A DNA stretch of 64,000 nucleotides, from positions 66,340,001 through 66,404,000 of the forward strand of contig NC_135807.1 of NCBI RefSeq assembly GCF_964213995.1. The letters run 5' to 3'. The translations under genes were made by a program, and so were the position numbers. How positions within the stretch are numbered: the first letter of the stretch is position 1; the number at the start of each line of letters is the position of its first letter. Positions 1 to 64,000 of the stretch are shown here, piece by piece. The notes under the pieces were generated by a model, which ran no database searches, was not told the DNA's origin, and saw only the letters and a list, made by a program, of their open reading frames with translations. This DNA is from Mustelus asterias (lineage: Eukaryota).

Positions 1-1568
1 TATTTGTTTTTAACTTCCTGACACCGCTTTTCATATCAAACAAAAGATACAAAAAACAGTCCAGCTGTCTTCTCCATACCTCCACTTTTTATACTTGTTG
101 GACACAAAATGATTCTGGAAACTCAGTGTTGAGTTTGCGGATCTCAGCAGCTGAGGTCCTTCAACGAACTGACCTCATCAACTTTGGCTACAGGAAAAAA
201 ATCAGCCAAATTTTGGCACAGGAAATGATCATAAAGTAAATATTCGCTTTTGACAGACTAACCCTTTCTATTTTACATAAATGACAAAGGAATGAAAAGC
301 ATGGAAAAATATGCCAGTTTATAATTACTGTCTGGTATATTTTTTATTTCTCCTCACGAATAACTTATGCACATACAAAAAGAGTTTTTCAATCAACATT
401 ACAAACCTGTTTCTTGAGTAAATATTCGTGCCAAAAATGGGTGGATTCAAGGTATTCTGTCCAATGCTGAATCAGTGAACCATTGAATGTCATAAACAGC
501 ATAATATTGGTTTCTCCCTTTTTAACTTTCTATTTCCCCAATGGTATGGGCATTATTTCCAAACTATCCATGGTTCAAGGTTGAGACCAAACTGAAACAG
601 CTGGGATTGTTTTATTTTTGCATTGCCAGGCACTTTTAGGTTCCTTTCCATCATGCCTAGTGCTGGGAAACAGGTGACATTTGGGAGCTTGCCATCAAGA
701 ATGAGGCCAGGCGTCCTCAGCTGCAGTAGAACATATCACATATTTGGTATTACAGCCGTTTCCTCTAGAAAGTCCAGGGTCATTCTGAATTGCTCTCGAC
801 GAGTTTTCCTACATGCCAGTCCAAGTGCCCAGAAGACTTTATAGATGCATTCTTTTTGGGTAATGTCTTATCTAATGTAATATTTGAATTGATTTCTTGT
901 AACAAAGACTTTCCTGTCTGATCTTCATAAACTTTACGAACTGAAATCTCAGATTCCATAGGTTGATGATTGGTCGAAAATCAGAATAGAATTTCAGGTT
1001 CCCAAACCTTGCTGCTCCCTTGTCAGGCCCGATAGTACTTCCTTCCTGACCTCTCATGACTTCCTGCCTGGGCTTTATCACTGCAAAAAAATGTTATGTA
1101 CTTGCTGTATGGCAGAGGTTGGTTTCAACTCCTTAAATGGTAATCTTATCCTTGACCACATGAAACAAGGAGTAATTTTTAAACTTGTCACCATTTTAAT
1201 GTTCTACTGAGTGTTTAATAAAAATGTCTTTTTCTAAAGTTTTATGAAAACCGCTGAAGAAATAAGCACTGAAAAGTATTGCAACGTTTTGTGTTTGTTA
1301 ATATTCCATGCACATTGTGTTTATTTTTGTCTTATAACGTTGTTGCCAGATTATAGTCTGTCTGTTCCTGATAGTGGCTATGTTTGTGTTAGGGCACGGG
1401 TCAACCTGATAACACTTTGCAGCATCGGTACAATAAGAAACGTTTAAAATGGGAATGATCCAGAAACCAATCAACAAACCCTTTTCTTAAAAGAACCTCA
1501 AGGTTTAAATATAAAATCTTGATATTGAGCGACTGCATTAATGACTCCTGAGTTTTTGCATTCTTACT

Positions 1569-1959
1569 GGGGTATTGTGGTATACTGGGCTACCATGGGC
1601 CTGGACTAATAATCCAGGGAATTAGATCAAATCCCACCATGGTAGTGTGAACATTTTAATGCTGTTTAAAACACCTGGAAATAAAAAGCTGGTATCAGTT
1701 AAAGTGACCATAAAGTTGTTTGAATGTCATAAAAACCCAACTGGGTTGACAAATAAATATTCTTTAAGAAAGGAAATATGCCTTCCTTACCCAGTCTGAC
1801 CTAATTGTGACTCATTCCACACCAACATGGCTGACTCTTAACTGCCTCTTGAACTGACCAAGCAAGGCACTCAGTTGTATTAAACCATCGGCATCTAAGG
1901 ATGGGCAATAAATATGACCATCCCACAGTGTCACCTGCTCAAGAATGAATAAGAAAAGA
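1569..1959 (+). mobile_element. tRNA-headed SINE, family B (3' tail shared with LINE-X)
   Basis: Degenerate A/B-box head (GGACTAATAATCCAG..TCAAATCCCACCATGG), body GAAATATGCCTTCCTTACCCAGTCTGACCTA..GTGACTC and tail GGATGGGCAATAAAT..GAATGAATAAGAAAA. Homologous to 20728-21080 and 51215-51510. Confidence 0.75.
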
Positions 1960-3128
1960 ATTGGAAGTATACTTAAATATGCCTTCAAACTGTGTTTGGT
2001 AACATTCATGTGAAGCACCTTGGGATATTGTACTACATTAAAGATGCTGTTTAAATAAAGTTGTTGTTGCCATACGTTTGTAAATAAGACACCATTTTTT
2101 TTACATTCCCCACATGCATTGCAGTATTTTGCACAGGTCTAACACTTTGAAATGACACTTGCAAATCATCCTTCTCAGACTTGGACCAGACCCAACATCT
2201 CCACAGAAATTATGGGAAACATCAAGTAGGACTCTATATGTTCTCAGAAATTAGACACATTTATAATCAAGTGTTTGCTGAACTGTGAAATCATGGGTTC
2301 AGGTTTACAGTTATTTGTTTTGGAAAACACATTGGAGTATTTTTAAGAATGGCCATGAAGCGAAGACACTGCTTTGGATGGTTGACCTAATTAAAATAAG
2401 TCAGTGATAACTCATATTGTTAATGATTCCCGCTCCTCTGGTACTGTCTCCCTCTCCTTCAATTCTGCCATTATCAGCCAGCCCCTCAAAAAACATTTGA
2501 CCTCTCCGACCTTGTAAATTATGGCTCCATCTTCAACTTCCCTTCCCTTTCCAAAGTCCTTAAATTGCTGGCACCTCCCAAATATGTGTCCATTTTTCCA
2601 GGAACTTCATGCTCGATCCCCTTCAATTAGGCTTCTGCCAAAGTATCAAAATGGCTCTTAGAAAGCTCACAAATAGAATCTAATATGACTGTGACCATGG
2701 TAAACTATTACCCCTTCTCGACTTGCGGCAGCTGTTGATGCAGTTGCTTCCATCCTCCTCCTCCAATGCCTCTCCTACATTGTCCAACTGCAGTCATCTA
2801 GTTCCATTCCTATTTATGCAGGCATGGCCAGAGAACATCTGAAATTCCTTCTCTTCCACTCGCACACTATTACATCTGGAAGCTCCAATCGTCTATCCCT
2901 GGTCCCCATTAATTTCTACTTTACATATTGTCCTTTGACGATATCATTCTAAACCAGACTGAGTTCTATATATATGTTGACAAAAACTCTACCTCACTAT
3001 CTCCTCTCTCAACTCTGCCACTATCTCCAATTTGCCACACTACTTATTGGGTGTATTGATTCAATATTGATTCAATATTGGGTGTGCAAAATTTTCTTCC
3101 AACTGAATATTAGGAAGAATAAGCCATT

Positions 3129-3267
3129 GGGGTAAACCTTCCGGTCCCACCGCAGGAATAGTTGCGGGGGGTTGGGGGGATGAAACTTTGATGGACCATT
3201 TAAAGGTCTGTTGATCTCAGGTGGAAATTTCTGGTCTCAAGATGGGCGCAACCAGAAAACCCTGCCC
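3129..3267. mobile_element. ~130-bp Harbinger/Tourist-like MITE
   Basis: Imperfect TIRs (GGGGTAAACCTTCC / AGAAAACCCTGCCC), 3-bp TSD ATT (3126-3128, 3268-3270), and a central GTCYRTTGAYCTC motif shared with other copies. Confidence 0.7.
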
Positions 3268-3657
3268 ATTGTCTTCAGTCCCCACCACAAACTCTGTACC
3301 CTCGCCATGGATTCTATTCCACTACCACAGCTATCTGAGGCTGTGCAAAATTCTACAAAACAATAGCACTTTATTGGACTCTGAGATGAGTTTCTGACCA
3401 CATATCCATTTCATCACCAAGACTACCTATTTCCACCACCATAACATTGCCCAACTCCACCCGCCTACGTTCACCAGCTGCTAAAACTCTCAACCATGCT
3501 TTTGCTTCCTCTAGACTTGACTTCTTCATTGTATTTCTGGCTAGTCATATATCCTCCCCTCTCCATAAACTTGAGCCCATCTAAAACATTGCTGTCTAAA
3601 TCCTAACACACACCATGTCTCATTCACCCATCATGTCTGTGATAGCTGACCTACATC

Positions 3658-3811
3658 TTTAAAGTTTAAAGTTTATAGTTTATTTATTAGTGTCACAAGT
3701 AGGCTTACATTAACACTGCAATGAAGTTACTATGAAAATCCCCTTGTCACCATACTCCAGCGCCTGTTCGGGTACACTGAGGGAGAATTTAGCATGGCCA
3801 ATGCACCTAAC
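3658..3811 (-). mobile_element. V-SINE 3' fragment (tail type B)
   Basis: The reverse complement reads GTTAGGTGCATTGGCCATGCTAAATT..AACAGGCGCTGGAG..CAGTGTTAATGTAAGCCTACTTGTGACACTAATAAA followed by an (ACTTTAA)n-like tail. Confidence 0.8.
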
Positions 3812-4602
3812 ATCGGCTCCTGATCCAGAAGCACTGCATTTCTGAAATTCTCATCCATGTTTTCAAATCCCTCCACGGCCCCATTGTATGAGCTCCTCCA
3901 CTCTTGTGTCCCTCCAATCTGACTTCCTGCATGTCCCCAGTTTTAATTGTTCTGCAGCTGTTTCTTCAGTTGCCTGGGGCCTTAGTTCTGGAATTACTTC
4001 CTCAGACATCTCCACCTCTCTCCCATTCTTTTATCCTCAAATAAACTCCTCAAAACCTGCCACGTTGACCAAGCTTTGGTCATCAAATATTTTGTTAATT
4101 GTTCGGTGTGCAGTTTTTAGCGATGATGCTCATGTGAAGTACGTTGGGATGTTTTACTGTGTTAAAGGTGCTATACAAAAAATTCTTGTTGTAATGCCTT
4201 TTAAGCTTGCAGAGGATCACAATGAATGTTCAGTTCACATTATTAAGGCAACCTATTTATTTGCTTTTTAAATAGTGCATAGATTTTCCAGGTGGCTTGT
4301 TAAAAAAGGGGCTCCAACTCCTATATTTCCAAATAAATTCAGAAGTTGAAAACATGCTGCCTCAGTTTATTTTCTTTCTACAAATTCCACTAGATCCAAC
4401 CAGTATTAGTCTCATGAGCAAGAAGTTCAGAGTTCCTAATGAACAATCTCTTTATAGATTTGTTTAATTATAGATCGACGTCTTTGTAGTGTTTGTAGTG
4501 TACATAAATATCGACACAGCCATACCACAGGTAGAGATGAAATTGAACAAGATACTTAGAGTGAAAGTTATCAAGCGTGTACAACTGATAACATGAGATC
4601 AC

Positions 4603-4840
4603 GGAGGGAGTTGAAAACATGGATGAGAATTTTAGAAATGCAGATCTTCTGGATCAGGAGTTGATGTTAGGTGCATTGGCCATGCTAAGTTCTCCCTCAG
4701 TGTACCTGAACAGATGCCAGAGTGTGGCGACGAGGGGATTTTTGCAGTAACTTCATTGCAGTGTCAATATAAGCATACTTGTGACACTAGTAAATAAACT
4801 ATAAACTTTAAACTTTAAATATGTAAGTCAGCAATCACAG
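4603..4840 (-). repeat. Inverted duplicate of 3637-3874 (L2 plus nested SINE composite)
   Basis: The reverse complement matches 3637-3874 across both SINE/L2 junctions. Confidence 0.9.
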
Positions 4841-5914
4841 TATTTAAAGGCTATGGCTTTTATTGCTGCCCTTTGTGGCAAATAATTTCACTATTAAGGG
4901 ACAGCAAATGAAGCACATCGTAATATGTACATTCAATAGATGAAGCATTTCAGCACATATAAAACATTGTCTGTATTAAATCACTGAGATGCCATAATCA
5001 ATGGAGATTGAAATTCTGAAGAATAATATTCATGTATATTTGTTCATTTGTGTAAAATCATGCAATAGGCATTCACTAATTTATTTAAATTGTTATCAAG
5101 TTTTTAAAATCATGAATATCAGAATTTTGCACAGTACACTAAAAATAGCACTTGATGAACACGTTGAAGTTTGATTCGCCCATTTCACTTTTGAAGATAA
5201 ATTTGAGTGAATTGTTGTTGACATGCCCTAATGATGGATAAGGACTCGTGTTAAATTTTCTTCTCATTTTACTGGTGGATTATATTTGATTCTTAACTTA
5301 AAAAGTACTGTATATCTGTTGCACTGCAATGGCTTTGTATCCTTTTATGATGTATCAAAAAAGTGCCATTTACATTGTCTGCAATGGCCTTGATTTGTCG
5401 TTATTATGGAATTTGTATTCTTAGTCCCCTGGGAGTGCTAACTCCATGTGATACCTTTGTGTTTTGTGATTATAAAATCTCAATCTGGCATTTATGAGCA
5501 TATAAATAATACTGTGCTGAAAGGGGTGTAAAAACTCTGAACTCTGGAGATTTGACAATAGATGCAGAGTTTATACAAACATGTTCTATGAGTCTCCTTT
5601 CCAGGGAGTGTTCATGGCTGAAGATACTCTGTCTCCTCTCTCAGCCCATTTTGATTAATAAAAGGCAGTTTTGTTAGCAAATGGAAATTACTGTGATTCT
5701 CAGTCGTTACAGCTGCCAACCTTTATATAGCTATTAATGGTCCCTGTTGGCTGTACTGAGGACAATAACAAATTATACGGCAATGTAAACAATGAGAAAA
5801 GCAGTGCAACCAGATTCAGAAAGATTTAAGTCTTTTTGTTAGCTGGGCCAGTAAGTACAATTTATAAATGGACGCTAAGAATGACAAGATGAGTATGTGT
5901 TGAATAGAACAGTC

Positions 5915-6612
5915 TGTGCGCAATCGGGGTCCTGACCTTCTGGTTGCTTGCCATTTTAATACACGATCCTGCTCCCATGCCCACATGTCTGCCCTTGGCT
6001 TGCTGCAATGTTCCAGTGAAGCTCAACACAAACTGGAGGAACAACATCTCATCTTCTGGCTAGGCACTTTACAACCTTCCGGTCTCAACATTGAATTCAA
6101 CAACTTCAGATGATTAGCTCCACCCCACCTCAACCCTTTGTTTTCATTCTATTTTATTTAATTTTTTACTGTTCTCTACCTTTTATTTCTTTATTGTCTT
6201 TCTTCATTTTTCTTCCCACTCTTTCCCCCTATTTTCCACCCCTTCCCTTACCTTCCCCCCTTTTGCTTCTCCTTTTCTAAATCTTACCTCTGTCCCATCC
6301 ATTTTCCTCCTCCCTCCCCCAACATCTTCATTTTAGCTTCTCTGCTGTTTGGCCATTTACACCCTTTATTCTCTATGTGGACAGCTATTAACTGGTTTCC
6401 CTGGCTTCTGTGGCTATGACTCATCTTTCATTCCCTCACCCTGCAGTATAAATATCTCCCACTTTCTATGTCTTTTAGCTTTGACAAAGGGTCACCTGGA
6501 CTCGAAACATCAGCTCTTTTCTCTCCTTACAGATGCTGCCAGACCTGCTGAGATTTTCCAGCATTTTCTCTTTTGGTTTCAGATTCCAGAATCCGCAGTA
6601 ATTTGCTTTATC
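5915..6612 (+). mobile_element. Penelope-like element, 5'-truncated (GIY-YIG C-terminus, 3' UTR, pLTR)
   Basis: ORF 5916-6113 (VACHFNTRSCSHAHMSALGLLQC..KLEEQHLIFWLGTLQPSGLNIEF) matches the PLE endonuclease C-terminal pattern. 10-bp TSD TAGAACAGTC at 5905-5914 and 6613-6622. Confidence 0.9.
6477..6515 (+). ncRNA. Minimal hammerhead ribozyme, U3-A8 core variant
   Basis: AGCT-TTGACAA-A-GGGTC-ACCTG-GACTC-GAAA-CA-TC-AGCT. Stem I is AGCT/AGCT and stem II is GGGTC/GACTC; loop III has lost its palindrome in this copy (ACAT). Confidence 0.65.
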
Positions 6613-7049
6613 TAGAACAGTCAACATGCTGATCGAAGGTTTTTAGGGATTCAGTCCATGCTAGCACTATGTTGAACTGCAATTAAACGGGCAAATGATG
6701 TACTGTTTTTATTAGTAAAGGGACCGACAGCAATTAAAAATAAGCTTTCTTGTCTCATGTGCTCATGGACTCTGACTTTTTTATCCATTAAGGATTATTT
6801 GGGAGTGAGTGATGTAAAGGGCCATGATCATGCAGACTGTAATTGTCTACAATTCCACTGCTGTTGGTGTATTACAACATGGTTTTGTGATGGTGAAATC
6901 AAAATATCAAGGGCATCTAAAACATGTGAGAACAGGGAATGCCTATCAGATTGACAAATCCTTACAGAGTCTGAATCAGAAAATGGCTAAAGTTTTTAAA
7001 GTTTTAAATGTCACTTAGAATATTTAAGTCAATGCCAAGTTCTTTTTAA

Positions 7050-7308
7050 TAGGACCCCAACAATGCAGAAGGAGGCCATTCAGCCCATTGAGCCTGCACC
7101 AACAACAATCCCACCCAGGCTATATGCCAGTACATATTTACCCTGCTAGTCCGCCTGACACTAAGGGGCAATTTAGCATGGCCAATCCACCTAACACACA
7201 CATCTTTAGACTGTGGGAGGAAACTGGAACACCTGGAGGAAACCCATGCAGACATGGGGAGAACGTGCAAACTCCACACAGACAGTGACCTGAGACTGGA
7301 ATTGAACC
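7050..7308 (-). mobile_element. HE1-type V-SINE (partial)
   Basis: Minus strand carries the V-domain GGAGTTTGCACGTTCTCCCCATGTCTGCATGGGTTTCCTCC and a CR1-type tail. Confidence 0.9.
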
Positions 7309-8264
7309 AAATTATGTACAGAGAGGGAAAGAAAGATGGGATAATGAGAGAGAGAGAGAGAAAGAGTGAGAGAAAGAATAAAGGCAGAAATAACAAGAAA
7401 AAAATTTAAAACACCTCCAACAACAATTAAAATGTAAAGGAATGAGAACCAAATTTGAAAAAGATCATTTTTAGCGCCAGAAAGGTTGTTTTGCAGTTAT
7501 TTTGCCAATAAAAGTTCCCTTACACTTGAATAGACAAGTCCTAACTCTTTGAGGTGTATTTTGTTGAATAGCTAGTGGGCAAGTATCTCAATTTCACACC
7601 CTTCATGTATTTCATGTACCAAATGCCATAAATGCCATAACTTCTAGAGGAGCAGAGCAACATAGACAGCCGTTTAGACAGTGTGAGTAATTAGTGGATC
7701 CCAAAGGAATGGAGCTGTCAGTGTAAACTGAGATATTTAAATGTATTAATTAAAGGGATCTGGACTTCACTGGCTAGGCCAGCATTCAATGCCCATTTCC
7801 AATTAACCTTGAGATTCTTCCCACATGCCTCCAGATAATTCTGCAAACCAATGCCCTAATAGGTGGCATGGTCCTGGAAAGCAATGGGAAACTTGCTTAG
7901 TGTTGCTTGGTGTTTCCTAAATCTTTTCTCCTGCTGACTTTTTTTTGAACCCTCTGGTAAATGATGTGTGTGATGAGGGTGGAATCTTACCGCCTTCGTC
8001 TTTGGTGCAACATTGGGATCATTTTTGGGTTTAGAACACAAATCCTCAATGTGTGGACATTGTAGTTGCTCTTTGCCACAGCAAACTGATTAGGAACCTG
8101 CCTCAAAGCTTCCCGGCCAATTAGGGAGAATGAGTGGAATGTTGCACTCATTCTGTTAAAGGAAGGAATTCTATTTAAGGGACCCCGGTAAACTGCAGCG
8201 AAACACACCAGCACATGGATTGATAGGCTGCAGCCACCACAGGACTGGAGAGGAGATTTGTGAA

Positions 8265-8490
8265 GACTGCTCCCCAGGGTTTCTCATTCTCTGAACAGAA
8301 GGTCCTTCTGAGGGATAGGAGGGACTGTGGTAAGTTCAACTTTCCCAAAGATTGGAGAAAGCGGACAACCTCTCCAACTAAAAAGTGTAGACAAAAGTGT
8401 TTGAGGAAGTCAGCAGCAGGAGTGTGATCCCTCCAGTTTGGAGACAGTGCATCAAGGGGGTCCAGGACCTCAGGAGGGTGGGAAATGTGA
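8265..8490 (+). pseudogene. Harbinger Myb/SANT DNA-binding gene relic
   Basis: Hand translation with one frameshift gives FSFSEQKVLLRDRR..FPKDWRKRTTSPTKK / EEVSSRSVIPPVWRQCIKGVQDLRR, matching the Harbinger Myb/SANT-like pattern (FS..E..LL..W.QC.K...DL). Confidence 0.7.
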
Positions 8491-8829
8491 ATGGCAGCAA
8501 AGTGCTAAGGCCCACACTCTAACTTTCCCTACATTCCCCTGCACACCACTCCTCAGAATAATACACCTTGCAGCTCCATTCATTCTTCTATCTCCAGACC
8601 TCTCCACATCCCAATCTGAACAACCCAGACTCACCCACATCCTATTGCACCAATGCCTCACAGTCATTCTCCATAAATAGTGTCCTTCCCACCTCTGTGC
8701 ACCAGCCATTAGCAGCGTTCACATCTCCAAGATTTCTCGCCTTGGTTGGGAAGAAAACACACAGCTTGGTGAGAAGCAGAGACCCTGAGAAAGAGGGATA
8801 GAGGGAGGGGTTGGCTCTTTCGTGACAGG

Positions 8830-9130
8830 CATCAAGTCAGCCATTGGCAATGCATGTCCTCTTAACCCACTTGAAAGGAGTTCTTGTTCCAGGAGGCTGC
8901 AGATGTCAACAGTGACCTGCATGAGAGTTTGCAGCTCCTGAGGGCTCTGGGAGTCACTCACATAGAGAGAACTGATCCCCTGGCTGTAGACTCCTTCCAG
9001 TCTGAAAGTCAGGCAGCTGAGGAGAAGATAGTTGGTGCTGCCGCTGGTGTTGTACCTGCTTCTGCTGCAATGATTGATGGTGTGTTCACTGCTCTTGACC
9101 CTGAGCAGAAGTTGAAGGTGGAGCTGCATA
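8830..9130 (-). pseudogene. Harbinger transposase N-terminal relic
   Basis: ORF 8719-9129 contains VYSQGISSLYVSDSQ..VDICSLLEQELLSSGLRGHALPMA, similar to the N-terminus of the transposase at 13256-13582 (EICTL..HILPVAVKV). Confidence 0.7.
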
Positions 9131-9454
9131 CACTACTCCCAAATTGTGCTAAAGACTGGCAGCAGGAAATAAAGCTGAAATGGGTGGCGTGCTCAGCAGG
9201 TGAAGAGCCTTGCAAGAAGTTGGCAACTGCCTGTCAAGCAGTGAAAGCTCTCAGAGAAGGAGTGCTTTAAACAGTAGTCTCTCAGTGGACATGGCTGGAG
9301 CTCTTCAGTGTAATTGGTCAAAATTTTTCCAGCTTGTTAGTTTCACTGAAGAACCTCACCTTGCAGTGCACTAGCCTTGATAACCCCGGTGGATTGCTTA
9401 CTGGTTGGGAAACGGCCGCTATGGCTGGGAAACCCAGGATTCAGTGTTAAATTA

Positions 9455-9692
9455 AGAATAAAAGCAAATTACTGCAGATACTGGAATCTGAAATCAAAAG
9501 AGAAAATGCTGGAAAATCTCAGCAGGTCTGGCAGCATCTGTAAGGAGAGAAAAGAGCTGCCGTTTCAAGTCTAGATGACTCTTTGTCAAAGCTTTGACAA
9601 ACATCATCTGGACTCAATGTCAGCTTTTTTCTCTCCTTACAGATGCTGTCAGACCTGCTGAGATTTTCCAGTGTTTTCTCTTTTGGTTTCAG
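9455..9692. mobile_element. Palindromic (head-to-head) PLE pLTR-end insertion
   Basis: Arms of ~100 bp about the axis 9591/9592, both homologous to 6477-6612. 15-bp direct repeat TTCAGTGTTAAATTA at 9440-9454 and 9688-9702. Confidence 0.9.
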
Positions 9693-9789
9693 TGTTAAAT
9701 TACTTCTCAAGTGGCTTCTCAACAACTTTCAAACCTGCTGCAGCCAGAAGGATTCCTTTTTCACCTTCAACCTGTCCCAGGGAAAGCCA

Positions 9790-9889
9790 TGATGTGGAGA
9801 TGCCGGCGTTGGACTGGGGTAAACACAGTAAGAAGTTTAACAACACCAGGTTAAAGTCCAACAGGTTTATTTGGTAGCAAAAGCCACAC
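9790..9889 (-). mobile_element. PLE pLTR 3' fragment (family 2)
   Basis: Matches 61234-61297 and 29809-29907 in reverse orientation. TSD AAAGCCA at 9783-9789 and 9890-9896. Confidence 0.85.
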
Positions 9890-10599
9890 AAAGCCAGCAG
9901 AGGGTGGGATCCCATCAGCCTCTTAACCCATATAATTCCTGGGACTTTCCCACCTTGTTCACCCTTAAACTCATCGCCAACAGCTTGGGAAAAGTCCCCC
10001 GAGAACTTGGTCTCCAAATAAATGGTCACTGTTCAGATTTGCCTATAATTTGGTTATGGATTGTACAAATAAAAAAATTCTAAAAAGGCCAACGGCAACT
10101 GTTCACTGTTTAACTTTTTACTTGAGTTCAAGTTAATCTTTGTCCTTGTTTTGAGGAGACTGTTTCCAATTGCTGGTGAGACATTGGAAAAAGTTTCACT
10201 TCATTTGTGAGATTTTTCTATATGTTCAGTGATGTTCATTTATTTGTAAGAAGCCACTTTCAATAGCAAAATCACTCAAAGAATTTTGTGCATAAATAAG
10301 GCGTAATAGCTGGCAGCCAGAATAACTGTTCGATGGTGCAGTTATATGTTTGGGAGTCCAAATAGTAGATTTTCAAGTTTTGAATTCACACATTTGTTCC
10401 AATGCCAGTGTCTCTGGCTTTAGGTTAGATTATTATTTCACTAAAGAGACAACTATTGCAAACCTACTAAAAACTCCAAGTTCTGGTCTTTGTCACATTA
10501 GAATGGAAGGGACAGAAATGTAAAGATTCATTTGATTAATTAGTTTTTAGTCTGTAATGTGATACGATGCATTCACACATTTAATACCAACAGACAACT

Positions 10600-10975
10600 T
10601 ATAATTATTCAGCCCTTCAGAAATAGAAACTATTTAAGGGATTTTACTGAAGAGGGAGAGAAATAAAATGGATTCAATGTAAGAATCGTCACATTGGAAG
10701 AGGTGACAAAGTCTTGATCAAAAGGATGGGTTTTAAAATTGAAGTATAGAAGCAGAGGATTTAAGGAGGAAATTCAGGAGAAGTGGTTTAGGACAAGGAG
10801 AGGTATTAACACACACAAAGCTAGCATCAGAAGACTGAAGGGCGTGGGATGGATTACAAGAATGGAGATCGGGGACAAGCCATGGAGCAATTTGAAAACA
10901 AGGACGAGAATTTTAAATTCAATGCCATTAGCGACAACGAACCATAGTATGTCAGCAAGGGTGGCAATGATTGCA
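10600..10975 (-). mobile_element. Old L2 3' fragment
   Basis: Weak similarity to 18570-18990 (GAATTTTAAATTC..GAACCATAGTATGTCAGCAAG). Confidence 0.5.
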
Positions 10976-11479
10976 AAGTATAATAAAACTTACAGTGGAG
11001 AAGCAGAGTATTTGGCCCAGTGTTTATGTTCCATATGAGCTTCCGCTCATTCTACTTCATCTAACCCTCGTGAACATATCCTTCTATTCTTTTCTCCCTC
11101 ATGTGCTTATCTAACTTCTCCTAATTTCACACCAACTACACCCTATGGGATCTAGTTCCATATTCAAAACACTTTTTGGGTAGATGACTTTTTCTTTAAG
11201 TCCCCATTGGATTTATTAGTGACCATCTTATATTTATGGCCCCTAGTTCTTGTCTCACCAGCAATTGGAAACACCTTCTATACGTCTACCCTTTCGAACC
11301 ATTTCATAATCTTGAAAACCTCTATCAGGTCAGATCTCTGTCTATTCTTTCTAGAGAAAGGTGCAGTTCTCTCCATTGACAGAATGCCAAAGCATTGGGA
11401 AACCTCCAGGCTGCAGAAGCTTCTGCTGTCACAAGTGAGTTCTCATAAACTCCTTCTTATGTATCTCACAGGGTCAGTT

Positions 11480-12430
11480 ATGGTGACGTAGCACACATTA
11501 CTGCTGCATCTCCAACGGCCTCTCAAGCATCCAAAACAGCAAAGTAATCACCCTCACATCATACAAGCTATCAACCCAGATACACTCACATCGGTGGGTC
11601 CTTGTGCGCAGTTAGAAAAAGGTGGCACTGGTGAGGAGCAAGTCACTAGTGAGCAGGAGGAGGTGAGAAAGGCAGAGGCAATGGTGGGCAGCCCCCTGGG
11701 AGGATGGAGGGCAGACATAGCCATGATCAGCTGGGCACAGCCGCAGAACTTTGGGAGTCAGAAACGACTCTACTTTGGCCAACAGTGTGGGATGTACACT
11801 CACATGTCAGTCTTCCCTATTACTGTGCGGGGTTGTGGGCTGAGAATGGAGAAGTCTATTCAGTTCATGTGCACCACAATGGCTCAGTTCTTTGAATGCA
11901 TGGGCTCCTCCATTGGGAGTGGCTAAGCTCATGAGGGCCATGTGTGGCAGCACTGAGCGAATACAGGGACAGCACACAGGCATGCACAGATGTATGAAAC
12001 ACTCTGGAGTTTGGACCAGTCAGTGGCGCTAATGGCACAAAGATGCATGGAGTGGATACAAGTTAGGTTCCAGCTGGTCATCCCCTTCAGCCATCCAGAG
12101 CACCATCAAAGGGCTGAGACAGTCAACAGAGAGGTTGAGAGTGCCACCCTTACCGCATGCCGTCATCATTCTCAACAGCCTCCTTGACCTCTCTGACTGG
12201 GGGACCATCTATGCAGCAGGGCACTATGATGGAGGCTGCCCATTATATTGCTGGTGCAGCAGACTCTGCATCTAATGGTCCCTTCACAAAGAGGACAATC
12301 GCCCTGGGGATTTCAGTCACAGGCAGAGCCAAGTAACCAGGCTGCTTCCACCACATCCCAGGCCACAAGAGTGGAGATCGCCTTGACAATCAGAACACTG
12401 AGTAGTTCACTGGGGTTTATTTCACTCGTT
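11480..12430 (+). mobile_element. Probable 3' part of a Harbinger Myb/SANT partner gene (decayed)
   Basis: GC-richer, coding-like decayed sequence (..DTLTSVGPC..) convergent with the adjacent transposase relic. Confidence 0.45.
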
Positions 12431-12779
12431 AAAGTGCACTTTGTAGTGTTTTGCAATCACTATAAATTCTGACACATGACCTGAGATGTGTTCTTTAATG
12501 GTAAACTGGAAAAGGAGTAGTGAAGGGAAGCAATGATATCTGAAGAAGGGCAGTGAGACAGCTGGACAGATGAGAATCATGTATTGGTGGTAAGAATGGC
12601 ACTGTTGAAGATTGTGTCTTCAATGGAAGTGTTCTCATGGGCAGATCAAAGCAAGTTCCAGAGCATGCAGATCTGCTGGGTGAAACGTACCTGGATCAGA
12701 CATTCTCTGGTATTCACGCCAATCTGATGAGAGCTTTGATGTCTGAGCCAGCCCCAGCCACCTCCCTGCACTGCCAAGA

Positions 12780-13620
12780 CACTGCTCTGCATCTTCCTCT
12801 GTCTCCACCTTCTACAATAAGCTGTCTCACTCTTCTCACCTTCCTCAAGGTCCACTCCCTCACTTAGCACCGTGTAGCTCACCACCACAATACAAGCAAC
12901 CCTTGCACTATAGGACACTACTGACCAGTCAGGCACCAGCACTGCATCTTCTGAAGTCTGGTGACTTGTTCAATGGTATCCCTCGTTAGCAGATGGCTTC
13001 AGTTGGTGCATCTCTATAGCTCTGTCTCAGGGTCACATAAAGGGGCAAGTAACCATCTCTTCTATCGATAGCCCTTATGCCCTAGAATCCAGTTGCAAAA
13101 CTTGGGTGGTGGCATGGAGATCTGCAGCCTGGATTGCTGGAAGATGAATTTGTCAGAGCAGTTGCCAGGGTAGTGACCACACACACGGAGGAAGCTCTTT
13201 TTGCAGTTAGAGACTGCATTGTGAGAGTGGAAACCATTCCTTTTGATGAATTTCACTACCTGGTCACTGGATGCCGTGCATCTGGGAAAATCAAGTGATG
13301 GTGACCTCTGTCCCCACAAAGCCACATCTGTTTGGAATTGAATGCACTGTGCCCTTTCACAAATAAGGCACTGGTGACCTGCGAGATGCAGTGATCTGCT
13401 GCCATTTTCAAGGTGCCACCAATGTCTGCTGCTGATCCTTGGAAGGCAGCAGAGGCCAAGATGTTCAAGGCTTTAATGACTTTGACAGCTACTGGCAGGA
13501 TATGGCAATCACCATGGTAAGGTGTGAAGCTCTCCACAATGAGGGTACAAATCTCACTGCACATCTGTATTGATAGGTACAATCTCTGGAGGCACTGATT
13601 GATCAGGTAGTTTCATGTTG
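12780..13620 (-). pseudogene. PIF/Harbinger DDE transposase relic (HARBI1-like family)
   Basis: Three frameshifted ORFs give LPVAVKVIKALNILASAAFQG..CISQVTSALF, FPRC..FIKRNGFHSHN..VCGHYPGNCSDKFIFQQS..WILGHKGY and YS..ARVACIVVV, all typical Harbinger transposase motifs. Confidence 0.9.
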
Positions 13621-13919
13621 GCAGCGCACTCCATTACTTCTTGTCCTTCCCCTCTGCCTTTCTTAGCAGAGCTCTTACTCTGCTGCTGAAGGATGTTGAT
13701 TTTCATTGTTATTCAACCACATTTTTGAGTATCTTAATCCCATTTTTAGCAGTGCTTTGCTTGCAATCAGCTGCACTTGCCGGAACCTTTCAATTCTTAT
13801 GACTCCCTGAAGTGCAGGAGGGTCACGGCCCGCTCAGCTGCCCGAGTACACACAGACCACTTGCTCTGCAAACTCTACTCACTCTTTAGCACCTGTTCCA
13901 ATGCCTGACTGGCCCTCTC

Positions 13920-14223
13920 AGCAATGGTGGAAGTGTCAATTACAAGGGGCACAGGTTCAAGGTGAGAGGGGGAAGGTTTAAAGGAGATGTGCGGGGTAAG
14001 TTTTTAACGCAGACAGACACGCTGCCAGAAGAGGTGGTAGAAGCAGGCACATTAGCAACATTTAAGAGGCATCTGGATGGGTACATGAATAGGGAGGGAA
14101 TAGAGGGATATGGACCAAGTAAGGGCAGAAGGTATTTTTTTACTTTAGTTGGGGCATCATCATTGGCACAGGCTTGAAGGGCCGAAGGGTCTGTTCCTAT
14201 GCTGTACTTTTCTTTGTTCTTTG
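13920..14223 (+). mobile_element. CR1 LINE 3' fragment
   Basis: RGHRFKVRGGRFKGDVRGKF..LPEEVVEAGTLATFKRHLD and tail GGGCCGAAGGGTCTGTTCCTATGCTGTAC(TTCTTTG)n. Confidence 0.9.
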
Positions 14224-14229
14224 TATCAG

Positions 14230-14586
14230 AGTGAAAACTATCCACTGGTTGGAGTCATACTAAAAGATGATGGTTATGGTTGTTAAAGGAAATCATCTCC
14301 ATCCTAGAGCATGTTGCACAAGTTCCTCAGGGTAGTGTCCCAGACTCAACCCATCTTCAGCTGCTTCATCAATAGCCTTCCCTCTATTGTAAAGTCAGAA
14401 GTGGGGATGTTCACTGATGACTGCACAACATTCAGTACCTTTCATGACTCCTCAGATACTGAAGCTGTCTGAGCTAATATGCACTAAGCCCTGGACAACA
14501 TTCTGCCTTGGGTTGATAAGCAATAAGTAATATTCGGCACCACACAATGGCCGGGCAATAACCATCTTCAACAAGAGAAAATCTAA
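14230..14586 (+). mobile_element. LINE-X RT fragment
   Basis: VPQGSV..MFTDDCT region, homologous to 42800-43120. Confidence 0.8.
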
Positions 14587-14589
14587 TGA

Positions 14590-14864
14590 GTGGCATAGTA
14601 GTTAGCACTGCTGCCTCACAGAACCAGGGACCTGGGTCCAATCCCCGACTTGGGTCACTGCCTGTGTGGAGTTTGCATGTTCTCCCCGTGTCTGTGTGGG
14701 TTTCCTCCAGGTGCTCCAATTTCCTCCCACAGTCTGAAAGTTGGTTAGGTGCATTGACCCGAACAGGCACCAGAGTATGGCGACTAGGGGAATTTCGCAG
14801 TAGCTTCATTGCAGTGCTAATGTAAGACTTACTTGTGATTAATAAATTAACTTTAACTTTAAAC
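14590..14864 (+). mobile_element. V-SINE with tail type B
   Basis: tRNA-like head, V-domain, then AACAGGCACCAGAGTATGGCGACTAGGGG..TACTTGTGATTAATAAA(ACTTTA)n. Confidence 0.9.
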
Positions 14865-15812
14865 TGGACCTTGTTTGTCTCTCTCGTGGACACTTTGAAT
14901 TGGATTCAATTGGATTTTCAATTTGGTTTTTGGAGCAAGCAAGGAATGGATTTGGGTGGTCCATTCTGAACATTAGCTTTGTAGCTTTAAGAATGGAGTA
15001 AAAGATTTAAGAAGAAAATTCCAAGTGAACCTAATGGACCTGACCTGAAGTGAGGATTTAATCGAGATATTCTTTCCAGCTTGCTACGTTCATTTTTGTC
15101 GTACACATTAGTGCACTGTTAACATACTTTTTATTTCTGTTCTCAAATATGATTACATATTTTTTGTAAACAGGGAAGATATATATCTGATTCTATTCCA
15201 TGCAGACCTCAAGCTTTTGCTCTTCTTCTCAGGCATAAAGTCATGTTTCTAATCTACTTATGTATTTGTATGTGTGCCTAGCAGGAGAACTAAAGAAAAG
15301 CTTTCTGTAAATCTAGATGCTGGATATTTTTCTTTCCCTTGTACTAATGTTTAGCAGAGGCCCTACTCAAAAAACATTTAATACTTGGAACAAACTGTGT
15401 TTTTGTTTTACTTTATATTCACAATTTGAAAAAAAGTATTTTGCATGGAGAATTGTCTGATAGACGGCTGCTAAAGTCAGTACGTTAGTCAAAGTAAGGC
15501 ATCTTCAGTTGGCCTAAGTTAATGAAGCAATAAAACTAGGTGGCTGATTGAGTGAAAGGAGTACTCAACAAAATGCTTTTGCTTTTGTTTACATGTTAAA
15601 GGTATTCATGGAAACAACAACAAATGTCTTTTGAGGCTTCAAATTGCGATAGCATCAGGTCGACTTGTTTTCAACAGATTAGTCACTGTTAACTCCATGT
15701 TTCATGCATATATTTAGTGTTAAAAATATTACAATCAGACACTAAATCAAGAAGATCTGATATTTGTTGATACCTTTCTTATTAAGTAGAATTTTAATCG
15801 ATGCACGTTTAT

Positions 15813-16750
15813 GGGGGCGATTCTCCCCCAAAAATTCTAAGCGTTGGATTTGCATAAAACCAGAGTAAATCCCACTGCTTTTTTCAGTAGGAGTTTCAAA
15901 ATTAATCTCCCACACTCTGTGCACTGCAGAGTACCTCAGCGTGAATCACCTGGAAAATCAGTGGATGGGGCCTATTCCCGCTGGAGAAGCTAGCAGCATA
16001 GCGCTGAGAGGGCCACTGTGCATACACCGATCTGTCAGTGCCATGATCGGCGCATGCGCATTGGCTCTGCACAGCCGGCCTCTCGATCGCTGGCCCTCCG
16101 ACCCCCCCAAAGGCCCAATTGCTGGGGGCCCCGAACATGCCCGAGCCAGCTTCCCCCCGCTACCCTGGTGCCCATCCCAGTCGCTGGCCTCCCTCCCTCT
16201 GTCACTCAACCCAAATGCAGAGTGGCAGTGGGTCCCCCAATCCCTACCATTCCTCCCCCCTGAGGCCCCGTCCCCTTGGCACTGCCCAATGCCCAGTGGG
16301 TAGTGCCAAGGTGTGATCAGGCATTGGGACTTTGCCCCTTGGGCAGTGTCAGGGGCCCAGGCTGACACTGCCAAGGTGGCAGTGCCCAGGGGACAACCCC
16401 CAGCGCTCAACCTTCTAGGGGGGCCTCAATTGCCCCCCCTTCATTCCAGCAGGGTTGGGCCACTAGTATACTAAACCCCGCTGGAGTGAACCACTCCTGG
16501 TGGTGGGGGAGAGGCTAGCGGGCCCTGGAAATTTCAGTCCGAGGCCCGCTAATAATATTAAAATTGTATGCAAATGAATATTTGCATAAATTATGCAGCT
16601 CTGCGCGATTTCTGGTGTGGAGCTGACGGTGCCGGAAGTCTGGCTGCTGGAGATGCGCAGAGGCCATTGCGCCCACGAAATAGCCTCCGCTCGAGTCTCC
16701 TGGCTCCCTGTGCTACAAAAGCAGTGCAGCGGACTGGGAGAATCGCCCCC
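15813..16750. mobile_element. 938-bp non-autonomous TIR element (Harbinger-like)
   Basis: Perfect 15-bp TIR GGGGGCGATTCTCCC at 15813-15827 and 16736-16750, with a GC-rich non-coding interior. Confidence 0.9.
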
Positions 16751-18561
16751 ATGGTTTCAACAGAATTGTTCAGTAAACAGATCAGGCATCGTTCAAGGTT
16801 CTTTCTTTCAACGAACATTATGCTCGGTGGGAAATATTGATGCTTCAGAAATAACATCATGATTCCTTTCACAGACACTTCTGGACTCAGGAGAAGGGGG
16901 ATAAAAAAGAAACTAAAATAAATCTGTTACCTACCTGTTATTAGTATTAGCAGGGAATTCTAGAAGTTGGTTGTACTCCATCATCTTAGCTGGTCAGTAA
17001 TATATAATGCCAGGAAGCCTAAAAGAGTGAAGAGATAAATTCAAATTGAGATGAGATTTTTCCACACTTTTACGAATTCTTGTTCATTTGTGGCCTGAAA
17101 GAAATCAAAAGCATCGTTAGCAGCCTTTGTTATGTAAATGCAGGGATACAAAAAATACTTTTGACCTATCTGAGTAGGAAAGAGTTAAATGACTAACCTT
17201 TCGTTCAAAATTTTAATACCAAGAAATGTGACTTCATATTGGAGGTGACTTGATTGGAGCCGAAGGAAAAGATTACTATACTTGATTTAAAACTTTAAAT
17301 ACATGCAGTGGCAATGAATGGCCAACATTCTCTAATGTGTTTCCTTTGGTAGTAGAGGCAGATTAAACGAAGCACACTTTGATCTTGTTGTATGAAGCAA
17401 AACATTTCAGCGCCTGCTTTGATTAATATACCTCATGATGTTTTTAATTAAATTACCCTTGTGACATTTATTAAAAATTGTACAATTATTGAACTACTGG
17501 TACACATTAATTTGCTGTACAATGTCAATGTCAGCATGTTCACACATGAACACATTACACATCTTTTGAAAAACAGACATAACAAATGCTCTTGGAGTAA
17601 AACATTTATTGAAGATAAATGAGTCAGGTTTCTAAACATTTCCACAGCAATACGCAGGCTTGGTGTATCAAAGATTTAATGAAAAATATTTCTTTGTATA
17701 ATTTTTAAATATTTTAGTGTGGTGTCAGAGGTTATTACAAAGTTAAGAAATGTTAGTAATCATTTAGTTTAAGGGACATAAAAAGTTGGCAATACTATAA
17801 TAGGAATATTTTTTCAATGTTAAACCTGCCAACTTTTCAAAGTTGGCAAAGTGTAATATTTGAAAAAAAAACAACATATTAATCCAAATAATGCATAGAA
17901 TGGCAAACTATGGAGCATAGATAGCAATTACCATTACTTACAGTCGCAGAAAATGGCCCAGAAATTCCTAGAGACTTGCACACCTCCAATGTTGCTAAGT
18001 CCCAGAAAAAATATAGCTTAAGTGAGTTACACTATTATTAATGTAGATACCATAATTTTCCAGCCCCTTTATGCAATTTTGTCAGTATCTTTGGAAACAG
18101 CACACAAAATTATTTATCATAGCTTCCCCCCCCCGCCCCCCTCTCCCCGACTCTAATAGTGATAACTAATTTGCAGGATTTACCTCAGTATTCTGGCTCC
18201 AACCACTATAGACTGAAATATAATGGCACAGATGGATGTACTTAAATTCATCAGTGCAAAACAACTGATTAAAGTCAAATAAAATATTGACTCTTGAAGT
18301 TCAATTAGTAGCTGGAAACTAACAAAACAATAGTATGTCGTATTTAGTGCATATTGTAAATACGGTGTAGGTCCTTTCAGTGCCTATGCATCCAATTGAT
18401 GAAAGTGGGACGAAATTGGTTTGTCCTGTGCCCAAGTCCAAAATGGTTAGCGTGCTCATATAACTCACCATGAGGTCGAGGCCCAAGGCTTGTTCAAAGT
18501 TAGGCGTCCTTTGTTTAATCATGGATGCTTTAGGTACCCTTCCTTCTACACCGTTCTTTCT

Positions 18562-19885
18562 TCAACAGCAACATGCAGTTATATTGCATGAGCATAATAA
18601 AACATCTCAAGGTGCTTCACAAGGCCATTACAAAGCAAGATATGATACCGAGCCACATAAGGAGATATCAGATGACTAAAAGCTTGGTCAAAGAGGCAGA
18701 TTTTAAGGAGTGGCTTGAAGGAGGTAAGTGAGGTAGAGTAGCAGAGAGGTATAGAGAGGGAATTCTAGGGCTTAGGACCAGGTAGATAAAGACACCATCA
18801 CCAATGGTGCAGCAATTTAAATCGAGGATGCGCAAAAGGCCAGAGTTGACAGATCACAGAGATCTTGGAGGGTTGTGGGGCTGGTAGGGAGGGGAAAGGA
18901 AAGATATATAAACATGGATGAGTATATAACAATCAACATGTTGATTACCTGGGAGCCAATGTAGGTTAGTGAGCACAGATGTGAAAGATGAATGGGACTT
19001 GGTTCTAGTAAGGGCACAGACAGCAGATTTTTTGATGATGACAAGCTTACAGGAGGCTGTTAAAAAGTGCAATGGAATAGTCAAGTGTCAATGAACAAAG
19101 GCATGGATATGGATTTCAGCAGTGATGCAGCGAGGTGCAGATGTGGAAGATATTACAGAGGTAGAAATAGGCAGTCTTAATGGTGGAACTGGTACAGTAT
19201 ATGATCAGAAGTTCATCTCAGGGTTATATATTTTACCAAAGTTGCGAACAGTTTGCTTTGGCCTCAGACAGTTGCCAAGAGTAATGGATTTAGTGGTTAG
19301 GGAGCGGAATTTGTGGTGGGGGAGACAATGGCTTTGGTTTTCTCAATATTTAATTGAAGGACATTTCTGTAGATCCAATACTGGATTTAGGATAAACGTT
19401 TCCAATTTTGAGATAATGGAGGGGCTGGAGGAGGTGGCAGCAAGGTAGACTTGGATATTGTCAGCGTTGTTGAAACTGATGTGTTTTCGACTGATGTTGC
19501 TGAGGGGCAGCATGTAGTTGAGAATTAGGAGGGACCAAACATAGATCCTTGGGGTACACAAGAGGTAATTGCAGTTCAAGAAAGAAAAGCCACTGTGGGT
19601 GATTCTCTGGCTATGATTAGATAGATAAGAATGGAACCAGTTGAGAGCAGTCCCACCCAAATGAATGACAGTGGAGAGACATTGGAGGAGGATCATATGA
19701 TCAGCCATGTCAAAAGCTGCTGATATGTTGACGGGGGACGGTTTACCTCTGTCACATTTACATAGGACATCATCTGTTACTTTGATAAGAGCTATTTTGG
19801 CATGGTAAAGGCAATCACCCTGATTGGAGGGATTCAAACATGGAGTCCCAGGAAAGATGGGCATAGTTTTGGTAGGTGACAATTT
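18562..19885 (-). mobile_element. Degraded L2-clade LINE
   Basis: ORF 19343-19888 (IALIKVTDDVL..ISAAFDMADHMILLQCL..GGTALNWFHSYLSN), ORF 18854 (VLTNLHWLP) and an L2 tail. Confidence 0.9.
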
Positions 19886-20727
19886 CACTTTAATGCTTTT
19901 TTAAAATCTCTATTTCCCTGATCTACCTTCACAAACTTCTTTCAAACCAGGTGTCCTGCTAAAAATTGCAGTAGGAGAGCTTAATCTGAGAACCCAGCTT
20001 TCCTGCACATCCTTCAGTTGCGTTATAAAAATCTTTGCTCTGAGCTTCCTTGAGAGTTCTCCTCATAAAATACCGTAACTTCATTAGAAAACTCTGTTTA
20101 CATGTGTAAATTAGCTACACTGAAGCTAAAGTGGGAGACAGTTGGGAAAAGACTGAAGGAAATTCACTTCTCTTATTGCTCCGAAGCATCCAAATAAATT
20201 CTTCCAAGTTTTTATGCTTCTGGCAAGTCGAACCAACAGTTAGTACATCTTATCCTTGATCCATCTTTGTCCTTCATTTGTCACCATTGTTGGCCAAACC
20301 ATCTCGTTGAACCACACTGCTGAAGAAATTAAGGGTTTGGCTTTCCACATGCATTGCCCAATCTCCTATTAGAATTATTTACAGCATTTCTCTGAAGTTT
20401 ATGCCAACATTACGGTAGGAGATCAGAAGAACTTCTGCAGAAATTACTGTTGTTGTTGTTTTTCATCCATCTCAATGATTTCTTCTCCTTGTGGTTGTTC
20501 TCAAAGTCTCTAAAGCCCAGTCTGTCCAAGACTGAAATGTTGAAATCATAGCTGGCGTGACTTTTTGGCAACTCCCTTACACTCTTGATTGGTGTACCTC
20601 TGAACTTTTATTTCCTGTTATGTCCAAAATATGCCACCTTCCATGTACATTTCTCTCTCTCTACCTCCTCACTGCATTGAAATCAAGATCTGTCGCACAA
20701 TTTCATTGTTTGTTTATGATCTTAAAT

Positions 20728-21080
20728 TGTTTTTTTATTAATTCATGGGACGTGGGCGTTGCTGGCTGGCCAGCATTTATTGCCCATCCCTGGTTGCCCT
20801 TGTTTAGAAGGCAGTCTGAGAGTCAACCACATTGCTGTGGCTCTGGAGTCACATGTAGGCCAGACTAGGTAAGGATGGAAGATGTCCTTCTCTAAAGAAC
20901 ATTAGTGAACCAGATGGGTTTTTTCCAACAATCGGCAATGGTTTCATGGTCATCAGTAGATGCTTAATTCTAGATTTTTTTTGTTGAATCTGCCATGGTG
21001 GGATTCGAATCCTGGGTCCCCAGAACATTCGCTGAGATTCTGGATTACTAGTCCAGCTATAATACCACTAAGCCATCACC
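20728..21080 (-). mobile_element. tRNA-headed SINE, family B (near full length)
   Basis: Minus strand has an A box (TGGCTTAGTGG), a B box (GGATTCGAATCC), the body and the tail GGGCAACCAGGGATGGGCAATAAATGCTGGCC..poly(A). Confidence 0.85.
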
Positions 21081-21141
21081 TATTTTTTACCTTCCTGTGT
21101 CTTTCCTCCCTTTCAGAACTTTTGGCTTTTAAACATTTGAA

Positions 21142-21822
21142 GGTGGCACGATGGCACAGTGGTTAGCACTGCTGCCTCACAGTGCCAAGGTCCCAGGTTC
21201 AATTCCAGCCTTGGCTCACTGCCTATGGGGTGAGCCAAGGGCGGCACGGTAGCACAGTGGTTAGCACTGCTGCTTCACAGCTCCAGGGTCCTGGGTTCGA
21301 TTCCCGGCTTGGGTCACTGTCTGTGTGGAGTTTGCACATTCTCCTCGTGTCTGCGTGGGTTTCCTCCAGGTGCTCTGGTTTCCTCCCACAGTCCAAAGAT
21401 GTGCGGGTTAGGTTGATTGGCCAGGGTAAAAATTGCCCCTTAGAGTCCTGGGATGCATAGGTTAGGGGGATTAGCGGGTAAATATGTGGGGGTAGGGCCT
21501 GGGTGGGATTGTGGTCGGTGCAGACTCGATGGGCCGAATGGCCTCCTTCTGCACTGTAGGGTTTCTATGTCTCTATGTTTCTATGTGGAGTTTACATATT
21601 CTCCCCATGTCTGCATGGATTTCCTCCAGGTGTTCCGGTTTCCTCCCACAGTCCAAAGATGTGCGGGTTAGGTTGATTGGCCGTGCTAAATTTCCCCTTA
21701 GTACCAGGGGGAACTAGCAGGATAAATAAGTGGAGTTACGGGGAGAGGGCCTGGGTGGGACTGTGGTTGGTGTAGACTCGATTGACCAGATGGCCTCCTT
21801 CTGCACTGTAAGGATTTTATGA
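21142..21822 (+). mobile_element. Two nested HE1 V-SINEs (inner ~21239-21584)
   Basis: The outer head at 21142-21226 resumes at ~21585 (TGGAGTTTAC..). The inner copy is complete, with a (TTTCTATG)-type tail. Confidence 0.92.
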
Positions 21823-22574
21823 AACACAAACTTGGGGTGAAATGTTTATCATCTCTTGATTTACTTCACATTTACTCTTTTTAATGTTGGTGGAGCTCTG
21901 CATCAGAGAAATGGCCCTCAGCTTAGTTTCTCAGTTTAATAAAGGCATATTTATCACATGTGCCATTTTGTATTTTCATTAAAACATTTATCAGATTTAG
22001 AAGTTGCCCCCAAAACTGACGAGATCAGAGTTTGATCTAAAATCGATAAAACATCCTTGGATGCAGATGATATACAATGACCATATTTATTTCAGACCCG
22101 GAAAACTTGGTTAAACATTTGGGAGAGTATTGGGATATCATATCAATTGGATGTCGTTCAAGGTTATTCTTTTGTCTAAAACTTACATACCCAGGGGCTG
22201 GAGGAAGCTGTGCTACGCTGGTTTGAAAGAGGCATAACTTACCTCACTGATTATTGTCAGATAAATATGTTGTTTGGGGCCGTTTTTAAATTACAGGCTC
22301 AAATAATGATTTCCATCAATTCAATCCCCTATCTTGTCATTCTTGTCTACAGCAAGTTAATATAGCTGAAACACTGTGGCAGTGAAATTGTGACATTTGA
22401 CTTCAAGCTGAAAATCAACAAAGATTGAGTAATTACAACTTGGGTGATATATCACCTTTGCAACCTTCATGCAGCTAAGAAAAAAAGCAATAGGTGGAAT
22501 TTTCTCATTTCTTTGCAGAGTAGCACAGCGGGTGGAAAACAGGGATGGAAGCTGCTGACACCAATGTTGGCTTC

Positions 22575-24164
22575 CTTAAAGAAAGAGATTGTGCTGGAAT
22601 CTTTGAATGGCATCAAGATAGATAAGTCACCGGGTCCAGATAGGATGTACCCCAGGTTACAGTGGGAGGCGAGGGAAGAGATTGCAGAGCCTCTGGTGAT
22701 GATCTTTGTGTCGTCGATGGAGACGGGAGAGGTGCCGGAGGATTGGAGGATTGCGGATGTGGTTCCTATTTTCAAGAAGGGGAATAGGGATAGCCCAGGA
22801 AATTACCGACCGGTGAGTCTAACCTCAGTGGTTGGTAAGCTGATGGAGAAGATCCTGAGGGACAGGATTTATGAGCATTTAGAGAGGTTTAGTATGCTCA
22901 AGAATACTCAGCACGGCTTTGTCAAAGGCAGATTGTGCCTTACAAGCCTGGTGGAGTTCTTCGAAAATGTGACTAAACACATTGATGAAGGGAAAGCGGT
23001 AGATGTGGTTTATATGGATTTTAGCAAGGCTTTCGATAAGGTCCCCCATGCAAGGCTTCTAGAAAAAGTGAGAGGGCATGGGATCCAAGGGGCTGCTGCC
23101 CTGTGGATCCAGAACTGGCTTGCCCAAAGGAGGCAGAGATGGGTCTTTTTCGAAATGGAGGTCGGTCACCAGTGGTGTGCCCCAGGGATCCGTTCTGGGA
23201 CCTTTGCTGAGTGTCATTTTCATAAATGACCTGGATGAGGAAGTGGAGGGACGGGATGGTAGGTTTGCCGACGACACGAAGGTTGGTGGGGTTGTGGATA
23301 GTCTGGAGGGATGTCAGAAGTTACAGAGGGACATAGATAGGATGCAAGACTGGGTGGAGAAGTGGCAGATGGACTTCAACCCAGATAAATGCGTAGTGGT
23401 CCATTTTGACAGGTCAAATGGGATGAAGGAGTACAATATAAAGGGAAAGACTCTTAGTACTGTAGAGGATCAGAAGGACCTTGGGGTCCGGGTCCATAGG
23501 ACTCTAAAATCGACCCCGCAGGTGGAGGAGGTGGTTAAGAAGGCGTATGGTGTGCTGGCCTTTATCAATCAAGGGATTGAGTTTAGGAGTCTGAGGATAA
23601 TGATGCAGCTATATAAGACCCTCGTCAGACCCCACTTGGAGTACTGTGCTCAGTTCTGGTCACCTCATTACAGGAAGGATGTGGAAATGATTGAAGGGGT
23701 GCAGAGGAGATTTACAAGAATGTTGTCTGGATTGAGTGGCATGCCTTATGAGGATAGGCTGAGGGAGCTCGGTCTTTTCTCCTTGGAGAGACGTAGGATG
23801 AGAGGAGGCCTAATAGAGGTATATAAAATGTTGAGAGGCATAGATTGGGTGGACTCTCAGAGGCTTTTTCCCAGGGTGGAAATGGCTGCTATGAGAGGAC
23901 ACAGGTTTAAGGTGCTGGGGGGTAGGTACAGGGGAAATGTTCAGGGGAAGGTTTTCACACAGAGGGTGGTGGGCGAGTGGAATCGGCTGCCGTCAGTGGT
24001 GGTGGAGGCAAACTCAATAGGGTCTTTTAAGAGACTCCTGGATGAGTACATGGGACTTAATAGGATGGAGGGTTATAGGTAGGCCTAAAAGGTAGGGATA
24101 TGTTCGGCACAAATTGTGGGGCCGAAGGGCCTGTTTGTGCTGTAGTTTTTCTATGTTTCTATGT
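22575..24164 (+). mobile_element. Young CR1 LINE, 5'-truncated (RT domain, one frameshift)
   Basis: ORFs 22444-23229 and 23078-24082 ([47 protein letters not shown]), a (TTTCTATG)n tail and TTCCT at both flanks. Confidence 0.97.
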
Positions 24165-24207
24165 TTCCTCTGCCATATATTTGGCTATCTGGGCAGTAGA
24201 AAGTTAT

Positions 24208-24935
24208 GGGGTGGGCACCACAATGTCACATTGGCGGGATGGGCTCTGACTGAATCTGCCGCACTAGCAACTTAGTTCTTCAAAATATAAAAATCAACCC
24301 TCCTTCCCCCCCAACCCCCTCCCTGCCAAACACCACCCCCCTCCCCACCCCCCACCCCACCCACCTCACCACTGAACCTCTGGCATCCCCACTCCGCCAC
24401 CACAGAACTGCCACCAGCACTCCTCCCCACCATCAACATGGACCACTCTCCATGGACACAGAAACCCCACCCACGGAACACCCATCCATGCAATAACCTC
24501 CCCCCAGCATGGAACCAGTGGCAGTGCCACTGCATAGTGCCCAGGCAGTGCCAGGGCAGCATCAGGAGAAATACCAGTGGACAGCCCGGGCGTGACCCTC
24601 TCCCCCCACATCCCTGGGGCTGTACTCACCTGTGTGCTTTTGGCCGGTTCTGCTCGCCAGGTGCACCATGCTGGAGACCTGTTGTAATTCACAGCGGCGT
24701 GTCCTCACACTGAGGTGAATGGACAATCCAATGGGGAAGGGGAGAGACTATCAGGCATTAAGGTCTGATAATGATATTTAAATCCAATCAAATAGGGATC
24801 CTGACTTTCGAAGTTGGGATTCCCATTATTAGTGGACAATCAATCTGGGAAATCCCGCTGGCATAAAAGCTGTTTTGGGACTCCACTATTTTGTCTAATG
24901 TGCGGAACCTTTCCTGCCTTGTGGAAATTTGAGCC
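24208..24935. mobile_element. GC-rich decayed non-autonomous DNA element
   Basis: Shares the GGCAGTGCC(A)/GGCACTGCC motifs seen in 15813-16750 and 56280-57297. Ends are degenerate. Confidence 0.5.
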
Positions 24936-25717
24936 ATTGATTTTTCTTCCCTCTTTGATGCAGTCCATGTTGGAGCATAATTCCAGACAGTGGTGCCTTC
25001 CAGCATACTGTCAGAGGAACATTCTTCAAATCTGAGCCTGAACAATAGTTGATCTATTCAACTGTGAAACATCACAATGGCCTAACTTTACTCCAGTAGG
25101 AGTCACTGAGCCGGAATCAAACTCACACACCCTAACCCAGAGATGCTGAACTGCAACACCCTCAATGATGCCCAGGTTGCAATCATTAGCTCAGCACATA
25201 GAATCATAGCTGCAGCTTTCTGCTATGGTTTCTATGATTCTATTTCTGGTCTGTACAACTCAAGCTACAAAAGGGACCTCAACGAATGGCCAGGAAGATT
25301 TTTTTTTAAATTGGGCTTTTTGCTGGTTAAATTCCCATTACTGCAAACTAACTTTCTGCTGCTGGTGTACATCTGAATTTACTAGTACACTTTTCATCAT
25401 CAAAAGCTGGAATTCACAACAAGATCTTTTCAGATTTGTACAAAAATTCGAGAGCCAGATTCAAACGCAGTTTTTGGCTTGAGCTAGTTTCTGAGCAAGT
25501 TATTGAATCTGGCTCCTGCTGAAGGTGCCCGCTGTCTCCGCCTATGAATCAACAGCAGTTTTGTAATTGAGAAAAGTGGCCCTTATTCTGAGATCTGACT
25601 TGGGATCACACAAGTCTTGCTTGCTCATCACTCCCTCTCTCATTGTAGGATCAACAGTTTGGAGATCACTGTATCTCCAAGTACAATATACACATGCCCT
25701 AGAAAGGCTCTGTTTCG

Positions 25718-26227
25718 CAAATTTTTACAGATGTACTATCGAAAGCATCCTTTCCGGATGTGTCACAGCTTGGTATGGCTCCTGCCCTGGCCAAGACCGC
25801 AAGAAACTACAAAGGGTTGTGAACTTAGCCCAGTCCATCATGCAAACCAGCCTCCCATCTTTTGACTCTGTCTACACTTCCCGCTGCCTCGGCAAAGCAG
25901 CCAGCATAATCAAGTACCTCACGCACCCAGGACATTCTCTCTTCCACCTTCTTCTGTCAGGAAAAACATACAAAAGTCTGAGATCATGTACCAACCGACT
26001 CAAGGACAGCTTCTTCCTTGCTGCCATCAGACTTTTGAATGTACCTACCTTATATTAAGTTGATCTTTCTCTACACCCTAGTTATGACTCTAACACTATA
26101 TTCTGCACCCTCTCCTTTCCTTCTCCCCTATGTAGTCTATGAATGGTATATTTTGTCTGTATAGCGCACAAGAAACAATACTTTTCACTGTATCCCAATA
26201 CATGTAGCAATCATAAATCAAATCAAA
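25718..26227 (+). mobile_element. Rex1/Babar LINE 3' fragment
   Basis: NFYRCTIESILSGCVTAWYG..HPGHSLFHLL..TNRLKDSFF.AAIRLLN and an (AAATC)n tail. Confidence 0.92.
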
Positions 26228-26764
26228 GGCTGTAGGTGTATTGAAGGAGGTTATGGAAAAAGTGATAAAGATAACTGTGGATAAGAAATTGGGTCTGAAA
26301 AATCCAGCAGATTTCCAAATGAATAAATCACCAGGCTTTGACATTCACCACAGACTTTTGAATGAAGCCCAAAAGGAAATTTGAGAGACACTGGCTACAA
26401 TTTTGCAATTCTCTTTAAATTGAAGAGATGCCAGTTCTTCAAGAAGAGATGAGAAGTAGCTAATGAATGTCAGTTGTGGGCAAATGCCTGAATATTTAGA
26501 AGTAAATGGATGAACTAAGGATAATCGACACACGTTTGTGAAAATTAAATCGTATTGACAAATTTTGGGGAGAAATCACCAGTTAAGTATTCAATGGGAA
26601 TACACTATGTCGGGCATATGAATTTTCAGATGATTATGGATTAGTTGTCTCAAATGATGAATGATGTTGAGGCTTTGGTAATGACTCAGGAGTAGCCCAC
26701 AAGAGAGATTACAGTTATATATATATAGGACTTTCAAACAGCTATTGACACACTCATTTGGGGC

Positions 26765-26996
26765 ACTCTTCAACCAGAGAGTGGTGAATCTGTGGAACTC
26801 TTTGCCACAGAAGGCTGTGGAGGCCAGGTCATTGAGTGTCTTTAAGATAGAGATAGATAGATTTTTGATTAATAAGGGGATCAGAGGTTATGGGCAAAAA
26901 GCAGGAGAATGGGGATGAGAAAAAAAATAAGCCACGATTGAATGGCGGAGCAGACTCGATGGGCCAAGTGGCCTAATTCTGCTCCTATGTCTTATG
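26765..26996 (+). mobile_element. CR1 LINE 3' end
   Basis: FNQRVVNLWNSLPQKAVEA and tail GAATGGCGGAGCAGACTCGATGGGCC. Confidence 0.88.
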
Positions 26997-28349
26997 GCTG
27001 TGCATGAACACCAATTGCAAGTGGACCCCCACAGATATAAGTGCGAGAATTATTATTTTTCCCAATTTATATCATTGACCTATCTGAAAGACCTGGGATT
27101 TTCATCACGACAATTCTCTATTGTTGTGAAAATCCTGGAAATGGCCAAAAAATCTTAGTCTTGCTCCTGAACCTGCCATTTTCCATCTTCACATGGGGGA
27201 GATTGGAGCTGGGTCGGGGTCTGCACATTTGTAATTTATGGAAGCAGCTGGCCATTTAAATCACCAGCTGCCTCTACTGTAGTGGTATTTTGGAACAACG
27301 GGAATGTGAAATCCAGTGTGTGCAGATTAGAACAGGTAAGAGGATGTCTGAACTTGGTGGATTGTTATGGATAACCAAGATACCCCTCTGGGAGAGGTAA
27401 GGTGCTTCTTTAGGAAAGGCTAGGCACCCTTTTGTATTGTTAAAGGTGAACATGATAATGCACTTTTTATGCAAAAACTCACTGGAACTGTCCGACTAAC
27501 AAAGAGCTGTCCAGCTGTCAAAGCTATCCATGTAGTGCTAAAGCTTTCAGGGAACTGTCCAAGGACATGAGGTATGCTGCATAGAGGGGGTAAGGGCAAA
27601 GGGTGGAGGGGAATGGGTTGGCATGAATTGGCACTTAGCATAGGGAGTATAGGGGCCTATTTATTTTATTAGTATTGAGGGTGGGTAGAAGATAACTAAG
27701 TTGGCATAGGGTTGTGGGGGCCAGACGGGTGGGTGGGGTATGTGTTGGCATAGGTGGCATTGATCAGGCATAGGGAGTCTGTGGGTTGTTGGGGAGGGTT
27801 GTTAGAATTGGCAGAATGTTTTTTGTTTTATTATTATTGGGCCTGAATTCCCTTGGTGTGGCCACGAGCATTGAATTGCCACTCCATTCCCAATTTCTTA
27901 CTTTAAATTTGTCAATCCTATTTCACCCCGTCTCAAGCTGGGCGAAATCCAGGCTGTGCAGCAAGTTCCTGGGATCTAGCATCGAAGTGCAGCTGAGTCA
28001 AAGGGAAGAAGTCCATGTCTCCTTTTTTATGGCATTAGGTCCATTGAGGTTTAAAGGTCCTGACTGGCCAGGGAGAAGATGTGTAAGGTAAGTTGATATG
28101 AATTGAGATGGGGGGATTTGGAGGTCTGGGGTGGGGTGGGGGTTGGTTAAGAGGTGGGGGGGTCAGAGGTCAGGGAGGGTCAGAGATCAATGGTTTGGAG
28201 GTGGAGGGAATCAGAGACGGTGGGAGTTGGATGGGGGGTTGGAGGTCGACAGGCCAGAAAGTCAAAGGGGGCTTGCGTCAGGCTTTGGGTGTGGAGGTGT
28301 CGGGCAGGGAGGGGTCAGGTCTGCAGAGGGTGGTGAGAGTCAGGCCTGG

Positions 28350-29160
28350 TGGACAAGGGAGAACAATTCTTCGGGCCTCAACTATTTGCAATCTACGTTA
28401 ATGACTTGGATGCAGGGATAGAATGCACTGTAGCCAAATTTACAGCCGACACTAAAATAGGTGGGAAAGCAAGTTGCAATGAGGAAATAGGACATTTGCA
28501 AATGGATATGGATAGGTTGTCAGTGGGCCAAAATTTGGCAGATGGAATTTAACGTGGATAAGTGAGGTTATCCATTTTGGTCAGAGGAATAAAAAGGCAA
28601 AATTATCTAAATGGAGAGAAACTTTATTGCAGAGGGATTTGCGTATTCTCATGCATGAATTGCAGAAAATTAGTGTGCAGGTGCAGCATGTAATAAGGAA
28701 GGCAAATAGAATTTTAGCATTCATTGCTAATGGAAAAAGTATAAAAGTAGTGAAGTGCTGTTGCAACTATACAGAGCATCGGGAGTGCGGCGCACAGTTC
28801 TGGTCCCCTTACTTGAGGAAGGATGTAAATGCATTCGAGGCAGTTCAAAGGTTCACTAGGTTGATTCCAGTGATGAAGGAGTTGTCTTATGAAGAGACAT
28901 TGAGCAGATGAGGCCGATATTCGCTGGAGTTTAGAAGATAGAGGAAACCTAATTAAGGTATAAAAGATGCTAAGTGGGTTTGACAGGATAGCTGTAGAGC
29001 CGATGTTTCCCTTGTTGGACATTCTAGAATGAGAAGCCATAATTTTAGGATAAGGATAGCAGATTTAAAAAAGAAATGAGAAGGAATTACTTCACACAGA
29101 ATGTCATGAATCTAGAATTCTCCTGAATCTAGAATACTGCTCCTAATTCTTACGTTCTAA
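28350..29160 (+). mobile_element. Degraded CR1 LINE fragment
   Basis: GPQLFAIYVNDLD..KFTADTKIGG and QFWSPYLRKDV motifs. Confidence 0.88.
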
Positions 29161-29685
29161 TGTGTGACTGGTGGAATCCTGTGGGTTGAGGAGTTCCTGT
29201 TGGGGGTTGTTCCTCGTGGGCAGGGGAAGAACTGTGGCAGGGGCAATAGTTTGTCGGGGGGGGGGGGGGAGGTGAGTCCCTTGGTTGATCTTTGGGGATT
29301 GAGTGGGGGAGTCGCCTGGGTCTACAATACTTGCCCAGAAGTTAAAAGTTGTTTTAATACTTGAGACATTTTCTGGGTAATTATGTAATCTAGTTGGGAC
29401 CAACCAAAGTTTGCGAGTTAAATCACATTTTCAGATGGCTACCTCTGCGGCGTAATTGCCCAGGAAAAGTTTGCACTTCTGGGCAATTGTCTTGTTCACC
29501 TTACCTGATAACATTTGAAAGAAATTCCCCCTCAAACTCAACCTGGAGTTCTGAAGTTACAGCCTATTTTAATTTAATTCAGCACAGCGCTGAAGCACAG
29601 AAGGCGGTCTTGCGCCAGCCCACCTCTGCACTCAGCAGCCCGCAGATTCATTCTAGGGTCATCCGCCCTGACTCAACTTTCAATT

Positions 29686-29907
29686 ACAGTAAGAAGTCTC
29701 ACAACACCAGGTTAAAGTCCAACAGGTTTATTTGGTAGCAAATACCATAAGCTTTTGGAGCGCTGCCCCTTCGTCAGATGGAGAGGAGGGGCAGCGCTCC
29801 GAAAGCTTATGGTATTTGCTACCAAATAAACCTGTTGGACTTTAATCTGGTGTTGTGAGACTTCTTACTGTGCTTACCCCAGTCCAACGCTGGCATCTCC
29901 ACATCAT
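29686..29907. mobile_element. Inverted-repeat PLE pLTR insertion (family 2) with HHR remnants
   Basis: 85-bp arms at 29686-29770 and 29787-29871 with 2 mismatches. 10-bp direct repeat CTTTCAATTA at 29677-29686 and 29917-29926. Confidence 0.92.
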
Positions 29908-29994
29908 GACTATCATCTTTCAATTAGCCAGGTATAGCTTGCTTTTTTAGAAGTCAATGCTATTTGTTTCAAACTGAGCAACTTGACCCACAAG

Positions 29995-30630
29995 AATACA
30001 AAAGCAGGGATGTACTGCTGAGGATTCATAAGGCTCTGGCTCGACCACATTTGGAATTTTGTGAGCAATTTTGGGTCCCATATTTAAGGAAGGATGTGCT
30101 GGCCATGGAGAGGGTCCAGAGGAGGTAATGAGAATGATCCCAGGAATTAAGGGTTTGATGCATGAGGAGCGTTTGAGGTCTCTGGGTCTGTACTGAATGG
30201 AGTTTAGAAGGACTTGGGGGTGGGGTGGGGGGGGGGGGGGTGGCGGTGTTGGTGGGGGGGAGGTGGGATCTCATTGAAACTTACAGAATGCTGAAAGGCC
30301 TGGATAGAGTGGATGTGGAGCAGATGTTTCCATGAGTAGGAGAGACTAGGATCTGAGGGCATAGCCTCAGAGTAAAAGGATGACCCTTTAGAACTGAGAT
30401 GAGGAGGAATTTTTTCAGTCAGGGGGGTGGTGAATTTGTAGAATTCATTGCCACAGGTGGCTGTGGAGACCAGGTCATTGAATGTATTTAAAACAGAAAT
30501 AGATAGGTTCTTGATTGGTAAAGGGATGAAGGTTACGAGGAAAAGATAGGAAAATGGGGTTGAGAAAAATATCAGCCATGATTGAATGGCAGAGCAAACA
30601 CGATGGGCCGAGTGGCCTAATCCTGCCCTC
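29995..30630 (+). mobile_element. CR1 LINE 3' fragment
   Basis: ALARPHLEFCEQFWVPYLRKDV and a CR1 tail, with an expanded G tract at ~30215-30267. Confidence 0.88.
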
Positions 30631-30929
30631 CCCCCACCTCCTCCTCGGTTGATCATCAGGCTGCTGTACTCTAGTCGTGCGAACAATGGATACCATCAAT
30701 TTTTCGTGATCAGTACAATTCATTATAAAATGTGTGAGGACATTGCCACAACTTTCTGACAAGACAAACTTGTGTCATATTCTATCAAATAATGATAATG
30801 TAGAGCTTCAGAAACTGCAATTGTCTTCATAAAGCTCAATCCAAGTATGCAATTATCCCTGAATATATTACAAAATATTGTATAATACTTACTCTTCAGG
30901 TACAGAGGAAGGAGTGTGTGCCATCTTTA

Positions 30930-31195
30930 TGGTAATACCAAACTAGAGGTCATAAATTCAAATCCAACCACATGGAAAATTATGAAACTTAATCAATAAA
31001 TCTAGCAATTTGTAGGTCGGCATCAGAAACAAAATGGCAATGCAAGTTAAAGTTTGATGTAAATACACAACAGTCACTAGTGTCCTCGAAGAGTAAGAAC
31101 CCGCTAGCCCTAAGTACTCTGGCCTACACACCACATATATCTAGTCTTACACTATATGGTTGACTATTAATTCACTTTGAAGTAGCCTAGCAAAG
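30930..31195 (+). mobile_element. Old family-B SINE
   Basis: Degenerate match to 1569-1959 (CACTAGTGTCC..GGCCTACA..TGGTTGACTATTAA..GCCTAGCAA). A tail-like piece follows at ~31545-31630. Confidence 0.55.
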
Positions 31196-31210
31196 GATGC
31201 ACACATCCTT

Positions 31211-31511
31211 TGGCACGGTGGCACAGTGGTTAGCACTGCTGCCTCACAGCACCAAGGACCCATGTTCAATTCCGGCCTCGGGTGACTGTATGGAGTTTGC
31301 ACATTCTCCCCGTGTCTGCGTGGGTTTCCTCCGGATGCTCCAGTTTCCTCTCACAGTCCAAAGATGTGTGGATTAGGTTGATTGGCCCTTAGTATCAGAG
31401 AGACTTGCGGGTTAATGCATGGGTTTGTGGGGATGGTGTCTGGGTGGGATTGTTGTCGGTGCAGGCTTGATGGGCTGAGTGGCCTCCTTCTGCACTGTGG
31501 AGATTCTATGA
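31211..31511 (+). mobile_element. HE1 V-SINE
   Basis: GGCACGGTGGCACAGTGGTTAGCACTGCTGCC head, V-domain and CR1-type tail. Confidence 0.92.
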
Positions 31512-33191
31512 TTGAAAAAGTTCCGACCTTAAATAGCGGGCCCACCACCATCTCCTCGGGGCAACTAGGGTTGGGGAATGAATGGGGATCTTGCCAATGT
31601 CATTCAAAGCCCAAGACCAAATAAAAAAAACATGTTTCCACAGTTCTGGTGCCAAGCCTCAGGAATGTCTTCTTCAAGGTGATGACAGATTTCTGTGTTT
31701 AGTGTGGTGAAAGTACATATATGGGGCAGTTTACAGCATAAGAATCAACTTGATTTTCCAGGAAATGAAGGCAAATGCTGCGTACCAGACTGACTTGACA
31801 CGACTACCCAATCTATGTCTTATCTGAGGGGATTTGATAACGAGATGAGAAGTTACAATGATGCGTGCTGCGGAAAGTAATTCTGATTTTGGGCCAAAGG
31901 AAAGGCAACTGCACCTTGTACCTCATTTAGGAGTGCTTACTGTTGGCTCTTAGAGCCAAATTACAAACATTCTGTTTCACAGCATTGACGTTTCTTACGT
32001 TATGGAAAGTTAACAAAAATATAAATTTCATAACAATTGAAGAAAGGTTAATGAGGTCATCACTTAGCTACATGTAAATAGGTTCTATTGAATCAAGTGG
32101 AAATGATTATACATCATCTGGCCTCTGCTTTAAAGTACCATCTATAGTGAGTCCTAGAGTAAATAGCATCGTGGCAAAACAATTGCTTTTGCAACCAAGA
32201 TAAATTTGGAAATACTTGATTGAGACCCATGAAGGTATAAGGAATGATTTATGATGAGGGCGGAGCTTTATAATCTAAATGATCCAATACCTGAGAAGAA
32301 TAAACCAGTAAGAAATCTAAAATCTGATCACGTGGCTGTGGTTGAACACGTATTAGAAATGAACAAATTAGAATGCAAGGTCAAGCTGAGCCTTAGCTGG
32401 TCCAAAAGGCTGAATTGGCTCGACTAAGCTCATTTTGAGCCAAGATCATAAAACACAATATTCCACAAAGAAACAAAAAAAAATTATTTCACTCAATGTT
32501 AAGTGGGACAAAGTTGCTTTTCTATGAAATAATTCAGGTTTTTGCTTTTCTTATTTTTCATGTTATATGCTTTTGAAACTATTGGGATATTTTTATTTCT
32601 TTCTGATACATATTTTCCCTCATTTTCACTTATTAACTAGTGTCAACGATTCTTCTTTTATCATTGCCTATTTCACGTCAAATATATTATTTATGTATTC
32701 TTGCTTTCACATTTTTAAAGCAGATGGGGACAATTAGGTGGAGCTGTTGATCATCTCAATCTGGACCTATTTATACAACCACTTATAGAAATAAGTAGAC
32801 GGATATTCATCAAGAAAAAAAATCTCTCAATGAATGCATTGATTCTGGCTAACATCAAATAGGCGCTTCTGTTTCTGTGATCCAGGATAATAGAAGTTGA
32901 GGCCTCATGACAGTGTCATGTAGTACGACAAAGCCAATTTTCTTATTATCTAAATTACTATTGTATGTCATTGGTGGGCATCCTTTTGGATTACCTGCCT
33001 TGGGTGGTGGTAAAAGAATTTATTGCACTACACTGCCTCAACGCAAGTTGTGCTGCAGTCCCAAGCCAATGCTGTTGGTTTTCCATTTGGCCAATTTCCT
33101 GAAAGCAACTGACTGTGTCGCCAGTGAGCACATGATGGGAAATGTGTCGGCGACTTAAAATCAGGATTCCTGATGGTGAACAGAAGAAACG

Positions 33192-35745
33192 TATGTAGAA
33201 AATAAAAGCAGGAATAGGCCATTTAGCCCTTTGAGCCTGCTTCACCATTCATTATGATCATGGTTGATCATCAAATTAAATATCCTGATTCCACCATCCC
33301 CCACATTCCTTGATCCCTTTAGCCCCAAGAGCTATATCTAATGCCTTCTTGAAATCACACAACATTTTGGCCTCAACCACTTTCTGTGATAGTGAATTCT
33401 GGTGAACTGGTGCAACGATAATAATCTCTCCCTCAATGTCGACAAAATGAAGGAGATTGTCATCGATTTCAGGAAGCGTAGAGGAGAACATGCCCCGGTC
33501 TACATCAATGGGGACGAAGTAGAAATGGGCGAAAGCTTCAAGCTCACCAAAACCTGTCCTGGTCTCCCCATGCTGACACTATAGTTAAGTAAGTCCACCA
33601 ATGCATCTACTTTCTCAGAAGATTAAGGAAATTTAGCATGTCAGCTATGACTCTCACCAACCTTTACAGATGCACCATAGAAAGCATTCTTTCTGAATGT
33701 ATTGCAGCTTGGTATGACTCCTGCTCTGCCCAAGACCGCAAGAAACTACAAAAGGTCGTGAATGTAACCCAATCCATCAATCAAACCAGCCTCCCATCCA
33801 TTGACTCTGTCTACACTTCCCGCTGCCTCGGCAAAGCAGCCAGCATAATTAAGAACCCCACACCACCCCGGACATTCTCTCTTCCACCTTCTTCCATCGG
33901 AAAAAGATACAAAAGTCTGAGGTCATGCACCAACCGACTCAAGAACAGCTTCTTCCCTGCTGCCATCAGACTTTTGAATGGACCTACCTTGCATTAAGTT
34001 GATCTTTCTCTGCACCCTAGCTATGACTAACACTACATTCTGCAATCTCTCATTTCCTTCTCTATGAACGGTATGTTTTGTCTGTATAACGCGCAAGAAA
34101 CAATACTTTTCACCGTATGTTAATACATGTGACAATAATAAATCAAATCAAATCAAGTCAAATGCATAGATTCATCACTCTCTTGGTGAAGAAATTTCTC
34201 CTTACCTCAATCCTAAAAGGTTTACCCCTTATCTTCAAATTATGACCCCTAGTTCTGGACTCCCCCACCTTCATGAACATTAGTTCTGAACCTACCTTGT
34301 CTAATCCTGTTAGAATGTTATAACTTTCTATAAGATCCCCTTTCACTCTTCTAAACTCCAATGAATATAATCCCAACTGATTTACTCTTTCCTCATATGA
34401 CAGACCTGCCATCCCAGGAATCAGCCTGGTAAAACTTCACTGCACTCTCTCTATAGCAAGGACATTCTTCCTCAGATAAGGAAAACAATGCTCCAGGTGT
34501 GGTCTCACCAATGCCCTATACAATTGCAGCAAAAATTTCCTATTCCTATACTCAAATCCTCTCGCGATAAAGGCCAACATACCATTTGCCTTCTTTACTG
34601 CCTTCTGTACCTGCACGCTTACTTTCAGCAACTGATGCATGTGGACACCAAGGTCTTGCAATTCAAGTAATAATCTGCCTTCCTATTTTTGCTACTGAAT
34701 TGGATAACCTCATATTTATCCACATTATACTGCATCTGCCATGCATATGCTCACTCACTCAGTCTGTCCAAATCACGCTGAAGCATCCCTGAATCCTCCT
34801 CACAGCTCACCTTTCTATCTAACTTTGTATCATCTGCAAATTTAGAGATAATACATTTAGTTCCCTCTTCCAAACCATTAATATATAATGTGAACAGTTG
34901 GGGTCCTAGCATAGATCCCTGTGGAGCCCCACTAGTCACTGCCTGCCAATTGGAAAAAGACCCATTTATTCCAACTCTTTGTTTCCTATCTGCTAACCAG
35001 CTTTCTATCCATCTCAAGACACTATCCATAATCCCATGGTTTTAGCTTTACATAATGATCTGCTATGCAAGACTTTGCTGAAAGCCCTTTGAATGTCTAG
35101 ATAACCCATATCCACCATTTCTCCCTGGTCAACTCTACCAGTTACATCCTCAAAGAATTCCAGTAGATTTGTCAAGCATGATTTCCCTTTCATAAATCCA
35201 TGCTGACTTAGTCCGATTATACCACTGCTCTCCATGTGCTGTGCTATGAAATCCTTGATAATGAACTCTAGCAACTCCCCGACTACCGATGTTAAGCTCA
35301 CTGGTCTATAGTTCCTTGTTTTCTCTCTACCTCCCTTTCTGAAAAGCGAGTTTACATTAGTCACCCTCCAATCTGTATGAACCATTCCAGAATCCAAAGC
35401 ATTTTGAAAAATAACCACCAATGGATCTACTATCTCTAGGGCCACTTTCTTAAGTACTCTGAGATGTAGATTATCAGACCCCGGGGAATTACCCACCTTC
35501 AGTCTCATTAATTTCCCCAAAACCATTTCTCTACTAATCCTGATTTCCTTCACCTCTTCACAAAAAAACTTGGGTTTCTCTAAATTTGCTGTACATTATT
35601 CATGTTTTCCTTTGTGAAGACAGAAGCAAAGTATGAATTTAGTTCCTCAGCCATTTCTTTGTTCGCCATTATGAATTCCCCCATTTCTAACTGTAAGGGG
35701 CCTCCATTTGTTTTTGTCAATCTTTTTCTCTTTACGGACCTATAT
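33192..35745 (-). mobile_element. CR1 LINE (older subfamily) split by a Rex1/Babar insertion
   Basis: Minus-strand ORFs 35014-35553, 34751-35029, 34437-34661 and 34158-34412 carry RT motifs. The 3' end resumes at 33399-33192. Confidence 0.93.
33400..34158 (+). mobile_element. Rex1/Babar LINE 3' part
   Basis: WCNDNNLSLNVDKMKEIVIDFRK, YRCTIESIL..AIRLLN and an (AAATC)n tail. Confidence 0.93.
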
Positions 35746-36636
35746 TAGATATATAAAAGAGGCAGGTGTGCAGGCTTTTACCCCAGATAATAGGCCTTTT
35801 TTAGTCCAAGATGGGTTGTTTCAAAAATACTGCTCCTGTAGCCAAGGGTGTGATGCAGGCTTTACAAGAGATACTGACTATATCTACATTTTATTTTGGG
35901 AGCAAGAGTAAATTTGCTGTTTGGTGTACATGCAATTGATGGTATTCTTGAATATTCTGTTTTCGTTTTTGGAGGTTACATATGTGGATTAAACATAAAC
36001 CGTAAGGCCCAGATTTCCTTGCCTCCATCCATGTCGGAACAGAGGACGGGATTTAAAAATGGCGGACAGGACCCAATTTTAGAATTCCCACCCCTATTCC
36101 TGGTGAGTCGAATTTTTACTGTCATGGGAAAAGACAGCGGGCAGCAAGCCTGTGCTCAGCAATCCTGCCCTTGCCTATTCCACTGCAGGAGTGGTTATTT
36201 TAGATGCCCACTATATTCATGGAATTGGGGCAGTTATGTTAGTTCATGGCCATGCAGAGGAGTTGTGACCCAAGGGGGAACTCCAGCCCAAAGTGAGGAA
36301 TCCATAAAAATTGATTTTTATGGAATTCTTTTGTTAGGTTTCGAAATCTAAAAAAAACCCCTACCTTCAGTTTTAACATTTAGATACTGTATTGTAAATT
36401 AGATATGATGGAGGTGATATGGGTGACATGGAGGTAACATGTGAAATATGAGAGGATCTGAGGTATATGGCGTAGGCGAAGGGTCTGAGGGGGTAAGGAG
36501 TTTGAGGCCTTGGCATTCATAATTAAAGCTGGTCCAATGTCCCAGTATGTCGAATCTGGTGTTTTAACATGCCTCCATTACCACCAGGTTGTTGGTGATC
36601 TGGACACCTAAAAGCTTGAAGCTCTCGACCCTTTCT

Positions 36637-38494
36637 AGGAGTCATGAGAAGGCCTTGGCAAGTAGAATTAAGGAAAACCCTAAGGCGTTCTATAAATATG
36701 TGAAGAGTAAAAGGATGAGACGTGAAGGAATAGGGCCTATAAAAGATGAAGGCAGGAAAATCAGTACGGAACCAGTAGAAATGGCAGAGGTGCTTAATGA
36801 GTATTTTGCCTCGGTTTTCACAGAGGAGAAGGACATGGGTGGATGTACTGTGGGCTTGCGGTGGACTGAAAAGATTGAGTATGTGGACTTTAAGAAAGAG
36901 GTTGTGCTGGAATCTTTGAATGGCATCAAGATAGATAAGTCGCTGGGTCCGGATGGGATGTACCCCAGGTTACTGTGGGAGACGAGGGAAGAGATTGCGG
37001 AGCCTCTGGTGATGATATTTGTGTCGTCTATGGAGACGGGAGAGGTGCCGGAGGATTGGAGGATTGCGGATGTGGTTCCTATTTTCAAGAAGGGGAATAG
37101 GGATAGCCCAGGAAATTACCGACCGGTGAGTCTAACCTCAGTGGTTGGTAAGCTGATGGAGAAGATCCTGAGGGACAAGATTTATGAGCATTTAGAGAGG
37201 TTTAGTATGCTCAAGAATACTCAGCATGGCTTTGTCAAAGGCAGATCGTGCCTTACGAGCCTGGTGGAGTTCTTCGAAAATGTGACTAAACACATTGACG
37301 AAGGGAAAGCGGTAGATGTGGTTTATATGGATTTTAGCAAGGCGTTCGATAAGGTCCCCGATGCAAGGCTTCTAGAAAAAGTGAGAGGGCATGGGATCCA
37401 AGGGGCTGCTGCCCTGTGGATCCAGAACTGGCTTGCCCAAAGGAGGCAGAGAGTGGGTATAGATGGGTCTTTTTCTAATTGGAGGTCGGTCACCAGTGGT
37501 GTGCCCCAGGGATCTGTTCTGGGACCCTTGCTGTTTGTCATTTTCATAAATGTCCTGGATGAGGAAGTGGAGGGATGGGTTGGTAAGTTTGCCGACGACA
37601 CGAAGGTTGGTGGGGTTGTGGATAGTCTGGAGGGATGTCAGAAGTTACAGAGGGACATAGATAGGATGCAAGACTGGGCGGAGAAGTGACAGATGGACTT
37701 CAACCCAGATAAATGCGTAGTGGGCCATTGTGGCAGGTCGAATGGGATGAAGGAGTACAATATAAAAGGAAAGACTCTTAGTACGGTAGAGGATCAGAAG
37801 GACCTTGGGATCCGGGTCCATAGGACTCTAAAATTGGCCCCGCAGGTGGAGGAGGTGGTTAAGAAGGCGTATGGTGTGCTGGCCTTTATCAATCGAGGGA
37901 TTGAGTTTAGGAGTCCGGGGATAATGATGCAGGTATATAAGACCCTCGTCAGACCCCACTTGGAGTACTGTGCTCAGTTCTGATCGCCTCATTACAGGAA
38001 GGATGTGGAAAAGATTGAAAGGGTGCAGAGACGTTTTACAAGGATGTTGCCTGGATTGAGTGGCATGCCTTATGAGGATAGGCTGAGGGAGCTCGGTCTT
38101 TTCTCCTTGGAGAGACGTAGGATGAGAGGAGACCTAATAGAGGTATATAAAATGTTGAGAGGCATAGATCGGGTGGACTCTCAGAGGCTTTTTCCCAGGG
38201 TGGAAATGGCTGCTACGAGAGGACACAGGTTTAAGGTGCTGGGGGGTAGGTACAGGGGAAATGTTAGGGGGAAGTTTTTTCACACAGAGGGTGGTGGGCG
38301 AGTGGAATCGGCTGCCGTCAGTGGTGGTGGAGGCAAACTCGATAGGGTCTTTTAAGAGACTCCTGGATGAGTACATGGGACTTAATAGGATGGAGGGTTA
38401 TAGGTAGGCCTAAAAGGTAGGGATATGTTTGGCACAACTTGTGGGGCCGAAGGGCCTGTTTTGTGCTGTAGTTTTCTATGTTTCTATGTTTCTA
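36637..38494 (+). mobile_element. Young CR1 LINE, 5'-truncated ORF2
   Basis: The 366-aa ORF 36589-37689 continues past two TGG>TGA stops (37687, 37981). Nearly identical to 22575-24164, with a (TTTCTATG)n tail. Confidence 0.97.
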
Positions 38495-39310
38495 CTTTAT
38501 CCCCGTTGATGCAGACAGGAGCATGTTCTCCTTTACACTTCCTGAAGTCGATGACAATCTCCTTCATTTTGTTGACATTGAGGGAGAGATTATTGTCGCC
38601 GCACCAGTTCACCAGTTTCTCTATCTCATTCCTGTACTCTGTCTTGTCATTGTTTGAGATCCGACCCACTATGGTGGTGTCGTCAGCAAACGTGAAAATC
38701 GAATTGGAGGTGAATTTGGCCGCACAGTCACAGGTGTACAAGGAGTATAGTCGGGGGCTGAGAACACAGCCTTGTGGGGCACCGATGTTGAGGATGATCG
38801 TGGAGGAGGTGTTGTTGCCTAACCTTACTGATTGTGGTCTGTGAGTTTGGAAGTTCAGGATCTAGCCGCAGAGGGAGGTTCTGAGGCCCAGGCCACAGAT
38901 TTTGGAGATGAGTTTTGTGGGAATAATAGTGTTGAAGGCTGAGCTGTAGTCAATAAATAGGAGTCTGACATAGGTGTCCTTGTTATCTAGGTGGTCCAGG
39001 GTTGAGTGCAGGGCCAGGGAGATGGCGTCTGCTGTGGACCTGTTGTGTCAGTAGGCAAACTGTAGTGGATCCAGGTAGTCCGGGAGGCTGGAATTGATTC
39101 GTGCCATGACTAGCCTTTCGAAGCACTTCATAATGATGGATGTCAGAGCCACCGGCCGATAGTCATTAAGCACGCTGCTTGGTTTTTCTTAGGTACCAGG
39201 ATGATAGTCGTCTTCTTGAAGCAGATAGGGACCTCAGATTGTTGTGAAGAGGAGCTGAAGATGTCTGTGAATACCCCTGCCAGCTGATCCGCGCAGCATC
39301 TGAATGCTCG
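38495..39310 (-). mobile_element. Rex1/Babar LINE RT fragment (continues at 36585-36636)
   Basis: FADDTTIVGRISNNDKTEYRNEIEKLVNWC and CADQLAGVFTDIF..VPICFKKTTII motifs. The sequence resumes on the far side of the CR1. Confidence 0.92.
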
Positions 39311-39734
39311 TGATCTGAGTGCTGAGAATGAACAAACATATGAGTATGATAGCAGATTAGGCCAGAATTTGCAACAATAGTTAAAAAAATACAATCCTAC
39401 CCCAATGTCCAGTGACCTCATTGGTCTCTTGGTTACCCAAGTCAGAATACCTTGTTGGAAATGAGCATTAGAATGAAACAATGAAGGAATAAATTGGGAT
39501 CATCTTTAACAAGCTTGCTGAGAATAATCCCATCCTGGGTAGGCTTGGAGTTTGATGATGGATGGGAGAATTCAAAATACTGATTACCCATAAATTGGAG
39601 TGAACAACAATATTGTTCAAAATGAAGCACTGTTCCCTCCAGTTATGAAACCTAGTGCACCCTGCTCCACATTTCTTTGTTTTGTAAGACTGTGAAAGTT
39701 AAGATTCAAATGCACATGGTCGAAAAACTCTGGT

Positions 39735-40872
39735 TAGTTTTCCCTATGGAGTGCCATAGGGATCAATGCTGGGGCCTCAACTATTTATAATTGGTATAAA
39801 TGACTTGGATGAAGCAATCGAATGTATAGTTGCTAAATTTGCTGATAGTGGGTTTGAGACCAGGGAGAGATCAGTCATGATCTGATTGAATGGCGGAGCA
39901 GGCTTGAAGCTGAGAAACTTAGGAACATAGAAGATAGGAGCAGGAGGAGGCCATTCAGCCCTTCGAGCCTGCTCCGCCATTCATCACGATCATGGCTGAT
40001 TGTCCAAACCAATAGCTTAATCCTGCTTTCTCCCCATAACCTTTGATCCCATTCAACCCAAGTGCGATATCCAGCTGCCTCATGAATACATTCAATGTTT
40101 TGACATCAACTACTTCTTGTGTGGTAATGAATTCCACAGGCTCACCACTCTTTGCGTTAAGAACTGTCTCCTCATCTCCATCCTAAATGGTCTACCCCAA
40201 ATTCTCAGACTGTGACCCCTGGTTCTGGACACCCACTGAAGTGAACACGTCCACTTCAACCATGTCCTCTTCAACCCACTCATCATTAAAAGCTAGAGGA
40301 TTTACTGCAATTGTATAGGGTGTTGTTAAGACCACATCTAGAGTATTGTATACAGTTTTAGTCTCCTTACTTGAGAAGGGATATAATTACATTAGAAGCC
40401 ATTCAGGGACTAATTCCTGGGATGAACAGGTTATCTTATGAGGAATTGTTGGACAGGATGGGCTTGTATCCATTGGAGTTGAGAAGAATGGGAGGTGATC
40501 TTATTGAAACATGTAAGATCCTGGGAGGATAGACAGAGTGGACGATGAGAGGAGGTTTTCTCTTATGGGAAAGAAGCAGAGGACATAGTTTCAAAATAAC
40601 GGGTCTCCCATTTAAAATGGAGATGACGAGACATTTTTTTCACTCAGAGGTCTGTGGAATTCTCTTTCCCAGCGTCAGTTGGAGACGGGGTCATTGAATA
40701 TTTTTAAGGCTAAGTTGGATAGATTCTTGAATGACAAGGATGTCAAAGGATATGGGGCAGACAGGAAAGTCAAGTCGGGGCGACAGTCAGATCAGTCATG
40801 ATCTGTAAATGGCCATGCAGGCTCATGGAGCTAAATTGTTGATTCCTACTCCTAATGTATGTTCGCATGTTC
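39735..40872. mobile_element. Cluster of three CR1 fragments (+ 39735-39910, - 39915-40270, + 40290-40872)
   Basis: RT-motif remnants and CR1 tails in alternating orientation. Confidence 0.8.
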
Positions 40873-41361
40873 ATAGAAAGAAGAAAGAACTTGCACTTGT
40901 ACAAATAATCTTTACATCCTCAGGGCACTCCAAAGCCAGTGATTTATTCTGAAATCCATTGTTGAAATACTAATCAAATGAAATCAAAAATTAGTACCGG
41001 CTCCTTACTGCAAGAAAGTAATACTTTACTTAATTCAGATGGTCAATGGCACTCACCATTCACTATGCTGCCAGCTACCCACAGGTTTTAGCAGGCTTTT
41101 CAGCAGACTTTTCAGCAGACACTTGCTGTCATCGAGTGTCGAATACAGTGCAGTTCCCCTTGCAGGGGATCTGAAGCATATGCTAACAGGAAAGCAACTT
41201 TGTGGCTGTTCAACCAGATTGAAGACATGCTGAGACATGCAGAAAGAGAATTCCTTTGGCACTCGGCACATTTGCCTCATTGCCCGGAGACCGGCAGTAT
41301 TATGGATTGTACAACAAAAACAGAAAATGCTGAAAATCTCAGGATCTATGGAGAAAGAATA

Positions 41362-41402
41362 GAGCCAACGTTTCGAGTCTGGATGACCCTTCGTCAGAGC
41401 CC
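41362..41402 (-). ncRNA. Minimal hammerhead ribozyme with intact core, within a ~92-bp PLE insertion (41311-41402)
   Basis: Minus strand reads GGGCT-CTGACGA-A-GGGTC-ATCCA-GACTC-GAAA-CG-TT-GGCTC, with a palindromic ACGT loop III. 12-bp TSD ATTATGGATTGT at 41299-41310 and 41406-41417. Confidence 0.8.
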
Positions 41403-41909
41403 CAGATTATGGATTGTGTGGTGTTCTTCAATGTTTCTATAAGCAGCACTACATGAACACATTTCTTCCCCATTTGAGTCTAAACCAGGAGGTATAAGCC
41501 AGATTTGAATGTTGCACAGAAAGCAAAATAAAGAGAGGGAAAGAAAAATCATTATAATACAGATAAAAGAAATACACAGAAAAGTGTTTTTAAATAAAAT
41601 AATAATTTTAATTTCAAACAAAATCGCTGCCATCTATTAAGAAATCAGTCTCCGCATTTGAAAATTCAAATTTGCAACGCCAGAGATGTTGTTTGGCAGT
41701 AATTATGACTTATCACACTATTAAAAATTCACGAGCACCTGAATGCATCAGTCCTAACATTTTTAGCATGTTTAGTGAATGCGTATGTACATCAATTTAA
41801 TGTCATCATGTGGATTTCAATGCTGAGTCTATTGGTGAGATTGCGTGATACCACAGCCTGTGGAGGAGCTGCTGTTAAGCTATGCACCCCCCACATTTCA
41901 AAACAAATA

Positions 41910-43793
41910 AAGCTGGATGGACCACTTGGCATCGACCGGGCACCAAAAACAGCACAGCAAACCCAGTCCTGTTGGCCTGTCCTGTTCCACTAGCGGGACA
42001 CACCCATCAGTTTGGCAGCAGTATACAGTGGTTTACAATTTAGAGGGAGTTATTCTGGGAGTCCTTAGTCTGGACCCCATGAAATCTCATTGCATCAGGT
42101 CAAATATGGGCATGGAAACCTCCTGTGACTCTCACACATCCCCAAATCCCTTCAGCTGATGAATCAGTACTTGTCCATGTTGAACACAATTGGGGGAAGC
42201 ACTGAGGGTGGCAAGGACGCAGAATGTACTCTGGATGGAGGACTTCAATGTCCATCGCCAAGGGTGGCTCAGTAGAACCACCACAGACTGAGGTGGTTGA
42301 GCTCTAGAGGACATATCAGACAGGCTGGGACAGCAGCAGCGGTGAGGGAACCAACAAGAGGGAAAAACATACTTGACCTCATCCTCACCAACCTGTCTGC
42401 CACAGATGCATCTGTCCATGACAATATTAGTAGAGGCGACCACCAGACAGTCTTTGTATCGGCAAAGTTCCTTCCTCACATTGAGGATACCCATAATCGT
42501 ATTGTGTGACACTATCACCTTGCCAAATGAGATAGACCTCAAATAGATCTAAGAACTCAAGAATGGGCAACCATGAGGCGCGGTGGGCCATCAGTAGCAT
42601 CAGAATTGTACTCAGCCACAATCAGGAACCTCATGGTCTGGCATATCCCATTGGTTCAAACATGGATAAGAGAGCTGTCACCTGAGAGGTGAGGTGAGAG
42701 TGGCTGCCCTTGATATCAAGGCTGCACTTGATTTAGTGTGGCTTAAAGAAACCCTAGCAAAACTGGAGTCAATGAGAATCCGGGGGGGGTGAAATTCTCC
42801 GCTGGTTGGAGTCATAACTAGCACAAAGCAAGATGGTTTTGGTTTATGGAGATCAGACATCTCAGCTCCAGGACATCACTGCAGGTGTTCCTCAGATTAG
42901 TGTCCTAGGCCCAAACATCCTGAACTGTTTCATTGATGACCTTCCTTGCATCATAAGGTCAGAGGTGGGGATGTTCAGCACCATTTGTGACTCCTCAATT
43001 ACTAAAGCAGTTCATGTCCAAATGCAACAAGACCTGAACAATATCCAGGCTTGGGCTGACAATTTACATTTGCGCTTCACAAGTGGCAGGCATTGACCAT
43101 CTCCAACAACAGTGAATCTAACCATCACCCTTTGACATTCAGTGCCATTGCCATTACTGAATCCCCCACTATCAACATCCTTGCGGTTACCATTGACCAG
43201 AAACTCAACTGGACTCGTCATATGAATACTGTAGCTATGAGAGCTAGGGCTGTGGTGAGTAAGTGACCCTTTGAACCCCCACCCGCAAATTCTGTCCACA
43301 AAGCACAAGGCACAAATCAGGAGTGTGATGGAATAGTCTCCATTTGCCTGAATGGGTGCAGCGCTAACAGCACTCAAGACGTTTGACACCATCCAGGGCA
43401 AAGCAGCCTGCTTAATTGGCATCCTTTCTACAAACATTCACTCCCTCCACCACTGATGCACAATGGCAGCCCATGTGCACTGTCTCCAAAAAGAATTCAC
43501 CACTACCATATAAAAGGATAAGGGGAGGAGATATCTGGGAACACCATAACTTGGAGGTTCCCCCTCCAAGCCACTCGCCGACCTGACTTGGAAATATATC
43601 GCTTTTCTTTCACTGTCGCTGGGTCAAAATCCTGGAACTCCCTCCATAACAGCACTGTGGATGTACCTGCACCATGTGGGCTGCAGTGATTCAAGAAGGC
43701 AGCTCACCACTACCATTTCAAGGGCAATTAGGGATGAGTATTGAATGTTGGTCTAACCAGTGAAGTCCACAACCCTTGAATGAATAAAAAAAA
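41910..43793 (+). mobile_element. LINE-X (APE + RT non-LTR element, CR1-like), internally deleted
   Basis: EPTRGKNILDLILTN (APE), GVPQISVLGP..FIDDLP (RT) and tail GGGCAATTAGGGATG..GAATGAATAAAAAAAA. Confidence 0.85.
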
Positions 43794-45897
43794 TCCTCTC
43801 AGCAATTTGATGAAATTAGCAATTATTCTGGTTCAAATGAATTAATTTTAACCAGACATTGAACAATCTAACTAATCAATGTGGATGCCTTCAGATTGAC
43901 AGCAGTATATAAAGAATGACTTAAGTGAATCACATTTCCTAATGTTAACTTTGGGTGAGCAATATGCAGCTTTATTGACTTTATGCCCATTTTGGGCTGA
44001 GGCCTAACCTTGTCTCTAATATATTACAGTGCATTGAGTGAAAATAGCAGCATGATATGTTTTAAAATGTAACAAGGGTTTGATCTTATCAGAATTGATG
44101 TTAATTAAATTCAGTAGTACTCAAATAAAGCTCTACAAAGGCCATTGGTGATTTGAACTCATATATAGTAAATATTTCACATAAATCCTGCACTCGGGTT
44201 CAGTAACTTAACTATGTGGAAGTGATTTCCTCATTAAAGGAGACTTTCCAGGAGTCTGCCCATTTATGTCTCTGCTAGCTGCTGCCATGGTGTAACATTG
44301 ACAATTAGCAAAAGAAATACAGGAAGAGCTCTGATTGGATTCTGTATTAGGCTTTTGTCTCTTCCAGCTGTACTTTATTTCCTTACATTGTGCCACAAAG
44401 GTTCAGCCTGGAGATGGGGGTGGGCACTTACTCCGAATAGCCAATTATGTCATCACAGATACTGAACCTGTGAACCAGCTAGTGGAAAGAATTATTGTAT
44501 TTCAAATTATATTTTCTGTTGGATTCAAAGCTGGAAGGGGTTCTACCCTACTCAGAAGTTTCTATATTTAAAAAAAAAACCTAACCAGCAGGGGATCTCT
44601 GCACCGACACAAGTGAAAGGATTGTTAGCATTATAGGTATTGGAAATAGTTGGGCTGGAGAAGGTTTTTATTTTTTAAAATAACAGAGGCAGTGACTTAA
44701 TCACCAAACAGCTCACTAGGGAGGGGGTGAGGGAGCCACATATGGCGAACCCAGAAGGTAAAGTTGTTTAGGCATATTTCAATCTATTCAAATTGATGCT
44801 AATTAGGTTCACGTCCTCGTTGGGGGTAAACCTGATTACATTACTGGTGGGGACTGGGAAGATCTCATTCCCAAATCTCCCCATCACAAATCCCATTATG
44901 GCCCTCCCACGATAACGGTTTTTGCATCCATGGCGAACGGTGCTGGAAAATTGTCCCCTGATCTTCTGAAGAGGATAATGTTTTTTCAAGTGATGTTTAT
45001 TCATTTTAACAGATTTATGATGTTCTGAAGAGGATAATGATTTTCAAGTGCTGATCAAGTTTGATGTGTGTTTATATTGACATTTGTATAAGTTTAGTAT
45101 GTATGTCAAAAGTTACAGCGGTTAGAGAGGAAAGTAGAATTGAGTCCACAATCAGATCAGCCATTATCTTATGAAATGGCCAAGCAGTCTTGGGGGATCG
45201 AATGGCCTATTCTTGCTCCTAATTCATATGTTCAATGTTCGTATGATTTCCACCATTCACATAAAGAATGTCTCAAACCATAGGGCTGGATTTTATGTGG
45301 AATCATGGTTCCCACTCACAACCCACCCATCTCGCCCCAGCTAAAGAGTTAGGTGGACCTCTTCCACGATCCTGCAACTGTGATGCAGCAATTTATCACT
45401 GGGAACAGTTAATTACTTGAAGGTGAGATTTCCACTCCTTGGGAGAAAGTCCCTTTGAGAGCTGCTGGCCAATTGGATGGCTGGTAGCTCTGTTGTCCCA
45501 GTAGTACTAACCAAAAGTGGTGCCACCATTTGGACTACAGGCAGTTCACTATGTTGATCAACCTAGGTAAATTCGTGGTCAGGAATCTTGGCGAGAGGTT
45601 TGAGTGGGGATGTATTGAAGAGGACATGGGGGAAGGGTTAAAGGGAGGATGAGGTTGCGGAGCAGGCAGACAAGAGTGCCTCTGATGGCCTCAGAGAACT
45701 CACAATGGATCTTCCCCCTTGCCCGATATCAGCCAGCACAGCAAAGCTGCTGCACTTTCTGCATGGCATGCTCTCCTCCCACTGCAGGTAAAATACAAAC
45801 AGGGATAGGATGAGGCCCTTAAGTGGCCATTAATTGACCACTCTTTCAGGCTGTGAAAATTTGTTGCCCAATAGTTAAGCATGTCGTACATTGAGAA

Positions 45898-46492
45898 TGC
45901 TCAGTTGGTAGTATTCCTCCCTCCAAGTTATAAGATTCAGGGGTCAAGTCCTGTTCCAGGACTGGAGCACAACAATCACAGCTGACATTCCTGTTGAAGG
46001 TGCTGTCTTTCAGCTGAGACATATGCCAGAATTCTACCGCCCCGCCTGCCACGGAATCAGAGAGGGCGAGGGGCAGACAATGGAAATGTCCGTTGACCTC
46101 GGGCAGGATTTTCCAGTCTCCGGTCGAGCAAGGCTGTAAAATTCCACCCATAGACTGGAATCTTCCTGTCCCACTTGTCACAGGAATTGTAGCGGGGGCG
46201 AACTATCCCATCTGCTCCCTCAGGTGGATGTAAAAGGCACTATTTCAAAATAGGGCAGAGGAGTTATCCCTAGTCCCCTGGCCAAAATTCATCCCACAAT
46301 TGACATCACAAGAAACAGACTATCCGCTCATTATCGTGTTCCTATTTGTGGGAGCTTGTTTGCGCAAATTGGCAGTTGTGTTTTCGACATTACAACACTG
46401 TCTACCCTTCCAAAATACTTAAACGGCAGATAAAATGCTTTGAGACGGCCAGCTGGTCATGAAAAGTGCTCCATAAAGGCAGGTCTTACTTT
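45898..46492 (+). mobile_element. Deu-domain SINE (SacSINE1-like) interrupted by MITEs at 46024-46200
   Basis: tRNA-like head GCTCAGTTGGTAG..TCAAGTCC, Deu-like core CAGGTGGATGTAAAA..GGCACTATTTC..CCTGGCCAA and an L2-like tail. MITE TSD ATA at 46021-46023 and 46150-46152. Confidence 0.85.
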
Positions 46493-48184
46493 TCTCATTA
46501 CTAAATGAAAAGTTTGCAAATAGAAAGCGATTAACTTAAATATCTTTTACCCAGCTATCAAAATATTCAAATATGTCATCATAAATATCATACATGTTTA
46601 TGCAGCTTTAAATATTTGACCTATAAATCTGAATTCATTGATACAACTATAAAGCTAGGCTAAACTCCGCCTTCCTTTACTGATTGTATTCAATACTAGA
46701 CCCAGCTATTGATTTCTGTACTCCACCCAAAGAATCCAAAGACATGCTGTGCTCAGAAAAATATTGATCAGAACTTTATGTCGCCAGCTCAGTGTACAAT
46801 TAACATATTGTGCATGAAGTCACTATTGTATATAAAGACACAGACCATCTGAGGTGAAAGGTTAAATGCTAAGTGGTGGAGAATTCAGAAATATTGCTAT
46901 GATTAGGTCTGTGCAGCCACCAGAGGTCATGGCCACTGGTAAGAGTTGTTTCCAAATAGTGCCAATGTGGTTCACCAGCGTCTTTGTTTTCAACAAATCT
47001 GCGTTCTATCTTGTTCCACTAAACCAGCTCCAACTCTAATGGCAAATATTTACTAGTCCCAGGGCTGGGTAAGTGGATTACTGCTTTTGATGTATTCACG
47101 CCTTCGAAGCTTCCTGGACCTGCGACTGACCTGCTTCTGTTTGCACTGTATGTTTATACAGCCCACCTGGATTTTCTCTAACTTTGGATTGGATCTAAGA
47201 AGGCGTGTTTGATGGAAAACCGGAAACTTAATTCAGGAGTCCAACTGGATAGAATGCAGTTTGGAACCTTCATAGCTAAATACAGCATTGTGAAGTTCAG
47301 TGGCATCCCTAATCGCCTGAAAATGCTTTAGAAGTTTATGAAGCCCCATCTCATCAAAATGGCCCAGAAAGCAGTCCAAATACCAGAGAGGGCGGACAAT
47401 GAATGATTTTTTCACTGAGAAATTGTTATTTGAACTTTGACTTGGGGAACAGTTCCTGAAATGAAGTATAAAAGAAAATATCTCATAACTGCTTATTTGG
47501 TGGCAAAACATTCCAAAGCTGCCTGAAGTCATTTTACCCTAATTATGTCAGTATGAAACTTTCATTGAGTAGACGTGAGAACTGGAAACATTCTAGCTCC
47601 AATACCCCACTAACAAATGGCCTCACAGGCAGCAAGTCAAAAAACAGGAACTTACCCCCTCACTTGACTAATTTGCAGGGCAGTTGATAATCTGCCTGGT
47701 GATTTTGGAGCAAATAATGAGGCTCATGGTGCAAACTTTACTTATAAAATGTAGGCATGATAATCCCCAGTCGCTGGGGTGTTTTATTCGACGCATTAAA
47801 GGTAGAAGGGAAATTCTGTTTTGGGTAAAATAAATTGCACTTTACCTCATGCAAAATTGCACTTTGTATCAGTTGATTTTCTAGTTCTTGATAATTTCAT
47901 TTTAATCACTCTGCCAATTTTTTTTTCATTGTTATTGGTTGTGGCTGACATTTGAGTTGGATCACATAAAATTCTGAGGATAGAAACCCCTTGAGAAAAT
48001 CAAAGGAGGAGCTTGTAACAGTCTGACAAATGCAGCTGCAATGATAATTTTGGCCAAATTTAAAAATATTAACAATTATGATTGCTGAAGAACTGAGAAC
48101 GAATAGAGGGGAATCTGAGCCTGTCATCATTTTCTCCACCTCCACATTAAACTAGTAAGACTGCCCCCATAGTGTTCACCATTA

Positions 48185-48680
48185 GATGTAATTCCACAAT
48201 TGAACAGCTCTTGTTAAACAGCCCTGATTGCGTTAAAAATTAGATTGATAACCAATTTTAGATCATCAGCCAGGCTTGCAGTGTGGTTTAGAAGGAGCAT
48301 TCCCCAGGCAATGCTTTGATCAATCAGTCGATCTGCCTGGTTTGAATTTAAACAGAAGCTTGGCAGTTAACTGTTTGCTTATGCATTCTCCATGGCAGTG
48401 CCTCTACCAATCAGAGTCCAGTTGCTACCCAATCAGCACATCCTACTCATGCTGTATAAACTGTTCTTCCCTTTAAAATTGATATTCTGGTGAATCTGTC
48501 CTGATGAGTGCAAGATGAAAAGCTTCAATAGCATAGGCAGGAATTTACGACCTCGTTCGTTCCAAAACCGTAAAATCCCGGCCGAAGTCAATGGACCTTT
48601 CTATGGTCCGTCCCTCGCCCACTCCGATTCCCGTGGCGGGCAGGGTGGTAAAATTCCAGCCCATATCTCTTTTTTTCAGC
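48185..48680 (+). mobile_element. Old PLE (family 3) remnant with HHR at 48497-48530 and a MITE at 48536-48662
   Basis: Hand translation RCNSTIEQLLLNSPDCVKN*IDNQF*IISQA resembles a GIY-YIG C-terminus. HHR-like TGTC-CTGATGA-GTGCAAGAT-GAAA-AGCTTC. MITE TSD ATA. Confidence 0.65.
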
Positions 48681-48849
48681 CATATTGGTTATTGCAACGT
48701 GCCATAAATGTCTGTTTGATAAGTGACTGCCACCTGTGGTTGCAGTGACAGCAACTGTAAATTCGTTTCAAACTATACTGCACAAATTGAATTTTTTTTT
48801 AACCTAGCATTATGGTCCATTTTTCTTCAGCCCCAATCTGAATGTTGTC

Positions 48850-51510
48850 CTATTATTGCTGCATATGGATATAGACTGCTTCAGTAACTGAGGAGTTGTG
48901 AACGGTGCTGAATGACAATGTTAGAAATGCAAGTCCCTTTAAGAGTAAACCAGGAGAAGCATTGGAATGAATGGAGTGCAGGCGATGCTCGTTGAAGTCT
49001 GCACTCAAGAGATGGATTTTTCCCCAGAAAATGTTTGCTTCTCTCCAGAAGGGAAGAGTGGAATCTGGTATCAAAAACCAGTCGTGAATCACAGAATATC
49101 TTCTGCTAGCTGTTTTGGTAAATGAATATCCACTTGTGAAACATTGAACATTCTGCGATCATCAGCAAATATCCCCACTTCTGTCCTTAAGGTGAAAGGA
49201 AGGTCATTGAGAAGCAGCTGAAGATGGTTGGGTCTAAGACACTACCCTGAGGAACTCCTGCAATGATGCCCTGGAGCTGAGATGATTAATCTCCAACCAT
49301 CACAACCATCTTCCTTTGTACTAGGTGTGACTCTAACCAGCGGAGAGTTCTTCCCCTGATTTCCATTTACTCCAGTTTTGCTAGGGCTCCTTGATGCCAC
49401 ATTCAGTCAAAGGCAGCTTTGATATCAATGGCAGTCACTGTCACCTTATCCCTTGAGTTCAGCGCTTTTGTCCAAGTTTGGATCAAGGCTGTAGTGAGGT
49501 CAGGAGCTGAAATGTTCTGGCAGGATACAAACTGAGCATTAGTAAATAGGTTATTTCTGAGTAAGTGCAGCTTGATAGAACTGTTGGTGACCCCTTCTAT
49601 CATTTTTCTGATGGTTGAGAGTGGACTGATGGTCTAAGTGGCCAGGTTGGATTAGCCCTGTTTTCTTGTACAGGACATATCTGGACATGTTTCCACATTG
49701 CCACTGTTCTAGCTGTACTGGAACAGCTTGGCTAGGGGTGATGCAAGTTCTGGAGCACAAGTCTTCAGTACTATTGCTGGAATATTGTTAGGGCCCATAG
49801 CCTTTGTAGTATCCAGTGTCTTCAGCCATTTCTTGATATCACATGGACTGAATCGAATTGGCTGAAGACACACATCTGTAATGCTGGGGACTTCAGGAGA
49901 TGACTCAAATAGATCATCCACTCACATTTCCGGCTGAAGATCGTTGCAAATGTTTCATAATTGTCCTTTGCACTGATGTGCTATCTTCACCCATCATTGA
50001 GGATAGATATATTTATCGAACCTCCTCCTGCAGTTAGTTGATTAATTGTCCACTGCCATTCATTACTGGATGTGGCAGAACTTAGATATGGTCCATTTGT
50101 TGTAGGATCACTTAGCTCTATTGATCACATGCTCGTTCCACTTGCATGTAAGTAATCCTGTGTTGCAGCTTCACCAGGCTGACACTTCAGATTAGGTATG
50201 CCAGGTGTTGCTCCTGGCATGCCCTGCTGAACTCTTTGTGGAACCGGGGTTGATCCCCTGGCTTGGTAGTGATGGTAGAGTCAGGATATGCCCGACAATG
50301 AGGTTACAGATTGTGGTTGAGTATAATTCTGCTGCTGCTGATGGCCCACAGCACCTCCTAGTTTTGAGTTGCTTGATCTGTTTGAGGTCTATCTCATTTA
50401 GCATGGTAGTGCCACACAACGCGATGTGAAGATGTGACTTTGTCACAACAAAGGACTGTGCGATGGTCACTCCTACCAATACTGTCATGGCATCTGCAAC
50501 AGGTAGATTGGTGAGGACAAGGTCAAGTAGGTTTTTCCCTCTTGCCTGTTTTCTCAGCACCAGTTACAGACCCAGTCTGGCAGCTATGTCCCTTAATGAC
50601 TGACAGAGCAGGCTCAAAGGGCCGAATGGCCTACTTCTGCTTTTAGTTTCTATGTTTCTATGATTCAGCCAGCCCAGTATATAGTGGTGCTATAGAATCA
50701 CTCTTGATGATGGACATTGAAGTCCCCCAACCAGAGTACATTCTGTGCTCTTGCCACCCTCACTGCTTCCTCCAAGTAGTGTTCCACATGGAGGAGTACT
50801 GATTCATCAGCTGAGGGGAGAAGGGGTTGGTGGTTGGGGCAGTGGTGGGTGGTAACCAACCTTGACCACGTTTGACCTGATTCCATGGGGCCCAGAGTCA
50901 ATATGGAGGACTCCCAGAGTAACTCCATCTCGACTATATACCACTGTGCCATCACTTCGTGTAGATGGGACAGGACACATTCAGGATGGTGCTGCTGATG
51001 TCTGGGACTTTGTAAGGTATTATACAATGAGTAGGACTGTGTCTGGTTATTGTTTGACTACTCTGTGAACAGCTCTCCTAATTGTGGAGCAAGCCTGTAA
51101 GGAATTCTTTGAAGGACAAAGAGCTGGGTGTCTCATTATCATTTCTGGTGTCTGGGTCAATGCTCGGTGATCCACCTGGTTTAATTCCTTTGTGTCAGTT
51201 TCGTAGCAGTTTTAATACAATGAGTGACTCGGTAGGCCATTTCAGAGGGGAATAATAGTCAACCAAATTGCTGTGGATCTAGAGTCACATGTAGGCCAGA
51301 CTCGGTAAGGATGGCAGATTTCCTACCCTAAAGCGCATTAGGGAAGGAGATTGGTTTTTATGACAGAGGTTTCATAGCCTGTATTACCAAGACTAGCTTT
51401 TAATTCTTGACTTATTAATTGAATTTAAATGTGGTGGGATTTGAATCAGTGTCCACAGAGCCTGGCCCTCTGGATTATTAGTCCGGTGACATTATCACTA
51501 TATGTCCGCC
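48850..51510 (-). mobile_element. LINE-X with 5' tRNA-SINE-like leader (51215-51510)
   Basis: ORF remnants VLWLGDFNVHH, RGKNLLDLVLTN, KAMGPNNIPAIVLKTCAPELA and AIDIKAAFD. The 5' end is colinear with the family-B SINE head and body. Confidence 0.85.
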
Positions 51511-52047
51511 TTTCCATAATTATGAGGTATGTATTTTTAATTTGACACTGGTGTAATGATTTGTTTAGGTTAGATTGTACAGGACCACTGGCATTTTACT
51601 GATGGTGGGATGACATCCCCATTTTCCAGGGAGTCTGCCAGCTTCATGGAGGAGGCCTCCCTGCTGCAGCCTGAGGCATGCCATCAGAGTCACAGGCTCC
51701 TTGGTTCAGGAAAGGAGCTGTGGGCAGCAAAGGCAGCCCTGTGGCACCAACAACTTCCTGGAATCGATTTCCCCTCTGACCTTCGGCACCTGATCTTCTT
51801 TACATTTTGTTTTCTTATCTGCTGATACCCTGATCAGCTACCTGCCTCTGCAGTGCCCACCTCTCTGGGTGGCACTGCTGAGCCTTCACAGCTGCCAGGT
51901 TTCTGATTGGACCAGCAGCATCAGGAACATGCTCACTGTCCTTAACTGGATGGTGGCCTGGCAGGCTGACAACTGGGAGGCTGACTGCAGCAAAATGGCT
52001 GAACCAGTCGCACTGCCAGCAAGTGGGGGCTTGGAATCTGATTTTCA

Positions 52048-52345
52048 AATCCAAAGATGTGCGGTTTCGGTAGATTGGCCATGCTAAATTGACCCTTAGG
52101 GCAGAATTTCCCCGTCCCGCCCGGGAATTGTATTGGCAGGACACGGACCATGCAGAAGTCCGTTGATCTCAGGTGGGATTTTCCAGCCTTGGGGCGAGCA
52201 TGGCTGGAAAATCCTGACCTTTGTGTTAGGGGGTTTAACCGGGTAAATATTGGGGTTACAGGGATAGGGCCTGGGTGGGATTGTTGTCGGTGCAGGTGTG
52301 ATGGGCCGAATGGCCACCTTTTGCACTGTAGGGATTCTATGATTC
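52048..52345 (+). mobile_element. HE1 V-SINE 3' half with an inserted MITE (52099-52219)
   Basis: TCCAAAGATGTGCGG..GCTAAATTGACCCTTA, then the MITE, then the SINE resumes to GGGATTCTATGATTC. Confidence 0.88.
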
Positions 52346-53515
52346 TCCCCATGTCAGAGTCCTGAAGCCTCTTGGTAAAATTCAGCCCATAGAATACTCC
52401 ATTAACTTTTAGCTTTTAACTTTGGAAGGGGAATTCAAAAGCAGTAATATAAACCTCCCTCTATGCTGATCATCACAAACTTACTTTAGAAGACTAAAGA
52501 AAACATTGTTTAAATTCACTGAACAAGCACTTTACCTACATGATGAAAGATCAATGATACAGTTCAACCTGTTGTTTTAGTGTTGAGGGGCTGGTGACTG
52601 ATGTCATGTAATGTAAACACAACAGGGCAATGAGGGGAAATAAACCACTGTGAGTAAACCAGTACTCCTCCCAGAACCAGGAGAGCCACCGAGGGCAGGT
52701 CCGAGCTCAGGGCGGGTTTCCTGGTGCCGATGTCAGCGAGGTATCAGTGCACTGCAGCAAGGTCACTTTGAGGACACAATGTGGAGAGTCTCTGAGTCAT
52801 TTTCAAGTCAGTGAAGAAAGACAATAGAATGGAAATACGAGGTCTTAAATGTTCATTTAGTCGTGTCTGCCTCTCTGCTAAATAAACTGAAGCTGAACAC
52901 TTTGTGATGGCAAACCACACTCACTCAACCTAACCACTCGACTTTCTGAATCTAGTCAGAAAGTCAGCTCCCAATTTCAAACTTGGCAAATGAAAAGAAC
53001 TTTAAATCAAGGTATTACCATTGTTAAAAAAAAAGTTTGTTTTAAGCACGGAATGATTCTGAAATCTCAGGGTTAGAGAGGGACTAGATTTATTGATACT
53101 TTATTCATGCGTTCTATTTTTAGCACAATGATACATTTGTATGTGATACATTGACATAGCTGTCCAAATGCATTAGAATGAGCATTTTTCTCTTTGGGAA
53201 TGCTGTAATTACGAAGCACAGCAATTGCAATGGGGAAATATAGGAAGGATTTAGAAGATAGAAGAGAAATGGGAAAAATATATTTGGAGAGCATCTTGTT
53301 ACATCTCGAAGCATTTTACATACAATGACCTGGATTGTGGTCAGAATAATAGTGGAACTATCAGCACTCATTTTCCTAATGTAATGAATCTCACAGCAGC
53401 TTCCCCTGTTCGCACACAGGCAGTTAAACCTAGAAATCAGGAAGTAGCTGTATGATTTACTTTGTTCCTCTCTCTGTAAGCTTCACTTTTGGTACTGCGC
53501 TTAGAAACAAATGCA

Positions 53516-53836
53516 CATAGAATCATAGAAGCCTTACAGTCCAGAAGGAGGCCATTTGGCTCATCAAGTCTGCACCGACTCTCCAACAGAGTATCCCACC
53601 CAGGTCCTAACCGCCTAGCCCCACATATTTACCCCACTAATCCCCCTAACCTACATGTCTTGGTATGCACCTAACATGCACCTGTTTGTACTGTGGAAGG
53701 AAACCGGAGCAACTGGAGGAAACCCACGCAGACACGGGGAGAACATGCACACTCCACACAGACAGTCACCCAAGGCCGGAATCGAAAACTGTGTTCCTGG
53801 CGCTGTGAGGCAGCAGTGCTAACCACTGTGCCACCA
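53516..53836 (-). mobile_element. HE1 V-SINE
   Basis: Head, V-domain and (TTCTATGA)-type tail on the minus strand. Confidence 0.9.
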
Positions 53837-54019
53837 CATGATGGGTGTGAATCTGCAGAACTGTGATACACACTAAACACACCGTCATTTAAATATAACT
53901 TAATTTTAATGACTGTCTTAATTACTCTCAACCAAATTCGCAAGCAGTGAAAATTTACTTCGCTAAATTTAGAGACTTACTCTTTCTGAATTTAATTTTT
54001 GTTGGAAATTTACGATTTA

Positions 54020-54835
54020 TTTCTGCCTTGGTCTTTTGCCAGTTTCGGGCTTGCTGGTGTAATGCACAAATCTGCCAATTTATGATTTCCTCCTGACCTG
54101 GCCACCAGGGCCCGTGCCCTGTACTTAGAGATCTCCAGATGACCCTGGCGCTTCTGAATGCCATCCCTATGCGGAGAGGCTGGAATGAACAGCTGTTCAT
54201 CATTGACCAGGAGGTCATCTCTGACTGTGAAGTGGCTCTGCTATTTCGAACCACGTTAATGCAAAGGAGTTTCTCAGGACTGGCTGGCCTGGAATTCAAA
54301 AAAATTATCTCACCCTGTGAACTCTGCTTGTTGAAGCTGGATTTCCAAGGAAGATTCAATTGAGTCTTGTGCTGGGGTAAAACTTGTACCTTTTTGCTTC
54401 CAGGCTCTTCTCTCTCTGAAACTTTCACTTTCTGGTATGAATTTTCTCCATGTCTTTTGCTTCATTTGGGAGCTTGGTTCAGTTCAGAATCCATTGAAGG
54501 TGCCCTTCTTTTTAGTTCTTCTGCATTCTTGTGAGGATAAGAGTTTTTTATCTGGATGCTGCTAGCATGAAGAATCCTGCTTCAGACTTCATGAAGTATG
54601 CTTCATAGTCTTGAGTATAGTAAGAGCAAGTTTTTATTAACAACTCATTATGATATGCATATATACAGCAGTGGGTGCAAGTATGGAGTTGACTTCATCT
54701 TAGGCCCTTACACATGTCTGTCTACCTTTAGACTGACCCTGGCTTTGGGTCATGTGCCTTCTTAGATCACTGCGTGGGCAGTACTGTACCCACTGGTGGA
54801 GGAAGCTCAGAGAAGGAGGGATATCCCATACCACA
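54020..54835 (-). mobile_element. Gypsy/Ty3 LTR retrotransposon relic (LTR 54592-54835, PBS 54574-54591, integrase fragment)
   Basis: Hand translation HFTVRDDLLVNDEQLFIPA..QGHLEISKYRARA/WWPG matches the integrase zinc-binding region. The LTR runs TGTGGTATG..CATACTTCA with a TATA-like motif and AATAAA. The PBS matches TGGTGTCAGAAGTGGGAT at 13/18. Confidence 0.75.
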
Positions 54836-55752
54836 GTGGGAAGGAAGGATGTGGTGCCTGGAGTTTGGAGCCTACCCCATCTTTCTACTCTTCCTATTCC
54901 TCTATTCTGCAGTTGGAGCTGCACTGCCTGGTTACATCTCCTCCTCCTATTTACACCCCAGACCAAGGGGAACCCTTGGCAAATTTGCTTTGACTGTGCA
55001 CTTCTTTTGTCCTGGTGACTCTTATTAGATCTTTAGAAAGCACAGAACATACATTTTTAGGTAAAGTCTTCAGAGAATTTCTGAAATAAAAATTGATAGA
55101 GTGTAAGTGAAGTCTCCTGATGTGTTTCAGGAGACCTCTTCACATGCAATCTATTTTCAGCAGCAAATTAACACTGATAAGCTGAGTAAGGCTTTAAGTA
55201 GCATTAGAAATACTCAGCAACAATTTCTTTAGTCCTGTTCAGCTGGTCTTTATTAGGAGAAGTTGTTTGCTTAAATGGCATGCAACATAATGAACATGAA
55301 CAGGCAATTTAACGGTCAACGTCTACCTCACAGCTTTCTGCCTCTCTATCTCACTTTCTGCTTCCAGGAAACTCCTTAAAAGCTACCAGTTTGACTAAAC
55401 CTTTGGTCATCTGACCTGGCTTGGTGTCATACTTTGTTTTATAATACTCCTGTGAAGAACCTTAGGTGTTCCATTATATTAAAAACACTATGGGTGGGAT
55501 TTTCTGGTTGTGCCCGCCCAGAGATCGAAAATTCCCACCTGAAGTCAACAGACCTTTAAGCGATCCGCCAAATTTTCCATCCCACCCACTACAATTTTGC
55601 AGAGAAATACTGGGACAGAACTTTGTTATGATCATTTTTAAGCCAATTAATTTGTGATGTGTTTGGTATATATACCAGAACCAAAGGACTTGGATTCACC
55701 CCAAATTAAACCTCTGGTATTATCCCCACAATTGCACAAATTAATGATGAGC

Positions 55753-55790
55753 TGTTGGACTTTAACCTGGTGTTGTTAAACTTCTTACTG
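55753..55790 (+). mobile_element. Tiny PLE family-2 fragment
   Basis: CTGTTGGACTTTAACCTGGTGTTGTTAAACTTCTTACTGT matches 61259-61297. Confidence 0.8.
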
Positions 55791-56279
55791 TCTAGACTCA
55801 GCAGCCAGGGGAAACATTCTCTCCACATCTACCTTGTACGAATGTTGTAAATTTCAATGATATCACCTTTTATTCTTTGAAATTCTAGAGGATAGGCCCA
55901 GTCTCTTAATCTTTCCTCATAGGATGATCATACCAGCCCTGGGATTAGTCTTGTCAACCTCCATTGCACTTAATCTCTGGCAAGTATATCCTTCCTTAAA
56001 TAAGGAGACTAAAACTGCATGCAATACTTCAGGTGCAGTTTCACATGGAGATGCACATCGAGCATCTTGTGTCCTCACAGCAGCACTCATCCAAGCAAGT
56101 GGAAAGTATTCTATCACACTCTTAAGCTCCATTGAGCTGTCAATGGAATCTTTCTCAAAGCACTACACCTTGTTTGAGATCAAAGGGTTCCATTAGAATG
56201 GAGAAGTTATCAAAGAATTCAGGAAGCCTCAGAAACTTCAAACCAAAGCTGTGTGCATACATTTGGGATGAGTGTACAG

Positions 56280-57297
56280 CTCTGCAGAATGGAAATTCCC
56301 TCGCCCCCGCCCCCCCCAGGTGAAATTGGCTTTCTGTCAGAGGACTTCAAAGGGGTCTGTTCTCACCTGCAGTTTCTGACAGAGAGAAAGGAAAATCTCT
56401 GCTGCACAATAGAGTGCTGCAATGATTTAAAAACCTACCAGGTGACTGGAGGGCATGGAGATTAAAGTGACCCGGCCACTTTAGAATTTTCACAGCTGAC
56501 AGGCAGGAATGCAGATATTGATCGCAGGGCTGCCTGAAATCACCATGCCAGGGGGGATCTTCAGGTCTGCCCTGGCTAGAAGGGACAGTCCAGCCATGAC
56601 ACCCCCTCCCAACGGAGAGTGGTGAGGTCATCCTCTTGCCCCCAGCCTGAGCCCATCCAAACTCCAGGACCCTTGAGGGACAATTCCTCTGCAACCTGAC
56701 AGCAGCAGAGGGGCAAATGGCCTCTGGACCTACCATCTTCAGCCACCTCAAGGTCCACGATGCCAGGCCACGGTATGGGTGCCAGGGGGTAGTGCACTTC
56801 TGGCACTGCCAAGGTGCATGGCCTGAAGGGGGGATGAGTGGAGGGTCTGAGGGGTGGCTGTGAGTGATCTGAGTGGGAAGGGGGCTGAGGGGGTCAGGTT
56901 GGGTCACCCTCATGCCTGCATGGTTTGTGGGGGGAGTGACCTGTGATTTGACTGATGGGGGATGAGGGAGCATTGGTGGTGCTCCCTTGGACCCTCGTGG
57001 TCCAGCACACATGTCCTCACTTGTGGGTAGCAACTGTAAAGCCCACCCGGTGCCATTCCCACTAGCGGGCCAGGCGAACGGTAGGGGTTGCTGAATGTCC
57101 TGTCAAACCTGCTAATGACATTCAAATTAGGGGGATTGCATAACTATTGGGTTGCTGCCTTCCCTAGGTGAGAATCTGATTGGGTCGGTGGGGCGTCTGA
57201 ATCTGAGAGTTGGGAATCCTGATTTTTGGCCAACGCCCCATTCATCAGGGCAACAGGTTTCCTGCTGGCCGCGTGAGGAGGTTGGAGAATCGGGCCC
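56280..57297. mobile_element. GC-rich non-autonomous Harbinger-like element
   Basis: The right end GGAGAATCGGGCCC resembles the TIR of 15813-16750, and it carries the internal GGCACTGCCAAGGT motif. The left end is uncertain. Confidence 0.55.
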
Positions 57298-58399
57298 ATT
57301 ATTTATTGAAATAAAGAAATGGTACATATTGAATAAAGATTATACAACTGCCCAATTTGTAAGAACAATTTAAATGAATAGCTCATAAAATAGTGAAAAG
57401 TATCATTAGTAAAGAAAATAGAATTTTGTTAGCATTAAACCATACTGATAATAGGACGCCTACAATAATCCTGTCATCAACTATTTTATTGCTGAGGAGT
57501 TTAAAATAGCTCCCCCTGAATTCAGTGTGAATAAAATGTTGCTGCCCATATTTAAACAAAAAGTCATGAAGTCTGGAGTTGTGGCCAGATTTCCTCTGCA
57601 AGGTGAGGTGTGGCCTACACTAAGTGTATGGGACTGTATGAAGTGGACACACCTTGTGCAAGAGAGCTTAAAGCTGGAAAGCAGCCAAGGAGTCAGACGC
57701 CAGGCTCTATACTCTAGATGGTGGGAGAGGTCACTCAGCCTGGTTATACAATAGTATTATCTGAGGCCAACTACAGCAACAGAAATTCAGAATACTTCCT
57801 GTCCTCATGGCTGCAATACAAACTGTCCGGCTTTCAGGCTCATTCTGTCACATTGGCAACCAATAGGTCTCCACATAATGTCTGATGGTTGGGAAAGGAA
57901 AACATTTCTTACTTTCTTGGGAATTCCATGCTTAACCACGTGACTCTTGCAGAGTAAAATACTTTGGTGTAGATTTATTTCTCATAATTTGATTAAAAAA
58001 TAAACAATTCAAATTGATTTTTCTTATATTTCATTGGGGTATTAATTTAGACATGTGAAAATAATATTGTCGATAACCTTTTTTACAGTGATAATTTATC
58101 TGCTATTTTGTTTTAACTGTGAGAATAATCATTGTACATCAATTCAAATGACTAAAATCTTGATTTCATTGTAAGTATCCAGCATTCACATCCCAGGGCT
58201 GGTTGTTAAAAATTATGCTTTTATATTGTTTGGGTGGCCTCAAGACATTGAGGCAGTAATTGAGACCTGTAACCATTCTGTATTTCCCTCTCCTCCTTAG
58301 ATCTCTTCCTCTTAATGTTTTGAATGATGACTGAAGTCTTATAATTCCAACTGTTAAAAGGACGAGATCTCTGCACTGGGTTAATTGGGGGAGAAAAAG

Positions 58400-58607
58400 C
58401 ACACCTTGTCGGGGAAGAGTTTTCAGGAAAGTGTCTGATTTCAAGGAGAAATTAGATATAGCTCTTGGGACTAAAGGGATCAAGGGATATGGGAGGAAGG
58501 GGGATCAGGATATTGAATTAGATTATCAGCCATGATGAAAATGAATGGCAGAGAAGGCTTGAAGGGCCGAATGGCCTACTCCTGCTTCTAATTTCTATGT
58601 TTCTATG
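58400..58607 (+). mobile_element. CR1 LINE 3' end
   Basis: Tail GAAGGGCCGAATGGCCTACTCCTGC..(TTTCTATG)n. Confidence 0.85.
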
Positions 58608-58614
58608 TCTGCAG

Positions 58615-59455
58615 GCATGACCTAAAGCTTCCATTGGTCTGTTATTTTAATTCTCCACCTTGCTCCCTTTCTGACCTCTCTGTCCTCGACTTTCTAAACT
58701 ATTCCATGAAACTCAATTTAAACTCCCGATGCAGCACCTTATCTTTCAGAGAAATAATTTATCTTCTGTACTCAACATTGAGTTCAATAATTGCAGACCG
58801 TAAACCCTGCCTCCCTTTTGTTTCTTTTTCCTTTGTTGGTTTTTTTTCACTTTTGTTCTGATTTCAGACAATAGCTGTTCATCATTCTGCCAACTTCTCC
58901 TCATCTCGACCAATCTTTTGTTTCTTTACTTGTCTCACTACCACATTCTTTGGCCAGGAATTCTCAACCCCGCCACGGCAGGACTGCTGTGGGCAACGTG
59001 GTATGGGCCAGCCAAAAGTCCATTGACTTTCAGCAGGATTGGATGATCCGGGCGGTGGGCAGGGCAAAATATCCTGCCCGAAGAGTTCACACTCTGAATA
59101 TTTTTGTCACTCAATCTCTCATGTCAACCCTATTGCGGATCTTCCCTTTTGTACTTCCCACCCTCTTTCCTCACATACTTAAAACCTGTACATCTCTAAC
59201 TTTTCCCAGTTCTGATGAAATGTCATCAGCCTGAAAAGTTAACTCTGGCTGAAACTCTTCCGTCTCACCCACTGTGGGAATCGTAGCCAGAAAATTTGGC
59301 AGACCATTTAAAGGTCTGTCTATCTCGGGTGGGAATTTCTGGTCTTGGGGCGCATGTGGCCAGAGAATCCCACCCTCTATCTCTCTCCACGATTATTGCC
59401 AGACTTGCTGAATATTTCCAGCATTTCCGATTTCCAGCATCTGCACTATTTTGCT
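58615..59455 (+). mobile_element. Old PLE remnant with HHR (59208-59244) and two MITEs (58952-59079, 59247-59375)
   Basis: Decayed homology to 5915-6612 (CTCAACATTGAGTTCAATAA; TTTCCAGCATT). HHR reads AGTT-CTGATGA..GAAA-AG-TT-AACT. Confidence 0.7.
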
Positions 59456-59580
59456 GCTGGAAGAATGTTTGAATATCCCCCAGAGATTCAGAACCATAAG
59501 GGTAAATTAAAAATTGAATCTTAAGTCAAAACAATCTGATTCTGATTTAAGATGTCGAAGAGCATTTCTGTATACATTCA

Positions 59581-59769
59581 TCATAGAATCATAGAAACCC
59601 TACAGTACAGAAAGAGGCCATTCGGCCCATCGAGTCTGCACCGACCACAATCCCACCCAGGCCCTACCCCCATATCCCTACATATTTTACCCGCTAATCC
59701 ACGCATCCCAGGACACTAAAGGGCAATTTTTTAGCATGGCCAATCAACCTAACCCGCACATCTTTGGAC
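59581..59769 (-). mobile_element. HE1 V-SINE 3' half (young)
   Basis: Close reverse-complement match to 21390-21570. Confidence 0.92.
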
Positions 59770-60312
59770 ATTAGGGTTGGTAACTTTGATTGGAGCAATT
59801 CCTCAAAGGTTTAGCACACAATATTCTGACTATCTGATGTCTGAACGTTGTTACAATTACCTTATTGGAGTTCCTGTGGTTCAGTATCTTTGCTTGTGGT
59901 TTCAGGCCAGTGGTTGTTGTGAAATAATTTTTGAGAAGCAGAATGACACAGTGAGGAGGCAGCAAAGAAGGGAACCGAAGATAGGGGAAGGATTCATAGG
60001 GAGGAACTAGAGATAGGAGGAACTTGGATTCCAACAGTAACCAGTAACAGCTTATTGAAACTCGCACCTATAGTTTATAGTAATACTGTTAACACTCAGA
60101 TTCCCTTCATAATTAACACCAATGACTCACTGACAATCTACATGGAATTGGTGGTAATAGGTGTAATCTCCTACCAGTAACTACCAGCTATCTTGTAAGC
60201 TGCTGATATTCACCCTATAATTAGACAAAATCCTTCTGCATTATAATAGGTGTGCCCAGCCTCCCCATTCAATACCACTTTTAACAGGCCTGATCTCCTT
60301 CCTAATCTCCTT

Positions 60313-60438
60313 GGGGTGGAATTTTATGACCCCGTCGCAGTGGGGGCGGAGCCAGAAAATGCGGCAGCCATTCGAAAGTCCATTCACTTTGGGAGGACTG
60401 AAAAATTTCACCGGCGGGGGGGGCCGTAAAATTCCGCC
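60313..60438. mobile_element. ~130-bp MITE
   Basis: TIRs GGGGTGGAATTTTA / TAAAATTCCGCC and a central GTCCATT motif. Confidence 0.8.
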
Positions 60439-61072
60439 ATGGACTTTGGTTTGGAATGAAAGTCTTGCTCAGAGCAGCTTTGTGCTTAGACTTCACTTGT
60501 CAAAATTGACCAGCACGGACTGATCTGAACCAAACTGAAAGCTCTTACAATTGGGCTCAGTGTTGGGGCATTTTTCATAGAGTACATCATCTTAAATTCA
60601 GCATTAACATTTATAAACCACTTCCTCCTGGACTCAATAAAGGAGAATCTTTCATCAAAGAATAGAAATTACAGCAGAAGAGAAGGCCATGCAGCCCACT
60701 TTGCCTACGAGAGCGCTGGTGCTCCCATATCCTTCCCCACCCCAGATCCTTGTATATTCCTCCTTTTAAAATACTTATTCCATTCATTTAGAAAATATGC
60801 TTTTGTTGCAACTTCAATGTCTAACTGTTCTCACGGCAAACCCTTCTTCTGTTTTGGTTCTTCCAGTGAAGCTCCTGAGTCTCAATCACCTTGGCCCTCT
60901 TTCACCCATCAGTGGAAATAATCTTTCACTGTTTTCCTCGAAAGACTTTACCAGTTGCTCCTACCTCAGCGCTGCTCCTTTCAGTTATCCTGGCTCTACA
61001 AAAGACTGGTCTCTGAACACACCCCACCTTATTCTCTTCTCTCTCTCTGTTCCTCTGCCTGAATCCCAATCT

Positions 61073-61297
61073 CACGCAAAACTCACGTTGTTTTGTTTCT
61101 TAAAGACTTGATTAGTTGTAAGTATTCGCATTCCAACCATTATTCATGTAAATTGAGTTTGTGTCTTTATATGCTCTGTTTGTGAACAGAATTCCCACTC
61201 ACCTGAAGAAGGGGCTTGGAGCTCCGAAAGCTTGTGTGGCTTTTGCTACCAAATAAACCTGTTGGACTTTAACCTGGTGTTGTTAAACTTCTGACTG
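61073..61297 (+). mobile_element. PLE family-2 pLTR segment
   Basis: 13-bp TSD TGAATCCCAATCT at 61060-61072 and 61298-61310. Contains a TATA-like TTTATAT and an HHR. Confidence 0.88.
61200..61236 (+). ncRNA. Minimal hammerhead ribozyme with intact core
   Basis: CAC-CTGAAGA-A-GGGGC-TTGGA-GCTCC-GAAA-GC-TT-GTG, with a palindromic AGCT loop III. Predicted cleavage at 61233/61234. Confidence 0.82.
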
Positions 61298-61335
61298 TGA
61301 ATCCCAATCTGCCAGTCCCTCATTCCAGTCTCTCT

Positions 61336-61460
61336 GGCAGGAATTTTACCGCCTTGTCCGCCCCAGAATCGCAGCGGGTGAGGCTTGCAGAACAGCATTC
61401 TCCGTTGGCCTTGGGCGGGATCTTACGAGCCTTGGGCAGGTGAGGTGGTAAAACTCTGGT
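61336..61460. mobile_element. ~130-bp MITE
   Basis: GGCAGGAATTTTACC / GGTAAAACTC ends; homologous to 46024-46149. Confidence 0.75.
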
Positions 61461-61570
61461 ATCTGTTTCTTCAGAGCCCCATTCTTTGACCTCTTTCATC
61501 AATCTCCCTCACTCAATCATTCCTTCAACTACATTCCTGTCACTCCCTCCCCTGGTCTCCAGTTCACTGT

Positions 61571-61628
61571 AAGAGTTTTAACAACGCCAGGTTAAAGTCC
61601 AACAGGTTTATTTGGTAGCAAATACCAT
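61571..61628 (-). mobile_element. 58-bp PLE family-2 fragment
   Basis: 13-bp TSD TCCAGTTCACTGT at 61558-61570 and 61629-61641. Matches the pLTR sequence immediately downstream of the HHR. Confidence 0.88.
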
Positions 61629-62167
61629 TCCAGTTCACTGTCACTGCCCCTGCCCATGCCTCAGTACATAGAACATAGAACATAGAACGGTACAGCACAG
61701 TACAGGCCCTTCGGCCCTCGATGTTGTGCCGAGCTTTGTCTGAAACTGAAACACTGAAAGTCCACTGAAACTCCCCTCACCCAAACCCCAGTCTGGTCAT
61801 CTGTTCCCTGCAGAGCCATGACCCATAGTCCCTATTTGCCCTCTTCCAAACAACACTGTTCCTCACCATCCTCTCTCTCTCTCTCCCTCTCACTCTACCC
61901 CACTCAACTCTGGGAAGCTCCGTTAGCTGGTGCTATTGCTGGTCAGCCCCATTCAGGCCCAGCTCTCCCAGTGAAAGTTGGTGACGTGGTGGAGCAGGGC
62001 AGCGGCTGCAGCAGTGAGAAATTGTAAGGGTGCAGTTCTGCTGGGGCGCTTGCAGGAGTACCCTGTAGGTTCATGCCACATTCCTAGAGATTTTCTGGCA
62101 ACCTGGGAGCGTTGGAAATGCTAGAGTACATGTGACATTGCATTAGTAATAATAGAATAGAAACAAC

Positions 62168-62585
62168 TAAGAAAGAATTCCATTTATACAGCACGAAACA
62201 TGATCACTGGGTGTCTCAAAGTTCTTTATAGCCAATGAAGTTCTTTTGAAGTGTCTTCACTGTTGTAATGTAGGAAATAGCACACCAATGTGTGTACAGC
62301 AAGATCCCACAAACAACGATGTAATAATGTCCAGATAATCTGCCTTTTTGTGAGGTTGATTGACGGATAAATATCCCATGCTCTTCTTCAAAAGAATGCT
62401 GTAGGATCTTTAACGTCGACCCAAGGAAGGTTGATGGGGTTTCAGTTTTACATCGCATACACAAAATGGCACCCCTGACAGTACGGCACTCCCTCAGTTA
62501 GCATTTTTTCTGTATTTAAGACCAGGAATTGGACTTGAACCCTGAACCTTGTGAGTCAGAGGCAAGAATACGACCAACTGAGCCA
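62168..62585 (-). mobile_element. Deu-domain SINE
   Basis: Reverse complement is homologous to 45898-46492, with head GGCTCAGTTGGTCG..GGTTCAAGTCC. Confidence 0.85.
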
Positions 62586-63491
62586 GGGATGACACAAAGA
62601 AGAATTTATATCTTAAATATCAAATCATTAAATTGAATAGAGGAAGAAGGGCCCTTGGTGTGTCATTAACCTGACAGAACCTGTGGCTAAGGGTTAAAGC
62701 AATGGAATACAAAGCAGGGAGGTAAGGTTAATCTTGTACAAAACTGTTTTAGGCTGGAGTTGGAAGATGGCATCGGATTTTGATCCTGTAAGATCAATGA
62801 TCCCATGCTATGAAGATGGGTCAAGGTCAAAGTTGGGTCAGGATGATGGTCCAGTGGACAATCTGCACAGGAGGACACTACAGCTCACCCCTGCCTTGGG
62901 ATAAAAAAATTCCGCATGGACTAGATGATAGCGTTGGTAATCTGAAAATATGAAGGAAAAGAAAGAAAGTGCCTTCTTTTGCTTAAATTTCTCCTTATAT
63001 TCGACGTCTGTCAAACAAGAAAAGAGCAGCAACAGGGGTGACTGGCAGACACTGATAAATGAATAGGGAACTTTCACAATTGAGTTACAATTCATTAGAG
63101 TATTCATTTCCTTTAACATGCTATTTGTACAATGCGTTACAGCTATTGTTACATTCACATAGACATTTCAACTTAGTAACAAGCCTTTAAGACCATAATA
63201 ATTGCAAAATATAAACTCAACCTCTGGCCCGGATTGTTCTAGCATTAAACATTCAAAAGTATTCAAGAGCAGTTCGGTGGGTGGTACTTACAGTGGCTTC
63301 AGGGAAACGGTTGACAGTTCTGCATGGAAAGTTCTGCTCCAGCAATGAGTGACAATTATAAAACCAGATGTAAGCTGTTGGCAAAGGTTAAAAGCACCAG
63401 AAAAATCTACGCTTGTCTGACAGGAGCAACCTTCAATGTGCATTGTTAATATTTCCATTCTGCCGTATCCTAGACCACTTAGAAAAACATT

Positions 63492-63593
63492 AAAGAACTT
63501 GCATTTATATCGTGCCTTTCACAACCACAAGATGTCCCAAACCACTTTTCATCCAATGAAGTACTTTTGAAGTGTGGTTACTTTTGTAATGCA
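63492..63593 (-). mobile_element. Deu-SINE 3' tail fragment
   Basis: GAACTTGCATTTATATCGTGCCTTTCAC..CCAATGAAGTACTTTTGAAGTG matches 62168-62270. Confidence 0.75.
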
Positions 63594-64000
63594 GAAGACA
63601 GAGCTGAGAGAGTTGTTAAGAAGCAGTTTGACATTGTGGATTCTTGTCTACTGGTTTCATCAATGCTTATTTGGTTCCAATCTCTTATATCATAAGGTAT
63701 GGGCTGAAATTTTCTGACCATTATCACTGGCGGGATAGTCTAGTCTCATCGATGGTCAACACCCATCATGGGTTTCCCGGCAGCAGGGAAGTGCATAAAA
63801 CAGGAACTTCACTGACAGGATCAGAGGGTCCTGCTGCCAGCCAATTGCAGGCTGCCTCCACCTCTGTGAGATGCGCTGAGGTGGGGTGGGGCGGGGGTGG
63901 GGGGGGGGGGGTGTAATCCCAGGAATCCCACACACCCATGGTCTTGTTGTGTTACTGTGTTTTTTACTTTACTGAGAAACACAAACTATGCACAATCTAC

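Follow-up and report, generated by a model that had tools for sequence, protein, structure and literature searches.

Many short copies of a Penelope-like element in Mustelus asterias start on base 1 of their hammerhead ribozyme, 30 nt downstream of a TATA box

Penelope-like elements and other features of the window

The window, a 64,000-nt stretch of the M. asterias genome (NC_135807.1, positions 66,340,001 to 66,404,000), contains four elements that are pLTRs of Penelope-like elements (PLEs) bearing minimal hammerhead ribozymes. They are referred to below, after their ribozyme cores, as families A (6481), B (61203), C (48501) and D (59212); the coordinates of the features are collected in Table 1. 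The genome-wide counts refer to the 3.68-Gb genome, family B being followed by pattern matches and in 100 fixed-position 10-kb stretches, as its tail words were too common for a DNA search.

Table 1. Features of PLE copies and hammerhead ribozymes in the window.
Position	Strand	Feature	Remarks
5912..6609	+	Family A 5'-truncated PLE copy (ORF end, 3' UTR/pLTR, ribozyme, tail)	Extent from 29 related loci
5913..6113	+	Last 66 codons of family A endonuclease region, then stop	Agrees with translations of longer relatives
6447..6452	+	TATA box, family A	
6477	+	Principal 5' boundary among family A copies; putative +1	First base of stem I; TATA+30
6477..6515	+	Minimal type I hammerhead, family A	Core 6481; predicted cut between 6511 and 6512
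6575..6609	+	Pair of 3' ends in family A, one at about 6575-6579 and one at 6609	Tail is optional; RT likely starts at these sites
9461..9692	.	Head-to-head family A stubs	Both from +1 (9590, 9593) on shared AGCT
9782..9891	-	Family B fragment	Starts at most 2 nt from predicted cut
29686..29915	.	Head-to-head family B stubs	Minus arm from about +2 (29783)
41311..41400	-	Subfamily A2 stub	From about +2; 12-nt target duplication 41299-41310/41406-41417
48300..48533	+	Family C pLTR	CCAAT 48407 and 48429; TATAAA 48455; core 48501; predicted cut between 48526 and 48527
59179..59245	+	Family D, relative of A	TTAAAA 59179; predicted +1 59208; core 59212; tail restarts near 59382 after insertion
61073..61297	+	Family B pLTR copy	TTTATAT 61166; putative +1 A61197; core 61203; predicted cut between 61233 and 61234
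61566..61628	-	Family B fragment	Predicted cut forms its 5' end, with an ambiguity of one base; flanked by a 12-nt target duplication

In longer relatives of family A, motifs of RT and of GIY-YIG type were recognised by eye and a Cys linker was seen; Pfam gave no match for family A. The linker, observed in family A, is a candidate Neptune-clade feature, a Zn-finger-like Cys linker between RT and EN being named for that clade (PMC8557442). A family B relative (L097) contains, 476 nt upstream of the core, a GIY-YIG domain detected by Pfam with E=1.8e-4, slightly below the curated cut-off, and the family C loci have in common a GIY-YIG-like segment about 300 nt upstream, the 60 aa of which had no Pfam match (three of the four ORF fragments submitted to Pfam had none). 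The organisation of EN+ PLEs, with RT followed by a C-terminal GIY-YIG upstream of the pLTR, was found here, as were a pLTR with an optional tail of 30-40 nt, an inverted upstream copy and target duplications. For family A neither a full-length element nor the junction between pLTR and ORF was found. A copy of family B, situated on the minus strand of L160 near 4517, continues for 13 codons beyond the tail from an ATG at the tail end, which suggests a candidate ORF start about 130 nt downstream of +1. A non-LTR retrozyme, defined by tandem hammerhead units without an ORF (10.64898/2026.07.22.740005), was considered and rejected: the copies are scattered, either singly or in head-to-head pairs, and they run on from the ends of PLE ORFs.

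At least three of the families had been described as otherwise dissimilar in the reading made from the letters of the window alone (hereafter the sequence-only reading). A, B and C are indeed independent, while D has its 3' part in common with A, so that the independent families number three, not four.

The family A core at 6481, UUGACAA, is of the U3-A8 variant already described in PMC4209133, and all 79 parsed family A copies have a core of this variant. Along with the core boxes, the motifs possess stems I and II, the bulged base, the palindromic stem III and NUH of the minimal type I hammerhead. Pairing was found in 0.75-1.00 of the cells for stem I and, for stem II, in 0.96-1.00 of those in A1 and B and 0.73 in D, with compensatory differences between subfamilies; in family C stem II comprises 2 bp only and the parse of stem I is offset by one base. 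The predicted cut falls 35 nt (A) or 37 nt (B) downstream of the 5' boundary described below, and as a consequence of the fold cutting would strip a capped segment of this length from the RNA. Scanning of the window with Rfam gave no hammerhead match, as is expected for minimal motifs, and hairpin matches only, located on inverted pairs. Published minimal motifs cleave weakly, as dimers or with protein (PMC4209133, PMC11167929).

Several other features were noted in the window. In the family C pLTR (48300-48460) a unit is repeated internally and as many as three CCAAT boxes precede TATA, an arrangement resembling an LTR-U3 promoter. Another short repeat interrupts the D (59246-59381) and C (48534-48663) copies directly after the ribozyme. 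Past the ribozyme, families A, D and B have strong runs resembling 3' splice sites (pyrimidine tract plus CAG; 6513-6535, 6566-6583, and 29862-29884 in the B tail); in A such a run stands directly ahead of an ATG, the first 3' end of the copies lies just upstream of one run, and a leader intron is possible. Two CR1/L2-like LINE copies with RT reading frames (22429-24082 and 36568-38355) are 94-98% identical, and an inverted repeat at 3637-4840, with 256-nt arms that are 87% complementary and separated by 692 nt, is possibly a non-autonomous DNA transposon.

TATA motifs upstream of the ribozymes

The TATA-like motifs that the sequence-only reading had paired with the four cores are all present, at distances from motif to core of 34 (A), 37 (B), 46 (C) and 33 nt (D). 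Estimated from 1.0 Mb of fixed-position genome samples, TATAWA would start by chance within any one 6-nt slot with a probability of 0.0044, which rises to 0.011 when the two weaker words are admitted. Their recurrence is family-wide in A and C, while B is variable and D has only TTAAAA. Each position of the family A TATAAA is kept in 26-29 of 29 copies, which were chosen to cover the motif, and the genome has 2,446 exact 25-mer matches that include it. In family C, TATAAA is the family majority, downstream of both CCAAT boxes, and is exact in 29 of 70 old copies; the family D majority is TTAAAA (13 of the 27 scored), not a TATA consensus. Most subfamilies of B have TTTATAT or TATATAT 29-33 nt before A61197, and the CCAT subfamily carries TCTGTGC or TCTGTATG in its place. 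The latter is highly abundant (at least 47,481 exact tail matches) and counts against a start model based on TATA, though its start site may differ. A TATA motif about 30 nt before a pyrimidine-purine start was found in A and A2 (30 nt) and in B (29-33 nt).

A common 5' boundary in family A and subfamily A2

Copies of family A were collected in two ways. With a query confined to sequence past the cut (30 loci out of 40 listed, reduced to 29 by removal of the window copy), 17 of the 29 start within -1..+2 of A6477 and one starts near the cut. Among 50 copies selected by the core, taken in genome order with one listed partner skipped, 30 start within the same interval, starts later than +2 being impossible in this set. 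Genome-wide, 5,796 exact matches begin from 6479, 4,995 include G6478 and 4,221 include A6477, and about 1,770 keep T6476 (extrapolated from 61 of 100 listed matches, counted by hand). In subfamily A2, for which a single, noisier reference copy was used, 18 of 29 starts fall within -5..+3 and two near the cut; its spacer is likewise 30 nt long despite a sequence different from that of A. Within the window, the short copies that had been said to begin just upstream of stem I do so, those at 9590/9593 at +1 and those at 41402 and 29781 (the latter of family B) at about +2. Older subfamilies related to A (L165, L093, L067) have other stem II sequences and apparently start near stem I as well.

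Thousands of short family A copies thus share one start base, and the RNA of the element likely starts there. The boundary is a new, well-supported genomic signature of family A, within a known class of elements and with a known ribozyme.

The boundary in families B, C and D

The signal was weaker in family B, for which 85 tail-anchored copies were obtained from 1.0 Mb of fixed-position samples and the window. Forty-four of them start upstream, two in -19..-7, 12 at -6..+3, 17 inside the ribozyme, four at the cut and six downstream of it. The base before A61197 is the consensus C in 63,721 of 69,978 matches and another base in 6,257 (about 9%); among the first 100 listed of the latter, counted by hand, it is G in 75, against 29% expected, and the corresponding hand counts at positions neighbouring the boundary are 19 and about 32 of 100. 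TG is enriched before the boundary; after its exclusion 1,828 matches with the extra G remain, about five times the number predicted from the A count. An untemplated G at the 5' end is a signature of cap copying, and the extra G at 61197 is what such copying would give. Forty G-bearing loci (the first listed, with three skipped) were inspected: the G continues an inverted arm in eight, stands in unrelated flank in about 11 and is a point change in one, the rest being situated near inverted pieces. Origin of the G from a subfamily was rejected, as all eight local G copies have unrelated upstream sequence and one of the 40 continues. No extra G precedes +1 in family A at 6476 (G in 39 and C in 61 of 100 listed) or at 6477 (about 42 G, 42 T and 16 C among those listed), an early hint of GG in five of seven family A copies having disappeared in larger genome tallies, and it is absent from family D (about 31 of 100 listed).

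Family C, the one in which "TATA+30" and "stem I" could be told apart, showed no 5' peak: among the first 70 of 1,116 ribozyme-selected copies, 57 reach past the TATA, three start near TATA+30 and five near stem I. In this family the promoter is present, the stubs are absent and the start-site reading is unsupported. The proposal that the pLTR transcript starts at the ribozyme finds indirect support in the sharp TATA+30 boundary of A and A2, weaker support in B and none in C. Trans cleavage at +1 was ruled out by inspection, there being no NUH at this place in B and D.

Read on the minus strand, the family B start region (61197-61205) is CAGGTGAGT, which makes a perfect splice donor, while the TATA-like word becomes ATATAAA; the very abundant B copies could act as antisense splice donors.

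Ends, flanks and alternative origins of the boundary

The 3' ends of family A fall mainly at two places, 23 of 85 at 6575-6579 and 44 of 85 at 6609, i.e., 100 and 133 nt downstream of the boundary; none of the 85 lies at the cut. Family B also has two 3' ends, 36 nt apart. In family A stubs without an inverted piece, 17 of 34 share at least 8 nt between their flanks, compared with 25 of 1,122 mismatched pairs, which indicates that the flanks are duplicated target DNA. Target duplications of 13 nt likewise enclose the head-to-head pair at 9461-9692 (9442-9454/9690-9702) and the family B copy at 61073-61297 (61060-61072/61298-61310). An inverted piece lies upstream of 37 of 71 short family A copies and of 2 of 14 long ones.

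The frequency of inverted pieces invites another explanation, in which the boundary is a hot spot of DNA joining or fold-back at a palindrome, with an RNA start farther upstream and a distance from TATA that is coincidental. A short palindrome does lie at the boundary (AGCT in A, GTGA-C-TCAC in B). Palindromic junctions within the window, the TG enrichment ahead of the B boundary and the presence in C of a TATA without a peak are in line with this, and palindromes at inverted junctions with self-priming on an antisense template were proposed in PMC3846280. However, the identical AGCT at 6512 is not accompanied by a boundary (302 of 11,624 matches break there), simple stubs with target duplications share the same start base, the 30-nt spacing is kept across diverged spacers and the extra G of family B remains without TG. 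Considering these facts, we regard a hot spot as unlikely.

In a second explanation, the pyrimidine run and AG before stem I would act as a 3' splice site, the situation found in Penelope of Drosophila, with the start upstream. TTTTAG does stand at this place in family A, D combines TTTTCCCAG with CTAAC, which resembles a branch point, helix I is where the intron of D. virilis terminates (PMC4209133), and 27% of exact family A matches lack A6477. The AG is nevertheless kept in 73%, the upstream flanks are duplicated target DNA rather than exons, and the B boundary has no AG; splicing is accordingly an improbable source of the boundary.

The cleaved class of copies

If the RNA started at the ribozyme and the latter cleaved itself efficiently, two comparable classes of inserts, uncleaved and cleaved, and a bimodal distribution of 5' ends would result, as the sequence-only reading had predicted. 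The second class was not found in family A and amounts to at most about 5% in B. Of 11,624 matches at the family A cut, 11,322 have the consensus base and the remaining 302 (2.6%) deviate, mostly through C-to-T changes, i.e., transitions, which largely refutes the prediction for this family. One B subfamily has 2,739 of 50,220 matches (5.5%) broken within two bases of the cut, and two fragments of the window (Table 1) as well as one sampled inverted pair begin at the cut; on the other side, 74 of the 100 listed breaks, counted by hand, keep A at position 17, and the four of 85 sampled starts at the cut compare with about three expected from neighbouring truncations. A cut-starting class in B may therefore reach about 5%, showing no excess over neighbouring truncation, and two comparable classes are very improbable.

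A putative route from capped RNA to stub

The beginning of most short family A copies at hammerhead base 1, TATA+30, is rather likely, in our view, to reflect an RNA polymerase II start combined with run-off of the RT from the uncut RNA end, a reading that covers A and, more weakly, B. The sequence of events could be as follows. The 3' pLTR of one copy would serve as the upstream promoter for the next, and TATA-driven RNA polymerase II would start at stem I. The RT would then be primed on nicked DNA at either of two internal RNA sites. Priming in the leader would bring it to the RNA end after 100-135 nt, leaving a promoter-less stub, the leader cDNA 3' end being joined to the target, often by microhomology, or folding back into an inverted pair; priming in the downstream pLTR would yield long, TATA-bearing copies. 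Cutting of the leader would remove the capped 35-37 nt, and cutting of the 3' pLTR would separate the ORF from the RT start sites. Cut RNA, uncapped or parted from these sites, should hence give few copies, which fits the absence of ends at the cut. The ribozyme is probably an off-switch for the RNA and not a step of its maturation before insertion.

A bolder version, which we offer tentatively, treats the vertebrate PLE hammerhead as a protein-gated self-decapping switch. A capped RNA driven by TATA would have the hammerhead as its first 35-37 nt, the RT would copy the cap in family B, and the strong-stop-like cDNA would end as a stub, as an inverted pLTR or in a template jump that rebuilds the pLTR. 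Minus-strand strong-stop DNA of LTR elements is a short cDNA that begins internally and reaches the capped 5' end, with a tRNA as primer; the stubs described here differ in being, as envisaged, target-primed and integrated, without a tRNA primer. Should self-decapping be true, one sense-strand mechanism would explain both the inverted ends of PLEs and the retention of the ribozyme.

Provided that stem I is where the RNA starts and that cleaved RNA remains uncopied, the ribozyme does not make the template's 5' end. A large class of 100-135 nt repeats would then be leader copies, start sites could be read from genomes alone, and the role of the hammerhead could be pursued in tests of translation, RNA stability and insertion with wild-type versus dead ribozymes.

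Comparison with known systems

The role of hammerheads in PLEs has been described as unclear (PMC8557442). In a search of the main texts of freely accessible papers, we found no report of a start at a PLE ribozyme, nor of strong-stop-like stubs from PLEs; the part of 10.64898/2026.07.22.740005 covered by it does not mention TATA or a promoter.

The families resemble the EN+ PLEs described in PMC4209133 in the pLTR, the minimal type I hammerhead with a bulged A before stem II, the palindromic stem III, the U3-A8 variant and the many dispersed single motifs. Cleavage was proposed in that work to serve precursor processing or circle formation, whereas the copies studied here neither start nor end at the cut, and the ribozyme lies at the inferred 5' end of the RNA.

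The promoter invites comparison with two elements. In Penelope of Drosophila virilis it is TATA-less and internal, with the start at 371 and an intron (416-491) ending at helix I (PMC2377424). As is envisaged for our families, it lies within the pLTR and is supplied by tandem copies; unlike in them, where the TATA is upstream and the start probably at stem I, the D. virilis ribozyme is situated about 120 nt inside the RNA (PMC2377424). This is the sole mapped EN+ animal promoter that we found in the literature, and its lack of a TATA counts against the TATA-start reading. The pLTR of Pen2a from Adineta vaga has a putative TATA plus Inr, presented in the text considered as a single untested motif, and an antisense template was favoured (PMC3846280); a TATA in a PLE pLTR is as such already published. 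Pen2a is similar to the present elements in this TATA and in its inverted pLTRs with palindromic junctions, and differs from them in that, in the same text, the TATA is unconnected to the ribozyme or to copy ends (PMC3846280).

The closest parallel for the 3' ends is PAc (Poseidon, Anolis), the RT of which starts internally at two sites defining the tail, in correspondence to the two 3' ends and optional tail seen here (PMC11167929). In that study the RT worked in vitro chiefly on RNA that was uncleaved, with no reads at the cut, and cutting by the ribozyme needed protein (PMC11167929). The PAc ORF starts inside the ribozyme, in contrast to the ATG at the tail end suggested by the family B copy L160.

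Finally, in the plant retrozyme NbRZ1 a hammerhead placed after an LTR promoter cuts off the capped 5' part, so that the RNA can no longer be translated (PMC12029980). NbRZ1 is a non-autonomous plant LTR element in which, unlike what is envisaged for the PLEs of M. asterias, cutting serves circle formation, but it provides a demonstrated precedent for a hammerhead acting as an off-switch (PMC12029980).

Follow-up and report, generated by a model that had tools for sequence, protein, structure and literature searches.

Penelope-like element copies that begin at the predicted hammerhead cleavage site in the genome of Mustelus asterias

Results

A short Penelope-like insert between two AAAGCCA copies

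The window, that is, the whole 64,000-nt stretch of Mustelus asterias DNA that was analyzed, carries a minus-strand insert of 100 bp (9790–9889) that opens with GTGTGGCTTTTGC at 9889 (Table 1). As the original prediction stated, this insert start lies next to one of two copies of AAAGCCA, at 9783–9789 and 9890–9896, and the 2-nt uncertainty claimed for the boundary is real: the element starts at offset 0, −1 or −2 from the predicted hammerhead cut, because two T letters fit both the target and the element. The 7-bp duplication shares letters with the element on either side, TT at the 5′ end and TG at the 3′ end (TGGCT in a minority tail variant). The tail is followed by ATG in 83 of 217 tailed arms and by ATGGCT in 7 of 217.

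The copy is a solo tailed arm, and its pLTR stretch showed 100% identity over 109 nt to many genomic copies. It had been assigned to a different subfamily from the intact hammerhead at 61226; with 98.5% identity over 68 nt, the two belong to the same one. We conclude that the insert is a young 5′-truncated 3′ end (pLTR remnant plus tail) of an autonomous Penelope-like element.

Table 1. Features of the Penelope-like family in the window
Feature	Position	Strand	Remarks
TSD copy AAAGCCA, 3′ (tail) side of the element	9783–9789		Read on the element strand, its first 2 letters could equally belong to the tail; the empty site has one copy
Penelope-like element tail, 38 nt	9790–9827	−	Offsets +62 to +99 from the cut; extension present on one arm only
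pLTR 3′ part, subfamily A	9828–9889	−	Begins immediately 3′ of the predicted hammerhead cut (offset 0, or as far upstream as −2)
TSD copy AAAGCCA, 5′ junction	9890–9896		Ends on the element strand in TT, the letters that the element has at −2 and −1
Head-to-head insertion, second subfamily	29673–29926		Both arms run upstream through the cut; ~10-bp duplication
Subfamily A fragment	55752–55791	+	Ordinary truncation; begins 25 nt past the cut
Intact minimal type I hammerhead motif, subfamily A	61200–61239	+	Predicted cut 61233/61234, between GAAAGCTT and GTGTGGC
Tail-less solo insertion, second subfamily (ATGGTATT)	61558–61641	−	12–13 bp duplication; insert 61570–61628

The site was found empty, with a single AAAGCCA, in a related organism (organism B). 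A 192-nt contig of run X3 (depth 5.7) matches the window to 9789 and then continues with 9897 onward; it shows differences at 9929–9977. In all, 4 deviating letters fall in the matched piece and 2 are without a position, so that a mismatch in the 7-mer is possible. A contig of run X7 begins at 9890 with 93 further letters ahead, which is compatible with an empty site and does not demonstrate one, and a search of runs X7, X8 and X9 for a piece spanning the insert junction gave none that was usable. The single AAAGCCA in organism B therefore establishes that the insert and its 7-bp duplication are real: exactly 107 bp, including one AAAGCCA, were gained after the lineages split. This comparison had been proposed as a way to fix the junction. 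It leaves the junction at the NUH site, and the 2-nt ambiguity remains, because it arises from shared letters.

A second high-copy family is represented 80 bp from the insert by an older insertion of head-to-head form (9437–9702). It has 77-nt arms that are 91% complementary, a central perfect palindrome of 20 nt (9582–9601) and a duplication of 15 bp, and its hammerhead-like core, now decayed, resembles a motif at 41397 (minus). Further CTGANGA...GAAA motifs of other families are found in the window at 1254, 48501, 59212/59229 and 41397; those at 59212 (+) and 59229 (−) overlap as a mirror pair.

The hammerhead motif and the sister arms of the window

The motif at 61200–61239 sits in a solo arm without a tail; this arm continues across the cut and is flanked by a 13-bp duplication (61060–61072 and 61298–61310). 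The motif has the conserved core boxes, the NUH triplet and the covarying stems of a minimal type I hammerhead. Among 122 intact motifs, stem I covaries (CAC/GTG vs. CAT/ATG) and H17 is T, A or C and never G, which supports the assignment of the cut. At 61194–61206 the 5′ strand of subfamily A stem I resembles, on the opposite strand, what we take to be a consensus splice donor, a resemblance absent from the second subfamily. No hammerhead was detected in the window by an Rfam gathering search, and the monomer is predicted to fold into a competing hairpin that spans −9 to +11 rather than into a hammerhead. Both results are expected, because minimal hammerheads are thought to work as dimers (PMC4209133, as far as its available text goes); the hairpin fold nevertheless counts against insertion from cleaved RNA.

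Of the six arms of the repeat within the window, two start at the cut, one begins 25 nt beyond it, and the other three extend across it (the 29686–29911 pair and the 61226 arm). The 61570–61628 insert starts at its own predicted cut (61628), with an ambiguity of 1 nt. The prediction that two subfamilies start at the cut thus stands, with the 61570–61628 insert as the second-subfamily member in place of the 9783–9896 insert, which is subfamily A. We agree with the earlier reading of the fragment at 55753–55790 as an ordinary truncation.

The family belongs with endonuclease-bearing Penelope-like elements

A 50-nt stretch of pLTR and tail has 19,161 exact copies genome-wide. The first 90 listed of these places, taken irrespective of their 5′ side and covering the first 12.7 Mb of C1, formed the unbiased set. 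Its copies are nested 5′ truncations of one element, and the longest, 99.9% alike, encode a reverse transcriptase, a CX4CX2C linker and a GIY-YIG domain. In a 456-aa ORF part upstream of the same pLTR (L422), RVT_1 scored above the cut-off (E 8e-9) and GIY-YIG just under it (E 4e-4, 21.2 bits against 22.6); a CCHH motif, two cysteines of which lie between GIY and YIG, is visible in translated natural copies. The CX4CX2C upstream of GIY-YIG agrees with the CX2-5CXXC linker between reverse transcriptase and endonuclease (EN) of the Neptune clade, which the accessible part of PMC8557442 defines and describes as shared by Neptune with Nematis. By the motifs given there, the predicted proteins class the family as an EN+ Penelope-like element of Neptune/Nematis type.

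An adjoining inverted, tail-less mirror arm was present in 59 of the 90 unbiased copies, ending at about +56 to +72, and the three long copies examined were head-to-head and 5′-truncated. Called duplications measured 11–14 bp in 49 of 59 cases and 7 bp in 1 of 59, so that the duplication of the 9783–9896 copy is atypically short. The inverted 5′-truncated arm, the one-sided tail (a concept found in the accessible text of PMC11167929 and PMC8557442) and the variable TSD are those of EN+ Penelope-like elements. Both the element and such insertion shapes are already known, to judge from the available parts of PMC8557442, PMC3846280 and PMC11167929. Junction fillers were seen at L104, L112 and L236, and L365 and L366 are an identical insertion with identical flanks 500 kb apart on C1, a segmental or assembly duplicate.

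A non-LTR retrozyme, defined in the accessible text of bioRxiv 10.64898/2026.07.22.740005 by tandem ORF-less repeats that each hold a complete hammerhead, was rejected, as the insert is without a ribozyme core and its sisters are nested truncations of an ORF-bearing element.

5′ ends of subfamily A are in excess at the predicted cut

Starts were counted genome-wide with patterns that carry two non-matching letters upstream of the element sequence at a given offset (−4, −2, −1, 0, +1 and +4; offsets +2, +5 and +8 lay outside the count). Subfamily A yielded 159 starts at −4, 411 at −2, 421 at −1, 1,567 at 0 and 397 at +4; the +1 class gave 349 with a narrower filter (0.375 instead of 0.5625), or about 524 when scaled. 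Offset 0 exceeds its tested neighbors 3–4 times and −4 by 10 times. On C1 alone, the rows at −4, −2, −1, 0, +1 and +4 were 6, 21, 17, 66, 22 and 24. With 49,324 subfamily A arms reaching offset 0, starts there amount to 3.2% raw; the corrected share of 5.65% assumes random junction letters and probably overshoots.

Among the first 30 matches of each class, in the same order of offsets, 0, 0, 2, 0, 3 and 4 were not truncations. All 30 sampled offset-0 matches were true junctions with distinct flanks (two were the arms of one insertion) and varied joins, 21 of the 30 were tailed arms (p 5e-4 vs. the other classes), and offset-0 matches were spread along C1 and C2. Many of the −4 matches are short repeats of the letters 0 to +8. 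At L123, L144, L166 and many of L241–L270 a tandem repeat of the first 7–9 post-cut letters precedes the arm; these repeats look like re-priming by the enzyme after it had reached the end, and they inflate the −4 class.

In the second subfamily, 275 starts at 0 (filter 0.375) compare with 97 at −4, a weaker excess; ~39 of 100 listed offset-0 rows were one palindromic join, and the −4 control covers a single H17 variant, with 29 of its 97 rows on small contigs.

The whole-insert query favors copies with the same 5′ letters, and its 30 loci were kept out of the histogram. A KY-filtered sample gave 6,882 matches, and 99 of its first 100 rows were recovered; mirror-arm letters bias this sample, which served as a lead only. 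Apparent piles at −58 and −142 in an ungapped alignment were false, arising from indels of the reference, and a gapped alignment was used instead; one at −466 is merely where a reference copy ends.

We show that 5′ ends of subfamily A are in excess at the exact predicted cut relative to the tested offsets. The genome-wide enrichment foreseen for both subfamilies is thus borne out at the exact cut for subfamily A and more weakly for the second, and it concerns a minority, 3–6% of the arms that reach the cut.

Several results weigh against a cut-site signal. In the unbiased set, 1 of the 112 arms that reach the cut starts exactly there, where a share of 5.65% would predict 6.3 (p 0.013) and the raw 3.2% about 3.6. 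Of the first 100 listed arms reaching offset 0, none was in the offset-0 list. Offsets +2, +5 and +8 look frequent in samples, and offset 0 is thus the highest among the six counted offsets only. The first 16 Mb of C1 are richer than average in subfamily A arms (100 in 5.4 Mb, where the overall density is 13.4 per Mb) but hold fewer cut-site starts (2 rows), which hints that the peak differs between sub-branches or regions.

Mirror arms of offset-0 insertions rarely pass the cut

The mirror arm passed the cut in 1 of 26 offset-0 pairs (to −2). In the other classes it lay beyond the cut in 14 of 16 (−4), 7 of 17 (−1), 1 of 11 (+1) and 5 of 19 (+4) pairs. Two offset-0 cases left unpaired by the alignment also have partners that end at or downstream of the cut. 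As a rule, the end position of an arm and that of its partner are correlated, but among 58 pairs of the unbiased set the mirror arm reached beyond the tailed arm on the upstream side in 32 (binomial p 3e-8). Offset-0 insertions thus have a wall at the cut that mirror arms almost never cross.

Alternative sources of the offset-0 peak

The reverse transcriptase might stall or jump at structure on uncut RNA (stems of the hammerhead, the palindromic helix of the dimer, or the rival hairpin at the cut), the peak at 0 being a pause site. Truncation in the unbiased set was 1.4% per nt at −2 to +8, 0.74% at −40 to −3, and 0.30% and 0.38% outside, and such a rise over the whole hammerhead is what structure-induced stalling would give. 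A strong hairpin spans −9 to +11, and mirror arms often end at +5 to +7. However, this predicted hairpin would halt copying near +11, and a snap-back would produce a −7/+5 join rather than a start at 0. A pause would also let the second cDNA pass, yet 25 of 26 mirror arms do not, and counts fall sharply just upstream (159 at −4). We regard stalling as an unlikely source of the peak.

Offset 0 might instead be the transcription start of an internal pLTR promoter, with the short copies as run-offs from the capped 5′ end. This would also predict the mirror-arm wall, T/G and T/A at offset 0 fit what is presumably a pyrimidine-purine initiator, and a G precedes offset 0 in 38 of 100 listed rows (by eye). 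Drosophila Penelope has an internal pLTR promoter, according to the available part of PMC2377424. Many of the G letters, however, are templated by the mirror arm, and G is in the minority for the second subfamily (about 25 of 100 listed rows, by eye). In subfamilies spaced by 8 nt, starts gather, in small numbers, at each one's own cut (0/−1) rather than a constant distance away from the downstream core that they share, and the exact match with the NUH site would be chance. A promoter origin is improbable on these grounds.

The peak could also result from junction repair or from the filter used in counting (mirror-arm microhomology, GT-repeat slippage, re-copied mini-elements). AA or AG stands upstream in 59 of 100 listed offset-0 rows and is mostly the mirror arm's end (by eye); junction chemistry therefore shapes the offset-0 count. 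The signal in the regional unbiased sample is weak, and the 9783–9896 copy combines a short duplication with a 2-nt overlap. Against this, a one-letter overlap would shift only part of a class, and +1 is itself low; the sampled joins were varied, with distinct flanks and matches along both C1 and C2. We consider such an artefact very improbable. A splice acceptor at offset 0 was rejected, as no AG precedes it.

Discussion

Probable insertions from hammerhead-cleaved RNA

A minority of the family's insertions was, we think it probable, reverse-transcribed from hammerhead-cleaved RNA, and the genome likely records, in its sequence, ribozyme cutting in living cells. From the observed element identity, empty site, anatomy, counts and wall we infer cleavage itself and the following order of events. 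The element endonuclease would nick both target strands. Priming by the reverse transcriptase would occur at the tail and, to make mirror arms, at another site near +62. Some template RNAs may be cut before or during integration; uncut RNA would give scattered stops, cut RNA would permit no passage beyond offset 0, and with one RNA serving both primers, both priming events would meet the same 5′ end. The cDNA end would join the target or the second cDNA, and the join would often gain or lose a few bases; the tailed cDNA would tend to keep the cut end intact, and the other would be trimmed or jump early. Cleavage would be a side route, not a required step.

For the 9783–9896 copy taken singly, ordinary truncation joined by TT microhomology is the likelier reading, and a cut template has a somewhat less than even chance. 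The copy falls in the −2 class, of which about 30–45% would be true cut starts, on the estimate that 2,000–3,200 true starts with T at ~30% of junction letters place TT by chance in 115–185 of the 411. The short 7-bp duplication suggests joining by microhomology, which for this copy requires cDNA letters past the cut or untemplated additions. By itself the locus is ordinary; the excess above chance holds at the level of the family rather than for this one copy.

Relation to known systems

Hammerheads are present on nearly all canonical Penelope-like elements, and the accessible text of PMC8557442 states that their function is unclear. For EN+ elements of Neptune/Nematis type, the available parts of PMC8557442 and PMC3846280 do not mention the hammerhead cut as a favored 5′ end; here 3–6% of arms start there. 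The motif shares with the minimal type I hammerheads of metazoan pLTRs (PMC4209133, in part) the CUGANGA and GAAA boxes, an extra base before stem II, a one-pair stem III with a palindromic loop and a covarying stem I. For those hammerheads the available text reports low in vitro activity and no in vivo evidence; the genomic footprint described here is indirect in vivo evidence.

The in vitro system of PAc (Poseidon, Anolis), as far as the accessible part of PMC11167929 goes, is alike in that both strands are nicked and extended, two internal start sites of reverse transcription give the tail, and the hammerhead cuts with the help of the protein. It differs in that uncut RNA is the dominant substrate, cleavage is dispensable in vitro, and the same text reports no RNA-seq reads ending at the cut. 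These data weigh against insertion from cleaved RNA, yet leave room for a minor cut-RNA route, which they do not show.

In R2 non-LTR elements with a 5′ HDV-like ribozyme, the ribozyme cut likewise sets the 5′ junction of inserted copies (PMC3774820; PMC6765202; available text). Most intact R2 copies owe their full-length 5′ end to the cut. In the present family the cut marks tiny dead copies, which are in the minority, and both ribozyme and element belong to other classes.

In the literature searched, in which subscription journals were mostly outside coverage, no report of a cut-site footprint for Penelope hammerheads was found.

Meaning for Penelope-like elements

The excess at the cut is a cheap, genome-only readout of in vivo cleavage, repeatable across families and species. 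Given the weak in vitro activity (PMC4209133) and the dispensable cleavage (PMC11167929) reported in the accessible parts of these sources, the family-level signal is indirect evidence on the role of the hammerhead. We tentatively propose, as a possibility that falls short of even odds, that the offset-0 pile-up with both arms walled is a fossil record of germ-line cutting by Penelope hammerheads, in which one cut RNA, or sister RNAs, fed both primings and cleavage mainly yielded 100-base dead stubs. On this view the ribozyme would serve as an inbuilt limiter of transposition, or a switch for it, and not as a step of maturation.

Follow-up and report, generated by a model that had tools for sequence, protein, structure and literature searches.

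A tRNA-like head on a decayed elasmobranch Zenon LINE and on short elements carrying its two ends in Mustelus asterias

LINEs and SINEs are divided by the polymerase that transcribes them, polymerase II for the coding LINEs and polymerase III for the non-coding SINEs. In a stretch of 64,000 nucleotides of the Mustelus asterias genome (hereafter the window), which is repeat-rich vertebrate DNA throughout, a LINE on the minus strand opens with a SINE-like head and body, raising the question of whether this head belongs to the LINE or came to lie beside it by accident. An abundant LINE with a SINE promoter would, if true, break the polymerase divide and represent a natural multi-kilobase polymerase III messenger, raising the question of cap-free translation. 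Also at stake are a one-step route of SINE birth and a traceable origin of the SINE body, an origin treated as an open question in the available text of PMC5786205, with the present LINE clade outside its list. We describe here an old and broken copy of a LINE known as elasmobranch Zenon, which belongs to the CR1 group and measures ∼3.3 kb, and we regard as fairly probable the overall account of a headed Zenon LINE transcribed by polymerase III, from which SINEs arose by internal deletion.

Structure of the LINE copies and the short elements

The LINE copy at 51 kb (51k element), the second copy at 42 kb (42k copy) and two further Zenon pieces in the window are organized as follows.

51511-48827, minus strand: decayed LINE copy with, in this order, a tRNA-Ser-like head, a 220-nt body, an A-rich linker, endonuclease and reverse transcriptase (RT)
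51425..51511, minus strand: tRNA-Ser(AGA)-like head, its counterpart opening seven published consensuses from base 1
51205..51424, minus strand: body common to the short elements, closing with the junction motif (from pairwise alignments and profile)
51100..51204, minus strand: A-rich linker and leader, not in the short elements, matching 41873-42030 and coming after the body in the published consensuses
50250..51099, minus strand: decayed region of the single ORF covering apurinic-type endonuclease and linker, interrupted by stops and frameshifts
50597..50664, plus strand: 3' tail fragment of a foreign repeat, a later insertion within the endonuclease region (gap relative to the 42k copy)
49150..50249, minus strand: decayed RT region
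48827..48913, minus strand: final surviving piece of the 51k copy, beyond a ∼235-nt unrelated insert; 3' end lost
41900..43793, plus strand: second Zenon copy, beginning at the linker/leader, with complete 3' end and A8 tail (43786-43793)
14225..14589, plus strand: Zenon RT fragment
7741..7817, minus strand: Zenon-type 3' tail fragment

The 51k head consists of a decayed A box, an anticodon-arm-like stem-loop, a long segment resembling a variable arm and a B box (51447-51437, 2 mismatches). The endonuclease region matched Pfam Exo_endo_phos_2 with an E-value of 0.0092, short of the cut-off, and was matched by shark protein fragments (P0015-P0020) in tblastn, while the RT region was recognized by Pfam RVT_1 (E 6.6e-11 over 49208-49633). 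The foreign insert at 50597..50664 matches 33196-33254, 58540-58607 and 21520-21581 of the window. No recognizable ORF1 had been reported in the preliminary description, and this agrees with the finer map: the first endonuclease-like residues occur ∼120 nt past the end of the body, so that no space is left for an ORF1 in the 51k element, and 51100-51510 contains no stop-to-stop ORF of 120 aa.

The 42k copy starts within about 30 nt of the junction and is headless, its upstream sequence scoring 125 against the head compared with a shuffle mean of 141; such a start would also be expected from a headless LINE form. It carries an ∼800-nt internal deletion at 42650/42651 which fuses the post-endonuclease linker to the middle of the RT, and longer internal-deletion forms thus exist too.

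Protein searches with the LINE pieces gave as nearest named matches gene-model fragments of Rhincodon typus and Heterodontus francisci. A complete Zenon protein of a shark was not among the results: one search gave 14 distant RT proteins, with identities of 37% at most, another gave none, and in a set of 11 the close ones that were named were again shark gene-model fragments. Translated Zenon endonuclease fragments occur within several shark gene models (P0017, P0020, P0022), namely one for a zinc-finger protein of Heterodontus and models of whale shark; they are probably annotation artefacts or exonized repeats.

Three free short copies, named here by their position, share the two ends of this LINE.

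20730..21075, minus strand (20.8k copy): best-preserved short element, with short-type head, early breakpoint and Zenon 3' tail
1569..1955, plus strand (1.57k copy): short element with long-type head, breakpoint immediately past the junction motif and Zenon 3' tail
30900..31630, plus strand (31k copy): third, older short copy, with head and body to ∼31195, then a foreign SINE, then a somewhat longer Zenon tail

The claim that the LINE opens with ∼300 bp colinear with a SINE was borne out by all three, which align with its head and body. LINE positions 51500-51231 (minus strand) were 69.8% identical to 21070-20792 over 281 columns (E 4.5e-35), 67.1% identical to 1651-1884 (E 3.6e-22) and 61% identical to the third copy at 30956-31189 (E 7.7e-9), which is an addition to the preliminary description. 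A profile built from the three free copies alone retrieved the LINE at 51498-51142 with an E-value of 1.2e-40. The 1.57k copy, which had been said to keep the junction motif, indeed contains it and aligns across the LINE junction in 65 of 89 columns (score 207; maximum 116 in 200 shuffles). Beyond the body the LINE runs, as previously proposed, into a leader and not into the SINE tail, the segment 51217-51061 matching 41873-42030 with a score of 134 (mean 70 and maximum 128 in 200 shuffles).

At the other end, the tails of the free copies match the 3' end that the second LINE copy has at 43703-43793, as had been claimed for them. The respective alignments extend over 74 of 111 columns for the 20.8k copy (score 212, shuffle maximum 106) and 62 of 102 columns for the 1.57k copy (score 120, shuffle maximum 85). 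The tail of the 31k copy, which is split by another tRNA-headed SINE (31212-31513), scored 215 against a maximum of 130, with the first ∼20 nt of this alignment belonging to the inserted SINE. In both the 20.8k and the 1.57k copy, the LINE 5' part directly abuts the LINE 3' part without any private middle, and their breakpoints lie ∼40 nt apart. Both LINE-derived ends were thus recognized, but never together on one LINE copy in the window, as the 51k copy ends at 48827 without its 3' end. No target-site duplications were seen by eye at any of the copies, all of which are old.

Recurrence of the junction and identity of the family

A combination of head, body and leader at a single locus could reflect a SINE that landed beside a 5'-truncated LINE. 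In order to assess recurrence, assembled contigs of four runs were placed on the window at 80% likeness, which yielded 15,010-22,015 records per run, nearly all of them on the body. The body is very highly repeated in the contigs of four organisms; in one run (X1) the summed depth reached 4.2 million at 51275-51299 versus 26 in the flank, figures that do not represent copy number. The junction itself (51196-51198) was covered by nothing beyond the locus or its orthologue, except for a single additional contig in X1, one of the four runs. This near-absence of further loci spanning the junction, like the headless 42k copy, speaks for a chimera, although placement at 80% likeness is insensitive here, the copy being decayed across the junction. 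Contigs of organisms A, B and C bridge the junction of the 51k locus with 1, 15 and 34 differences, respectively, and the junction is thus not an assembly error. Pattern scans for further copies returned none in viral contigs (0 and 0), in GTDB or in the related-locus scan, and all 12 matches of the metagenome pattern scan were chance matches in GC-rich DNA without likeness to the window.

The question whether the LINE was already catalogued was settled by PMC13343379, where it is known as elasmobranch Zenon, its families being absent from Repbase/Dfam according to the available text. Zenon is described there as lacking ORF1 and having a poly-A tail, so the suspicion that full-length copies might possess a conventional, ORF1-bearing 5' end did not hold. 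The first 400 letters of each consensus in the supplement of that paper were searched for motifs of the window, and the remainder of the comparison was made by eye, without full alignment. Seven elasmobranch consensuses of five species (CarCar_, RhiTyp_, ScyCan_ and HypSab_Zenon-1, and SquAca_Zenon-1 to -3), representing white shark, whale shark, catshark, spiny dogfish (three consensuses) and stingray, open with head, body, junction and leader, which disposes of the possibility that the junction is unique to this locus. Within the 400 letters, the head motif TAATCCAGA and the body motif, the latter in two spellings, were found in all seven, the junction motif of the 1.57k copy in six, and the leader motif of the 42k copy in five; none of these motifs was present in the first 400 letters of the rows, three in all, for hagfish and coelacanth Zenon. 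Again within the first 400 letters, three exact B-box words were confined to elasmobranch Zenon rows, six of the seven, in a table of more than 900 rows.

The published consensuses were built with automatic extension (PMC13343379), which might itself have joined a SINE to a LINE and counts towards an artefact. Against this, and against a chance landing, the identical junction occurs in seven consensuses of five species which, in the portion compared, are mostly in upper case from base 1; it is found independently in the 51k genomic copy and its orthologues; and the SINE tail is absent from the 51k copy exactly as in the consensuses. An origin of the junction by chimera or artefact is therefore very improbable and has largely been refuted. 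The tRNA-like head, together with the body, would almost certainly constitute the family-wide 5' end of elasmobranch Zenon.

Judged by its 5' identity, absent ORF1 and poly-A tail, the LINE is elasmobranch Zenon. The LINE copies of the window together share with the consensuses, which are ∼3.2-3.3 kb long, the 5' sequence, junction, leader and poly-A tail, and in the parts compared no difference in the element was seen. In Table S3 of PMC13343379 the numbers of copies examined, which we read as long copies, are 2,313, 1,419, 612, 396, 294 and 59 in six families, with 0-3 intact ORFs per Zenon family. What is new here is the tRNA-like head, the missing ORF1 being normal for Zenon. The word 'tRNA' has no occurrence in the main text and supplement of PMC13343379, which in the available text is silent on a polymerase III promoter and on derived short elements, and no description of a tRNA-headed shark Zenon was found in the literature searched (Repbase, Dfam, SINEBase and subscription journals lay outside its scope). 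Zenon masks 0.7-6.8% of five elasmobranch genomes (Table S4 of PMC13343379), a figure that probably includes short copies; annotations that score short copies as LINE would understate the SINE content of sharks.

Nature of the head and the polymerase question

The heads were not called as tRNA by ARAGORN or Rfam, and a control SINE head in the window gave only 14.2 bits (E 2.3). Counted against consensus words, the boxes of the 20.8k copy are best kept, with a perfect A box (21075-21065) and a B box with a single mismatch (21011-21001), versus 2-3 mismatches in the 51k and 1.57k copies. A pattern of stem-loop plus B box matched four loci on viral contigs, and all four proved to be tRNA-Ser(AGA) genes, which align with the heads from the D-loop to the T-loop, the long variable arm included. 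Using a profile of these four genes, the 20.8k head ranked first in the 64 kb with an E-value of 0.014, in a search that is partly circular, and the remaining heads were not significant (E 3.2 and 9.1). The heads folded no better than shuffled sequences (z 0.27 and −0.35). Among the tails, that of the 20.8k copy folded rather better than shuffled sequences (z −2.3, 4 of 200) and that of the 42k copy not clearly so (z −1.25). Taken at the sequence level, the head is likely of tRNA origin, and its assignment to tRNA-Ser is tentative. Of the tRNA-Ser(AGA) genes on the large-virus contigs (L013-L016), which are of eukaryote type, two lie within tRNA clusters.

Polymerase III terminates at runs of at least four T. 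In 3,106 non-overlapping Zenon nucleotides only a single sense-strand run of this kind was found where 7.8 were expected, and none of 500 shuffles was as low; runs of at least five T were absent. When only the coding part was considered, there was one run in 2,701 nt versus 6.4 expected (6 of 500 shuffles as low). Runs of A, C and G were not depleted. Seven other LINE remnants of the window, one near-duplicate having been left out, served as control set; their T content is similar, and they contained 35 runs over 6,827 nt (binomial p 2.4e-5 versus Zenon). With dinucleotide-preserving shuffles, all Zenon pieces together had 2 runs versus 7.1 (p 0.013), and one of these two is missing at the homologous place in the other Zenon copy. 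All of these counts come from old, decayed copies, and codon or amino-acid bias lies outside the shuffle model. A LINE remnant of another family (38490-39265, minus strand) is also poor in T-runs, with 1 in 776 nt, and is too short to interpret.

Such a depletion, the one observation that bears on the polymerase and an indirect one, would fit the need of polymerase III to read through the element. It is possible, and in our estimation the lesser chance, that Zenon is instead an ordinary polymerase II LINE, with the captured module acting as its 5' UTR or its polymerase II promoter, or with host promoters providing its transcripts; the A and B boxes would then matter in the short elements alone. 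LINEs are taken as polymerase II transcripts in the available text of PMC5786205, and recombination with the abundant short copies could refresh the boxes of the LINE. The requirements of translation are, moreover, more readily met with a capped transcript. This reading, however, leaves the depletion of T-runs in the coding region, with normal runs of A, C and G, unexplained, and the 5' ends of hagfish and coelacanth Zenon, inspected by eye in the published supplement, contain many T-runs. Full-length transcription of elasmobranch Zenon by polymerase III, as read from the sequence, appears evenly poised to marginally favoured, and the odds seem even that Zenon would be an autonomous coding element with a 3.3 kb polymerase III transcript, purged T-terminators and cap-free translation, in which a deletion yields an instant SINE.

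A start of the ORF at an ATG within the body was considered and dropped, because the linkers of six consensuses (29, 29, 29, 28, 25 and 21 nt, measured by eye in the published sequences, with homopolymer errors possible) differ in length by amounts not divisible by three. A conserved ATG past the linker, also seen by eye, appears not to share the frame of the endonuclease motif in the single consensus that shows both within the portion compared.

Origin of the short elements and related systems

In the favoured account, an ancestral Zenon ORF would have gained a SINE-like 5' module before the shark/ray split, probably by template switch; the compared 5' portions of the hagfish and coelacanth Zenon rows are without the motifs. 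The A-rich linker may be a remnant of the donor's tail. In a second step, to which we give a little better than an even chance, the internal A and B boxes would travel with every copy and direct polymerase III along the full element, so that sense-strand T-runs would be purged from the coding region. Internal deletions would then fuse ∼270-310 nt of the 5' end to the terminal 70-90 nt, and the resulting short elements, retaining both the promoter and the RT-binding tail, would amplify as SINEs. In this order of events the capture of the head must have preceded the origin of the short elements.

The preliminary description had inferred that the SINE consists of the LINE 5' part plus its 3' tail, and this is supported by the two intact copies without a private middle. 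The differing breakpoints of these copies, together with the missing private middle, favour repeated internal deletion, and it is fairly probable, as far as the alignments go, that the short elements would have been made in this way more than once. The longer head segment occurs in the 51k and 1.57k heads and, by motif search of the published 5' portions, in two dogfish consensuses, and the shorter form is found in the 20.8k copy and, by eye in the same portions, in the consensuses of whale shark, white shark and catshark; the presence of both variants in the LINE and in the short elements fits repeated deletion or recurrent exchange.

It is unlikely that the SINE came first, a classical tRNA SINE with a Zenon tail having arisen once, the LINE later taking over head and body, and the present short copies descending from such an original SINE and not from deletions. 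The head ultimately has to derive from a tRNA or a SINE, repetition of the body far exceeds that of the leader, and the A-rich linker past the body resembles, by eye in the sequences compared, the relic of a SINE tail; a capture of a SINE by a LINE has also been proposed for Ingi-3_AC (PMC5786205, available text). On the other hand, the shared 5' sequence reaches the tail in both intact short copies at breakpoints that differ, and both the long and the short head variants occur in the LINE consensuses, within the portions compared, as well as in the short copies, and these points count against a SINE that came first.

A comparable process is known from lepidopteran Zenon, which repeatedly gave rise to internal-deletion elements, the Persaeus elements (PMC6740152, available text). 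Like these SIDEs, the short elements described here join the 5' end of a Zenon LINE to its 3' end and would have several origins and variable breakpoints. Persaeus, as described in that text, has neither tRNA homology nor a polymerase III promoter, whereas the shark parent LINE, unlike that of Persaeus, is already headed, so that its deletion product would be a SINE at birth. The 20.8k and 1.57k copies, which consist of nothing but the LINE 5' and 3' ends, are SIDE-like in origin and, owing to their small-RNA-type head, not classed as SIDEs.

The combination of a tRNA head with LINE 5' and 3' parts is shared with Bov-tA, AfroSINE, CoeSINE4 and SINE2-1_EBu. According to the available texts (PMC5786205, PMC7245038), in these bipartite-LINE SINEs the head was added after the deletion and the LINE is headless, and their bodies come only from RTE and Vingi elements; here the LINE belongs to the CR1 group and shares the head too. 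RTE-1_DAn and related elements, members of the RTE clade, form a LINE family with a tRNA-like sequence matching many SINEs (PMC5786205, available text), which shows that there is a precedent in Repbase for a tRNA-like sequence in a LINE; that text is silent on where in the LINE the sequence lies, on a promoter role and on SINEs derived from it. In the tRNA/LINE-1 chimeras (PMC13174262) a tRNA is joined to the 5' side of the LINE, as here, but these are, as far as described in the text available, 21 single human loci with mostly antisense tRNA halves and no propagating family.

HE1, SacSINE1 and the CmiSINEs are, like the present short copies, tRNA-headed shark SINEs with LINE-derived tails (PMC5499810, PMC4824008, PMC3747384). 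The known chondrichthyan SINEs, in contrast, have bodies of the V, Deu or CORE type and, as partners, HER1, CR1-4_DR-like or L2 elements, and none is described with a Zenon partner in the parts of these papers available, the comparison having been made from their descriptions.

Further repeats were observed in the window. Two CR1-like LINE copies (22575-24167 and 36888-38492) are 95% identical over 1.6 kb, have long open RT frames and are much younger than the Zenon copies. A second tRNA-headed SINE, which we presume to be HE1-like, occurs in many copies (21142-21835, 31212-31513, 53515-53835, 7035-7308 and 14590-14865); a head-to-tail and inverted cluster of it adjoins the 20.8k short element and one copy lies within the 31k copy. 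A pair of SINE-like repeats (46200-46490 and 62169-62372), presumably Deu/SacSINE1-like, is 68.6% identical over 207 columns. Self-inverted short repeats were found at 9461-9881, 29686-29914, 61200-61628 and 55752-55791 and are probably miniature DNA-transposon derivatives.

Follow-up and report, generated by a model that had tools for sequence, protein, structure and literature searches.

The window analysed here, a 64-kb stretch (64,000 nucleotides) of Mustelus asterias DNA, holds six arms of one family of Penelope-like element (PLE) pLTRs, and the feature under study is a 58-bp minus-strand insert of this family that reads ATGGTATTTGC...AAAACTCTT and is flanked on both sides by the 13-mer TCCAGTTCACTGT (Table 1). 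The positions of the insert and of both repeats, as well as its starting sequence, were verified as given in the preliminary description. Counting from a predicted hammerhead cut, with +1 as the first base 3' of it, the insert spans from +1 to the first internal reverse-transcription (RT) start (CTCTT/AC). As its 3' end overlaps the left repeat by two exact bases, or six with one mismatch, the duplication measures 11–13 bp, which fits target-primed retro-insertion and falls within the 9–15 bp found for 30 other copies of the family; the overlap itself would be consistent with priming microhomology. The insert represents a micro-copy of a Neptune-type Penelope-like pLTR, bounded by a target duplication. 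An identity as non-LTR retrozyme was rejected, the insert being a single unit without ribozyme core as opposed to tandem units with complete hammerheads. No empty-site homologue of the insert's flank was found among the 40 candidates scored, and Rfam at its gathering threshold gave zero matches within the window.

Table 1 Features of the main pLTR family and of a second hammerhead-like family in the 64-kb window.
Feature	Position	Strand	Remark
pLTR fragment, Neptune-type Penelope-like element	61571..61628	minus	58 bp, no tail
Target-site duplication, element 3' side	61558..61570		shares its last 2 bases (6 with one mismatch) with element
Target-site duplication, element 5' side	61629..61641		61629 is the -1 base (A) of the insert's subfamily
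Head-to-head inverted pair, T^ATGG subfamily	29686..29915	both arms	tail on one arm only
GTGTGG-subfamily neighbour copy with complete minimal hammerhead	61200..61299	plus	cut predicted after 61233, intact in DNA
5'-truncated GTGTGG-subfamily copy with tail	9782..9891	minus	boundary ~-2
Short fragment, same pLTR as insert	55752..55791	plus	boundary ~+22
Second family, hammerhead-like motif (CG palindrome)	41364..41400	minus	older than main family

In the 3.68-Gb assembly, where the window is C7:66340001-66404000, a 17-mer of the pLTR has 213,522 exact copies and a 34-mer 140,369. Long copies extend upstream into an ORF with an RT (YIDD), a C-x4-C-x2-C linker and a GIY-YIG domain. At one locus (L065), upstream of the same pLTR, the RVT_1 match lies above the cut-off (E 1.9e-7) and that to GIY-YIG just below it (E 2e-4, 21.9 bits, cut-off 22.6), and the C-x4-C-x2-C satisfies the CX2-5CxxC pattern of the zinc-finger-like linker between RT and endonuclease in Neptune. 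Such a linker is described as common to Neptune and Nematis (PMC8557442). Placed by its domains and linker, the parent is an EN+ Penelope-like element of Neptune type with the Neptune/Nematis layout, and as such a typical member of an already known clade.

The ORF appears to start ~99 nt past the cut, and the 3' ends of the family form two clusters, at ~+60 and ~+99 from the cut. More than 500 loose ends in contig set X15, which is perhaps not independent of the assembly, agree with these two 3' ends. The pLTR has an optional tail and inverted 5' copies, and in 12 of 13 head-to-head pairs just one arm has the tail, which suggests that both target strands were primed, one at each internal RT start, i.e. 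twin priming. The tail measures 35–40 nt (pairs at L009, L051, L053, L056, L058, L061, L070, L075, L165, L199, L216 and L407, and the pair in the window). Tail-less 3' ends often share 2–6 nt (AC, ACTGTG) with the target duplication, as at L082, L119, L151, L167, L196 and positions 61565–61570 of the window; these shared bases are apparent microhomology priming. Just upstream of helix I, 19 copies contain a GTAAGT...CAG motif of 71–72 nt (pLTR ~-125 to -45 from the cut; e.g. L065, L060), with GTAGAG and GTAAAG variants in other subfamilies, which resembles a retained Penelope intron in its sequence. In unselected arms, 29/118 element-derived junctions lie at -45 to -30, immediately 5' of helix I and close to the acceptor-like CAG.

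Hammerhead ribozymes cut 3' of an NUH triplet. The pLTR shows the features of a minimal type-I hammerhead, namely CUGANGA and GAAA cores, the NUH and palindromic positions 15.2/16.2, with stems I and II present in the predicted fold. Among 156 cores from the fetched loci, the NUH base H17 is T in 110, A in 42, C in 2 and G in 2 (not G in 154), and positions 15.2/16.2 form a GC palindrome in 151. T-A forms the first stem-I pair in 89 cores and C-G in 56, a covariation that counts as one or few events because the 156 cores are related copies. The assignment of the predicted cut fits the hammerhead descriptor; folding z-scores of the hammerhead region included none that was significant. In the neighbour copy, the complete hammerhead occupies 61200–61236. 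The preliminary description had instead compared the insert with an allegedly hammerhead-bearing copy of the same subfamily: GAAAGCTT|ATGG is indeed present at 29801–29812, inside the head-to-head pair, but neither arm of this copy at 29.7 kb has a complete ribozyme (the plus arm is without CUGANGA, the minus arm has AAAA instead of GAAA), and the subfamily was wrong, as the insert's marker TAAAACTC goes with A at -1. Minimal PLE hammerheads have been reported to cut poorly in vitro, as dimers (PMC4209133; PMC6765202). Exact copies spanning an intact cut number 28,474 in the genome, and the cut site is kept, i.e. read through, in 124 of 142 unselected arms, just one of which ends at +1/+2.

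A marker situated 49 nt further downstream tracks the base at -1: among intact ATGGT copies, 74/75 with GAGACTTC have T there, and 12/14 with TAAAACTC, which the insert carries, have A. The closest genomic relatives of the insert match it at 98% over positions 61565–61629 of the window, the first base of the right repeat included. As these relatives have A, not T, at -1, the 5' end of the insert lies at +1 or at -1 (1-nt microhomology); the proposal that it starts exactly after the NUH thus agrees with +1 of the predicted cut, although the boundary itself is ambiguous. With unique-flank +1 ends making up ~0.7% of main-subfamily copies (80 of ~11,500 per Gb) and six family arms in the window, the coincidence in this one insert is weak evidence, and what exceeds chance is the population excess, not the single copy. 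The chance that the insert itself is cleavage-derived is about one in two.

Because one case proves little, 5' ends were counted genome-wide. The search selected copies that agree with the element beginning at a chosen position and differ from it at six upstream positions; the listed places were fetched and the 50 nt upstream classed as element-derived or unique by 12-mer content. The main test was restricted to unique flanks, since passage through the filter is deterministic for inverted junctions, which also have microhomology hot spots. A boundary search with a reference arm was set aside, having returned best full-length matches only. For the main ATGG subfamily (marker GAGACTTC, T at -1; script-classified and complete for C1 to C9:35 Mb), 15 unique-flank ends fall at +1 and 1, 2, 2 and 0 at -1, -2, -3 and -4 (p = 2e-7 for +1 against -1 to -4, marker-assigned), and a duplication was found for 8 of the 15 copies ending at +1. 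The smaller tier of the T subfamily that is complete from +5 to -4 gave 2, 3, 1, 6, 8, 1, 1, 0 and 0 ends, and the A subfamily 4, 4, 0, 3 and 0 over +1 to -4 with unique flanks.

Control windows on either side supplied the local background. Upstream, positions -4 to -16 gave 219 matches, with 67 distinct among the first 72 rows classed, 14 of them unique and at most two per position; downstream, +6 to +18 gave 1,487 matches over all subfamilies, 50 of which were classed and 15 found unique. A further window from -17 to -28 yielded 230 matches, close to the other upstream window, and the first third of its rows, inspected by eye, were without obvious peak. Under assumed rates of passing the filter (43% GC) and a loss of 2.4% per base, the +1 rate exceeds the upstream rate 10.4-fold (95% CI 4.7–23; p = 8e-9) and the downstream rate 3.7- to 4.8-fold (p = 5e-4 to 4e-5). 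The histogram of 5' boundaries that the preliminary description called for hence peaks at the NUH site, at 4–10 times the local background in the ATGG subfamily, with an excess also in two sister subfamilies.

Over the whole genome, the filtered counts for the ATGGT subfamilies were 658 from +5, 412 from +2 and 329 from +1, and exact ends of all junction types under the same filter numbered 36 at +4, 29 at +3 and 83 at +2, so that a shoulder at +2 accompanies the +1 excess. Among the 329 matches, 98 of the 100 first listed were placed, with 47, 20, 11, 7 and 13 at +1, -1, -2, -3 and -4, from which ~150 of the 329 are extrapolated to end at +1. The +1 share over all junction types is estimated at ~3% of arms, or roughly 1–3% overall. 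A subfamily-blind count (56 at +1 versus 83 at +2) was rejected once the marker linkage had been measured; it looks flat because A-flanked ends are filed under -1.

The GTGTGG subfamily has its cut 2 nt further from the conserved core, with G as +1. Its exact counts were 435 at +1, 175 at +2, 254 at +3 (where the cut site of the GTGG subfamily itself, with its upstream ends, is counted too) and a sum of 274 for -1 to -4. By distance, the top bin is the equivalent of the ATGG -2 bin; since the excess shifts by 2 nt together with the cut, it tracks the ribozyme rather than the spacing to the RT start. Unique-looking rows judged by eye numbered 12, 7, 3, 3 and 3 among 100 over +1 to -4 (p = 0.002), of which one at +1 and one at -1 later proved element-derived; per Gb, again by eye, they amount to ~20 at +1, ~16 at +2 and ~16 at +3. 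In 30 script-classed rows, the unique flanks were flat (1, 3, 2, 1 and 2; 9 copies) and 12 of 21 element-derived junctions lay at +1, the filter being non-random for the latter. For the A^ATGGC subfamily, with 130 matches, unique-looking rows judged by eye were 11, 14, 8, 6 and 3 over +1 to -4, i.e. 25/42 at +1/-1 against 15 expected (p = 0.002).

Two further arrangements centre on the same base. Perfect palindromes with both arms ending at +1 were recognized by eye at 12 loci among 100 GTGTGG rows, and micro-tandems whose successive units start at +1 were found at L185 and, with one extra T, at L160; together, micro-tandems and cut-centred palindromes point to a free RNA end. Some micro-tandems (L113, L126, L160, L185, L093, L049, L305) run through the tail and the first 70–90 nt of the ORF before jumping to a second pLTR unit, suggesting a third 3' end or a site of template jumping at ~+170 to +190. 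The short fillers seen between duplication and +1 repeat part of the element's start (ATGGTATT-like; L131, L164, L187, L188, L193, L251), as expected from aborted and restarted second-strand synthesis. There are also short tandem arrays with 31–32-nt or 61-nt units beginning at +1 or -1 (C3:138482961-138483088, C18:34326101-34326291 and C5:18281820-18281915).

The second hammerhead-like family showed no peak at its predicted cut, with ~17, 11, ~17 and ~18 of 64 rows at +1, -1, -2 and -3/-4 by eye; these rows include internal deletions, and both cut and polarity are predicted. As the filter design was the same, the design alone creates no peak, and the +1 peak is shown not to be universal among hammerhead-like families. 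Insertions of the main family lie within a few bases of the second family's predicted cut at four fetched loci (L108, L118, L199 and L200).

The +1 excess would be explained by RT run-off on hammerhead-cleaved RNA, a cause to which we assign a probability of about 60%, and the enrichment is likely the trace of the ribozyme having cut a small fraction of germline RNAs. In such a process, the element endonuclease would nick the target and cDNA synthesis would be primed internally, ~60 or 99 nt downstream of the cut, through 2–6 nt of microhomology. Where the template had been cleaved, the RT would stop at +1 after 58–99 nt, often adding or repeating a base, and the cDNA end would then connect with the second nick, with a second cDNA (giving palindromes) or with another template (giving micro-tandems). 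Because most arms read through the site, cleavage would be inefficient or late, perhaps dimer- or protein-assisted, and most templates would remain uncut. The fuller account, in which germline cutting by the minimal PLE hammerheads is precise to the single nucleotide and protein-bound cut RNA gives rise, via twin priming and template jumping, to 58–99-bp micro-insertions, cut-centred palindromes and cut-to-start tandems, is one to which we give even odds. The earlier view of the insert as a fossil of a self-cleaved, retrotransposed RNA is partly backed by the population excess at +1, which concerns only ~1–3% of arms, while the copy that prompted it is ambiguous.

As the evidence consists of DNA ends and not of cleavage itself, an RT stop or a transcription start at the same base retains some probability. 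The RT could pause, or release its cDNA, on uncut RNA at the folded core or at a cDNA-end hairpin, aided by A/T microhomology. In the ATGG subfamilies, the cDNA from +1 to +24 indeed forms a hairpin closing at +3 (-4.0 and -3.2 kcal/mol), +2 is raised as well (83), flank bases adjoining the boundaries are A-rich (0.34–0.37) and inverted junctions have microhomology hot spots. The corresponding GTGTGG hairpin, however, has little stability (-1.8) and stops 8 nt short of +1, although +1 is the top bin, and this subfamily starts with G, which makes A-microhomology inapplicable. Further, the A-run at -5 to -7 shows only 2, 1 and 0 ends, and the stronger, GC-rich stem II is without comparable stop (2 ends each at -8 and -9). 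We regard pausing as unlikely because stem II causes no stop and the GTGTGG hairpin is weak and ends elsewhere. Should the excess instead stem from random 5' truncation, +1 would be a chance end and the peak a product of filter, sampling or classification. Duplication-bounded copies do end at every position from +5 to -3, the subfamily-blind count is flat, several tallies were made by eye and the second family is flat; against this, the naive count misfiles A-flanked ends as -1, whereas assignment by the 74/75 marker gives the two small p values above (8e-9 and 2e-7), and an identical filter design yields no peak in the second family. This is the least probable of the explanations weighed here.

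If +1 were a transcription start in the pLTR promoter, the same run-off cDNA would result without cleavage. Initiators follow a pyrimidine-purine pattern, and T|A and T|G at the boundary agree with it. In addition, among the non-T unique-looking GTGTGG rows, about half (by eye) have G before +1, which a copied cap would produce, and pLTRs are described as having an internal promoter (PMC2377424). In D. virilis, though, the start reported there lies 46 nt upstream of a 75-nt intron, hence >120 nt upstream in all (PMC2377424), and the intron's 3' end maps at helix I (PMC4209133); the GTAAGT...CAG motif just upstream of helix I suggests that the layout here is as in D. virilis. Of 16 main-subfamily copies, 10 have A before +1, three C, two G and one T, which leaves the main subfamily without cap-G excess; the A^ATGG subfamily, for its part, is without pyrimidine at -1 but still has its excess at +1/-1. 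Given the lack of extra G in the main subfamily and the intron-like motif upstream of helix I, a start site at +1 is disfavoured and appears somewhat less probable than an RT pause. Run-off on cleaved RNA remains our preferred cause, and if the fuller account above holds, the height of the +1 peak would serve as a fossil read-out of a family's in vivo cleavage rate, a few percent here and near zero in the second family. The +1 excess in a family of >200,000 copies provides a DNA-only assay that can be used on any assembly. It also suggests that few templates are cleaved and that these yield dead scraps, in better agreement with a limiting or incidental role of the ribozyme than with an obligatory maturation step.

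When compared to known PLEs, the element is alike in its RT followed by Cys linker and GIY-YIG, the palindromic minimal helix III, the extra base before stem II, 5' truncation, inverted 5' copies and the optional 30–40 bp tail, as these are described in PMC8557442. The paper reporting the discovery of PLE hammerheads describes in vivo evidence as lacking (PMC4209133), and a later one calls the function of the ribozyme unclear (PMC8557442); a histogram of genomic ends at the cut, as given here, is absent from the relevant sections of both. Our literature search, of incomplete coverage so that a prior mention is possible, returned no histogram of insertion ends at a hammerhead cut. The new point is population-level DNA evidence on in vivo cutting by minimal PLE hammerheads.

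Poseidon_Ac (PAc) is similar in that two internal RT starts define 3' ends with and without tail, and in that uncut RNA is the dominant template (PMC11167929, Frangieh et al. 2024). It differs in belonging to the Poseidon clade and in the start of its ORF inside the ribozyme, compared to ~99 nt after the cut here, and its priming is described as non-homologous, whereas 3' joints here often share 2–6 nt with the target (PMC11167929). According to the results given in the same source, ribozyme mutants left PAc insertion in vitro unchanged, and RNA reads from Anolis neither began nor ended at the cut (PMC11167929). Metazoan non-LTR retrozymes share the type-I hammerhead, a link to PLE pLTRs and tandem units, but are described as ribozyme-to-ribozyme repeats with circular RNAs (PMC7229834; bioRxiv 10.64898/2026.07.22.740005), while the insert studied here has lost the ribozyme and spans from the cut to an internal RT start. 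For the HDV-like ribozyme of R2, the self-cleavage site is likewise recorded as a genomic 5' junction, with variable microhomology joints (PMC3774820, Eickbush et al. 2013). There, the cut defines full-length elements (PMC3774820), whereas in the present family it lies inside the pLTR and cut templates would give only 58–99-nt scraps in a few percent of arms.
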